Positions 1-64,000 of a stretch of 64,000 nucleotides of DNA are shown here, piece after piece. Where the stretch lies: assembly GCF_018977255.1 (NCBI RefSeq), contig NW_024704742.1, positions 2,606,001 to 2,670,000 on the forward strand, in the 5' to 3' direction. Source of the stretch: Callorhinchus milii (Eukaryota). Below the pieces are notes generated by a model. The model made no database searches. It saw nothing but the letters and a program-made list of their open reading frames with translations, and was not told the DNA's origin. The position numbers and the translations under genes are program-made. Position 1 is the first letter of the stretch. Each line of letters begins with the position of its first letter.

Positions 1-1479
1 GACTTAGGCTGGACGTGCTGGTGTGAAATCAGTCAGGGTTTACTTCGGTTTTTATTTTACCCGATATTGTTTATTTTAGCAATCTGTTGTTTCTCTTCTC
101 GGAGATGATGATCATATTCTTGGGATGATTTTGAGCCTGAGCGGCTTCTGGATGCCTTTCCGGTCTATGTATTTACCCCTCAGTGTGATAGGAATTACAA
201 AGTTAACAGAGGTAACTCAATACAAGTCCTGGTGGGTGAGGAGGGAGAGAATTCATGACTAGCAAGTTCCAACAGCGACAACAACTTGCAGTTATATAGC
301 GGCCTTCACAGGTGTAACGACTCAGATCACTTAACAGTGATGGAGCTTTGACTCCGAGCCAGGGAGAGTGGGGACAAGGCTGAGGGACAGAAGCCGGGAA
401 CTCCAGAGGTTGGGGCCTCGGCCACTGAATGGTCAGTCAAAGGCTACCAGGATCGGAAGGGTGATTGACTGGTGGACTCAATAGGATTTGAATTTTCCAG
501 TCCCACTTTCACCATCCGTACATGATCTGCGATATCCTGCAGAAACCAGATAAGGTCAATTATGTCACCTGGAACATTGAGGACATATTTTATTCCTTTG
601 TGAAGAAGCTGACTGGAACATCTAAATTCTCTATGCCTCCCCCCCCCCCCCCCCACCCCCCCCACTCTCGTGGATCATATGTGCATTTGGTGTTGCTCCC
701 TGTAAGAGAAAGTATATCCTGGAAAATAAAATCCATTTGATATTTGCACTTGTTTCACCCAGTGTTTCAGACCTGTCTGTACAGATTGCGGGATCACTTC
801 TTAATCGATCAGGGAATAGCAGAGACTAAATTCATATCTAAGATGACTTTCAATCTCTCCCACAAGGAGCCTGCAGGCAGAACCACTAGCGGCCCAGACC
901 AACAGTAAGTTGAAAATATGTCTTAAACCAATAAGTCCCTGTCGTTTGTGCCTGTGAGAAATGGCCCGACTGACAAAAACAAAGACAAAACTATGATCAA
1001 GGCTCGAGAAAGGACGGAATGAATTACAAAGGCTAAGGATGTAATGCTGCTAGCTTAAGGTTTAGTGCACAACTCGATGAAATACTGCACAACACTTAAA
1101 ATTTCACAGCTGATAAATTTCTATGTTTTTCTTTTCCGTGGAAACGTTGTAAACATTGCAATTGCCAGAATAATTCATGGTAATGCAAGTTCATGCATGT
1201 ATAATTGCCTCAAATGTAATTGCTAAAACTTTCAGAGGAGAAAATACTGTCAGATGCTCACATTTCTCATTTCACACTAAATGCTTTGATAATATTTCAG
1301 TAACATTTCATTAAACTCAGAAATTTTAAATAAGAGTGAGGGAGAGCGAGAGAGAGAGAGGGAGACGTGCAAGTCTGCAGGTTTGACAATTCTTTAAGGT
1401 GCAATGTTGACTGGTTCAACTGTTAATTTCATTGGTCCTGTTAATGTTACATACATAAAACCATCAAACGTAAAATGAT

Positions 1480-1720
1480 ATAAAACCAAGACCTCGTCCA
1501 TCTGTTTTGTTCAGGGGGACGTTAAAGATCTTATAGCACTGTTCAAAAAGAGTTGCTCCTGGTGTCCTGACCAACTATCCCCCAGATATAATTGATCACT
1601 CAATGGCTGTCTGTGGGTCATTGCCGTGTGCAAATAGGCTGCTGCAAATTCACCTACAAGTACACTGTCACTACACTTTGCAGTGGCATCCCTATGAAGC
1701 ACTTTGAGATGTCCTCCTGA
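1480..1720 (+). mobile_element. Deu-domain SINE 3' fragment
   Basis: ggacgttaaagatc...ggctgtctgtgggtcattgccgtgtgcaaataggctgctgc...gaagcactttgagat, matching the other SINE bodies in the window. Confidence 0.55.
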
Positions 1721-1749
1721 TGTTCAGCTGTTTTTATCTTGTGCTGAAC

Positions 1750-2045
1750 AGTAGACCCGGAGGATACGGCCTGCGATTGACAGAGGTGAGTAAAGTCAGA
1801 ACAAATCTGTGGAAACACTCCTTCAGTGAGCTGATGGACCAGGCTCCCTGGGGAGACGGTGGAAGCAGAACATGTTATTTGTTTCAAAAGCAAATGAGAT
1901 AGATTCCTGCTAGAAAATAATATGTCGGGATAGTGTGTATAGTTTGGGACACGACCTGTCAAGCGACCACCAGGATGGTGGAAGGCGAACTAAATGGACC
2001 TTGGTCTTCTCGCGCCAGCAAATTCTTATGTTCTTGTGGTCTTAT
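1750..2045 (+). mobile_element. CR1-like LINE 3' end fragment
   Basis: atggaccttggtcttctc...ttcttatgttcttg tail, typical of CR1 3' ends. Confidence 0.5.
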
Positions 2046-4045
2046 GTGAAAGGCACCGTACAAAATGTAAAGATTTGGATATTTACAGTCATGTCGATGC
2101 AGGTAAAAACGGTATATAAAACAGATGTGCTAGTTGTGGTAACTGTGCAGTGAGTTGAAAGTTACAGCAAGATTGAAAGATTGCACAAAGCCACTGCGAT
2201 TGATTTACGAATGTCCTGAACGTGGAGAGAAGAGACATCTCACTGTAACCTGGACTGGCGTAAAACCTCCCACAAGTTACTTCAGGTCCGGCAATTTTGG
2301 TAGCCGTAAGTTGATTTGGAAGTAGTGAATTCTCCAGATGTGTCTCAGGCCAAACTTCCCAAATTAAAATAACTTAATGGAGCACCACGTCTTGTCTCAG
2401 AATCCCTCTGTGACACCGTGAAGTACCAGCTAACGGGCTTTCAGCCTCTCCGCCCCCACTTTCCGGTCCCTCAAATTTTCTGCCTCCCGCCCGCCCCCCG
2501 CCGCCCCATCTCGTTTAAGGTCCGTGTACCTCTGAATTTTTTTTAAAGAGAATGTTGCCTGTCAAATGACTTTAGTACCTTTTAGTATTGTAGTTCTGTG
2601 TCAGCCTTTGCCAGCCTGGAGTCTCAGCTGTGAAAAAACTTGCCATTTATTTTTCGTTAAGGAAACCTGCACAACGTCGATGAGAGGCAAACAGAAAAGT
2701 GAGTGTGCGTCGCAGCAGAGCAGAATCAGCAGTTAGAACAGACCACCGACTGGAAAAGGGATCTGGGGAGGGAAAAAAAACCATGTTACAGCAGATAAAG
2801 AGGCCAATCTGGGTTTGAAACCCAGCTTTGAGAGACCTGAGCTGTTCACCCAGGGAGGTTTCACCGCGTTTCTCAGTGAATCTCTTTCCAATCAGTGATT
2901 CTGCGTGCACGGGCGATTGATTTTATTTTGCCCCGTAGATTTTGCACGCTTAGGCTCGTACACTGAAGTCGGCTAAATTTGTTTCATCCAAGCTTCGGAG
3001 ACCTGACGAGTTTGGTTCAGCAATCTTCCCGTTTCCATTCTACAGTTTTGACTGATGTTACCGAAACCTTTATGTTGGACTCTGTGAATCAAGCTAATCA
3101 ACTGGTGGTGGAAATCCATGGCTTTATTCCATTTTTTTTCCCCTTTCTCCTCCCCCCCACCCCCCTACCGACCTGCAATTTTTCCCCTCCTGTTCCAAAG
3201 ACGCTGATTCAATGCTTCATGTTTGGGGTACGGTATTTGCACCTTATCCATGATTCACTCCCTAGAAACAGAGAAGGGAGATGGGGTGGGGGGGGGGGGG
3301 AAGGTGGGGAGGGGGATGAATGCAGCATTTTAATACAGATTTGATAATAATATTAAGGTGGGATTCAAAGATAGATAGGTGGGGGCAAGGCAGAGGCATC
3401 GAGACAGGGAGTTCCAGAGATAGCAGATGGAGTCAGGAAACATGCAGGAGGTCACGACTATCTACCTGAACTGACAGACAAGAATTCGGTTCAACATGTC
3501 CTGATTTGATGGATTCCCAGTTGTATTGTGCAGACATCTTTATCGAGTGGCACCTTTCCTACCCATTGAAGGCGCTTGCCTAATTTTGTAAGACGAGTCT
3601 TGACATTTGTGGACAATTGCTACTGAAGCTCCATCACGAGGAAGGAGTCCGGTATTGATCGGACATAGCAGGCTTTCCCTTTGATAGCACACTTATATTG
3701 AGGCATTCATGTTTGAAATGGCCTCGCTAAGGCGGGCAGCAGTGCGACTAATGAGCAGCAGCCGCAGATCAATTATAAATTGAATCAAAGCCAATTGTTG
3801 ATAAATGGTTTAAATCGGTCACACACCATAAGAAAAACGATAGCTGGAAATGAAGATCGTTTTCATACAGCATTACGTACAATAATAGATTGCCCGTTCT
3901 GAGTCAATCTAAAACCAATTCAGAAATGGACGTTCAATATTCAGAGGTCTTTTTTGTTTTCAGGTGGAAACATTGTTGGTGTATACATGTTGCTTCTCCT
4001 CTAGATAAGTTCACAATGCATTAGAAATGTGATATAATATGATTC

Positions 4046-4140
4046 AGGAGCACTGCATTGTCAGAGGTGCCATTCTTCGGATAAGATGTTAAACCGACGA
4101 CTCATCTGCCTATTTGGAAGGACATTAAAAGGTCCCATGG
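4046..4140 (+). mobile_element. Deu-domain SINE core fragment
   Basis: gcactgcattgtcagaggtgccattcttcggataagatgttaaaccga...atctgcc, resembling the DeuSINE central domain. Confidence 0.6.
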
Positions 4141-4246
4141 TGATCAGATTCAAATCCTTTTGAGAATCCTGCAATTTATATTCCACTGAGATGCCAAAAA
4201 ACAATGTGTATGAGACATCATTCGCCTGTGTGCATGCCATCATTCT

Positions 4247-4547
4247 GGTGTCCTGGAGCTCAGTGGTTAGAGCTCTCGCCTCGCAAGCGAGAGGACCTGG
4301 GTTTGATTCCCGGCAGGGCGAAATGTTCGGCAAGTTTCCTTACTCCACACGCCTCTGTTTACCCAGCAGCAAGTAGGAAACCTGTTCATAGTCGATTGGC
4401 GGATCACTTTTCCGGGAATAATAATTCTTTCAAAAAAATAACAATTGGTTCATTCAATCTACGCGTGTTTGTGGGGATGCTGCTGCGCTGTGCAGATGTC
4501 TTCTCGATGTGGAAGGCCCTTTATTAAGTGCAGGGTTTAGGATTATT
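4247..4547 (+). mobile_element. tRNA(Ala-like)-headed SINE, long variant
   Basis: A box agctcagtggttagag, anticodon arm ctcgcctcgcaagcgag, B box gggtttgattcc, then the body shared with other copies. Confidence 0.85.
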
Positions 4548-5840
4548 TGCATCGTACGAGCGCACCAACCTCACAAGTAGCACAGATCTGATTTGCCTAT
4601 CAGTTCGAAATACCTACTGGGGCTCTCAGCAGGGGAATTTGTCCGACAGAATCCTGGTGAAGTAGAAGCCAGCGTGAACAGGCAGTTAAACAAATCTGCG
4701 CAACGTTTTCACCAATCATTTTTCATGCTGTGTATAACAGAATTAAATTGGATATCAACAATTGGCTTTGGTTGGATTTATATTTGATCTGTGACTGCAG
4801 CTCATTAGATGTCGCCAGTCTCCTTCCTGTTTGAGTGCGTGTACATACTGCATCCATCAATGCAGTTTAAGTCATTCTTCTGCCGCTGCCCAAGGATTTG
4901 CACATGACAGGACTGAAAATTAAGTCTTGGCTTTTGAAGTGTTTCCACCAGAAGAGAGTAATTAGACAGTATTTTTAATTCAGTACTTTTCTCTTGGAGA
5001 AATTGAGCAATCAGTAAATCATGTTGACAAACTATCAACGAAACTGTTCCTTGTTTCCCTGATCTATTTCAATATTATTTCAAACATTAGTGCGCGAAAA
5101 TGCTGCTTCGTTTTAAAAAAAAATGAGCACTATTGCTTCAGGAAGAAGGTCCTGGAATTATTCCTCTGTTTCCATTGCCAATGCTGCAATTATACTGCAG
5201 AACAATAATAATCATAATAATCCTAACGTTTGCTTAGTGCTTCGCAGTGTAGACTGTAAAGTGCAGTGGCCGTGTGTCCCACAAACAGCCATGGAGTAAG
5301 CAGCCAATTTTATCCAGGAGATTGTTGGGCAGGACACCAAGAGGAACTCCCTTCCCTGTTCAAATACTGCAATGGACTCTTTATTGCGCACCTTTGGGAA
5401 AGAGATGACCTTGGTTTAACATCTTATCCAAAGGATAGAACCTCTTACAATCCCCCACCCCCAAAGCACTGCAGCTAAGACCATATAAATACCAAGCCTC
5501 AAGTCAACAACGACAACAATTTGCCTTTACATAATGTCCTTCACGAGGGGTTTAATGTCTTGGGGCAGTTGGGTAGAAGGTCCTTAAATGCTTCAGCAGT
5601 AGTTTAGCCGCTCTCACTGAGATGGAAACCACCCCTTTCTATACCAGGATACCAGGCTGCATTAATGGCATTAAAACCAGCATTGGTATTCAGGAAGGAT
5701 TCGATCAAGTGGACCAAAGTGGGGCTTTCTTTTTTTCAACCATGTGAACTTGTCGTCTGATGTCCATGCTACAAATGTACGGTTTTCATAGAATAAACGT
5801 GATTAATTATCATAAACTGTGAAAGCGATGGGCGGGGTAA

Positions 5841-6015
5841 CGTTTTATGGGGTCAAGATCGTGGGGTGTGATATTATCACTGGTGATAATTATCACATCA
5901 ACCAAAAGCGCGTCATCAATTAAGCGTCAGTAATTATCACTGACCTCGCTGATACTGCGCGACGGTGAAAAAATCACTGGTGATGGTATCAGTGGTGAAA
6001 GTATCCCATGTAACG
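5841..6015. mobile_element. Putative MITE / DNA-transposon relic with internal palindromes
   Basis: Imperfect terminal inverted repeats cgttttatggggt ... atcccatgtaacg; multiple GTGATA/TATCAC palindromes; related sequence at ~28690-28740. Confidence 0.4.
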
Positions 6016-6057
6016 ATTTGTACCTCTGTGATTGGCATTTGCCTCCCAAGTGTAATT

Positions 6058-6250
6058 GTGTTTTATTATTATATTATTATGTTCTTATTATATTATTTAT
6101 TTTATTATATCATATAATTATTATTATGTATTATCATTATATATTATTATATTATTATATTTTTATTATATTATACGTTATGTATTTTATTATGTCAAAT
6201 AATTATTATTATATATTATTATATTATATTGTTATTATTGTTATATTATA
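6058..6250. repeat. AT-rich (TAT/TTA)n low-complexity tract
   Basis: Degenerate tattattat array. Confidence 0.9.
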
Positions 6251-6763
6251 TCGTTTGTGTCGTGCTGTCTGAGGTGACATTCTCATGCGTTAAATCTGGA
6301 AACTGCCTCCAGTTCACTAATAATCCAAGCTTTCACATCACTGAAAATAATTGCACATTGCAAGTTTGTGGTTATATCAGTAAACACCTTCATCCTATGA
6401 CCGTTAAGGGCTGTATTTCCATTAAATGATCATATTGACTCCTTCATTTTTTTTAACACAAAACACGCGGATCCACCCCACTTTAGAGCCTACCCTGTGA
6501 AGCCTCTTCGGACGTCCTTCCGAACTGAAAGGCGCTGTACAAATGCAAATTAGTATTGTATCAAATGCGAGGAGAATTACTGTTAACAAGAGTTTTCCGC
6601 TTCTTTTACTCAAGCATAATAATTCTTTATAGTGTTTGACGTTGGCCGTGCTGACGCTCATTCAGTTTTTTTCTCCTTCCCGGTTTTCCTCTTACGGGCA
6701 AAATGAGACCTGAGATCAAACAGTGGTTGACTCACTTCTGTCATTCCTTCCAATTTTTTCCAG

Positions 6764-6930
6764 GTGAAAGGCGGACACTATGCTTTTGTTTGGGATGTGG
6801 CGGTGCTGGAATATGTGGCACTAAACAGTCCTGACTGCTCGTTTTTCACGATTGGCAACACTCTGGCAGACAGAGGATACGGGATTGCTCTCCAACACGG
6901 AAGCCCATACAGAGACATATTCACTCAAAG
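6764..6930 (+). CDS. GRID2: GRID2 internal coding exon (S2 ligand-binding segment)
   Basis: Polypyrimidine acceptor ttttttccag|GTG and donor CAAAG|gtagga. 167 nt translating [55 protein letters not shown](R), matching the GluD2 S2 segment ([20 protein letters not shown]). Ends in phase 2, compatible with the next exon. Confidence 0.96.
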
Positions 6931-7181
6931 GTAGGATTGCGGAGTTTTGCACTGTGCCTCGTGCTGTATGTTCACTCCAGGCTAAAACGACCGCTAGAAC
7001 TGCTGGAACGGAGAAGACGTGATAAGGCGCTGTATCAAATGTAATTATTATTGTATTGATTGTTACATGAGGGCCCAACCTCGATCTTATCCCTCGTCTC
7101 ATCTTGCGACACTTTCCCCATATCCTTCAATGTTCTCCCGCAGCCGTGTGTTCAGTTATTTCTTGTATGTGCGCTTGGCGG

Positions 7182-7245
7182 TATAACAGGCACCACAAGG
7201 GAGTCTTCACTTGTCACTTGTAGTTCTGAGATGTTAAACTGAGGT
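7182..7245 (+). repeat. Inverted repeat, left arm (pairs with 8181-8244)
   Basis: 61 of 64 positions identical to the reverse complement of 8181-8244. Confidence 0.9.
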
Positions 7246-7270
7246 CCCTCCGCTAAGTGGGTGTGCACAT

Positions 7271-7601
7271 GTGGAGTCCTGTAGCTCAGTGGTTAGAGCA
7301 CTCGCCTTCCAAGCGAGACACCTGGGTTCAGTTCCAGGCAGAGGGCGAAACCTTGAGCAAGTTTTCTTACTCCACACACCTAATAATAATCCCTCCAAAA
7401 CAATAATAAATTGGTCATTTTCAATCCGCGGCTGTTCATGGGGACACTGCTGTGCGCAATTGGCTGCTGCGTTTCGCCCACAAATATATAGTCAATTCAC
7501 TTTACAGCCTATTCTGTGAAGGGCTTTGAGACGTCGAGAAGACGCAAAAAGCGCTTTATCAAATGCAAGGATTATTATTATTATTATCATTATTATTATT
7601 A
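7271..7601 (+). mobile_element. tRNA-headed SINE, short variant, full length
   Basis: gtggagtcctgtagctcagtggttagagc head, body, and aaatgcaaggattattattatt tail. Confidence 0.9.
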
Positions 7602-7609
7602 TAGTTTGC

Positions 7610-7890
7610 TCCCCAACAACAGACTGTGGCAGAGAATTCCACGCTCTCACCATTATCTGGGTGACAAAGTTCCTCCTAATCTCTGTTCCGAACCTCCCAG
7701 TTATGATTTTAAATTATGCTCTCTCGTTCTACGCCCCTGACTACTATCCCTATCTAAGCCTCTGGTCATCTTACATAACTCTACCTATCATATCCCCTCT
7801 TAGCCTTCTGAGCTCCAAACAAAATAGCCCCAGTCGATCTAGCCTATCCATATAAATGGATTTGCTCATTCCAGGCAACATCTTGGTGAA
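7610..7890 (-). mobile_element. CR1-like LINE 3' fragment
   Basis: gcagagaattccacgctctcaccatt...tcccctcttagccttctgagctccaa...ccaggcaacatcttggtgaa, typical reverse-strand CR1 ORF2 end. Confidence 0.6.
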
Positions 7891-8180
7891 TACAGTATGT
7901 ATTGCCTTATCACATTGCTGAGACATCTCAAAGGCTCTTCATAGGATATACTCTGACGAGTCGTGACAAACGGCCATAGAATGAGTGACCAATTTTATTC
8001 GGGGGCAATGTTGGCCAAGACACCTGGAGAAAAGGCGCGGTCGAAGAGGAGAGTCTTGAGGTGGGTTTTGAGGGAGGCAAGGGAGGGGGCAAAGTGGAGG
8101 GTCTGCAGGATGGTGGTCCGGAGGGCGTGGGCAGAGGGTGGTGGGCCGGGCTAGGCAGGGGACGTGAATCAGGCCGAGGC

Positions 8181-8244
8181 ACCTCGGTTTAACAGCTCAG
8201 AACTACAAGTGACAAGTGAAGACTCCCTTTTGGTGCCTGTTATA
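8181..8244 (-). repeat. Inverted repeat, right arm (pairs with 7182-7245)
   Basis: Reverse complement reads tataacaggcaccaaaagggagtcttcacttgtcacttgtagttctgagctgttaaaccgaggt. Confidence 0.9.
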
Positions 8245-9901
8245 ATTTAGAGCCGCGCCAACATGGGAAGAAAGCCCATGGAACTGGTGAAGTCGCTGCC
8301 GGCTAGGGAAAACAATGCAGAGCTGTCAACATCAAAACGTTGGAAATGTCATTGATAACCAACAGCAACGCTGGCTGCAAACCTACTTGAAGGCTCTGGA
8401 GTTGTTTTTATTTGTAAAATTGACATTAATCAAAACAGATCACATATTTACAATCCAAAGGTAGCAGTTACTGTCCCTAATTAAGTGACGTGTGGCAGAT
8501 TTGGTTATTGGCAGCTTGCCTGTGCGTCACTCAGTCTGTGCCATTGTTGACCAACTTATTTGCAGTGAAGCAAATCTGATGTTTGTATAAAATGTCTGCA
8601 GGTTAATTTGTTTTTGAAGGGCTCCTGCTCTATATCGTATGTGCAGACAGGCCTCAACTCTCCTGGATTTCGGTGGGGGGTGGGAGGGGAGATTGAAGCA
8701 GAAATCTTGCTTCTACTCCATATTCAGTGACTGCTGTTTATAGCACTCAAGTGTGAAACAATATAGCATAACAGCACAGGTGGCGGAGAAAGGACCAACG
8801 CAGGTGGTGGTTTTGTAAAGGTCAAAATGGAACAAGGTACTGCCAACTAAAATGGGTTGTGGCTATTATATTTAGATGCAGATACATCGAGGAATCTTGT
8901 GTGAGACTGAGTGGGTTGATTACATAGACTAATGGTGTTGACAGTGCCTGAAATTTTACTACCTGTGTCGATCTCTGTCAGATGACTTGAAGGATTGGCC
9001 CCTGAAGCTCTACATGGTTGAACAGCTTGTCCACACTTACTAGCTGGACTCGCATGTGAAGAAAGCCGACTCGGGTGACATGTAGTGGGATCTCTGGGAC
9101 CAGCCAGTAGTTGCTGTTTGCTAAACAACAGCAACAACAGCAACAACCGGCTGTAATCAGAACATCTTTTAGCCGCGATGCTTATTTCTTTCATTGATCC
9201 AGCAACACAGACTCACAACTAGAAAATAAGCCGTGTTAGACCTCTATTAACTGCAACCCAGTTGGAGACAGGACCCCACCCCCGCACGACCTGTACAACA
9301 CACACAATGCCCTAACTATGGTTATTTGACTTGTACACTAATTAGGTGTCAGCCTCTGTTAATCTGACCCATTTTGCTTTCCATCCTACTGCAGTTTGGC
9401 TCCACGCGCGCGAGTCCAATAGCTTGTCCAAGTGCCGTTATTCACGTGCGAATCACGACTGAGATAGAGAGGCCATTTACTACAGGGGAATGGGGCATAG
9501 CCGAACCCAGTCCATTCATCACACACACCCACTTATCCGATTGAGGTCTCTGGATAGTAGTTAGGGTAGGCTGAGGCCAAATGTAGCACCCTGATTGCTG
9601 CTTTAGTTAACATCTGCTGATACAGAGGGAGGGATTGGGTTGAATAATGTTTTCAACTCTGGAACCTCTAATGGAAGTGGGTCAGATTGATGACTTGAAC
9701 GTTTTCTTTCACTCTCCTCTCTCTCTCTCTCTCTTTGAAATAGGTTTAGGTTAATCAATTGGCTCACCTCCAATTGAGGAAGTTGCTAGTCCATAATTCT
9801 GTGCCATCTTTATGTCATTAACCATCTCGCTCAGACAGACTTTAAGAATGGAGATGTCACACACCTTTGAGGTCAGGTTCAATGGGTATTATTCAGGCAC
9901 T

Positions 9902-10350
9902 GTGGAGTCCTGTATCTCAGTGGTTAGAGCACACGCCTCGCAAGCGAGAGGACCCGGATTTGATTCCCGGCAGGGCGAAACGTTGGGCAAGTTTCATACT
10001 TGACACGCCTCTGTTTACTTGGCAGTAAGTAGGAACGCAGTTGTGAGTCGATTGGTGGATTGCATTTTCTGGGGTAATGATTCCTTCAAATTAACTTGCC
10101 AGGTTTGCAGCGGCACCCTGTGCAGTTTTAGCTGGTTAAATTTCAACAGGACACTCTTTTGGTTCTTTGGCCACCTGTGCCTAGTACACTCTGCATATTA
10201 AAAATAATAATATTAACAATTTGGTCACTCAATCCACGACTGTTTGTGGGGACGCTGCTGTGCGCAATTGGCTGCAGCGTTCCGCTCACAAAATAAACAG
10301 TCAATTCACTTTACACTATATTCTGTGAAGCGCTTTGAGACGTCTCGAAG
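9902..10350 (+). mobile_element. tRNA-headed SINE, long variant, with an internal ~105-nt foreign insert
   Basis: Head gtggagtcctgtatctcagtggttagagc; body interrupted at ~10095-10200; tail truncated. Confidence 0.85.
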
Positions 10351-12049
10351 ACATCATTGAGTAGTCCACATCATCCCACAGCTTCCTGCCTTGCCATCCT
10401 TTCTCTGGCGCCCGATGTCCATGTATGTGAGGGACTACTATTTTGTTAAACACAGCTGTAGAAATGCATCTGAAGTGTCGGAAGATACCAATAAATGCGC
10501 TACCAGTATGTTCCAGCACTGCATGTGCATTTTTTGCAACACCCGCATTGTAATCACAGAAATTCCGACTCGCTGCACTCCATCTTTTTCTCGAAAGCTT
10601 TTTCGAAAAGTTCCATGGGATCTCTAACGTCCACCCGTACACGCAGACAGGACCTCGATTTAACGTCTCATTTGAAAGACTTCAAAGTTAGGATTAAATG
10701 CAACAATTTGTGATCCCTGGATGCTCTGAAATACTGCATGGAATAGATCTAGACTAGGATGGACTTTCTTCCCAACAGTGCCAACCCAAGTCCTATTGAT
10801 CCAGGTGGAAAGACATCAGATCCAATCGCAATTAGCAGTGGAGTACAAAATCTTGCCTCAAGCAAAGAATCATCTGCAATGTTCTGGTTTCCAAGCTCAG
10901 CATATTAAATCAATCCACCGATAAACACCACACAGAGATTGCAATATATTTTAGTAACTGTATCATCCTTCCATTCAAAACGGTTCTGCTGAATGCTCTC
11001 TGATATTATTGTTCAGACTGAGATATTGAATGAATGATTCAATGGGCTGTGGTATAAAAGTTTGCCTATTGGCTGTTTTCATCTACTTTTTTATAGAGAT
11101 CATGATTTAAACATAACACTGATCCACGCATAACATGTTTTGGCTGAGTAGTTTTCTGTTTAGCAGGGTTAACCTGTCTGATGCATAATTCATGATGCAT
11201 AATTCAGCAGCAAATACATCATGAATATGCATGGAGATTTATGTGCTGCAAATTTGTATTCATTCATTTCTCAGGAATCCAAAGTAAACTACAGGCGTTC
11301 ATTAAAAAGAAATCTGATACACATTAACTTCCATATTACTGACGCTGATCAATTGTTTACTGGCTCTGCGTGCCTCTTTTCCGGAGTAAACTGTTCCTTA
11401 TTGTTAGACGTTCTTCCTTGCCAGTCGGGGGTGGGGGAATGGAAATTGAGGAGGTAGAAACAAGCTACTCTGCCTCAAAGATGGCACGCTTGCTAATGGA
11501 ATATTTGTATTGAGTCAATTCTCCGCGGCGATCAAAGTAGTCAAGTTCCAGGGCCCGGCAGGCCTCCAAGGGCATTGCTGGTGAAAGATGAGCCAGCCTA
11601 GTTCATCGGGAGGGCTTGCTCCCATTTCGTTCCTGTTAAGGTCTCCAAGCCAAAGCCCCAATAGATAGGTTGGTCAAAGCTGGACGAGTGGCAGGGAGCT
11701 TGCCACACAAAGTGCTCAGAACGACAAGCTGCGGGGTTTTAACAGGTTAAACTCCAGCCGTACCCCAGGGCATATTTTGGGATCCCCAGTCTTTGGGTCT
11801 TGCGCTTCGTATTTAGTGGGATTAGGTTAAACAGTGAAAGTGCCTCCAGGGAGAGAGTGTACCTTCCATTCCAGGCCGATGGAAATTTGCGGCAACTGTG
11901 GAATTCTCAGTCTGATTTCGATGCTCCTAAGAATGCCATGGGTTTCTGTGTCTGAAACACCTGTCTGACTGACCAAAAATAATCTAGATTTGTTGCTGCA
12001 TTGAATCCTGTCGGCAGTCAGAAAACCATTATAGTTCACATAACCACGT

Positions 12050-12470
12050 GTCATGTTTCTACCATGGAAGCATAGAAAATTACAGCACAGAAGGAGGCCA
12101 TTTCGGCCCATCATATCTGCTCTGTCGCTTTTCATTGCAATCCTTTCAATCCCATTTATCCGCCCTTTTTCGCATTCCCCTGCAGTTGACTCTTTATTTA
12201 GGTACAGTATTAATCTAGTTCATTTTAGAAAACTAATATGGATTGTGCTTCAACCACTAATTCCGGCAAGGCATTCCATATCCAACCTATTCTGTGGGGG
12301 AAAAAAAAACATCTTCATTTGTTAACTATCGTACACTGATACCCTCGAGTCAGTGACTCGCTGACTATTGGAAATAATTTCTCCCTCTTGCCTCTATCAA
12401 ATACTTCCTCGTAATTTTAAAGACCTTGATCAGGTCATCCCTTCCTTTATTTTCAGGAGAAATGACATCT
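12050..12470 (-). mobile_element. CR1-like LINE 3' fragment
   Basis: catagaaaattacagcacagaaggaggccatttcggccca..., the reverse complement of a CR1 3' tail like 41930-42080. Confidence 0.6.
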
Positions 12471-14499
12471 AATCTATACTAAAGATAGATTCACCGAACA
12501 GGATTTGGAGCTAACATGATTTGGTTAACAAGAATTAACGTACTATACTTATATTGGTTTAAAAATCCCATAAATATCTATAATATATATGTGTTTCTGT
12601 ATGTAGATATGATTCTCTTAAGTCTCTCTACTTTAAACCGTTATTATAGTGTTAGCCTGGGATACTCAGAACGCAGAATGTTTCTTTCTACTTTATTACA
12701 CCAAGTAGAAGGTTACTGGACTGTGAGCAACACGGTGGGTAGGAAAATACCCAGCCTAACGTCCTCCCATCAAGGCATCAAGCTGCTTTTTAAATGAGTC
12801 GAGTTGTACCACCTCTCCTGGCAATCTGTTACGATTGTTGATTACCCATTAATTACAAAAAAAAACATTTTAAGGCAAGACAGAAAAATGAGCTGAATCC
12901 TGGGCAGCTTACTTGCTACCTTTAACTTCCAGCTATCCGTCTTGTTACAGTTCGAAAATTATAGATTTGAGCTGGCTGCATTCAATTGTACAGTCAATTA
13001 ATATTGCAGTGTATTCTGTGAAGCCCTTTGAGGCATCTCAAAGACATGATAAGGCGCTATATCAAATGCAAGGATTGTTATTACTAATATTAATTCACGG
13101 CAGAAGCAACGCAGCGCAACCACGGGCCCTAGTGCTTTGGGAATGCATAGATCCTGCTGTTAACGGGCGCTGGTTTACAGATCACACGATTGGTAGAAGG
13201 GCATCAGCGGTTCATGTTTTATAATCATGGTGTTTTCTGCCGCTTATAATGAGATGCCCTCTTTCACTGGGGGGAAGGTGCAGGCAACACAACCGAGGCG
13301 GGTGGAATAGAAGTGCCATTAGTGTCTCGCAGAAGCAATAACATGAGGACCCGTTCAGTCCTTAATTCACACCCCAGTCTGCAAGAAGCCGTTTCATATC
13401 ATTTAACTACGGATTTCGATCAATTTGTTCGAATCCCACTTTATAAAGCCTCCATCAAATCCAGCACAACAGACACATGACAGCTTCTATCTAAGTGATA
13501 TTTTCGTTTTAATTGTTCCTCCTTTCAATTCTATAATTTTATGTACGCGCATTAAAAGGAATGATGCACTCTTTGCTAGCTATTGATTTTTTTTTTTTTT
13601 GCAAAGCGGAAAGAGCTGTTATACCGTTAAATCTTCCTCTGCTAAGCTGTCTAATTACAATATACGTGCATTTGCACAGTGTGGGTTTGGCAGACACGTT
13701 TTGTTACAGCCTTAGCCGTACGTTTTGTCAGCGTTTCTTCCTTGAAATTTAATCTCTCATTTGCATGGATGTTTTAAAAGACAAATATCACCTTAATCCT
13801 TTGAGGACGGAACGTGATTTTTAATCTTCAAAATGCTTTCAAACGGAAACCATCCATTTGGGACTCTCTCGGTGGTGGAGTTTGGAGACTTTTAAGAATG
13901 ATGATGCAATCGGGTGAGGGTCTTGCCTGGCGGTTCAGTTGGATGTCGAAGATCCTATGGCGGTGCTCCACATGTGATTTGGCCAAGGTTTTATACAAAT
14001 TAAACATGACCTCCTCATTTTCATATTCCCTCCCTGTTTCTCTGCCAGCGCTCACATATAAGTAGTGGTTGCTTATGGTTGTGTTATGGATTGCATGGCA
14101 TCCCATGAATCGAACCCCATTCAGAGGGGAATATAGTCGGATGCCTTTAAGGCAGGAAGAGAGAAATGAATGTTCAACGGCCAGCTGTGTGGTTTTAACT
14201 GGTTAGACTCCAACAGTTACGCCCAACGCACACTCTGGGGTCCCCAAGCCTTGGCTCTTGCCAACCTGCGCCTAATACTTTCTGGAATTAGTTAAGCAGG
14301 AAGTGAGAGAGCGCATTCCATTTCACCAGTCTATCTCTGGGATTTCCATGTGTAGGTGGTACGCATGGAAATCTCAGTTTGCTTTGGATATTCTTAAGCA
14401 ACGGTGATGGGTTTCCGCATGTGTCAGACACTCGGCTGACCCCCCCCCCCAAAAAAAAAAGAGGGGTTATGAGGAAAGACTGGCAGGGAACAGAAGGAA

Positions 14500-15900
14500 A
14501 AATACTTTAGGCTTTAATAAGCCTACGAAAAGCGAATTAATAGATAAAGAGGTAGGGTCAATCTGAAACGAAAATGGGAATCCAGTCATGGAAAATTAAG
14601 GTATTGCAGAAATACTCGATGAGTATTGAAGAAATTAGTATTTCACCTCAGTTTTTAGAGAGAATGTTGACAGAGTAATGGCCGAATGATTAGAAAGCAG
14701 TAGTTTTTTTTTACAGAATAGAGTGGTATTTAGACGTTGAGCGTACGAAAGGAGGCTGTGCGGCAATTAGAGGGATAGCTAGAGAAAAGGAAGTGGTGCT
14801 AAAGAAATTGATGGAAATCATAGAGGACAAATCCTGGGGATTGATGGTATGCGTCCGAAAATGTTCAGGGACATCAGGGAGGAAATAGTAGGTGCTCTTT
14901 ACGACTATATTTTCAACATTCTTCTTTTCAAACGTTGTGCCAGGAGATTGAAGGGCGGCTAATGTAACATTTCAGTTTGAAACGGAAGAACAGAACCAGC
15001 TGAGTAATTATAGACAAGACAATCTGAAGTCAATAGAGGCTATAATACGGGATAATATTAATAACAACTTGGAAAGACAGGGGCTGATCAAAGGCAGTCA
15101 GCGTGGAATTCTTAAAGGCAAGTCTTGTCTTACAAATGTCATGAAATAACTGAGAAAATAGATGAAGGCAATGCTGTGGATGTGGTACAAATGGATATAC
15201 AATATATGGATTTTCAAAAAGTTTTGATAAGGTGTTGCATCGGAAACTGATTATAAAATTTAGAGCAAGTGGTATAATAGGATGGACAGAATGTTGGTTA
15301 AAAGATAGGCAACAGAGGGTGGGATTACAGAATTGTTATTTGCAATTGAGAGTCATTAGATATTAGTGTTAGGACTATTGCTTTTCTCCATTTATATGAA
15401 TAATCCGGATTCTGGTGTCAGGGACACAATTTCTACATTTGCAGAGGACCAAAAAAATAGAGAGTGTAGCCAAGAACAAGATCGTCAGCAACTTCTGGGG
15501 GACGTCGACGGTTTAGTTGGATTGTGCAGAAGAATGGCAAATAAATTTTATTGTGGACAAATGTGAAGTTATCAATTTGGAAAGGAGAGGAATTACAAAT
15601 TAGAACAAGGAGGACAAACATATGATAGGTGGTTAAAATATTAAATAAGTGAAGGAGCAAAGGGACTTGGAGGTTAAAGGTGTGAAGTCAGGCGGGCAAA
15701 GCTGTCAAAAAACCTAAGAGGTTTCATAAATAGGGGTATAGAATATAAAAGCAAAGAGATAATGCTAAATTCACCACAGATACAATATTTTCTCCAGTAG
15801 GAAAGATGTCAGGGTGATAGAGGGGTTGAAGAGGCGATTTACTTGGATACCGGGGATGAGTGGTTTGGCCTATGAGAGGAGACTGGAGGAACTGGGATTT
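14500..15900 (+). mobile_element. Degenerate CR1 LINE ORF2 (reverse transcriptase) fragment
   Basis: Frameshifted remnants ...LIKGSQRGILKGKSCLTN, DEGNAVDVV, YMDFQKVFDKV, WLKDRQQRV, VLGLLLFSIYMNN, TISTFAED (FADD-like), with many stops. Confidence 0.85.
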
Positions 15901-18064
15901 TTCCTGAAGACTCTTCGCCTCACCCCTTGCCTTCTAGGTCTGTCTCAAGACCTTCCTCTTTGACCACATCTTTGGTCATTTCCCCCCCTCCTCCACCTTT
16001 CCCCCACCCACCCTTTACCCCTTGGCTGTGTTGAAACCACCTCTACAGACACTGTTCTTTCTGAGGACATTAAAACCTGAACGCCTTATCTTCACTCTTC
16101 CCTTCTTCTTGCAACCTACTGGCCTTTAAACACCAACCATTGTGTCGTTTAACCCCTACATCTTGATTTACTTTACTCTCTCTCCCACTCTTCTCCTCCT
16201 TGGACTATGAACTTTTGACTCACCAGTAAGACATTTCAATTTATAGTCAAGGAACTCTATAATTCAAGGCATTCATCATCCACAGAACATTTACCCCAAC
16301 TTTATCCATTAAACTCATAACAATCCTTTTGAGGAACTACAAGATCCTGAGATAAGTCACAGTATGATTCAAGCATGGACACAGCTGATGCCCAGTTATT
16401 GGTTTCTTCAGCATTCACGGTGACACTAACAACAACAGTTTGCATTTATGTAGCACCCTTTACGCAGGTAGCGTCTTGGAGCATTTAACAATGGTGTAGT
16501 TTGACGCAGAGTGGAGCAGAAAGAGGAGGTGATGGTAACACAGTCAAAAGAGGAATGTCTTTGAGTGTGATCTGAAGACCAGTAAAGAGGGGGCAAGGTG
16601 AAGGGATTGAGGCAGGGAGTTCCAGAGGCATAACAGCTGACTGAATGACCACCGATGGTAGAGTGAAGCGATCAGGGAACGTGCAGAAGGTCTGAGCCTG
16701 GTAAACGAAGGGAGTAGGTAGAGGAGTGGGGTGACAGCAGGTCGGGGAAGTAGAGCGGTGCTAGGGCTTGAAGTGGTTTGTAGGTGAGTGTGAGGGTCTT
16801 GAAATCGGAATAGCTATGACTTCAAAATATCAACGTTAAATTCCACTCCCAAAGCATTGTGTCTGGCTTTCAATCCTTCATGGTTCAGTTATTAAAGTGT
16901 TGTAAAGCCATTGGTAGAGACCCAAGAAGCAAATTTGCTTCATGTATGATATTCTTTGTATTTGATACAGTGCCTGTAGAGTAGAAAATTGCAAGCACTC
17001 CGCAGAGAATTGCTGTAAAGTGCAACGACTGTGTATTTATAGGTGAACACGCCGGTCAATTTACAACAGCAATGTCCCCAAAGCATCTATGAAATGAATG
17101 ACCAATTTATCCGGGGAAATGTTGACCAGAAAAAAAATGACCACCATCAAATCTTACTCAACAGCAATCTACATTTATATAGCGTCTTACATGTAAAAAT
17201 AACATCTCCACGCAAATGTAGTCGACGCCCGTGGGGAATTAAGAGCTTTAACATCGTTGACCCACCAGATAATTTTTTAAGGAGATTTTTGAAGGCAGGG
17301 AGAGAAGGAGCACATTGAAGTCGTTTTGGAAGAGGGTCAAATGAGTTAGGGTTTGGTGGAATGTAAGGAGTGCGGAACAAGCAATAGACCAGATTTTTGA
17401 TGAGCAAGACCTGATAGACATGCATAACCTTTTAAAAGGGATTGAAAATGTAAATCCAGACCAATATTCTAAGCCACACAAGAGGACATAATAATCCATG
17501 CGCGTGACGCAGCCCCTTAGCACGTCTTTGAGACGTTTCAAAGCGCTTCACAGAATGTACTGTAAAGTGAATTGACTGTGCGTTTCGTGGGTGAAAATGC
17601 TGTTTAAATCGATGAGGGTACAAGGACATTATTTTGTACAGTTTTGGTTTATAGAGAACGCAAATAAGTTTTTTTAAATTGCCACATCGGGATCCTCTTG
17701 TTTCTTGTTTAATCCCAAATAATTTGCCTACTTTCCCTTTGTTCACACGGCAACTGGGTTTAATGAACTGGTTAATGTTGCAGGGGACACTTTTAATTTA
17801 AACATTCCAGATGAGAGATTTTGGTTTAAAACCTATTCACCCCTAAACGTCTCCTTTTAACAGATGATGAATGATTTTTGTTGCTTAACCAGATAATTGG
17901 ATTACTATTGCCCAACAGGGATGCTTTATTAGTGCTGAAACGGTTCTTTTTTCCACTTTAACCAATCTATTATGAAAATACAAGCAAATTACAACAGTAT
18001 AAAGACAGAGGAGGGCCCTGGTGACCCGAGGTCTTGAATTGAGTCTTAATTTAGAAGTCGGGGA

Positions 18065-18605
18065 AGCAATGCATTGTCGGATGTACCGTTTTTCAGATAT
18101 CCGACCTTAAACAAAGTTCCCATCTACCTGTTCAGGTTGATTTTAAAGATCTCACGGCACTGTTCGAAAAGAAAAGGGACCGTGTCCAGTGTCCCTTTGG
18201 CAANCCCCCACCCCCACCACCTCCCCAGATAAAATTGGTAATTTGCTTCATGGCTGTTTGTGGGACATTGCTGTGCGCAAATTCTCTGCCGTTTTCACCT
18301 ACAACATGTTCGGTCAATACACTTCAGAGTAAGATCCTGTGAAGCATTTTGAGACGTTGTAGTAACATGATACGCCGCTGTGTCAAACGAAAGGTTTATC
18401 ATAAATTGCTTCCTATAGGATAATGTGATTCATTAACACATTTTCAAACACTTTATGACTGTTTGTGGGACACGCTGTAGCAAATTGGCTGCCACTTACA
18501 AAACACACATTCACTACCCTTTACAATAAAAATAAATCTTGTGAGGCACTTTGAGATGACCCCCTGTCACGAAAGGCGCTATATCAAATGCAAGGATTAT
18601 TAATA
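18065..18605 (+). mobile_element. Deu-domain SINE plus a second SINE tail
   Basis: gcattgtcggatgtaccgtttttcagat core, gctgtttgtgggacattgctgtgcgcaaatt body, ggcgctatatcaaatgcaaggattatt tail. Confidence 0.7.
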
Positions 18606-19696
18606 GTATCTGTAGGGCTGTATTCAATCCAACTTTTTTTTCTGTAATTTAGAGATCTTATGGGGAAGGCAGTGTATCATTGCAAGTCATCACTTGTACA
18701 ATATCTTCAACGCAGTTTAGAAATGCACTTGTTTCTATACTATACTTAACGGGGTCTTGGTTCAGTTCATAACGACAGTACTTTGCTCAGTGGTTTTATA
18801 ATAACGTGACTGAGCATTCCTTGGAAATAGAACTTCTTTATCAACTCCTTTGCAAATTTTAAAGTGAATGCAATAAATTGAAACCGAGCAAGATTTTAAA
18901 AAAACAGACTGTGATTAATCACCTCTTTACCCCCCCCGCACCCCTTGGTCTCCACCACCCCTCTCGAATCCAACCCCCAGCTTACGTGCAAACCCTCGAC
19001 TGTCCAGCACTTTGAGACATCCTCACCAAAGTGAAAGGTACAATATAAATGCGGGTTGTTGTTGTAGTGGCTGGTGTTGCCAGAATCTTAAACATGTGGC
19101 TATTAGTCATTGGTGACATCTATTATTCTGGTCGAAGAGGAGGGTCTTGAGACGTGCCTTGAAGGAGGCAAGGGAGGAACGAGGAGAAGGGACTGTGGGA
19201 TGGAGTTCCAGAGTGTGGGGGCAGAGAGGCTGAAACCTTAGCATCTATTATCTGTCTGTCGATTTCAAATGAATTGGAGAAAAGGGTAGGAGCAGAGAGG
19301 CTGAAGACAAAGAGGTGTTTGTTTATCAAAATAAACTGACGCCTGTGGTTTATTTATTTGCAAAAATGTTGGAACTTTTATAACAGCAGCGAATTATCGT
19401 AACGGAATGCATATTACACAGTGGTTAACTTCTTCACTAGGAGTTCGTGTATGGGCCTGAGTACGAGCGAGATCACAAAACACTGTGACTGACTGTTTAG
19501 CCTTTCTGTTCAAATGTATTATCCATTCGGGATGATATAGAGATTTTTGCTGCCTTTGAGAAATGGCTTTGTTGCTGTTTCGGAGGAGCAGATTCAAGCT
19601 GCCAGTGCTTTTCTGCCTGTACTTGCTAAGTTCTGTTTGTGGTGGCTGAAGAAGTAAGCTAAAGGTTAACTGGGTGAGTAAGCAAGTTTAGCCTGC

Positions 19697-19990
19697 TTCA
19701 CATCCCCCGCCTCGCCCGCCACACCATTGGCGGGTGGGGCATTCTGCCACTCTGCCCCCACCCTCTGGAACTGCATCCCGCAGTCCCTCCGCCTCGCCCC
19801 ATCCCTTGCCTCCTTCAAGGTCCGTCTCAAGACCCTCCTCTTCGACCGTGCCTTCGGTCACCCTCCTTCCCCACCCTGTCCTCTACCCTCCCCGATTCCC
19901 AGTTCAGGTCCGAAACACTGATTGTCCAGCGCCTTGGGACATCTCCCAATGTGAAAGGAGCAGCACAAATGTCATTTTGTTGTTGTTGTA
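19697..19990 (+). mobile_element. L2-like LINE 3' end
   Basis: ORF2 end GGAFCHSAPTLWNCIPQSLRLAPSLASFKVRLKTLLFDRAF, then 3'UTR and (GTT)n tail. Confidence 0.85.
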
Positions 19991-21265
19991 GAAACGCATC
20001 CTAAACCATACCCTTTTGTTTCTCATCTTCACCACTTTCCTTTCATCACCTGGGGATTGATTCCTATTGAAACCAGAAGCAATGGACCAGAAACTGGTCT
20101 GATATGCAAACAAATTTACAATAAAACAGTGTGATCTCTTTTATATAGATATTTTTTTTAAAAAGTGGAGGAAAAGTGATTTTTATGTGTTTTTCAGAAG
20201 TGATTCATAACACATACCACAAGTACAACCGTCGTCAAATTAGAAATGATTGAATTAACAAAGATATCCAGTAAATAAGTGGACTGTATAAGCACATGAA
20301 AATAATGACTGTAATGTGTTAATGGTTGGGCCGGAAGCCAAACTCACAGCTGCCATTGCACATTTACTTGCTTGTGGCTTAACCCTGATTTTTCTTTTGC
20401 TGAGTTAAGACAGTATTCTGTAAGAGAATCTGCGTTATTGACCGGCCTTGCTGTCTGCATTGATAAACAATGCAAACTTCATCATCAGGGAGAATTAACA
20501 CATCACCATAATTTAGCCTTGATTTCTGGCTGAGTCCCCGAAGCATGCAAGAACCGCCAGGTCTTTTTTTCTGTGTGCAATGTCCTGCAGCGCACAACAA
20601 CAACAACAGCAACAACTTGTATTTGTATGGTGCCCTTCATGCGGGATAGCACACACGTTCTCTCCAGTCCAGAGAGATGCGTGTGAGTAAATGGAGCAAG
20701 TAATAAGCACCGGGACATTGGTTCTTCAAAGAGACAAGGGAAAAATAAAAAAAAAGGTATCAAATGGGCTTCAAAGCCATTGACTCAAATCAGAATGGGT
20801 TGTTATTTATGACTGTGTGTATGAGGGTTTCCTTCTGCAGTACTGTCTGTTTCATTTTGCGATCACCGAGTGCAAAATGGCTCATTGGCTGCACGTTGAT
20901 GTGTAGAAGCTTCAAAACCACGTTTGAAAGGCAACCGTGTAACATTGTCAGCGACTAGAGTTTGGTTTCATGTTCAACTTTCCCCTCCTTTCCTGAAGGC
21001 GTCTTCCCTCCTTTCTTCCTTCTACTTGAGGTATATTTTCATGGGCACCCAAGTGGCTGCTATTTATTATTTATATTTATTATCTAGTCAATCTGTGCTC
21101 CCCCTGACCATCACACACACACTGGATAGGGAGCAAGAGTTAGAATTGTGGCTGATTTGTCTGTCTTTGAATCCCTCTTTAAAATCTTGCTCGTCAAGGT
21201 TATGGTCTTATGGTCATCTCAGGGATGGTCACTACACTGTCCTGTAGGCCTGCATTGTTCCCAGT

Positions 21266-21690
21266 TATAATAATAACAATAATTCTTGCATTTGATGTGG
21301 CGCCTTATCACGTCTTTGAAACGTCTCAAAGCGCTTCACAGAATATACGGTAAAAGTGATTTGATTATAATAATAATAATAATCCTTGCATTTGATATAG
21401 CGCTTTTCACGTCGGGAGGACGTCCCAAAGCGCTTCACAGAACACACTGTAAAGTGAATTGACTGTATATTTGTGGGCGAACGCGGCAGCCAATTGCGCA
21501 CAGCAATGTCCCACAAACAGTCATGTATTGTAAATGACCAATTTATTATTGTTTTTGGTTTTGGAGGAGTATTATTAGGCTCTGTGTGGAGTAAGGAAAC
21601 TTGCCCAAGGTTTCGCCCTCTGCCTGGAATTGAACTCAGGTCTCTCGCTTGCAAAGCGAGTGCTCTAACCACTGAGCTACAGGACTCCAC
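21266..21690 (-). mobile_element. tRNA-headed SINE, short variant, full length with an extra tandem tail
   Basis: Reverse-complement head at 21600-21690 (anticodon loop TGC); two aataat...ttgcatttgat tails at 21266-21362 and from 21365. Confidence 0.9.
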
Positions 21691-23854
21691 GCTACAGGTC
21701 TGCATTGCGCCTGGGTGTTTTAACAGGTACAGGGATTGGAAACTGAAATAGGGTGAACAACTTGGAAAGAGAAAGGATGCTGTGTGTGTCTGAGCGTGCA
21801 GTGTGTCTGCCAAGGCTACTAATTAGTTCAGTGCGAGGTGGCAGCTTGTCTAATGGAGATGGGCAACGGGTTTTCCGTGCTCTTTGCATTTGTGTTTTTT
21901 TCTGCAATGAGTTGTCATTTTTCTGTTGGATCATTATCCCAATCTCTGCCTGAGGTGATAAAACACATCGACCTTACTGTTACCTTTCAGCCCGGAGTAT
22001 TGTTTTATTCAGAGTGAGTCCAATAACTTCCCCGTCTCCCCAAACCACGGTGTTACCTTCGTCAACCTGTGACATTATCTGGATTAGGACTACGCCACCG
22101 CCGCTACTGAGAAAGCATTTTTTATTCGGGGCGGTGGAGGGGGCAGCTCGGTGAAGACTTACATCGCAGCATTTGCTGCAATCGCATGTCCACAACTCGT
22201 TCAGAGAACAACATGAACAACACATAGCCCAGGTTCACCGCGGGCTAAGTGTTTCCTCTGAAGCGTGGAAAGAAATCTAATTTTTTTGAAGGACTCTTTT
22301 GTGTGATGTGGTGAAATGCTTCTCGTGTGTGGTTTTGTGTATGTTATGTTCATTTCAAGCTTCACTACCTCTTTTGGGCCACTTATGGCTTGCTATTCAA
22401 ATCAGCACAGAAGCAAGAATTCGGAGGATTATATCCTCACAAGAGAGACGCAGTACAGTACGCTAGAAATTTTACACTGGCAAACAACCTAAATGCAGTA
22501 GGTTGGTCTCATGTACGTGTAGTATTTCTGTAACGTAGCTGTTTTCTTAGCAAATATAAAGAATACCAAATACTTCTTTTTAATCTGTATTGGAACGCCA
22601 GTCTATTCTTCTTCACAGTATCATAAATCTAAATGGTGCAGCATCTTGCATGTCAGGAATATATCCCAAAGTGCTTCACAGGATTTACTGTGAAGCACAG
22701 TGACTGTGCGTTTCGTAAGCGAAATGCGACAACTAGTTTGCACATAGCCGTGTCCAACAAGCAATCGTGAATCGAAAGCAATCGTGGACCGAATTGTCCA
22801 GTTTTATACGGTGGATTGTTGTTCAGGTTTTGATGATAACGATCCCACGGCAATATCCGTAAAGAGAAGGGAGTTTGTCCTGGTGGTCGAGGAGAAATTC
22901 CTTTCTCTTTTCAAAGAGTGCCATCGGATATGCACACCCATGCATTTAGAATAGCCTCTTATGAGCACTAACGAAGTCATGTTAGTGAATTCAGCAACGC
23001 AATAACGATTGTGCTGAATCTCAAGGGGATTTATACCACATTTATTTACTTCGATTACTACATCTTAGTTGGATTAAATGACCAAAACAGCTTGCGGCAA
23101 AATTGACCCATCTCATCGTCAGCTCGTTTTAGATTCCACACCAGTCTCTCTCTAACCAGATTTGCATTTCTTTTTGAAACTAATGAGTGCGTCCAATTAA
23201 TTTTCTAATGTTCTCCCCAACCTCTTCTCCTGCTGCCCAGCCTCCTCAGGCTGTGGCGCGGTTTCCACAGGCGTAGGCTTCATAGCCCAGCCTGACCTGT
23301 CCTCACTCGCCACACGTGCAGAGTAGAGATGCTGAAGAGAGTCCAGGAAAAACATCTCATCCGAACCTCACAAAAGCTAGGAAGCCCAGTGCCGATTAAA
23401 CCTCCCAACCTAGGCTTTTAGCCAAGACTGGCAAACTCAACACGAAAGTGGCTTCCGACCCAACCCCAACTCCGGCCTCTATTCGCACGTAGTTGAAAGC
23501 CGCGAGACATGCAATTACACCGCACCAAAAACAAAAGCAAAAGCAATTTGATTGGAACAAATTGAAAAGATTGTTTCTGTTTGGCAAAACATGTGCCACC
23601 ATTTCGGACGCCATTCTGTCTCTCCATTTGCTCTGTCATAACGAAGCGTCGACTTGAATTCTCATCATTTGAAAAACGACCGTTGGATTTCCCGCCGAGC
23701 GGCTCATCAAACACGGCTTTCGTTAATTTAGCGTTCGGGGTTTTTTCTCTCTCCGGTGCTGAATTTTTCTTTTGTATTCTTTTGGCACTCACGCTTGTGG
23801 TGCTTGGTAATTTGTTTGCGTAAGTTGGGGCATTTCATGGAATGAGTGCATCAG

Positions 23855-24715
23855 TACACAGACTGGCTGTCGGACATCGCGTCCTGGATGAGAGCCAACT
23901 TTCTGCAGCTGAATGTCAGCAAGAGCGAGGCCCTCCCGATTGGCTCGCGCCAGCGCCTCCGCACCTCAGGCGCTGGCAGCATCAGCCCCCCACGGGTGCA
24001 CACTGCACCTCACCGAGGCAGTCAGGAACCTGGGCTTCTTGTTCGACCCTCAATTGTCCTTTCTCTCCCAAATCCGTGCCATGACCCGCTCTGCCTTCCC
24101 CCACCTCCGCAACATTGCCCGACACCGCCACTGCTTCACCCCTCAGGCCGCTGAAACCCTCATACATACTTTCATTACAATCGGGCTCGACTATGCCAAT
24201 GCCCTGCTTGTCGGCCTCCCCAACTCTTCCCTCCACAAGCTGCAGATCATACAGAAACTTGCAGCTTGTACCTTCTCCCGCACCAGGCTCCGTGACCCCA
24301 TCACCCCCACCCTCGCGCAGCTCCACTGGGTCCCCATCCCTCAGAGGATTGAGTTCAAAATTCTCCTTCAAAGCCCTCCATGGCCTTGCCCCATCCCCTA
24401 CATCTCGACCTGCTAACCTCTTATCAACCTGTTCGCTCCCTCCGCTCAGCAGGCACCGGACTGCTCCATGTCCCCCGCCCTGGCCTGCCCCACCATTGAT
24501 GGTCGGGCCTTCAGCCTCTCTGACCCCACTCTCTGGAACTCCATCCCACATTCCCTTCATCTCGTTCCCTCCCTTGCCTCCTTCACGCACGCCTCAAGAC
24601 CATGCACACCTCCTACCCGCTCTGCCCTCCATCCTCCCTGTCTGTTCAGCGCCTTGGGACATCCTCCCAACCTAAAAGTTACTTTGCAAATGTAATGTTG
24701 TATTGTGTTGTTGGA
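23855..24715 (+). mobile_element. L2-like LINE 3' portion (RT C-terminus and tail)
   Basis: WMRANFLQLNVSKSEAL, RNLGFLFDPQLSF, LDYANALLVGLP, LHWVPIPQRIEFKIL motifs, with frameshifts. Confidence 0.9.
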
Positions 24716-25494
24716 GCTGTCGACCTTTAGGTGAAGAGTTAAACTGAGGTCCTGTCTGCCTACATTCAGGTTGACAAGAACACAAATCCCAATGGCAATA
24801 TAGGTAAAGAAAAGGGAGTTTCTCCCGGTGTCCTGGCTAACAATCCTTCAGTAGGATCGATCATTCACTTCAAGGCTATTTGTGATACACTGCTGTGTTG
24901 GCTATAGCGTTCATCTGCACAATTCGCAGTCACTTCCACCAGTTTGCTGACGAAATGACTTACCTGTGCAGCGCACTGGTCATAAGCAGTGATGAGAAGT
25001 GATGAGATACTGTGGCTGAATCATTTCAACCCATATTTGGTTCTTGTTAGGCACGTCTTAGATCAGAGATATAATCTGCTCCCTGAACAGATGCCTGTGT
25101 GATTATGATAGCGTGGGTAAATCAATCAACAACATCATCGATCGTGACCCCCGGTGCACCAAATTTTTCAGCCCGGATCAAATGTCCTGTTACATCAACT
25201 ATCAGTAACAAAATGCTAAGTGCAGAGAGAGAGAAAGAGATTTACTCCACTTTCCACCAAATAGACTCATTTTGCGAACTGAAGCTTCAGTACGTTGGCA
25301 GAACACCAATAATGAAAATATCCTCTTTAATTCAATTATAACTTAGTTGGCTTCTTGCCAACAAAGCCAATTACAGTACTGCAAGTTTCCCTCCTGAGGC
25401 ATGTAATTCGGAAGCCGTTTTTCCATAGGTTTTCGCCTTAAACCTGTTATCTTGAAATTTAAGATTTTCTTTTCATTCTTAATTCCTCACGCAT

Positions 25495-26150
25495 ACGTTC
25501 CTTGACCCGTTAAGCTATTCTCCACCTTCGCAATGTTTCCCGCCTCCCCCGCTACCTCTCCTCTCAGACAGCCGAGATCCTTATCCATGCTTTTATCACC
25601 TCTTCCCAACTCTTCCCTCCGCAAGCTGCAGACTATTCAAAAGTCCGCTGCTCGTGTCCTCTCCCGCAGCTGGCTCTGTGAGCTTATAACCTCCATCTTC
25701 GCTCGACTACATTGGCTCTCCATCTCCCAAAGGATCGAGTTCGAGATCCTTGTCCTCACTGTTAAAGCCCTCCACAGTCTTACCCCATCCTACCTTTCTG
25801 ACCTTCTAAAGCCTTACCAACCCGCCCTTTCTCTCTGCTCTGCCAGCACTGGCCTGCTTCACATCCCTCACCCTGCCCGTCCTGCTAATGGTGGTTCTTG
25901 CTTTTAGCCTTTTTGCCCCCACTCTATAGGAACTCCAACCTGAATCCCTTCGTCTTGCCTTTCCCTAGCTTCTTGAAGGTCCATCTCTTTGACCCCACCT
26001 TTGGTGATCTTCTCACCTCCACCTCCTTGCCCCTTGGCTCCCATCCCTCTAGTATCCAACCTCCAGCTTGGGACAAACCGTTGATTATCCAGCACCTTGG
26101 GACGTCTTCCTCACGTAAATGGTGCTGTGTAAATGCAATGTGTTGTTGTT
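25495..26150 (+). mobile_element. L2-like LINE 3' portion
   Basis: LQTIQKSAARVL...LHWLSISQRIEFEILVL...PSYLSDLL; tail aaatgcaatgtgttgttgtt. Confidence 0.85.
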
Positions 26151-27689
26151 AAGGTCTTTGGAATACCGGCATGCAAAGGCTATGACCATGAAAAAGGTTG
26201 TGCCAGGAGTTTCGTAGAATTTCAGTTACGTTGTTCAAAGCACTTACGCATCATCTTGGAAGAAATGTCCCATTGCCTCTTTCTGCCACCATTTTTTTAA
26301 ATTGCTTAGCGATGTCCTATTAGATGCAATGAAAACATTGTTGGACTTTCTTTTGTCTGATCACTCATCAACTGTGGCAATTTGTCACAATGAATAATTA
26401 ATAATCCTTAAATTTGATATAAATCTGATACAACATCGTTGAGACGTCTCAAAGCACTTCACAGAATATATTGTAAAGTGGATTGATTGTGTATTTTGTA
26501 GACAAAATGTTCAATTTAACCTCAAGAGAAAATACCGGCTTTGTTTAGAGTAACAGAATCAACCTCTGTGGCTTATTGTTCTGTGCAACAGGACACAAAT
26601 AATTCTTTTCTTTTAAAAGCCGGCCAAATTGCTTGCAAAGCAAATAGTTTCTGCTATGATTCTTCCCACGAGCAAATTGGTCCTTCAAGGATGAAGGCTC
26701 AGGATTGTGTCCCGATTGGGTCCATCAATACTGGGAGTTGCCCTTCCTCTTAAGGTGTTTTTGGTCGCAAGCGCACACATCAATAACCTCATTAGCTTTT
26801 AACAGCCTCCATTGAAACTGTGCCAACCGTAGCTGACGAGCATTTTGACAGGAAGTAAAACATACTTTCTTCAGAGCTGGTTATTTCTGTAGGCTTTAAC
26901 CGCTCTTCATACTCCGTAAATGTTGTGAATGATAGGGCACGGTTCACTCTCCCTCATTCACGACCACTGAGCCTGTGGGCTGATAAGAGCTCCTTAGCAC
27001 GAACTAGGACAGGAGCTCTTATATTGGAAGTCGGCGCACAGCCTATTTGCTAAACCGATAACATCCTGAAATTCCGTTCTCTGAGGGGCCGAGTGGTCTG
27101 TTGTCGAATGTTTTCCCTCTCCTGAAGACAGACTCCTTTCCCCTTGAGATATAGCTTCTTATTCAGCCTGGTTATTGCTCGCGTGTCTGCCTTGACAGTC
27201 AGTTTGGGCAGGCAATTTGGAGCACAGGTGCAGCATTGGATAGCAATAAGGAATAGGAATTTCTAGTTAATTTTCCCCTCCATAACCTCAGCCGCTGTGT
27301 GTTTTTGCAGCTGTTTTACTATGGCCCGACTGAGGTCAGCTAACTCGCTGAGATCAAACCTGGGATCTTCCTCGTCTCTGCGCTTTGTCTACTCTCTCGG
27401 TGACTCCCTGAACTACTTAATAAAGTCGTAGCACGTGAGCTGATTTATTTGTTTCAGCTTGCTATGANTTTTTTTCCCACAAAATGTACAGTCAATTCAC
27501 TTTACAATCCATTTCGTGAAGCGATCTGCGAGGTCTCAATAATGTGATAAGGCGCTATATCAAATGCGAGGATTATTATTGTTTCTATTATTTTGATGAG
27601 GCACCTTTTGTGTTTTGATTTGCTGAATGTCGAAACCTAAGATCCTTGCTGCAGTCATATTTTTCTTGTCGGCAGCTTTAATTATATCT

Positions 27690-28030
27690 TTACCACCAGG
27701 TTCCAGTTTTACTCTCTCATGAGTGAGTGGCTGTCATATGGATTGTGGATTGCGTAGATTTGTTCTGAATTTACCCCCTTCAATTCACAGGCCGTGTCCT
27801 CTGGTTCCACTATTCTGGACGTTGAAGCGGCCTGTCATGATCTGTATTGTTTTGCCCCTTGAGAACCTTAAAGACAGCGATCATGTCGCCTCTCGATCTT
27901 CTCCTTGCCAGCGTGAATGTGCCCAATGTACTTAGTCGCTCCTCATACTCCAGTCCTTCCATTCGCCTCAATCGTTTTGGTCGCCCTCCTCCGTATCCTC
28001 TCGATTTCTCGCATGAGCTGCAGGCATCCA
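27690..28030 (-). mobile_element. CR1 LINE ORF2 3' fragment
   Basis: Minus-strand translation GLEYEERLSTLGTFTLARRRSRGDMIAVFKVLKG, the canonical CR1 C-terminal motif. Confidence 0.85.
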
Positions 28031-31000
28031 AACCGAAATAAGTGAATGCTAATGCAGAAGAGTGAGACTAGGGCTGGTGTGATAGAACGACATGGATATT
28101 CTTCTGAGTATTCTTCAGTGTTGAATTAGTGCTTGTGCATATGCGTGTGTGGGGGTTGGGGGTTAAAAAAACGTTTTATGATAGCCCCTTTGCGATACCT
28201 CATGGTAATGACCTCGTCCTGCGACATTTATGCACTTGCCTGATATTTTCCGTTAATTATGTATATGTTGTTAAAATATTCATTTGAGTTAATGTTGCTG
28301 CATATATGGTTCGTAATGAGTGGGAATGACGTGCAGTGTTGCTCGTCCGTCAATATGCAAAATAAGAAAAGGTTGGAATCCAGAGGTCAAGATTGCAGCA
28401 TTCCTCAACACATTCATGTTCCTTACTGAAAGAATGGTGTTCAGCCAATAATTCCAGTGATCAATAATCCTTACATTTGCTGCAGCGCTTTCAAAGTCAA
28501 GAGGTATTAATGTTCAGGATTGCGAAGAGCGATATTATAGAGAGGATAATCAACAGCTGGAACCAGAGGATACCAGAACAGGTGTAAAGGCCATGATGCT
28601 GCGATTGGAATCAATAAAATCAGTGTTAGTAACCTTCTTCTTGTATTAAATACTCAAATATGTAATACAATGCATTTTTGTATCGTGCGGGGGTTAAAAA
28701 TTGTGGCACGTGATATTATTGCTGGTAATAATGATCACAGTGTAGTAAAAAACAGTCAATAGCAAAAACTAGCTCAGATAACACCCCCCCCCATACCCCC
28801 CCCCTCCCCTTTCATGAGCCATTTTAAACGAAAATGATTTTGCTTAGAAGTTGTTCACAACATGTGAAAAAGGTGTTCACAAGTAGCACAAGGTTAGAGC
28901 CATATTTAGGTAAAGTGGCTAATGCAGCAGATAATTGTAAAGCATTTTGACGCCACACAGTAATGTGAATAATTGAGAACAACATGATACCTGGTTTGGG
29001 TTTATACATTGAGCTAATATATCAAATCAGTTACATATGATAAGAGAGTGAATGGAAGTCAGATAACGCATTTCGGTTCTGTGCTTGGATCACGTGCATT
29101 AATCTGAAGTCCGCGGCATTTTAATATTCTCTGTAAAATGCTGTTTTTTTCACTGTCTGCAGAGATCTGAATGTCGCTGTGGTTTTACAGCTCCATCTAC
29201 TTAGGAGAGTGCATCATACATTACAGCAGTCTCAGCATCGTTGCCAATTTGGCACTCGAATTTACGGATGTCGTACTTGTCAAAGACCTTTTATGGAGGT
29301 GGAAAGCCCATATGCTTGTTCGTGTGTGTGTGTTCGTGTGTGCGCGCGTGAGGGCAAACAGATCAAACAACTTAAAAATGACCTGACTCTCTATCAGAAG
29401 CTACTAGCACTGAGAGTAATTATTGTGGTTGGATTCAAAGCTGATTTTTTTTCTTTTCTCATTGAACAACCCTCTCCCAGTTTATTGCACGAAACAAGCT
29501 CGATATAAATTTTTTGACCATTACATTCTTTTTTGTTTTGGTCCAGATTGGTTTTCCAAGTGAATTTCGATTGAACAAAAGTAGACCGGAATAAAAACAC
29601 ACTCTTCGTTTATTGGCTGAAATTGTTTAATTTGATGAGGTAAATGCCCTGGATTCAGACCCTACAGATAGGACTAATGCAGTTTGAAGATATAGTAGAA
29701 GTCGATTATACGCACTGATTGGGCTCGGTCCCATTGGAAAAGCAAACAGTACGGATAATTGGACATCACGGAAAATACCAATTGACTACATTGCTGACTT
29801 AAGCAATTGTTTCATCAGGGTTTCTACTGTACTGTATTATCACAGAGTTTTGAGTCTTCTCTGCTGCACTTTGTCTTCCATTCTACCCATCCCTCATTCT
29901 CTCTCTCTTTCTCACTCTCTATCTGTGAGTCTCTCCATGGACGTCTATGTCTACGCTTATATACCGTTCTGTTAATATGAAAACTTACCTCTGCATTCAG
30001 CCATATCAATCCCAAGTGGGTGCACGTGTGAAGTGGTGCACGGTGCAGGAGAGGTCACTAAAGGGGTAGTTAGCATCCATAGGAACGTCATGCACAGTTG
30101 GATTTTGGGGGGCTTTCTTCATAGCCCTGTGTCCACTTCTGCATCGGGCCTCAGTGCAGATACTTGGATATGGGGATAATTGGCTTGAGGATAATCAGTG
30201 CTCTAGTCTAGGTCCTGTTCCCTGTCCCCAGTGGTTTGATTTCAAGATCCTTGTCCTTTTGTTCAAATTCTTCCATAGCGTTGCTCCATCCTGCCACTCC
30301 AACCTTCTGCACTCATACCAATCCTCTGCTCAGTGAACACTAGCTTGCTTTTTGCATTGATAGACAAGCTTTCAGCCATTCTGCTTTTGACCCACGAGTC
30401 CCTCCACCTCGTTCCCTCCCTCTGCACATCTCAGGCAAGGAACTGTCTCGGAGGGTTTAACAGTGGTGAAGTTTGACGCCGAGTCAGGGAGGGATGGAAA
30501 TGACTTTAGGTGCAGTCAAAGAAGAAGATTTGCAGGCACGATCTGAAGACTGGAGAGGCAGAGGGATTCAGGCAGAGACTACCAGAGTTTTGGTGCTGAA
30601 GGACACAAGAGTAACAACAGACCATTTGTTTTTATATAGCGCCTTTCACATCAGGAGGCGTCCCAAGGTCCTGGACAATCGTCATTAGTCATTCACTCCA
30701 TGGCTGTTTGTGGCACATTGCTGTATGTGAATTGGCTGCCATGTTCACCCACAAACATACACCGTTAACTGCACTTTAAAGTATATCTTGAGTAGTGCTT
30801 CCACATGTTCTGCTGACTCGAAAGGCGCTAACCCAAATTTAAGGATTATTATTATTATTTATTTAAGCCTCGACTGCCTGTCTAGCGAGGATCACACTAA
30901 CTGTTGCAGGGTTAACAGGAGCTGAGCGGTAAGAATAACCCCAGGGACCAGTTTGCTCCTCCAAATCCTCGCAGTCAGCCAGGCTGATTATTCTCCCATC

Positions 31001-32116
31001 AGCAGTGCCCTGGAGTGTTGCAGATCCAATGAGCTCATGGACAACACTACCGAGGCCACCAGACAATTGACTCAAACTTGCCATTCCATTGCCAAACACA
31101 TCTCCTCGGAGCCAGCTTAGCTCCAGGGGAACACACCTACCTCCCTTCTTGTCCTCCCACGAGGACAGTGACTAATTGGCCAATTACTGTTGAACAAGTG
31201 CGGGTTTGAGTTCTCACTGGGTGGATGGCAGGAACTCCCTGATGAGAGGCACAACTCAGCAAGAAATGCGCGAAACCATTGCCACCGTTCTCTTGCTCAC
31301 AGCGCGGACACAAATCCCTACTCATTGCGCGATGGGTCATACCATTCGGGTATTTAAAAATGTTATAGTTATCTCGTCCAATAAACAACAGCAACTTGAG
31401 TTCAGCTTTGACTCCATGAAATATAAAGGGAGATAATTTCAGGATTTGTCCTGTTTTTAAATTGATTAGTATCATGTATGTTGTTTAATCGTACACATTA
31501 ATCACTGAAGCTTTACACCTTAAGAACAAAAATGACATCAGCTGTAGCCTTTTGATGAGAATCACGGGATTGACCAGACACCCCTGCTACACAGGAGATG
31601 ATTTTTAAAACAACCAATTGAAACTTCTGATGTACATTTTGGGTCATTTGAGGTTTTGTTTCAAGCTTATTCTCCAAAAGAATTAAGTGACAACTGCCAC
31701 GCAGTCAACCAATTACTCTTTCTGTTTTGATGATGGAGTGTAATGAGAAGCAAAGAGCCCTTTAAATTTTGCAATTCAGTCAAACTAGACGAGAGTATTT
31801 TCCTCTCTTGAGAATATTGCTTGCACAGTACACGTTCCGGTTGCCTTGAAGACTCGAGAGTCATTTGAATGAGAGCTGCGTTTTCTGTTGTACGGTTGAT
31901 GGGGGTTAGGAGGTTAATGTGTGCACTTACCATGATAAAATGTATGTCTCCTTTCCTCCAACACACGCATACGCCACAGGTACTAGAAGCAAGGATTATT
32001 TCCATTAGCTCCTTTTAAACCTGAAGCCAAAGCCCTCAAAGGTATGAGGGTCCGAGCAGCGGGAAATCTTTCGAACACAAGCTATGCTATTTTAGCTGGT
32101 TAGACATCAGCAGTGA

Positions 32117-32775
32117 GACATGGAGCAGGCCAGAGCAGGCTGAGCGGAGGGAGCGGGCAGGTTGGTAGGGAGTCAGCAGATCAGAGATATAGGAAGGGGC
32201 GAGGCCGTGGAGGGGCTTGAAAGTGAGGACGAGGATTTTGAATTCAGTGGCGGAGTCGGGCAACGTTGCGGAGGTGGGGGAAGGCAGAGCGGGTCATGGC
32301 ACGGATGTGAGGGGGAAAGGACAATTGAGGGTCAAACAAGACGCCCAGGTTCCTGAAGCCTCGGTGAGGTGCAGTGTGCATCCGTGGATGCTGATGCTGC
32401 CAGCGCCTGAGGTGCGGAGCCAATCGGGAGGGCCTCAGTCTTGCTGACATTCAGCTGTAGAAAGTTAGTTTTCATCCAGGACTTGATGTCAGATAGACAA
32501 TCTGTCAGGACAGCAGTTGTCCTGGAATCGAGGGTGGAGGCAGAGAGATAGAGTTGGGTGTCGTCCTCGTACATGTGGAGTTGACCTCATGTCTGTGGAC
32601 GATGTCACCAAGGAGGAGCATGTAGAGGTTGAAGAGGAGGGGACCGAGGACCGAGCCCTGAGGAACACCGCACGAGACGGTGCGGGGGCTGGAAGAGAAA
32701 CTGTTGGCGGACACAAACTGGAGACGGTGTGAGAGATAAGACCTGAACCATTCAAGAGCAGAACCTCGAAGGACT
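32117..32775 (-). mobile_element. L2-like LINE RT fragment
   Basis: [17 protein letters not shown] and [11 protein letters not shown] (YADDTQLY-like), WMKTNFLQLNVSKTE. Confidence 0.9.
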
Positions 32776-33901
32776 GCTGTAGTATGCTAAACGTTTCCCT
32801 AAAAAACCACGTGATATATTAGCAAAAACGAGACTTAGCGCTAACCAGCGCCTCAACTATTCCCCCGCCTCGTGCATCACGCTGTTTTCGGTCGGTTTGC
32901 TTGTCTCTCTCCGACACGCACGACCTCTATCTGAATTAGAAATGTGCATCATGCACCTGTCCGGAAACACAGCACTCTGTCTCGATTAATTTCTGCTCCT
33001 CTCGGTTGCCGCCTCCAGCCTGTCAGACGCAGGGAGTATGAAGCACGGGACAAGCTTGTGTATTCGCACTTCAGGCGAACTTTTGGTTAGATTTACCCAG
33101 GACTGTGCAACACGGCATCAGACCCACTCGGTCCAACGGTCTGTGCCAGGGTCTTAATACTCCACAAGTCTCAACCCAAATCCTTGCTGCCTCCCATTCC
33201 CCTCTCCCTCACGCGTATATCTAGCTTCCTCTTAAATGCCTCTACAGTATCTGCTTCAAACACCACTTCGATTTCTCTGCCGTCTGCCTGAAGTGGTCCC
33301 TCCTAAAGTTCTCTTTGGTATCTCCTAGCCGCCCTCTCACACGTCGACCGATGTTCACGGCTCCTCTGCCTATTATGGGCGCGCACTGGTGTCCGTTTGC
33401 AGGGAATCCTTGCCCGCAAAACGTTTCCCGGGCGCTCAGTCTCTCTTTTTTTTTTTCCGCGCGTTCGTTCTTTGCAGAAAGAAAATAAAAAGTTGTTGGA
33501 CACGTAGACGCCTCCTTGAGGAACCTGGTCGGGCTTTGCACTCCCTGTCAAGGCTGCCCCCGTGTGGTTATCCATGCAATCGACACCATGTGTCGTGGAA
33601 ATAGACGGGGGCTCTTTTGACCCGTTGAGTGGAAAGTTACTCGCTGTGTACTTAGCAACCCGAGGATGCGTTAGGTGTTCAACAAGAGCGGGAGGCGCTG
33701 GTGAAGTACGTCGGTGCGTCAACCAGCCGTGCAGCGGAGGATGTAGGTTTAAATCCCACGTGTGTTTTTCACCGGGTATCTATTTGATCAAAATGTTTGC
33801 ACAATTTCTCCTCTTTCCACCCCCTCCCTCCCTCCCTCCCTCCCTCCCCTCACCCTCACCCGCCGCCACGTTCCCCCAAACCAACTCTTTTGCCCGTCCA
33901 G

Positions 33902-34142
33902 GATTCTGGAACTCCTGCAGAGCGGGGAGATCGACCTGCTCAAGCACAAGTGGTGGCCGAGGACCACCCAGTGTGACATCTACTCCTCGTACAAAGCACA
34001 GCAGAGGAGCAGCGCTCTGGATCTGGCCAGTTTCGCCGGCGTCTTCTGCATCCTGGCGGCCGGCATCATCCTGGCCTGCGTCATCGCCATTGTGGAGAAC
34101 TGGTGGAACAGACGGAGAGCTTCCCGGGTCCCCTCCAAAGAG
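33902..34142 (+). CDS. GRID2: GRID2 internal coding exon (end of S2, M4 helix, proximal C-terminal domain)
   Basis: Acceptor ccgtccag|G and donor AAAGAG|gtaaca. 241 nt; completes the Arg codon AG+G, then [80 protein letters not shown] (KHKWWP motif, M4 [12 protein letters not shown]). Confidence 0.97.
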
Positions 34143-37100
34143 GTAACATTCTTCATCCGGATCTCTCCTCGTGAATAAGTGCTGGACGTATCTGACGGGA
34201 GTCTACTTTCGAGGATGGAATAGAGAAGGTTAAGGGAGGATTGGGGTGGGGGGGGGGGGAGGCAGGTGGGAGTGGGGGGGGCTCGGAGTTGGGGGATCCG
34301 ATCGAGGGATTCAAAAATTCTGACTTGAGAGGTTAAGTGGGGAAAGATTTATTTCCGCTGGTTGTGAGGAAAAATGAGGATAAAGGAAGGCGTGAGCTCA
34401 GGATCTTTAGCGGGAGAGTTAAAGGGGGAGGTCAGAACGTTTACAGCGCAGGGAGGGTTGAGGGTGGAAGGGGAGAGATGTCGGGGTGTGGAATGCTTGG
34501 CCACAACCGGTGGCTGAGGCTGTTAACATTTAAACAAGGGAATGGGCTGAGAATTTGAAGAGAAACGAGAGGGCGAAAAATAGAGTGCTTCTAATAGATT
34601 TGGCCGGCGTTTATACCAACCACATCAAATCTGGTCAGAAAGTGTGGGATTTCAGTTGATAACTATTGACTGGTTTTCGTGCTAACACCCTCCCTCCCTC
34701 CCTTCAGCATTTAGAGTGCTGCTTCGCAGGAGATTAGCTGAGTTAAGGCGGTATCCTTGGTTTAGCCACAGTAAAACTGATCTGTGATCAACAGGGTGGT
34801 CAGGTTTGGGCCCAACCACTGCGGCAAAGCTGGCCAGAGATGGTACCGCACTGATATACCACAGTATAGGCCCCAAAGATTATCAATAAAGAGAACCCTC
34901 AAAGTACGGGTCTGAGAGAAAAGCCACAGCAACGTACCTCAGGGTACGGCCTCCAGCTGTGAAGAGAGGGAAAGTGAATAGACAGGTTAGATTAGTCTTG
35001 TTCTACTAGGATTGGTGAAGATGTGGGATGCGTTACCTGGGGAGATGGTGGGAGGCAAATTGGGGCCAACAAATTAAAGGGAATAAATAGCTATATTGTG
35101 ACGACATGGATTGAGACTTAGAAGAGTGGAGAAGAGTAGAGTTCATTTGCATTTCAGGACATGCCAGATAAGCCCCGGATTGTTGTTTCCGATCCTTAAC
35201 GCAATGTTTTTTTTCAATATTTACATTAAACCGATGGCAAGTGCATTCTAATGCATATATTGCAGGTTGATACAGACACGTGTTTAACACGATTGAAATT
35301 CAATTCAACATAACAGGACCCAGCACCGTCTGTTTTGTCCGGATTGCTAAATAGAAGCAATAAATTTGCTTGATAATTAATAAACTAAATAGCGTTATAA
35401 AGTCATAGCAAATCGATTCCTATTGTAGTGATAAAATAGTCCTCCAGAGAATGAAGTCTCCATGGCCAAAAAAAGATTTTTTTTTTGTAATCATTATCCA
35501 ATCAACGTTAGACGTGTATCAACAAGGTTAGTCAAGTATTGGAGTATATCTCGAAAGTCTTAATTTATGCATTGAAACAGGTTAGTTACCACTATAAATA
35601 TGGTGTATGTCCTTAGGGTGTGATCCATAGCTATTTCCAGCAGAATTACTTAATATGGAAACTGGAGTCGTGTCATTTTATTGATGAATCCTGTTAGAAA
35701 TTTCTGCGTATCAGACACTCGTATTTCAATAGTTTGCACCGTTTTAGAACCCTAGTTTCAAGCAGACGTTTGTAGATGGTTCAGGGAAGAGCAACTAAGG
35801 TGATTCTTAAAACATTCAAACTTATCAGGACGGGACAGACTCAGAGAATTGACTTGTTTTCCGGAGATAAAGAACACTGAGGTGGATTATGATCCATGCA
35901 CTCGAAGCAGTAAAAGATAATGGAGATGCAAGCACATTAATTGGCTTAAATCGTGTTCATCTTTCTCCCCCCAGCTCAGTTTTGGGTGCCAGCCGCATGC
36001 GTTAAGTGTTTTGAGATGTCCTGCTGACATGCAAGATGTTATATAAGTGTTAATTGTATTGCATATCATAGAAACTAGAAAATTTGAGGACTATACCTTC
36101 GCAGCCCAATGCTTAATTTGGTTGGAGGTTTGAGACCTTCAGACTTTTTCTCGACATACACTTCTATTTTGACTCAGATGCCATTGGTAATGCCTTTCAT
36201 AAACACACACCACAAGTTAAATATGTCAGGCAAATGATATTAGAATATCACCTAAAATGTGTACATAACGTGCGTATCACAAAACATGCAGCAAATGCTA
36301 TTTTCACTTTGATGCAAAAGTACATAGAATTTAGCTCCACTTAATTGACTTTGAGATGTTAATGAAGAACACGGAAATTTAGCAGTAGCGCATGTCTTGC
36401 CAAAATTGCCAGCTTTTAAGCAGTGGCAGAGAGGAAAATGTCACCATTGTGCTAAAACACCATTCTCAAAGAGTATCTCCATTGAGCCAGCAAGACATTC
36501 CCAGTAACCTTGGGCCCCATCGTTATGCCCATGTCAGAATGCAATGGTCCAGTTCCACAGTGACTTACTGCGGTGCTTAGCAATAGACAAACGTCCTTCA
36601 GGAGACGGAGAGAAAGTAGCCAAGACCACATCACCTGGTACCCAAAACCGATTAGAAAGCTCGGGCTCTCAGGCCTGAAAGGAGATGTCTCACGGGGACT
36701 TTAAAGAGGTATACAAGATTGGAAATGGGATTGAGAAAATAAACCCGGATCAAAACCTTGGATGCAACAACACAGCAGAACGATACAGGTTTAGGGTTCC
36801 AAAGAGCAATTTCAGACACCGGGGAAGAATCTTTTTTTCCCAGATGGTTATACAGTGACAGGCTCAGGTTCCCGGGAATAGTGTCTGAGCCCAGGACATT
36901 GGACTGATTCAGTAGGTTGGGTATTGTGGAAGGATGAGGTCAGACAGACTGAAGGGCCTTATTCATCCAAACCTCTCTTTGCGATCTGAATGGTCGTCAG
37001 AAAGGAGCAGAGCTGGAGTTGTATTTGTCAAATGAGAACAAGCCCACAATTCTCTGAGTGGCGGTGACATCAATCTGATCTGCAGAGTATCAAAGAAGGA

Positions 37101-37654
37101 ATATGTCAGCCGTATCTGCTTGGGCGGATGGATAAGTCAACCTCTAGTCAAAAACAAATGTCCCCCGCTTGGTCGCAGCCATATTCTGCCGTGTTACAGA
37201 TCTCGGCTTGAAAAAAAAATCTATTCCTTCGATGTTTAAATTGAAGCGAACCCTCTCTTTTTCAGGCAGTTCAGGCTTTTTAAAAAAAAAGATAAAGTGC
37301 TCATTTGATAGTACAGAACAATTAAAAACCATCCCACTTTGTCCTCTGTCCTTTGTACGGCAAAATGATGTGACCGTATATATTTTTTTGTATGTAACGT
37401 ATTGTTTCACCTATTGTAAGGTGTGGGTTTTATTCCCCGAATCGGAGTTAACATCCATAACTGGAATTACTTTTCTGTAGGCTAAAGTCAGTTGGCGAGA
37501 AAGAACTCAGGCAATGCCGCATGTAGCCATGACAACTCACACCTCAGAGAGGCACTGTGCAAAGATCGAGCATCTTCACCCTCTGGCGTTCAGTATCCGT
37601 GAGCGTTCTACTGTCACTAAGCAACTATGCCGCTACTTTACTATGTCAGCTCCG

Positions 37655-38190
37655 CGCACATGTACATCCCACGCACAGTCGCGCACACACACACAGTCGC
37701 GCGCACACACACAGTCGCGCACACACACACACAGTCGCACACACACAGTAACACACCCAGTAACACATGCGCACAGAGACACTTACACAGTGACTCACAC
37801 TCACACATACAGTCTCACACACACACTCACAGAGACACTCACAGTGGCACACACTCACACATACAGTCACACACACACACACACACACAGTAACACACAC
37901 GCGCACAGAGACACTCACGCAATGACACACGCACATACATAGTAACACACGTACACAGGGACACTCACACAGTGGCACACGCGCGCACACGCACAGTCAC
38001 CCGCACACAAAGGGACGCGTACACACAGGGACACAGCGACACACGCCCTCACGCACAGCACGCACATGGGCACACGGCGAACCGTTCACACACAGCGACA
38101 TGCGCGCACACAGACTGAGTGACGCGCGCGCACACACACGACACGGAATCACACACACGCGGTGACTGACGGGTTCACACATACAGACGC
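37655..38190. repeat. (CA)-rich compound microsatellite/minisatellite
   Basis: acagtcgcgcacacacac-type units. Confidence 0.9.
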
Positions 38191-40119
38191 AAAAATCACA
38201 GAAATGACCTTAGCATGCTGCGCTAAAACTGCGCTATATAATTAATTCTAATGTTTAAACTAAACACCACAAAACGCGTACCTTGTATAAACAAGACTAC
38301 TAAACAGAGTGTTAACTATATTTGTGTCACTTCTACAAGTCATTTGCAGCTTCGTTACGCATGAGCTATTCCAGTCTCCTTTGCTTGTGGAATGAACTGT
38401 ATTTAGCGACTTGTTATAAACGCATTGTCTATAACCGCTCAGTTGATAATTTAACCGATCCTATATTGCTTTGGGACCAGGGTTTGAATCCAGCCAGGAC
38501 TAATGGATAAAAGTCTTCTCTCTCTGCAGGATGTAAGGGCCCTATGTGAAATGAATTTAGAGAGAGTCAACCCACTTCCTAGGGGGCCTGCGCCCACAGC
38601 ACAAAACTGCCCAGAATTCAGCACTAAATTGGCAATTTCACTCAGAGAGGTCATAAGGATGGCTGAGGTGAGAAATAGAAATTTCACACGGGTGCAGTAA
38701 GGGGTTCGCTTTTGAGGTTGGGGCTGAAGCACAATGGCGATAGCAGGATTTTGAAAGGCATCGTCCCAACACCATGCCGCCTCTCCCCCACACCCTACGT
38801 GACACACACACACACACACACAACACACCCATTACCGGTCTAGGTCTAGTCTAAGCAGGACCAGCTCTCGCTCTCTCTCTCTCTCTCTCTCCCCTCCTTC
38901 CACCCGCCCCGCACACGTGAGTTTGCAGGGCTATGGGGTGCAGCGTATCGGTGGGGCAGAACGGAGTGAGTTTTATTCCGCAACTGGTTCCGTTACGCCT
39001 GACTAAGGTTCACTGAAAATCGAAATGCGTTACATGCCTCAACACTCTGATCCTTCGAAAAGCACGTGCCATAAATCTCACAAGCGACTTTACAGCTGCA
39101 TTGCCTGGAATCTGAATTAAGACGGTGCGGACTGCCGGGCTCTTAATTGTACATTGGATGATTTGGCAATGGGGGTGAGGGGTATGCAAGCTGAATTTGG
39201 ACCCAGCATCGGCTTGCAGGTAGCCACACGTGTTTCACGTTGAGCCAAGAGACGATCCCTGGAAGGAGGGTCATGTCGGAGCAGGGAGCTTGAAGTATGG
39301 TCGGCACAATACATGTCTGGTTGCTTGCAGGAGTTTTGGTTCCCAATTCCAAGACGGTATTTGTGATTCCAGCAAATACTGTATTTGGAACCCCGACAGT
39401 GATAGGCCTTGGCAAACTCCAATTTAGATTTGCTTCTGAAGGAAGAAGTCTAGGATCAGTGTTATGCCGCTTAGACACAAAACCCCCGAGATTGTCTTGC
39501 ACAACCGTATTTTTGTTCTAGATGTAGTGTACCCTAGTTTTTTTCCCCTGAAAATCTAGTGCATATTACACATGGTCCCCCATTACACCTTCATCCTCCC
39601 ACTGAAACTCCAGCCCAAATAATAATAATTAAGAATCCTTGCCTAAGACATTGCACCTCATCATGTCATCAAAACGCCTCAAAGCACTGCACAGGGTACA
39701 CTATAAAGTGTAGTGACTATTTTAAGCGAATGATAGTTCATGCACACATTGTTTAGGTCATTTTTTTCCTTTTTTGAAGAAAGACAAGCACTGTGTGTGG
39801 CACAACACGATATAAGGCACATTCAGATAAATATTGGCTGACAAATCTACATTTCAGCTCGCATTGTCAGTGCCCCCGTAAATGCAGGCCATGAATGTTG
39901 ATGCCAGTACGTACTGCGGTAAACCCAAAGTCACCTCAGCAGTAAGTGAACAGCCCTAATGAGACCGTTTAATTTTAGAGCTCAGAGAGGAAAGCAATTT
40001 TATCAAGCTCTTTAATTCCTGAAAATTCAGTTATGGTTTAAAAATTCCTAGATTGGCCCCTAGATATGCAGTTGTGAGCAGAAGGCTGAGTTTTAAAATA
40101 GAGATCTCATCAGAGACTA

Positions 40120-40332
40120 TTTTAATCCCTCCAAAAACTAAAAACAATAATAAATTGGTCATTTTCAATCTACGACTGTTTGTGGGACATTGCTGTGCGC
40201 AATTGGCTGCCGCGTTCGCCCATAAATATACAGTCAATTCACTTTACAGTGTGTTCTGTGAAGCGCTTTGGGACGTCCTCCCGACGTGAAAAGCGCTATA
40301 TCAAATGCAAGGATTATTATTATTATTATTAT
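40120..40332 (+). mobile_element. 5'-truncated SINE, near-identical to the 21365-21560 copy
   Basis: Body and tail ...aaagcgctatatcaaatgcaaggattattattattattatt. Confidence 0.9.
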
Positions 40333-40433
40333 TAATGAAACGTAACCATAAGCTACCTGTAGCAAACACTAAATGGCTAGTCTTATGAGTGAGGCACTCT
40401 TTAGGTTAAATGTTAAAACGGCAGCTCCATCAG

Positions 40434-40850
40434 CCCGGCTCAGTAAGTAGGACTCTCGCTTTTGAGTCAGAAGGTTGTGGGTTCAAACTCCACATCAGGT
40501 CTTTATTCACCCTACGTAGGCTTACACTCCAATATAGCGTTGAGGGAACACTGCATTATCGGATGTGCTGTCTTTCGGATGAAAAGTAGCAAGACCATGA
40601 TCAGGGTGGGACGTTTAGGTTTAGGTGGAGACGTTTAAGATCTATTCGGGAAGAGAAGGCTGCCCTGTGGCCTGGCGAACGATTTCCGAGATAAAATGAG
40701 TCATTTATCTCATGGCAGTTTGCAGGACATTGCTCTGCGCAAATTGGCTGCTGTGTTCACCCGCAAAACATACAATCGGAGTAAATTCTGTAAAGCGCTT
40801 TGAGACTTCCTCCTACAAGGAAGACACAATATCGATTACAAGTATTACGT
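40434..40850 (+). mobile_element. tRNA-headed Deu-domain SINE (older family)
   Basis: ggctcagtaagtagg...gagtcagaaggttgtgggttcaaactcc head, cactgcattatcggatgtgctgtctttcggatg Deu core, shared 3' body. Confidence 0.7.
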
Positions 40851-41929
40851 TTTTCACCAAATTAGCAGCTTCAACACTTTATTTCACCGTTAACAACACT
40901 CATAGGCGTGCCCAACATAATACACACTATAGAGGGGATGGGAATCAGAAATGAATGGCATTCCTTAATGGACAATACCGTGAGAATCACTGTGGGAAAC
41001 TCAACTTTGGAACTGGTATTTTTTGGTTCTTATTCAGGAAGCCTGTTCCGAATTATCACAAATTAGAGGTTAAAGTGTGCAAAAAAGATATTTAACTTGT
41101 GTGTGGGGGGTCAGCGAGGATGTGGGTAGGTGCTTGCCAACTTCTGCACCATGTTCCCTATCTCAGTTCTGTGTCCTGAGGAAGCACCAGAGCTGAGATC
41201 AGTCCCACCCCAGGAGATAGAAACTGACTTGAGACTCACACTGGCAAATGGGCCGTACAACACTGGGCTAGAGAACATAAGCAGTTAGCTGGGGTTACCT
41301 CTCCAGATCATGGTCTTGCAACTTTTTTGCTGTAAAATGCTTGTGTGTGTGTGTGTGTGTGTGTGTGGTGAGGACAGCATTGACCTCAGCTGTGATTTCT
41401 TCATGACTGAGTAATGTACTGCCAACATAAGAAGTCTTTTATCTCACCTGTAGAGTTGTGCACATTTCCCGTTTTGATGGATTGTGCAACAGCATGATGT
41501 TTAGTTTGGCAGCTTGCTTTGATCAAAACAAGAGCCAACATGCCAAGGCTTGTCTTAGATAACAGGGGAGCGAAACTGGTGCAAGTGTCATCTTAATGTA
41601 TGTGGTTAATTGAAACGAAACCCAGTGTCACTTCATAGAAGACATCCAGTGCACACGCCTATTTCTGGACCACATGGAGCTGTCACCTTACTGGCAGTTC
41701 CTTCCTCTGAAGAATCAACATTTCCTACAACTTCTACCACATGTGGGGAGAAGTTGACAGTTGTCACCAGATGTTCAGCCACTGGTCCTATGACCCTTGT
41801 TGTCAAGTGTTCGTATAGATCTGTGTAGAACTAGCTTCTACCCACATTTGGCGGAAGTTGGAGGAAGTTGGTTGAATTTGGTAGAAGTTGTTTGTTATAA
41901 TGGTTGGATTGCCTGCCAACACTCACTAT

Positions 41930-42080
41930 CTTTGGATAGATATTTGGGGAGGACAAATTTGCAAGGCTATGGGGAGAGAGCAGGGGAGTGGGATTGATTG
42001 GGATAGCTCTTTCAAAGAGCCGGCAAGGGCACGATGGGCCGAATTGCCTCCTTCTGTGCTGTATAATTCTATAATTTTAT
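41930..42080 (+). mobile_element. CR1-like 3' terminus
   Basis: gatgggccgaattgcctccttctgtgctgtataattctataatt tail. Confidence 0.7.
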
Positions 42081-42600
42081 GATCTGGATTTACATGTGAA
42101 CAGTGGTTGCTTGACTAATGGAATTGATAAAATGGATAAACACGCAACACATTACTTGCCCAACTAAATATATCCTACCCATTAGAGGTTTGACTCACAG
42201 TGTTGAGGACATATCTGTATTGTCAATTTTCCTGGGGTTTCTGCAGAAACCTCTTGGCTTTTGCTAGGTATGGCTCTTTGGAGACCATTTCACCCCAAGA
42301 AGACCTTAACTCCTGCATCCCTCTCCCTCTAATAGGATATGATTTAGATGTGAGACTCAGTATTCAACATATCAACTTTGAAAACATGAAGTGTTCAGTG
42401 GGCTCGAATCCCACGATTGAAACTCAGAACCTTCATTTCACAAGTTTACCAACTGAGCTAACCGTGGTGTTAGGTGCACATGGATTCACACCCCAGTATT
42501 GGTCACATTTAGATTCTTGTCATGTTTCAGTCGGTTTCATGGTTAGATTCTGACCTCTCTCTTTGAATCTCCGTTTCTCTTCTCTTTCTCTCTTTCGAAG

Positions 42601-43023
42601 GATGACAAGGAGATCGACTTGGAGCACCTTCACAGACGGGCAAACAGCCTCCTCACAGACGACGATAGCCCTCACAAGCAGTTTTCCACCTCGTCCATCG
42701 ACCTGACTCCCTTGGACATCGACTCCTTGCCAACGAGGCAAACCCTGGAACAGATCAGTGACTTTAGAAACACTCATATCACCACCACAACCTTCATACC
42801 AGAGCAGATCCAGACTTTAAGCCGCAGCCTGTCTGCTAAAGCTGCCTCAGGCTTCACATTCGGAGGAATGCCCGAGCACCGAACTGGCCCCTTCAGAAGC
42901 AGGGCACCCAATGGTGGCTTTTTCAGAAGTCCCATCAAAACCATGTCCTCTGTCCCCTATCAGCCAACTCCATCTGCAGTGTACAGCCTGAACAATGACC
43001 CTGACCGGGGCACATCTATATGA
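42601..43023 (+). CDS. GRID2: GRID2 terminal coding exon (cytoplasmic tail with PDZ-binding motif)
   Basis: Long CT tract then ttcgaag|GAT, phase 0. Translates [41 protein letters not shown]...[10 protein letters not shown]. The DPDRGTSI end points to GluD2 rather than GluD1. Confidence 0.97.
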
Positions 43024-45315
43024 ATGTTATATTTTTCACCGGGACTCAGTTGGTGAGATGATAGAAATTATTGGTGGGACTAACCTGGACGTAACTTTTT
43101 TTAAAAAGAAAGTCAGGATCTTAGTTACAGCTTTCTCAGATATAATCGCAATAACTCCAGCCTGTTTATGGCCCAGTATTATGTTTATTTCCGCTGCATT
43201 CAAAATTCAGTGCTTTTATCGCTGGCAGTTACACGTGGTACTTCATTTCGGACCAAAAGGCGCAACCTGCTATTAAAAGTAAGAACATTCAGGCCACAAG
43301 TTCAAAGAATGCTACATTTTTATAGGATCACACTCATAACGAAGCCATCCGGGAACTTGTCAAAATATTTCAGGCATCATGTGGCAAAAACAAACTTAAA
43401 ATATGGTACATTTGGTCCCAGCTTAGACTTTGTTTTAAACAAAATTCCTCTGCAAGGTTGCATTACACGCAGATGTTTTCTAATGTACAGTTTAGGTTAA
43501 ATCCACGATGTCCTGGCTTACAAAGTGGAAATCATTTGCAACAGTTTCCTAAGGTGTTAATAGGAGAAAGTATGTTAGATATTGCCAGGTAAATGAATGT
43601 CAGATTTTTTCGGTGTTGTGGTTTTTGGTGCTGGAGGAAGTAAAATGCCAAAATGTCCTTCTGAAGTTGCAAAGTATTGAGTTCATTGCTGCTATGTAAT
43701 AGTACGTCTTGACAGTCAATGACAAGCATTAATTCTTTCGGCTAATAGTGGATAACCTTAACAAAAGCAACCCCCACCTTATACGGAATTGCAGTTCAGA
43801 AATCCAATGGTAGAATTGGGGATTGTTAGAGGGAATATTTTTTGAACAAAACATAGGGACGGAAAAGTTGATTACCGTTCAAGATTAACTGTTCGCGGGG
43901 GGGGGGGGGGGGGGAAATATGTGATGTCTCTAACTTTAAAAACGCAAACCTTTTCCAGACTCATATCTGCCTGGAATTTGAACTAATGAACGAGAAAATG
44001 GAGTTGGAAGTAGATTCTGTCTGTCTTAACAATGTGGCCTTAAATGTGTTACATGGGAATCGAATAGCAAACCAAACTGCAAAAGGTATGTTCCGACAGC
44101 CTTCTAGATCCTTGTTCCTGCTTGCTTTAACGATCATATTTGCTCAGTTAGAACAGAAAACAGTCACACTGCATGAGATGGGACAAGCTGTGTAGATAAT
44201 AACTCTTTGTTCTCAAAGAAGCCAGATATTCCTCGGTTTCGCTAAAAGATAATGTACTCCTCACATGCTATAGATTATGATTAACCAGTTGTCCATTACA
44301 ACAATCGGGTTCGAACATTAAACCGTTTTGCATCGGGATATGTAATGGCCGTATTTATGAATCAGTGTATATGGAGGTTAAGCGGTGTTGGATGAATCAT
44401 TTACACAGCTTTACGGAGTCTAGAGAGTGTAACTGTTTCATGCTGACGCTGGAAGCTATATATGTATTTTTGGAGCCTCTTTTTTTTAAGTTGCAGCTTT
44501 AAGCAGTTGGGTAGCTCGTCAAGTGGTAGTTAAATTGTGCTTTAAGTACGTTTCCAACAAGGTAAACTCCATTTTTCGTGCAGTGTTGCAAACTCTGGGG
44601 ACGTCAGCGCCTGAAGGGAGTGCCACTTTCACCACCAAACGTCTTTTAGAAACACTAACTGTGTCACACACCATGGCAAATGAGAAATTTGTGATGCGTT
44701 TCTTTTAACTTTAAAAAAACAATAATTAATAAGTGGTAGGTAGAAAGCAGCTATGTTTTCTGTGTTCGATTACAACTTTAGGTGTAACTTAACTAATGAT
44801 TAATTAACAAAAGGAGAAAAAAAAAAGGCTTACAGCTGTTTCCTCAGAATTTATCTTGTCCAGTGAGGGTGGGCAAACAACAAAGTATATATTTTGATGC
44901 TAATTCTTCTCTTTTACCTGTTCTGAGCAGCGTTCTGATAGTTATGTTACTGGTTTGTACAATACAATGTCTACAGTGTAAGACAAACCCATTTTTACCA
45001 CAGAGACCGTTTATAGTATGAATAATGCAAGTTAACGGAAGCATGCGCAACTTGCATAACCTTGTCACTCTCTCTATTTCATATCTGTTGTTATGAATTT
45101 TCATTTGGACACAGTATACAGGGACAAACCAGATTACAATAATTTACTGGGTTAGAAAAAGAACCATAGTTAATCATAACCAATATTTATAGGCCTATTT
45201 TGATGTCGGTGTTGCATATAAAGAACACTTTTTTGATGGGGAAGGGGGCCTCTGTTACAAGTGGCGAAGCTTTCTGTGTATCATTTGTCTAATAAAAATG
45301 TTTTTTTTTCATACC
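43024..45315 (+). other. GRID2: Probable GRID2 3'UTR
   Basis: Follows the stop codon, AT-rich, no recognisable SINE/LINE over ~2.3 kb, and ends at an AATAAA followed by T/GT-rich sequence. The 3' end is inferred. Confidence 0.6.
45291..45296 (+). terminator. Polyadenylation signal AATAAA (GRID2)
   Basis: tttgtctAATAAAaatg followed by T-rich and GT-rich downstream elements; repeats resume shortly after. Confidence 0.6.
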
Positions 45316-45527
45316 CGGCGTTTTTTTGTTCGTTTATTTCAAACAGAATCACAGCCCGACATACTCGACGGTGTTTCAATATCAACCAATAAGCACCTGT
45401 GCACATTCTAGGGGGGAATGGGAGCCCACAAGCCATCGTCTGCTCCACACGAGGAGGCTACCACCTTGATGCACCTTTGTAATGAAATAGGATGTATCTT
45501 ATTGTCAATCACATAAGGAGTCACAAG

Positions 45528-45559
<32 letters not shown>

Positions 45560-48500
45560 CCTTCCATTTGATTTAAAACCTAACCAAGATGTCTCAAAGC
45601 ACTTCACAAGATATATGGTAAAGTGGTATGACTGTTGTTTGAATGAAGATTGGTTTGGATGAAGAATTCTTCCTTCCAGTCCTCATCACAGCATCACCTT
45701 GCTTTTGAAACTAGTCCGGTGGTCCTGGCCTCAACCACCGTTGCTGGCAACCTCTTCCAGGCGTTAATTATTCTCTTGACTAAAGGGTCTAAAGTTTCTC
45801 TCGCCCTCCACTGCTGCTCTTCTTACGTTGCTAGAACCATGATTGAGCCCCCTGTGGAAAATAATGTATCAGCTACAAATGTGGATTATAACAACAATAA
45901 CAATTGCAATTATACAACGCCTTTCAACTCCGCTTTTCTTTTCTGCCAGAGTCACATGAACTGACTTTGGGGGTATAAAGATGGTCGTTTAGCAACGTTT
46001 GGGGAAGGAGAATCTGGAGGGAAGTTAGAGTCACTGTTGTACTGCCAAACTGTCCCGGAAGAAGGTAACAGATCACTCGTGTTGCTATGTTATTATAATA
46101 TGGAAGCGTTGCTATTATATTTGACTGTACTTTGACTTGAGGTTTTGTTGTGTGTGTTCGATGACATACATTCTTAGTAAAGAAGTCATTTGATTCGAAC
46201 CATTACAGCCACGGTTTGTCGCCTTGCACGCAATCCTTTCGTGGAAACCCCACTTAAGCCGAATGATACACCTGCCTTTTATTTCATGCCCTGAAACAGC
46301 GTTCTGCCTTCACAGGAAGAAAATGTTTACTAACACGGTTAACTGATGGTCACCTACACCTGCTCTCCACTTTAAAATGCTGTGAAGTGCTTTGAGATGT
46401 TTTTTTATGATGCGATAAAGAGCTATATCGCTCCCCAGTCCACCACCCAGTGCCTCCGCTCGACTGACACCGGCCTCGTGACTGTCCCTCAAAGCTACTG
46501 CTCCACCATTGGAGGTCGCGCATTCAGCCACTACGCCCCGAAACTCTGGAGGACTTTTTTCCCCCTCAATCCCTCCGCCTTTAAGTGAATTAATTGAGGA
46601 CGTTGCTGCAGTCTGAGCTGTTTTTTCTGAACGATACGCGGATAGTGCTATTCTACTCCAGAAATCAGTGAAATTAAACTCAATTGTTCCCTGTAGTTTA
46701 AATCACTCGAGTAGATTATTGAGCCTGCTTTCCTTTGCTGTTTGCTGTGCACACTCTGCCAACCTGCCCGATAAAATGTCGACTGCAAGCACTGAAGAGG
46801 AAAAATAAACAGAGGACCGAAACGTTATATAAAGCAAACAACAATCAGCTGTGAGCATGTTCGAGATGGTTACCAGGTGTATTTCGCGCACAGATATACA
46901 GTCAATTCACATTACAGTACATCCCGTGAAGCGCTATGAGATGTCTAGAAGACGTGATAAGGCGCTATATCAAATGCAAGGATTATTATTATTACTATTA
47001 TTGACAAGCTCCCGGGCTTTAGACTGCCAAACCAACCACAAGAATGAAGATGCAATTTCAAACCCCTTGAGTGTTTTGCAGCCTTGGAGCAAAACTCGCA
47101 GGCATCTGTTGTTCTGCTATTGCACGACAAGAAAAGCAATGACCGAAAAGATCTTTATGTAAGCGCAAATATTATAAATTCACATAGGAGTTAAGTGATT
47201 ATCCAGGTCCAACTTTGGACAGGGTAAATTAATGAGATGAAGCATCATTCTGGAATTGCACTAAGACCTTTCGTTTGGTTGAGATTCGTGAGACTGAGTG
47301 CGCAATCAATCCCACTGCATGTGTGGGGGGAAAAAAACAGCAGATACTGTAAAACCACAGCGCCGATGAGTGAAATAATAAATATTATCTGAAGAAAGTC
47401 CTTAGAGATTTGTGAAGTGCAGGCTCACACTATCTTGCCAGTTTAATCAAATTCATGGCGTTCTACTCCTCCATAGTATTGTCTGTCTATTGTATCTTCT
47501 TAAAAATAATGAGAATTTCTACGAGGTAGAGTGTGCCAGAGGACTCGAGAAGGAATTGCATAGCTAAATGATGAAGTAACTGATAGCCCGGGGTAGGAGA
47601 ATTACCCTTCTAGTTACTTTGGACCTCAATAGTCTTTCTCCTAAACATTCCTACGTTCCTAAGGTTAAAGCAAGCTCCGATGATTAAATGATTTGACTGG
47701 AGCAAAGAACCAAAGCGATACTCGTTGAATGGAGCAATCATCTTACATTGCATGGTTCAAAAAAAGGATATCGTGGAAAATTGTCGAAGCCATCCAGCCG
47801 GAATGATGCTTCAGTCGCGTTTGCCTTTCCCACGGCTGACATATTCTGGGTGGATGGTTTCCAAAAATGTTCCTGCAATGTCCATTATACTTTGTAGAGT
47901 TACAAAGGTTGTTACAGCACGGAAACAAGCCATTGAGCTCAACTAGTCAACGCCGATGTTTATACTCCACGTCTCCTGATCTGCTCTCTCACGCCCCTCC
48001 ATTAGGAGAGACGAAGAAAGAGAGTACAAATCGGAACGTGTAATTAAGCTCAATATGGCGTCGAGATTCTCGAGAATAGATACTGAAAGCGAACGTCACA
48101 GGCCAACAACGACGGATACCCTCGGAATCCGGTGCTATAGAGGAACGTTTAAAGAAGCTGGGATTCTTTTCAAAGCATTGAAGCAGAATATAAAATAATA
48201 ACCAAGCGGGCGATTCACATTCAATGGCAACTTAACCAGCTTTAAGCTTAAATTGGGACCGCACTCTCTCCCTTGCTCGCTTTGCTCAGCCTAACACTGA
48301 GTTACTGCTCCTTCCCTGATCCCTCTCTGGCCTTGCCCTCAGCCACTATGTCCCTGTGCCCTGGAGTTCCCTGCCTCTGACCTTCCATCTCGCCCCCTCT
48401 TCATCTGGCTTTAAATCCCCTCCTCAAAACCTACCTCTTCGACTGCGCCTCTCTTCACTTCCCCCTCCTCCTTCAGCATCCAGCCCTCACTGTACGGTTC

Positions 48501-48571
48501 TCTGAGATGGTACTCTACGTGAAGGGTAAATGCCAGTCGTAGTTGCTGCATTACTTCTTGCTGTACTTAAC

Positions 48572-48945
48572 ATATAATAATACTATTACTAATAATACTT
48601 GCATTTGACATAGCGCTTTTCACGTTTTCTAGACTGTCTCGAAGCGCTTCACGGAATACACCGTAAAGGGAATTAATTCTGTATTTGCGGGTGAAACGCG
48701 GCAGCCAATTGCGCACAGCAGTGATCCGCAAATAGGCGTGGATTGGGTGACTTTTTTGAGGGATTATTATCCCCGGAAAAGTGATCTGGCAATCGGCTAA
48801 CAACCGGGTTGCAACTTATTGCTAGGTAAACAGAGGCGTGTGGAGTAAGGAATTTTTTGCCCAACATTTCGCCCCCTGCCCGGGAATCGAACTCAGGTCC
48901 TCTTGCTTGCGAGAGCGAGTGTTCTAACCACTGAGCTACAGGACT
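48572..48945 (-). mobile_element. tRNA-headed SINE, long variant, full length
   Basis: Reverse-complement head ...ctaaccactgagctacaggact, internal block, and tail ttgcatttgacatagcgcttttcac. Confidence 0.9.
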
Positions 48946-50379
48946 ATAAAATAGTAAATAAAATATGAGCTATAAAATAGTAAATAGTCATATTTGTCCA
49001 TACATATATTCCATGTAGTTAAAGAAAAAGCAAGTCACCGGTAGTAAGTTTATGACAGTAATTCACTCTTATCGTTCCATTTATGCTCGTGAACTGCTGA
49101 AGCTTCCCTCGATTGAACTGTCCAATTAAATTACTACTTTGTAATGTTCTGCCAAACATCTGTTTCCCTATATGTATCATCAGATGCAGTCTCTGCCTGG
49201 AGACTTTTAAAATGTATAAATGCATGGATTGCCATCATCCTATGCAGATCCCAATGAGCAATGTCACCCTCCAGTGGCATTTGCTAAATATGTACCTTTG
49301 ATGCGTAAGGAAACAAATAAGTTTCGGTAATAATGTGCCATGTTATAACAAGGCAGCCTTGCAACTTTGGCAATAATGCACAAACAATGTTGTGAGATGA
49401 ATGTGCTGGATGGTTGCAAAATGCTCAGAGCCAAAGAGTATAATAATAATAATAATAATAAAATAATAATATAATAATAATGCCTTCAGCCACTGTGCCC
49501 CGAGGCTCTGAAACTCCCTTCCTCACTCCCTTCGTCTCGTTCCCTCCCTTCTCGTTTTCAGGTCTCTGCTGAAGACCTTTCTTTTCGACCGGGCTTTTTC
49601 CTTCGAATGGACTTCCCCCCCAATTCCTTTGCTGTGCCTAAAGTCTGTAAAGAAAAGGGCTTTCAACGTTGGTCCAACCGTTTCGAGTAGACCGTTCACA
49701 GGTTAAACGCACCCGCTTTTTGTTCCGCTAAAACTAGAATAATCAATAAGGATAGAAAAACTGTACGTGGCTTACAAATGGGCAGTTAAAGATTTTCTTT
49801 TCTCTTTGTTAAAAGCCCCATTTTTCCCGGCGACTGGAGTCGAGACAAAGTAAGTACTCTTGGTATCAATAGTGTTTTTTTTCCCACCTTTTCTCTTTTG
49901 CTCTATGCAGATTTCTTCAAACTCTTTGGAGAAAAAATAGAGAGAGCCACAGCCTTAGAGGTCCCGGACATTTACACGGGGGAAGCTGTACTTCTGGTCC
50001 GGAGAGAGAGAAACGTCAATGGACTTCAGGGAGCGTTGAGATACCCACTGTCGAAGGCACTGAAGCAGCAACCGCTCAACGGAAGGAACGTCAGCAGAAC
50101 ACCAGGAACTAGTGCGACAGGTCTGTGAGGGGAATAAAGTGAACAGGCGATACAAGACAGAATACGGCGCAGAATACAAAATGATATGACAAGCTCGTGT
50201 GAGGGGGATGGGGGGGTGGTGGGGGGGGAAGGAACCATAAGTGGTGAGGGGAACATCTCCTCGCGATACATGATAAAAGGAGGGATTTACAGAAAGGACG
50301 TTCAGGGATGTACGAAAGTCGAGAAGTAAAAGGATTGAAAAGGAAATCCAGAGTAACGCAGTTAGGAGGACACGTGTTC

Positions 50380-50597
50380 AACAACAGCAACGTTACATTT
50401 ATACAGCGCCTTTCACGTCGGGAAGACGTCCCAAGGCACCGGGTCGAAGAGGAGGGCCTTGAAGGTGGCGAGGGGAGGGGACGAGGCGGAGGGACTGCGG
50501 GATGGAGTTCCAGAGGGTGGGGGCAGAGGGGCGGAAGTCCCGCCCGCCAATGGTGGGGCAGGCGAGGCGGGGGACATGAAGCAGGCCGGGGCCCGCT
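50380..50597 (-). mobile_element. L2-like LINE 3' end
   Basis: Minus-strand GLLHVPRLACPTIGGRDFRPSAPTLWNSIPQSLRL with tail. Confidence 0.8.
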
Positions 50598-50765
50598 GTT
50601 GTTGTTGTTGTTGTCGTCATTGTCGTTGTTTTTGTCGTTGTCGTCATGGTTGTCGTCATTGTTTTTGCTGTTGTTGTCGTTGCCGTTGTCGTCGTCGTTG
50701 TAGTCTTTGTTGTCGTTGTCGTCGTCGTCGTTGTTGTTGTCGTTGTTGTTTTTGTTGTTGTTGTT
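50598..50765. repeat. (GTT/GTC)n trinucleotide array
   Basis: Direct inspection. Confidence 0.95.
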
Positions 50766-50799
50766 GAGCGCTTTTCCCAGCGACTTCTGTTATTTTTTT

Positions 50800-51152
50800 C
50801 CCCTCCCCCCCAGTGCCCCTCCCCCCCAGTGGCCCCCTCCCCCCAGTGCCCCCCCAGTGCCCCCCCACCCCAGTGGCCCCCCCCCCCCCCAGTGGCCCCC
50901 TCCCCCCCCAGTGGCCCCCTCCCCCCCCAGTGGCCCCCTCTCCCCCCCAGTGGCCCCCTCCCCCCCCCAGTGGCCCCCTCCCCCCCCAGTGGCCCCCTCC
51001 CCCCCCCAGTGGCCCCCTCCCCCCCCAGTGGCCCCCTCCCCCCCCCAGTGGCCCCCTCCCCCCCCCCAGTGGCCCCCTCCCCCCCCCAGTGGCCCCCTCC
51101 CCCCCCCAGTGGCCCCTCCCCAGTGCCCCCCCCCCCAGTGGCCCCTCCCCCA
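50800..51152. repeat. C-rich minisatellite, unit ~cagtggccccctcccccccc
   Basis: Tandem ~19-21-nt units with variable C-run length. Confidence 0.95.
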
Positions 51153-51202
51153 GTTGCTGTGCTGTCACAGTGATTGACAGTCGGGGGGAGGGGCCTCTCT
51201 CT

Positions 51203-51216
51203 GTTTCCATGGCAGC
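51203..51216. promoter_or_regulatory. RFX X-box-like element GTTTCCATGGCAGC
   Basis: One mismatch from the X-box GTTTCCATGGCAAC; ~1.25 kb upstream of a ciliary/flagellar gene start. Confidence 0.45.
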
Positions 51217-51261
51217 GAATACACACAGTGACCGCCACAGAGTGAGTAAAGTGTGTAAACC

Positions 51262-52131
51262 ACTGTGTGTGTGTGTGTGTGTGTAAACCACTGTGTGTGT
51301 GTGTGGTGTGGGGGTGGGGGGGGGGTGGGGGTGGGGGTGGGGGTGGGGGTGGGGGTGGTGTGGGGGTGGGGGTGGGGGTGGTGTGGGGGTGAGGGTGGGG
51401 GTGGGGGTGGGGGTGGTGCGGGGGTGAGGTGGGGGTGGTGTGGGGGTGGGGGTGGGGTTGGTGAGGGGGTGGTGTGATGGTGTGGGGGTGGGGGTTGGGG
51501 TGGGGGTGGTGTGGGTGTGGGGGTGGTGGTGTGGGGGTGGGGATGGTGTGGTGGTGTGGGGGTGGGGGTGGGGTGGTGAGGGGGTGGGGGTGGTGAGGGG
51601 TGGGGGTGGGGGTGGTGAGGGGTGGGGGTGGTGGTGTGGTGGTGTGGGGTGGTGTGGGGGTGGGGGTTGGGGTGGGGGTGGGGTGGTGAGGGGGTGGGGG
51701 TGGGGTGATGAGGGGGTGGGGGTGGGGTGGTGAGGGTGTGGTGGTGAGGGGGTTGGGGTGGGGGTGGGGGTGGTGTGGGGGTGGGGGTGGTGAGGGGGTG
51801 GGGGTGGTGAGGGGGTGGGGGTGGTGAGGGGTGGTGTGGTGGTGAGGGGGTGGGGGTGGTGAGGGGGTGGGGGTGGGGTGGTGAGGGGGTGGGGGTGGTG
51901 GTGTGGTGGTGTGGGGGTGGTGTGGGGGTGGGGGTTGGGGTGGGGGTGGGGGTGGTGAGGGGGTGGGGGTGGGGGTGATGAGGGGGTGGGGGTGGGGTGG
52001 TGAGGGTGTGGTGGTGAGGGGGTTGGGGTGGGGGTGGGGGTGGTGTGGGGGTGGGGGTGGTGAGGGGGTGGGGGTGGTGAGGGGGTGGGGGTGGTGAGGG
52101 GGTGGTGTGGTGGTGAGGGGGTGGTGTGGGG
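51262..52131. repeat. G-rich (GGGGT/GGT/GGTGA)n array preceded by (GT)n
   Basis: About 850 nt of G-runs separated by T or TGA, with internal higher-order duplication. Confidence 0.95.
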
Positions 52132-52454
52132 TCCCTATAGATGTACCTTCGGCCGAAACGAACGGTGCGATCGGGATATTGAAACAGATCCCGTCGCCAA
52201 CGAGCACCGGGTCCGACCCCCACCCCGAGCGCTTCCCTCTCCCCCACCTCCGGCCAACGCTCAGACGTCCCCGGTGGACCCGACGCTGATCCGGTGCCGT
52301 CTGCGACCCCCTCCTTTCCGCGCCTGACCCGGTGACTGTTTTATCTTCGACTCTTGTCGGCAGGAAAGCGTTGCCCTCCCTCTCCCTCGGTGCCGCTGGC
52401 ATGCTCGCCCCTCGCCCGGAGACCCTCTAGTGTCGAGCCGACGGCTGCTCCAAG

Positions 52455-52566
52455 ATGTACGACCGAGCCCCCCGAGTGTCCAATTTCATCACCGACCCGA
52501 CGGGACCCGCCGTGGGTCCGGCCTCGTACAACGTCGCCCGCCGCAAGGTGGCGGATGAGACCCAGG
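52455..52566 (+). CDS. STPG2: STPG2-like exon 1 (start codon)
   Basis: caagATG context; MYDRAPRVSNFITDPTGPAVGPASYNVARRKVADETQ+G, donor CAGG|gtaaga. The MYDRAPR...VGP.SY.V N-terminus matches STPG2 as I recall it. Confidence 0.88.
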
Positions 52567-52828
52567 GTAAGAGGGAAGGCTGCCTCGGGCCGACTTTTCG
52601 GACGGTGATCGGCAGAGGATGGGGTGGGAGGAAGGCGATAAGAGCGGGGAGGTGGGTGGGGGTGGGGGTGAGGGGGTACGGGGGGGTGGGGGGGGGTCAC
52701 TCGGATTTTGTCTGTTGCAAGACTTCGGCGTCGCTAAAAAGCTTTATCGATCCACCGCTGTTGCTTTTCGGCGTCCAGTCTGCAGATGCCTCGGTTCAAA
52801 CTCACCCAACAAGTTCCTCTCTTTCCAG

Positions 52829-52938
52829 ATGGCTACGCACCGTTTTTATCCATGACGAGCCGAGATAACATCTTCAGGGTGTCGGGCACCTTGTTGAGTT
52901 CTCCGGGACCGGCGTATTACGACGGTTTTCAAATGCAG
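52829..52938 (+). CDS. STPG2: STPG2-like exon 2
   Basis: Acceptor ctctttccag|AT and donor ATGCAG|gtgtga. 110 nt, phase 1 to 0: (D)GYAPFLSMTSRDNIFRVSGTLLSSPGPAYYDGFQMQ, with APFLS and a PGP-x-x-Y repeat. Confidence 0.88.
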
Positions 52939-53529
52939 GTGTGATATCCGCTGACAGAACCGCACTGCACTTGAAGTCCTCGCCGAGGAGCCTTGAGGCG
53001 GCCGCCATCCCAACGCCAATGGAGCTTATCCGTCAAAAGCAAAGGGGCTGTTATTATTCCAGAAAGTTGCCAACGCTTCGGTCCAGCGCATAAGTGAAGC
53101 TCAATGTACCCGTTCAATCGGATCTACAGAGCGAGTTTCTATGCTTCCGAACGGCGCCCGAGAGTTCGGTCGAAGCTCGAGCTCTTTCGCCGCTGTGCGA
53201 CACAGGAAGGCGGAAGGGGGAAGAAAGTGACGGTGGTCAAGAATCGCCTGTTGCGAAAGATTCAGACCCTTCACTTTCTTTCTGTCCTTTAGTTGAGAAA
53301 AACCCTACCTGCGCCACAAAAGCCGCCCGCTTTCCCCGGGGGGGGTGGGGGGGGGGGGTGGATGGCGGGTCAGTTAACATCGAAGGTCGCCGCAAGGTAT
53401 CGCAAATTCATCTCCGTGGCGGAGCCATGTGAAAAGACGCTCAAAAAGAAGAGCGGAGGGTTCCGGTTTGCACGTCAGTGTTAAGACGTGTAAGCGCGAT
53501 GAACGTGTAAGCGCTAAACACTCGCGACA

Positions 53530-53905
53530 GCAGCAACAACAACCACAGCTTGGATTTACATAGCGCCCTCCACGCCGGACGGCGCTTCGGAGCGCTTCAC
53601 AGCGACGGTAAGAGTAGCCGAAGGCGCGGTCGGAGAGAAAGGTCTTCAGCGGGGGGACCTGAAAACGGGAAGGGAGGGGGCGAGGCGAAGGGAGTGAGGA
53701 AGGCAGTTCCAGAGCCTCGGGGCGCAGTGGCTGAAGGCACGGCCGCCGAGGGTGGAGGGGGGGAGGAGGAGGGGGACGAGGAGGAGGGCCCAGACCCGGA
53801 GGAACGAAGGCAACGGGTGCTGTTTTGAGGAGAAGGGAGGTCAGAGAGGTCGGGGGGTGCAAGAGGAGTGGAGGGACTTGAAGACAAGGGTGAGGATTTT
53901 GAAGT
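53530..53905 (-). mobile_element. L2-like LINE 3' fragment in STPG2 intron 2
   Basis: Reverse complement of L2 ORF2 end and tail (caacaacaacc...tttacatagcgcc). Confidence 0.75.
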
Positions 53906-54211
53906 TGAACAAGAACTTGCAAGTTCTTCACCGGTAAAGCCTTATCGCTCGTTTGCAAACTGGAACAATTTTATTGTCACATATGTACGAGCAACAATGA
54001 CCGATCCAATTGCTTAGTATTTTATCGTGCTCAAAGCTTCTGACTCCAGCTATGATTTGCTGCGTATTTGACCTCCTATTTGGATGGGACGATTCTCATA
54101 ACCAATCCAGCACTCAGGCGTTAAGAAGTTGTTCAGCGAACCTTTACGAACAGTGCGTGGGTTTTGTTTCGACCGAAGCAAATGGTCTATTTTTCTATGT
54201 GTGGATTTTAG

Positions 54212-54376
54212 AACCGTGTTCCTGGAGGGCAGAGTCTGCAGAACAAGGCCCTTCGCTTCAAAGAAAGCAAAGAAGACAAACCTGGACCTGGGATCTACAT
54301 TCCGATCTCCGACTTTGACGAAATTCAGAAAAAGCCGAAAATGTGCAGATTGCTTAAGAAACCGAAGAGTATAGTG
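54212..54376 (+). CDS. STPG2: STPG2-like exon 3
   Basis: Acceptor gattttag|AAC and donor ATAGTG|gtgagc. 165 nt, phase 0/0: NRVPGGQSLQNKALRFKESKEDKPGPGIYIPISDFDEIQKKPKMCRLLKKPKSIV, with GG.SLQN..RF and a PGPG.Y repeat. Confidence 0.85.
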
Positions 54377-54523
54377 GTGAGCTCTTACCTCTGCATCTCT
54401 ATTATCTATAATATATGTAAAAAATATACACACCTGTATATAAAATATATATATTACTCATTTCGCTCATTCTGGACAGCTCTGAATCAGCACAATTACT
54501 TCTTCTTATCTTTCGCTCTCCAG

Positions 54524-54673
54524 ATACCAGATGCCCATATGCCCACTGCCCCATCGATCCCTTCAAGCAATCAGTCCTATGGCTATGAAGAAACCAAAGT
54601 AGGAATTCTCTGCAGGAAACCACCCCCTGCCCGAGACCTGACATTGGGTCCAGCGTTTTATTATCCACAGTTT
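54524..54673 (+). CDS. STPG2: STPG2-like exon 4 (the gene continues; later exons not found in this window)
   Basis: Acceptor cgctctccag|ATA and donor CAGTTT|gtaagt. 150 nt: IPDAHMPTAPSIPSSNQSYGYEETKVGILCRKPPPARDLTLGPAFYYPQF, matching the STPG2 PSIPS...SYGY...PP..D.TLGPA.Y.PQF pattern. Confidence 0.9.
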
Positions 54674-55959
54674 GTAAGTAACAGCAATAATTACTCACCG
54701 CGACCGAACCAACAACGCTAAGAAATGCTTAAATAGTCGCCGTTACTCTCTGCAGACTCAGTAACTGGTTAAGGAGGATGCATCCCTCCGGAGTCCGTTA
54801 ACCTGGTAAACTAGATCCGGGCTGTGTTGTTTACTTGCTTCTCCTGTGTTGCTCATTTGGTTTAAAACGGCAGTCGTTACCCCCCCACCCTCAAAAGAAA
54901 AAAAAATACTTCCCTTGACCCGTCAAGGTTCTATGTATTTTGCCGTTAAACGTGGCAGCCAATTTACTCACGGCAATATCCTTCACTCTACCGTAAATTC
55001 CGTGGAGTGCTTTGAGACGTTCCCGACCTCCCCGGCCCTTTGACGTGAGAGAGAGGCGCTTTATCCGATGCAGAGGTTTTCGTTCTTCTTCTTAAAAGCA
55101 ATCGAATTATACCGAGGGGATGACTCCCTACAGCTCGCAAAGTGCTGCGCTGTAACCCACCCCTGACCGTGTTTAACTGCTCGTGAGCTGAGCCGAGGAG
55201 AGCGACTGGAAATAACACAGCGCTGCACAGCATTTCGCATGCCCGTTCACCGGCCAACGCCCGATGTCTCAATCTGAGAGACGATACGCATCCCGGGCAA
55301 GCGTTCAACTCTGCCCGGCTATATTTGTGCTGCGTGGACCGCGCGTACGAGGACGGACGTGCGCGCGATAGACGGTGCGAGCTCCAGGCATCTCAGAGGG
55401 AACCGCACGGCAGAGAATCCCGGCCTCGGTAGGGTTTTCGCTCGCTTGAGTCAGCCTCACGCCAGTCCGGTGCGACGGACATGGCATCGTTCGCTGAAAC
55501 GTGCCTCACTCGTGCTGGCGGGTGTTTGGGTCCGAATAAGGCAACACGGTCTTACATTACCGATGCATTCCAGCAGATGACAGCAGAGCTACGTGAAGCC
55601 GAATGCTTTCTCTGTGCGAGGCGCTGCTACGGTGAGGGATTTAAGATTTTATTCCCGACCAGCAGTGACTAACTCTGATCGGCCACTGGGGGGGTCGTCT
55701 GAAGCCGAGCAGACGAACGCCGTTATCTGGCGGTCAGACGATCTTACTTCTGCTTTACAGCCCGTTACCTCTCTGCGGTGCAATTCCCTGCCTCGGTTGA
55801 ATGTGATACAAATTCTCCCCAACCCCCTCCTTCCCTGTGTGGAAACCCTGGGGAAGAATCCACAGAGTTAATAAGGAGGAAAGGGCAAATGGACAATGCA
55901 AACTCTTGACGGGGGGAATCCGTGCAACAGGGCGACCGCAATGAACCACACATTAAATA

Positions 55960-56205
55960 ACGTTGGGCGAGTTTCCTCAACTCCACGCGCCTCTGTTTGC
56001 CGAGCAGTACGTAGGAACCCGGTTGTCAGTCGATTGGCCGATCGGTTCTCCGGGGGTAATAATTCCTTAAAAAAATCGATAATAATTTGGTCACTCAATC
56101 CACGGCTGTTTATGGGGCATCGCCGTGCGCCATCGGCTGCCGCATTCCGCCCACGAAATGCACAGTCAGTTCATTTGATCGGGTGTTTTGTGAAGCGCTT
56201 TTGGG
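55960..56205 (+). mobile_element. Truncated SINE (long variant body)
   Basis: ctccacgcgcctctgtttgccgagcagtacgtaggaacccggttg... body. Confidence 0.8.
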
Positions 56206-56554
56206 AAGAAGCAATCCTTTGAGGACTGTGCGTCTCATTTCTTTTACGGCGTAAGGCGTTGTTTTCCCGCAGTAGCGTTGTTTCCGCGTGGTGTCTCCTC
56301 GACTCACACAGCGGTTCAAGCAAGATTTATAGTTTTAAAGGCTGTATGTAATCACAACAGCACCTTCAGGAATTTGCAGCGCAAAGAGGTCACCTGTTTC
56401 TAAGGACTCCGATTGATGCCATTTAAGCGGAAATCTTAGTGGAAGGAATAATTCATGATATGATTATACTGAGGATTTTGGAAGGGAAAGCCCCGATTTT
56501 GCTTAATTCCGTGAAAGATTAGAGTCTCCCTCGGAGCCTTGCTTGGCACTCAAT

Positions 56555-57260
56555 GTTCAGCCCCACATCCGTGCCATGACCCGCACCGCCTTTCCAAACC
56601 TCCATAACATCGCCCGGCTCCGCCGCTGCCTCTCCCCTCAGACCCTCATCCGAGCTTTCCGTCACATCGAGGCTCGACTCCGCTAACTCCCTGCTTGTCG
56701 GCCTTCCCAACTCTTCCCTCCGCAGGCTGTAGATCATCCAGAACTCTGCAGCTCGTGCGTCCACTCCCCTCACCAGGCTCCGTGACCTTATCCCCACAAT
56801 CCTCGCCGGCTCTACTGGCTCCTCACCGCCCCCCCCCCCCCCCCCCGAGGATAGTTCAAAATCCTCGCCCTCGCCTTCAAAGCCCTCCACGGCCTTGCCT
56901 TGCCCTTCCCTACCTCTGTGACCTGCTAACTCCGCATCGACCCGTCCGCTCCCTCCACTCAGCGAGCTCTGGCCTGCTCCTTGTCCCCCCGCCCGGCCCG
57001 CCCCATCATCGGCGGTCAGCCTTCAGACTATGCCCCCATCCTTTGGGATTCCATCCCACAGTCCTGTCGCCTCGCTCCCTCCCTTGTCTCCTCCAAGGCC
57101 TGTGTCAAGACCCTCCTTTCGACGGTGTCTCCGATCACCCTCCCTGCCCTCCACCCTTCCGATCCTAACCTCCAGCTCGAGTCCAAATCCTTAACTGTCC
57201 AGTACTGTGGGACGTCCTCCTGACATGAAAGGCGCCACCTGTATAAATGTGGTTTGTTCA
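56555..57260 (+). mobile_element. L2-like LINE 3' portion
   Basis: Same ORF2 end and 3'UTR as 23855-24715. Confidence 0.85.
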
Positions 57261-58220
57261 TTTTGCCCATTTCTGTCGAACTACAGTATTTGCTGACTGG
57301 ACCTCACCAAAGTCCTGCGATATTAACAAGCTTGTGAATCTGCTCGGTGAGGTGTGATTCGTGACACATCAATGCACGCAGGTGAAAGAAAGAGTAGCAT
57401 TGCTAATGTTTGTTTTTAGATGATTTCTGAATGCACTGTCGAGAAAACCACAAACAACACCGCTGCTTCTCCTGAAAGGAATCGATTTGAAATATAGGGA
57501 TGTTATGCTACCGTGTGATCGTATTGGAACAGATAGTGTGCTTGCTAAAAAGAGAGATGGTAATTTATTGTATTAACTACAATGCGGTATTTTAGGTATA
57601 TGGTCATTTTTTTTTATTCTCTTGCCATAAACGTGCTGCCTGCATGAGCTGAGCTCGGTTGTATTGGCAGAGATAATTGCCGCAAATACACAAGTCAATC
57701 CACTTCACAGTGTATCCTGCGAAGCACTCTGAGATGTCTCAATGGTGTGATACGGCGCTATATCAAATGCAAGTGTTATTATTTTGACACTGAGGATTGC
57801 ACATCGAGGCAATGGGTGATGGAGTGTGGTCAGGCTACAGAAGATAACGTGGATGCACCGAGAGGTAACATGGTGTAGTTTCTCCCACACTTTTTTCACC
57901 CAGGGATGGTCCCGAAGATTAATTTCCGTTCCATTAACGTTTGAGAATGGATAGTATAAATCTAGTGCTTCTCCATCTCCGATGATGTAGTTTTTGTTGA
58001 CGTGTGCATTTGCCCGGAATTCCTATATCAGTCCCATTAATTAGCTTGAGTGTCCTTAATCTAGCAAAGCTGTCGGGTGTAAGTGTATGTGCATCTATAC
58101 AGATTGATGTCCTCTTCTCTTTGCCCACAAAATATACAGTCAGCTGATTTGACAGTATATTCTCTAAAGCACTTTGAGATGTCTTGAAGATGTGATAAGG
58201 CGCTATACCAGATGCAAGGA

Positions 58221-58255
<35 letters not shown>

Positions 58256-59125
58256 GTATGTCCAGGTTTATATCCTTGACATTATCCTCCGAATTGTCTT
58301 GTGGACCGTAAAAGAACGTTAGGTATTTTTTTAAAAAAACACATGCAAGCTTAATAACCGTCTGTGAGACACAGGAAAAAACAGGCAGAAGGTTTGCAGA
58401 ATGATCGCTCTTCAGTCAAAACAAAATCCTATGATGGTGGTGAGACGCACAGCCCAAGAGTGAACAAGGTTGTCCGTACTTTTGGGTTTGTGCACAACCT
58501 TCTGTAAGCACGGAACAGATGGTTATGTTTGATTTATAATGAATGTTCCTGTGCCTGTGTTTTAATCAACTTGAGATACCCAGTTGCAGCTTGAAAGACT
58601 CCCAAAGCTTCCTTGTGCCCATTAATAAAAGGATAGTGATGGAACCACCGAGAAACTGTGGTTGAGGGGCCAGGACTCTTATCGGTCAATGACGCTCACT
58701 TTCTCAACTGCTAGAAGCACAGCCTTACGGTATTCTCTCTTAGAATTGGAAATATCATCAATTAAACAAATGCAAGGATTATCCCCCCCAAAAAGTTCCT
58801 ATCTTTGAACAATCAAAAATGAAATAAAGTCAGCAATTTTGCCGATTATAATTTGAAACCTCTTCTTGTTTGCCTTGAGATGTGCAAGTATAAAGTAATC
58901 GGGGTGTAATATGGGATGTAATATGGGGTGATTTCTTTATAAAGAAAGTGGAAGTACGTAACACTAACCCGTGAGATCTTCGCAAGAGAGGGATCTACTT
59001 CTGGAACAAAGTTCCCGCTGGTTTGCGTGACGTTCTTTCCTGATTCTTTTCCTGAGACTCCACTCACGCTCCTCATGTTACATTTTTAAAATCTAATCAT
59101 AGAATACTGTGAGCCTTAGAGTCTT

Positions 59126-59838
59126 AATAATATTAATAATAATAATCCTTGCATTTGATATAGCGCCTTATCACGTCTTTGAGACGCCTCCAAGTGCTTC
59201 ACAGAGTAAACTGTAAAGTGAATTGACTGTATATATTGTGAGCGAAACACAGCAGCCCAACCACCGTGGATTGAACAAATTGTCACTCTTATTTATATTT
59301 TGTTTTAAGGGATTATTACCTCAAGAAAAGTGATCCGCCAATTGACTAACAGCCGGGTTCCTACTTACTGAGTCTCGTAGCACAGTGGTTAGAGCACTCG
59401 CCTCGCAAGCGAGCGGACCTGGGTTCGATTCCCGGGCAGGGCGAAACTTTGGGCAAGTTTCTTTACTCCACACGCCTCTGTTTGCCGAGCAGTAAGTAGG
59501 AACACAGTTGTTAGGCGATTGGCGGGATCGCTTTTCCGAGGATAATAATCCCTCAAATAAAACCAATAATAATTTGGTCACTCAATCCACGACAGCTGTG
59601 CGCAATTGGCTGCCGCGTTTCACCCACAGCTATACAGTCAATTCACTTTACAATATGTTCTATAAAGCGCTTTGAGACGTCTCGATGACGTGAAAAGCGC
59701 TCCATCAAATGCAAGGATTATTATTATTATTGTTGCTAGGTAAACAGTGGCGTGTGGATGTCACCCTGCCCGGGAATCGAACCCGGGTCCTCTCGCTTGC
59801 GAGGCGGGTGCTCTAACCAATACGCTACAGGACTCCAC
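59126..59838. mobile_element. Nested SINEs: a + strand copy (~59370-59730) inserted in a - strand copy (59126-59369 and 59731-59838)
   Basis: The outer element is split within ...cctacttactg|ctaggtaaacag..., which is contiguous in the 48.8 kb copy. The inner copy has a complete head and (ATT)n tail. Confidence 0.85.
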
Positions 59839-60574
59839 GTAACAAAAGTCTTCCCCTGATTTTTTTCTCCTTTGTTTTGGCTAACAATCCCCCAAATAAA
59901 AATGGTCAACCTTCACGCACGTTTGTAGGTTATTGCCATGTTCAAATTGGTTGCCTGCAAAATACAGTGACCGCACTTTACAATATATCTTGTGAAGAAG
60001 CACATCCTTCCGACATGAAAGGCGCTGCACCAAATCAAAGAATTATTATATTTGTTTTCTGTGGGTTACTTTTGCTGACCTCCATCTATATTCACTGCTT
60101 CCGACACAATCCAACCCACGGTTACTTTACGAAATTGTAGCCAACCGGTTTTTGCCACGTGTCTGTAATTGTGGATTACTGTGGTGTCCGAGCAGAGACT
60201 TAACAATGTGCCTCCATGTAAAAATGCCCCCGCACCTCACTAGTGAATGCTGGTGTGCATAGAATGACCTTGAGGAAGGTTTAAGTACTGTGCAAAGGAA
60301 CATGATTTATGAAAGACCTTCCCTTGGGAAAAGGACTGACAAGTTGCTCTGTTTTATAGCTTGCTAAAGTAGAGTACCTCATAAGGTCCATTATTAATGG
60401 CTGTCATTCACAGTCTTGGGGAGAGCGTACGTTTTGGGAGTTGGTAACCTTCAGCTGGTGTACTTGACTATGAACCACTCCTGTGTAGCGCATTGCTCCG
60501 TTTTTTTTTCTCTCAAGTAGCTTTGGCGCATTACTTGGGAATTCACTGCATTGGTGAAGGAAAATGCAAGGGTT

Positions 60575-60760
60575 GCCTACGGGATGTTTAACATCCGCCT
60601 GAGGGGAATTTGGTTTAACGTCTGACCTGAAAGACGGCACCTCCGACAATGCAGCACCACCCCAGGACTGCATTGAAGTGTCAGACGATGTGAGTACTAG
60701 TCCTGGCAAAGAGCTTGAACCCACTGCTTGCTGACTGTAGGGTGAGGGTGCTACCAGCAC
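60575..60760 (-). mobile_element. tRNA-headed Deu-domain SINE 5' part
   Basis: ggtttaacgtctgacctgaaagacggcacctccgacaatgcagcac (reverse Deu core) and cttgaacccac (reverse B box). Confidence 0.7.
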
Positions 60761-62689
60761 AGTCGGTCCCGTGGCCCTACTCAAAAATAGAAGGCAGTCT
60801 CTGCCAGTCTGCTGGCCGACAATTCCCCCAAATAAACTTGCTCGTTCATTTCACAGCCGTTTGTGGGACATCGCTGTACGCTATTGGGCTGCAGTTTTCG
60901 CCCACAAATCCACAGTCACTTCAGTTGACGGTATATCCTGTGAAGTGCTTTGGGACGGCCTTCCCGACACGAAAGGTGCTATCCCAAATGCGAGAGTTAC
61001 TACTTATTATTTAAGGAGACATTTGCTGCGTGCACGAGGGAGAAGAGAATAGAGGGGTAGAGGAGAGGGGCAGAGAAGGTTGAGGGGAGGTGTGGAAGCT
61101 TTGTGTGGAGTATAAACACTGAATTTTATAATAACATTAGTGTAAAATAATATATGACACAGTAAACTCACGTAAGTCTTCTCGTTATAAATCGTATGAT
61201 CGTAGTCGTACATTCACCTGAGTCACTTAATTATACAGTCGTGTTTTACGAGTTGGATGGACAGCTAAGTTGTAATGGTTTCTTGGTCTCAAATAAACCT
61301 AAAATCCTCTGCAAATCATATCCTAACTCGTTTCGCCGCTGCCGTCCTTTACCGGCTACATTGAAGCACCGGGGCACAGTGTTCTGTTTGAAACAAGTGG
61401 GGGAAACAAGGTCTTGGTTTAGGTCTTCATCATATCACAAAAGATAAACTTAATTTGCGTAGAGCACAGTAAGTCTGCTGAGCCAACGTCTATAAACTTT
61501 GCCAGTAAGTCGTATCAAATGTTATGGTCCCGACTGATACGACTTAGTCAAGTTTACTTGTATTAGTATATATTAACAATCATAATAGTAATAATACTAT
61601 TCTTAATGTGCTATTTTAGTGTTTCATGTAGGTAATCCTGCAAAAGCAGTATGTGATGATTCAGACCTGCAGATGAGATAGTTTCAATTCCTGCTGTCGG
61701 TGGGTGACCAAATTGGCAATATCTTTGCTCATCTTTACTGTAAGCATCTAATTCCTGAAACTAATTCACATGGCAATTGTGTGGAATTATTTCCGCACAT
61801 ACATTTGTTAGCAGATCGCCAGATAGCAGATTGAGACAAGAAGCCTCATTTAAAGGGGGTGGGAGAGGGGGTGGGGTGGAGTGGGCTTGTTAAAATTAGT
61901 TTAATTGACAATATCCTTTCATCTCTAATGGAATTGCCTCTGAATTATCGGCGACTTTTGGCTGTGCAACGTGAGGCACCTGCGAGAATTAATATGGGAG
62001 AGAACAGCCCGTTAATGTGTAAATTAATGAGCGAGGGTACTTTACTTCTATATTTATTCTATTCTTCAATTTAATTAGCTGCAGGACCATTTAAAAAGTA
62101 CCAAAGTACCTTCCTCATCCATTTGGATGTCAACCTGAGAGGAGGAGATCAGTAATTCTTCTGCAAATTACACCATGGCCTTCACCAGAAAAGATGTGCT
62201 CAAATTTGATGAGTTTCTTTCAATGAAACCATATTTTACAGCCTAATGAAAATCAAAACCCTCACCGTGACCTTGAAGTGGCTAAACATAACATTCTAAT
62301 GCAAGAAAGATTTGGGTGATTTAAGATTATTAACTCGCATTATTTATTTCCTCCCGCATCTGTTTTTTGGCTAACAGGCTTTTAATCCGGTGATAAATGG
62401 GGAATTCTTACCTGACTAACAGAAAGGTCACTAAGTAGTGGACAATTTATATTGTTTATAATTCAGTGGTTTTGGGATCCCAGTGCAGTAATCAATTCTC
62501 CAAGTGGGAAGACAATGGGGGATGAAGGATATTCGTTAGTGATCTGATTTTATCTGAAGAGCAAACCACACAATTGCGTTCATTTAAAGTAAATACAGCT
62601 CCCGTCAATGTAACCTCACCCCAGGCTCTAGTCGTATCAACCTCCTCAGTTACTCGAGCAACCCATGGAGCCTGTGCAGAACCTCCACC

Positions 62690-63209
62690 TTTTGTTCGAC
62701 CCTCAACTCTCCTCCGGGTAATTCAATTGACCAAATCCGCTTTCCTCCATAACCCACCTCCCCCCAGTGCTTTACCATGCAATTGGCCAAACGCTCATCC
62801 GTACAGTTGTCATCACTGCTCACCAGCCTCCCCAGCTCTGCCATCCACAAACACCAGACAGTCCACGTCCTTTCCCACACTCGGCTCCTCAAGTGCATCA
62901 CCTCATTCCAATGTTTTTCCTGTTGTCCTGCAGATCAACTTTAAGACCCTAGTCCTCACTTCCTTGACCTTGCTTTATTCTACCTTGATGATCACTTGCA
63001 ACCCCACTCTTCCCCCTCCACCCCCGTCAGTCACTCTGTTTGCCCCGCCAACTGTGGCTTGCCTCATGTTCCTTGCCCTCTGTCCCACCATTGGCGGGTG
63101 AGCTTTCAACCAATTTTTCCACCCTCTCTGGAACTCTCTTGCTTCCATTTTCCCTCCCTGTATATCAAAAGCTGTCTCAAGATCGTCTCTATGACTGCGT
63201 CTTTAGCTA

Positions 63210-63258
<49 letters not shown>

Positions 63259-63345
63259 AGCTCAGGCTCCCACTCAGGCTTTGTGAAGTGTTTTCTGCCG
63301 TTCTCCTTGCATGAAAAGCGTTATATAAATGCAAATTGGTGTTGC
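62690..63345 (+). mobile_element. Old L2-like LINE 3' portion with an internal (CT)n
   Basis: QINFKTLVLT...CPTIGG remnants; tail aaaagcgttatataaatgcaaattggtgttg. Confidence 0.7.
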
Positions 63346-63735
63346 CAAAGATATTTATTTTTTTGATATACTAGTAAGTGGGTTTGAGCATTTGAAAAGC
63401 CATCTACATCATGTTTCAAGCTTTGCATTCAGCCCTGAAAAAAAATCAATGATATTTTTTGAGGAAATAGGTTTAGCTTTACAAAGAGCTGTGATTTCAC
63501 AAGTGCGTCTGCACCGTGTATTTGTAAGTGCTTCTTGCTGTGGGCATTACAATGTACTTAAAGTTAGCTGAAATGTGTGTAAGAAGTGTTGAATAGGTGA
63601 ACACAAAGATGAACGATACAGCGGTAATAAAGATTGCCACTCCAGTACAATTCACATTATTTCTTGCTTTTATACAGTAATAAATAATCAGGAGATGGGA
63701 TTGGGATGTGGAGGAGAAAGGGCCTGGAGGCTGTA

Positions 63736-63905
63736 TAATAATAATAATCCTTCCTTTTGATATAGCGCCTTATCATGGTCTTTGAGACGTCTCAAAGCGC
63801 TTCACAGAATCTACTGTAAAGTGTAGTGACTGCATTTTGTGGGCGAAACCCGGCAGCCAACTCGCACACAGCAGTGTCCCACAAACGGTGATGGATTGAG
63901 TGATA
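63736..63905 (-). mobile_element. SINE 3' part
   Basis: aataataataatcc...gatatagcgccttatca...gcgcttcacag...cagcagtgtcccacaaac. Confidence 0.8.
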
Positions 63906-64000
63906 TGAAATCCGGGGAGAATAAAGATTAGGGATGTGGGGAAAAAAGCTGGGATAATGGATGAGGGATAGGACCTAGGATAGGCACTTGTGTAGAGTGT

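What the first reader, a model, noticed from the sequence alone, without database searches (positions are those of the whole stretch)
45297..52455. GRID2 directly followed by STPG2 in tandem: likely inversion breakpoint relative to the human gene order
Seen: the GRID2 poly(A) signal lies only ~7 kb from an STPG2 start codon on the same strand, and I found no ATOH1-like bHLH ORF between them. Recalled: on human 4q22 the order is GRID2(+), ATOH1, SMARCAD1, HPGDS, PDLIM5, BMPR1B, UNC5C, ..., STPG2(-), RAP1GDS1(+), with megabases between GRID2 and STPG2. Inference: one inversion of the ATOH1-to-STPG2 block gives exactly GRID2(+) then STPG2(+). The interval would then be a synteny breakpoint, or the ancestral gnathostome order, that separates GRID2 from ATOH1. 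It also contains long, unstable G-rich and C-rich arrays.
Basis: partly seen in the sequence, partly recalled or inferred. Interest (0 to 1): 0.7.

Follow-up and report, generated by a model that had tools for sequence, protein, structure and literature searches.

The report
Elephant-shark double-inversion junction beside GRID2
In the elephant shark the end of the brain gene GRID2 sits 7 kb from the start of the sperm-tail gene STPG2, most likely because two neighbouring chromosome blocks were flipped in this lineage: an ordinary kind of rearrangement, notable only for parting GRID2 from its usual neighbour ATOH1.

Summary
Observation confirmed. GRID2's last exons and STPG2's first four exons match named Callorhinchus milii proteins exactly. 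The AATAAA at 45,291 lies 7,159 nt before the STPG2 ATG, RNA contigs stop just before it, and no bHLH gene intervenes.

In a published elephant-shark gene numbering the STPG2-to-ATOH1 block is reversed against anole, dog and gar. But ATOH1 (id 42) does not abut RAP1GDS1 (id 66); 23 ids lie between. The next block, RAP1GDS1 to FBXO10, is reversed too. So this is one of three junctions from two side-by-side inversions, not one.

The order is derived, not ancestral. Zebrafish keeps GRID2-ATOH1; gar, chicken and dog numberings agree; 0 of 12 sharks and rays number the two genes adjacently.

In-place flips also resemble scaffolding errors. There is no N in the interval and the 2014 annotation numbers the genes consecutively, but no read spanning the arrays was seen (artefact about 15%). 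Several gene names rest on recalled Ensembl ids. Not found in 10 literature searches, and the scan's index showed no note of it on other DNA. Ordinary in kind; modest interest.

The parts
6764..6930 (+). GRID2 coding exon (third from last in the 1,007-aa isoform)
   Evidence: exact match to C. milii delta-2 proteins
33902..34142 (+). GRID2 coding exon with the last membrane helix
38530..38667 (+). GRID2 alternative 46-codon exon in the cytoplasmic tail, present only in model XP_007900736.1 among the 10 isoforms compared
42601..43023 (+). GRID2 last coding exon, ending GTSI-stop
43024..45310 (+). GRID2 3' UTR (end approximate); a contig of related organism B covers it with 134 other letters and 45 gaps in about 2,285
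   Evidence: RNA-guessed contigs of X5 and X6 cover 43,024-45,276; X13 record 9 covers 43,024-45,308
45291..45296 (+). AATAAA poly(A) signal of GRID2
   Evidence: RNA contigs end 15-55 nt before it
45297..50799 (.). Intergenic interval that must hold the GRID2|STPG2 junction; exact breakpoint not located; about 15% dispersed-repeat fragments by window self-hits (measured over 45,297-52,454)
   Evidence: tiled by single-copy-depth DNA contigs of X1 up to 50,204 but not bridged
50597..50766 (.). (TGT)n simple repeat
50800..51151 (.). C-rich ~20-bp minisatellite; 9 of the window's 19 minus-strand G-quadruplex motif matches
51203..51216 (.). X-box-like palindrome GTTTCCATGGCAGC, candidate RFX site of the STPG2 promoter (consensus recalled); the only site in the window within 1 mismatch
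   Evidence: function inferred
51200..51241 (+). Candidate untranslated first exon of STPG2 ending at a GTGAGT donor (51,242); start not defined, not shown by RNA
   Evidence: inference
51308..52132 (.). G-rich (GTGGGG)n array; 16 of the window's 28 plus-strand G-quadruplex motif matches; would lie in the untranslated first intron of STPG2
52364..52566 (+). STPG2 first coding exon: candidate acceptor ending at 52,363, short upstream ORF 52,401-52,430, ATG at 52,455
52829..52938 (+). STPG2 coding exon 2
54212..54376 (+). STPG2 coding exon 3
54524..54673 (+). STPG2 coding exon 4; later exons were not found in the window and lie beyond its end

Best explanation
The 7-kb interval is the first of three junctions left by two side-by-side inversions in the elephant-shark (possibly chimaera-wide) lineage. 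Starting order, inferred: G (..SNCA, MMRN1, CCSER1, GRID2) - B (ATOH1, SMARCAD1, HPGDS, OPN4x, PDLIM5, BMPR1B, UNC5C, STPG2) - R (RAP1GDS1, TSPAN5, METAP1 .. PAX5, ZBTB5, FBXO10) - F (FRMPD1). Elephant shark: G, reversed B, reversed R, F, giving the new neighbours GRID2|STPG2, ATOH1|FBXO10 side and RAP1GDS1|FRMPD1. Two reversals are the minimum, and both possible routes break the B-R interval twice at gene-level resolution. The junction here fell between intact units: GRID2 ends at its own poly(A) site and STPG2 keeps its own promoter (X-box-like site, arrays). So the event was probably close to neutral, and ATOH1 kept its 3' enhancer side, which travels with block B. The DNA-level cause is not shown. 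Recombination or repair between abundant L2-type SINE/LINE copies is my guess (about 0.5); breakage at the G-quadruplex arrays is less likely (about 0.15). Shown: both genes, their strand and spacing. Read from id order as a proxy for position: the block orders. Inferred: direction of change, neutrality, mechanism.
For: (1) Gene identity; C. milii STPG2 groups with 6 elasmobranch STPG2s at 100/100 in a 24-row tree. (2) Published elephant-shark ids (PMC8302630 Supplementary Data 1, anole-elephant shark table; 39 rows among ids 20-79): 23/24 HERC6/HERC3, 25 FAM13A, 28 SNCA, 29 MMRN1, 30/31 CCSER1 or GRID2, 34 STPG2, 37 PDLIM5, 40 SMARCAD1, 42 ATOH1, 44 FBXO10, 46 ZBTB5, 49 PAX5, 63 METAP1, 65 TSPAN5, 66 RAP1GDS1, 67 FRMPD1 (names recalled from human protein ids). 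Within block B the rank correlation with anole (6 genes), dog (4) and gar (4) ids is -1.0 each, while ids 23-29 run parallel to anole and dog and ids 24-31 to chicken. (3) Gar ids run RAP1GDS1, PAX5, ZBTB5, FBXO10, FRMPD1, CCSER1/GRID2, SMARCAD1, PDLIM5, UNC5C, STPG2: R followed by F is old, and GRID2's neighbourhood faces SMARCAD1, not STPG2. (4) Anole and dog keep STPG2 next to RAP1GDS1 and FBXO10 next to FRMPD1. (5) Zebrafish order matches human (PMC9585957 Fig. 2B legend). (6) 6 of 12 elasmobranchs have 21-34 RefSeq numbers between the genes, isoform steps 1-2 where several isoforms are listed; 0 of 12 adjacent. (7) Scan notes place SMARCAD1 1.20 Mb and RAP1GDS1 2.71 Mb past the window (unchecked notes), in the same order as the ids. 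(8) The 2014 RefSeq annotation numbers STPG2 ..735, GRID2 ..736 and SMARCAD1 ..700. (9) No N in the interval; both genes are whole up to their outer signals.
Against: Two adjacent blocks each flipped in place is also what mis-oriented contigs look like; the blocks (about 1.2-1.5 Mb) match the published contig N50 of 1.6 Mb, and a scan note reports another flip beside a gap 1.75 Mb upstream. Ids are only a proxy for position. GRID2's own elephant-shark id was not identified (its recalled human id was absent from the cut table). RefSeq numbering is not strictly positional: 6 of 12 elasmobranchs and 3 of 3 bony vertebrates give gaps of 201-7,826. Catshark atoh1 (XM_038793060), converted with a recalled offset, falls about 280-310 numbers away, not in the GRID2-STPG2 gap, although two neighbouring catshark genes differ by 489 in the same paper. 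C. milii HERC3 (XM_007902532), with a recalled offset, falls between ..700 and ..735, so 735/736 may be consecutive only within a second numbering pass. Gar lacks the STPG2-RAP1GDS1 adjacency, so the B-R link in the starting order rests on amniotes. The published BAC library and long reads come from one male, so the two assemblies may not be independent animals.
Confidence: 0.72

Rival explanations
1. Assembly artefact: two neighbouring contigs were placed in the right order but the wrong orientation and the join was closed through repeats; the true order is GRID2-ATOH1 .. STPG2-RAP1GDS1 .. FBXO10-FRMPD1.
For: Turning both blocks back restores three adjacencies seen in amniotes at once. Block sizes resemble the published contig N50; that assembly used Hi-C scaffolding and long-read gap filling. 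1.5 kb of low-complexity arrays lie in the interval. No bridging contig. A nearby flip beside a gap was noted earlier.
Against: No N between 45 and 53 kb. The repeats are at most about 0.8 kb each, short against long reads (knowledge). All three junctions fall between genes in a region of very long genes, as expected after selection but not from random contig ends (inference; only this junction was seen at sequence level). The 2014 annotation of the earlier 454 assembly numbers the two genes consecutively, which under the human-like order needs the genes between them to have been numbered in another pass.
Confidence: 0.15
2. Real in the sequenced animal but not fixed: a polymorphic or very recent rearrangement.
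For: Both published assemblies may stem from one male; no second individual was shown to bridge the junction.
Against: X1 tiles 43,063-50,204 at single-copy depth with no listed loose end outside repeat positions (24 loose ends listed, 3,866 not shown, and X1 may be the source animal); two separate inversions argue for some age.
Confidence: 0.06
3. The elephant-shark order is the ancestral gnathostome order, and GRID2-ATOH1 arose later.
For: The elephant shark genome is slow-evolving with few interchromosomal rearrangements (PMC3964593). Catshark atoh1 does not number inside the GRID2-STPG2 gap (recalled offset).
Against: It would need the same reversal in bony vertebrates and in elasmobranchs. 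The paralogous human region has GRID1, OPN4, LDB3, BMPR1A in the human-like order (recalled; the LDB3/PDLIM5 and BMPR1A/B paralogy is in PMC3528684).
Confidence: 0.04
4. One simple inversion of ATOH1..STPG2, leaving ATOH1 next to RAP1GDS1.
For: Block B is reversed exactly as predicted.
Against: 23 ids lie between ATOH1 and RAP1GDS1, 13 of them with anole orthologues, and TSPAN5 and METAP1 precede RAP1GDS1; 1.51 Mb separate the SMARCAD1 and RAP1GDS1 notes.
Confidence: 0.03

Closest known systems
Lineage-specific synteny breaks in chondrichthyans (little skate genome, PMC10115646; passages read)
   Same: Intrachromosomal break between intact genes. That paper counts 1,801 breaks between cartilaginous and bony fishes, about 2 per million years, enriched near TAD boundaries.
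   Different: Here the break is on the elephant-shark side and is one of three from two adjacent flips; no chromatin data were examined and no phenotype is implied.
Human 4q22-23 block CCSER1-GRID2-ATOH1-SMARCAD1, kept in zebrafish chromosome 8 (PMC9585957; passages), and the tetrapod HPGDS-OPN4x-PDLIM5 segment (PMC3528684; passages)
   Same: Same genes; order inside ATOH1..STPG2 and inside HERC3..GRID2 is kept.
   Different: The GRID2-ATOH1 link is cut; STPG2 takes ATOH1's place; ATOH1 faces genes found on human 9p13 (names recalled).
Mis-oriented contigs in Hi-C scaffolds (general knowledge)
   Same: Neighbouring blocks flipped in place, sizes near the contig N50, low-complexity sequence near the join.
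   Different: No N gap at this junction, intact genes on both sides, consecutive numbers in an annotation of the earlier assembly.

Membership tests
GRID2 (delta-2 ionotropic glutamate receptor) | Identity to named delta-2 proteins over the exons present | tested here: met
   exact C-terminal match to C. milii delta-2 models; 89-91% to shark and ray delta-2 over the last exon
GRID2 (delta-2 ionotropic glutamate receptor) | Closer to GRID2 than to GRID1 in a direct comparison | not tested
   no GRID1 sequence was fetched; none of the 120 listed of 246 hits is named delta-1
STPG2 | SHIPPO/PG-rich repeats and orthology to vertebrate STPG2 | tested here: met
   PF07004 E 2.8e-21; sister to elasmobranch STPG2 at 100/100, invertebrate STPG2-like proteins on a separate branch
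STPG2 | Exclusion of paralogues STPG1/3/4 and ODF3 in one tree | not tested
   no paralogue was in hand; all named hits among the 120 listed of 438 are STPG2, STPG2-like or unnamed
Evolutionary inversion breakpoint | Flanking blocks collinear with other species but in changed relative orientation | tested here: met
   id orders, rank correlation -1.0 in block B for three species; proxy for position, names partly recalled
Evolutionary inversion breakpoint | Outgroups on both sides lack the adjacency (derived state) | tested here: met
   zebrafish, gar, chicken, anole, dog; 0 of 12 elasmobranchs adjacent, 6 of 12 informative; indirect
Evolutionary inversion breakpoint | Junction spanned by independent molecules | tested here: inconclusive
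Evolutionary inversion breakpoint | Reciprocal junction sequence and breakpoint signature (inverted repeats, staggered duplication) | not testable with these tools
   no whole genome held
Single inversion of ATOH1..STPG2 | ATOH1 adjacent to RAP1GDS1 | tested here: not met
   ids 42 and 66; 1.51 Mb between the SMARCAD1 and RAP1GDS1 notes
Scaffolding mis-join | Gap of Ns or truncated genes at the junction | tested here: not met
RFX (X-box) ciliary promoter | X-box at a mapped transcription start, bound by RFX | tested here: inconclusive
   motif present and unique in the window at 1 mismatch; start site and binding untested

The most novel reading that the evidence does not exclude
The GRID2-ATOH1 linkage, kept from zebrafish to human and probably in sharks, is held by ATOH1 enhancers inside GRID2 or CCSER1, and chimaeras are a natural knock-out: the double inversion cut ATOH1 off from those elements and put it beside the FBXO10-ZBTB5-PAX5 block, altering ATOH1 expression in cerebellar, lateral-line, electrosensory or gut lineages, with the B-R interval acting as a re-used fragile site.
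Probability: 0.07. Interest if true: 0.65.

Novelty: new member of a known kind. Interest (0 to 1): 0.3.

Why it matters
The elephant shark is used as a stand-in for the ancestral jawed-vertebrate gene order; at this locus it is most likely the derived one, so the locus should be polarised with sharks and rays. If real, it shows that ATOH1 can lose its GRID2 neighbour, which limits how much essential ATOH1 regulation lies on that side, and gives a clean case of breakpoint re-use. If an artefact, it flags about 2.7 Mb of mis-oriented sequence in a much-used genome. Either way one long-read check settles it.

Tried and rejected
No whole genome was held, so the far junctions could not be read. 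Run search: no RNA holder listed on record; X5 and X6 are guessed RNA. Low-depth X5 pieces (2.5-3.6) inside the interval may be read-through or DNA and were not used. Organism B has homologous unique pieces at 46,233-46,402, 47,655-47,846 and 48,960-49,431, but none links the two genes, so they say nothing on adjacency. Large RefSeq gaps were rejected as evidence of distance (Mobula birostris 2,221 vs M. hypostoma 30). A hidden gene in the interval: 0 of 11 ORFs with a Pfam hit, no Rfam match, no bHLH motif. Inverted unique duplications inside the interval: only one inverted SINE-like pair. The sigma-70 promoter scan does not apply to a vertebrate. Searches for C. milii or shark accession numbers of ATOH1, BMPR1B, PDLIM5 or UNC5C, which would test the order in the older assembly, found none usable (supplements of PMC11979771 and PMC5979292 unreadable; PMC3522658 has no synteny passage). 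Scan look-ups returned nothing; 32 and 37 returned only distant genes. Recalled human ids for GRID2, UNC5C and BMPR1B were absent from the cut table.
Full report
1. What is in the window. The exons match named Callorhinchus milii proteins letter for letter. GRID2 exons 6,764-6,930, 33,902-34,142 and 42,601-43,023 give the last 276 residues of the 1,007-aa delta-2 isoform; with exon 38,530-38,667 they give the last 322 residues of XP_007900736.1. STPG2 exons 52,455-52,566, 52,829-52,938, 54,212-54,376 and 54,524-54,673 give 179 residues from the start of XP_007900735.1; further exons were not found in the window. Both genes are on the + strand. The STPG2 protein has PG-rich repeats and is sister to six elasmobranch STPG2 proteins at 100/100 in a tree of 24 rows chosen from the proteins fetched. 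No STPG or GRID paralogue was in hand, so paralogues were not excluded in a tree. Which assembly the window comes from was not established.

2. The interval. AATAAA lies at 45,291-45,296, 7,159 nt before the STPG2 ATG. Four of 24 listed runs were laid on 43,024-50,590. In the two RNA-guessed runs, from two studies, the deep contigs stop at 45,276 and 45,236 and the next bin is empty, while DNA run X1 goes on: a weak hint that this is the poly(A) site. X1 tiles 43,063-50,204 in eight listed contigs of depth 3.8-11.2, broken at repeats; none bridges the interval. No bHLH motif occurs in the window, 0 of 11 intergenic ORFs submitted hit Pfam and Rfam finds nothing. About 15% of the interval is dispersed repeat by self-comparison. 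The arrays are (TGT)n 50,597-50,766, a C-rich minisatellite 50,800-51,151 and (GTGGGG)n 51,308-52,132. Between the last two is a short island with an X-box-like palindrome at 51,203, the only one of the window within one mismatch of the recalled consensus, and a GTGAGT donor at 51,242; an acceptor precedes 52,364. I infer that this is the STPG2 promoter and an untranslated first exon, so the G-rich array is intronic and the junction lies between about 45.3 and 50.8 kb. There is no N in the interval.

3. Gene order in the elephant shark. No genome was held, so order was read from proxies. Two unchecked scan notes place SMARCAD1 1.20 Mb and RAP1GDS1 2.71 Mb beyond the window; the second made me doubt a single inversion. 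The anole-elephant shark orthologue table of PMC8302630 (Supplementary Data 1, held cut) has 39 rows among ids 20-79. Bridging through anole to human protein ids (gene names recalled) gives: 23/24 HERC6/HERC3, 25 FAM13A, 28 SNCA, 29 MMRN1, 30 and 31 (between MMRN1 and SMARCAD1 in chicken, so CCSER1 or GRID2), 34 STPG2, 37 PDLIM5, 40 SMARCAD1, 42 ATOH1, 44 FBXO10, 46 ZBTB5, 49 PAX5, 63 METAP1, 65 TSPAN5, 66 RAP1GDS1, 67 FRMPD1. Ids 35, 36, 38 and 39 are taken as UNC5C, BMPR1B, OPN4x and HPGDS by position only; ids 32, 33, 41 and 43 have no row, and GRID2's own id is not fixed. Ids 34-42 run exactly opposite to anole (6 genes), dog (4) and gar (4), while ids 23-29 run parallel to anole and dog and 24-31 to chicken. 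But 23 ids separate ATOH1 from RAP1GDS1, 13 with anole orthologues, and TSPAN5 and METAP1 come before RAP1GDS1, so the following block R is reversed too.

4. Which state is old. Zebrafish keeps CCSER1-GRID2-ATOH1-SMARCAD1 as in human (PMC9585957). Gar ids run RAP1GDS1, PAX5, ZBTB5, FBXO10, FRMPD1, CCSER1/GRID2, SMARCAD1, PDLIM5, UNC5C, STPG2; anole and dog keep STPG2-RAP1GDS1 and FBXO10-FRMPD1. For sharks and rays only RefSeq numbers were available: between the nearest GRID2 and STPG2 numbers lie 27, 28, 34, 27, 21 and 30 others in six species, and 201-7,826 in the other six; none of 12 is adjacent. In Chiloscyllium punctatum and Hemiscyllium ocellatum the labels rule out isoforms of the two genes as filler. 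Large gaps are uninformative (two Mobula species give 30 and 2,221; three bony vertebrates 545-1,322). Against me: catshark atoh1, converted with a recalled offset, does not fall in the gap, though neighbours there can differ by 489. The simplest start is G-B-R-F and the elephant shark is G, -B, -R, F, with three junctions seen in none of the other species checked. Two reversals are needed, and both routes use the B-R interval twice. The B-R link itself rests on amniotes only.

5. Real or artefact. In-place flips of neighbouring blocks of 1.2-1.5 Mb are what mis-oriented contigs look like; the published long-read assembly has a contig N50 of 1.6 Mb and used Hi-C scaffolding and gap filling, its authors report no large-scale mis-assembly (74 of 76 BACs on one scaffold), and a scan note reports a flip beside a gap 1.75 Mb upstream. 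For a real junction: no N, both genes whole to their outer signals, all three junctions between genes, and consecutive 2014 numbers (STPG2 ..735, GRID2 ..736; SMARCAD1 ..700). That last point is weaker than it looks: HERC3, with a recalled offset, numbers between ..700 and ..735, which suggests two numbering passes, and the BAC library and long reads are from one male. I put the fixed double inversion at 0.72, artefact 0.15, unfixed 0.06, ancestral order 0.04, single inversion 0.03.

6. How it works. The break parted intact units: GRID2 ends at its own signal and STPG2 carries its own promoter. The classic mouse Atoh1 enhancer lies about 2.1 kb downstream of the gene and a second one about 62 kb from it (PMC9371730; that the second is also downstream is recalled), on the side that travels with block B. 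The event is therefore probably near neutral (inference). Its DNA-level cause cannot be read from one junction; recombination or repair between L2-type repeats, which make up over a fifth of the published genome, is my guess. The G-quadruplex-rich arrays (16 of 28 plus-strand and 9 of 19 minus-strand motif matches of the window) sit on the STPG2 side and are not shown to be unstable or causal.

7. Known or new. [quoted passage not shown] Ten searches (listings only unless named below) returned no paper describing this junction; the library lacks most subscription papers, and genome browsers already display the order. Seen: passages of PMC9585957 (plus one supplement row), PMC6002735 (plus section 5), PMC3528684, PMC3964593, PMC11979771, PMC3112091, PMC3522658, PMC10115646 and PMC9371730; one passage each of PMC6581738 and bioRxiv 10.1101/2022.10.09.511500; passages, supplement file 1 part 2, search hits and rows of cut file 4 of PMC8302630; nothing but the header of PMC5979292. 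Unseen supplements that may bear on the claim: the rest of PMC8302630 file 4 (elephant shark-human and -gar tables), and those of PMC11979771, PMC5979292 and PMC10115646.

8. Verdict. A real-looking, derived synteny junction of an ordinary kind, more complex than first read, with a live but minority chance of being a scaffolding error. Novelty: new member of a known kind. Interest 0.3.

Noticed in passing
window 38,530-38,667: A 46-codon alternative GRID2 exon in the cytoplasmic tail (RefSeq XP_007900736.1). Four ray and skate isoforms carry an unrelated 14-residue insert at the same junction.
   Followed up: partly
window 52,786-52,828: The UniRef model P0001 starts at an ATG inside STPG2 intron 1 and misses exon 1; XP_007900735.1 has the conserved MYDRAPR start. 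Probably an annotation error.
   Followed up: partly
window 54,377-54,523: STPG2 intron 3 is 147 nt, in frame and without a stop, so retention would insert 49 residues.
   Followed up: no
window 52,401-52,430: Nine-codon upstream ORF just before the STPG2 start; another ATG sits inside the X-box at 51,209.
   Followed up: no
window 18,204 and 27,468: Two isolated single-base Ns in GRID2 introns.
   Followed up: no
window 21,265-21,462: Two tandem copies of a 99-bp SINE-tail-like unit.
   Followed up: no
outside the window, published ids 20-70 (PMC8302630 Supplementary Data 1): The locus carries very low gene ids, so it may lie near the end of the first scaffold. Id 45, close to ATOH1, pairs with a human id recalled as CFLAR, probably a paralogue.
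   Followed up: no
spotted gar ids: In gar the CCSER1/GRID2 gene follows FRMPD1, HERC3/FAM13A and METAP1 number elsewhere, and STPG2 is far from RAP1GDS1: the same region was broken independently there.
   Followed up: partly
STPG2 tree: The C. milii branch (0.74) is longer than any elasmobranch path from the shared fork (0.39-0.65), against the species' slow average rate.
   Followed up: no
window 46,233-46,402, 47,655-47,846, 48,960-49,431: Unique intergenic pieces kept at 82-89% in related organism B; possible conserved non-coding elements.
   Followed up: no
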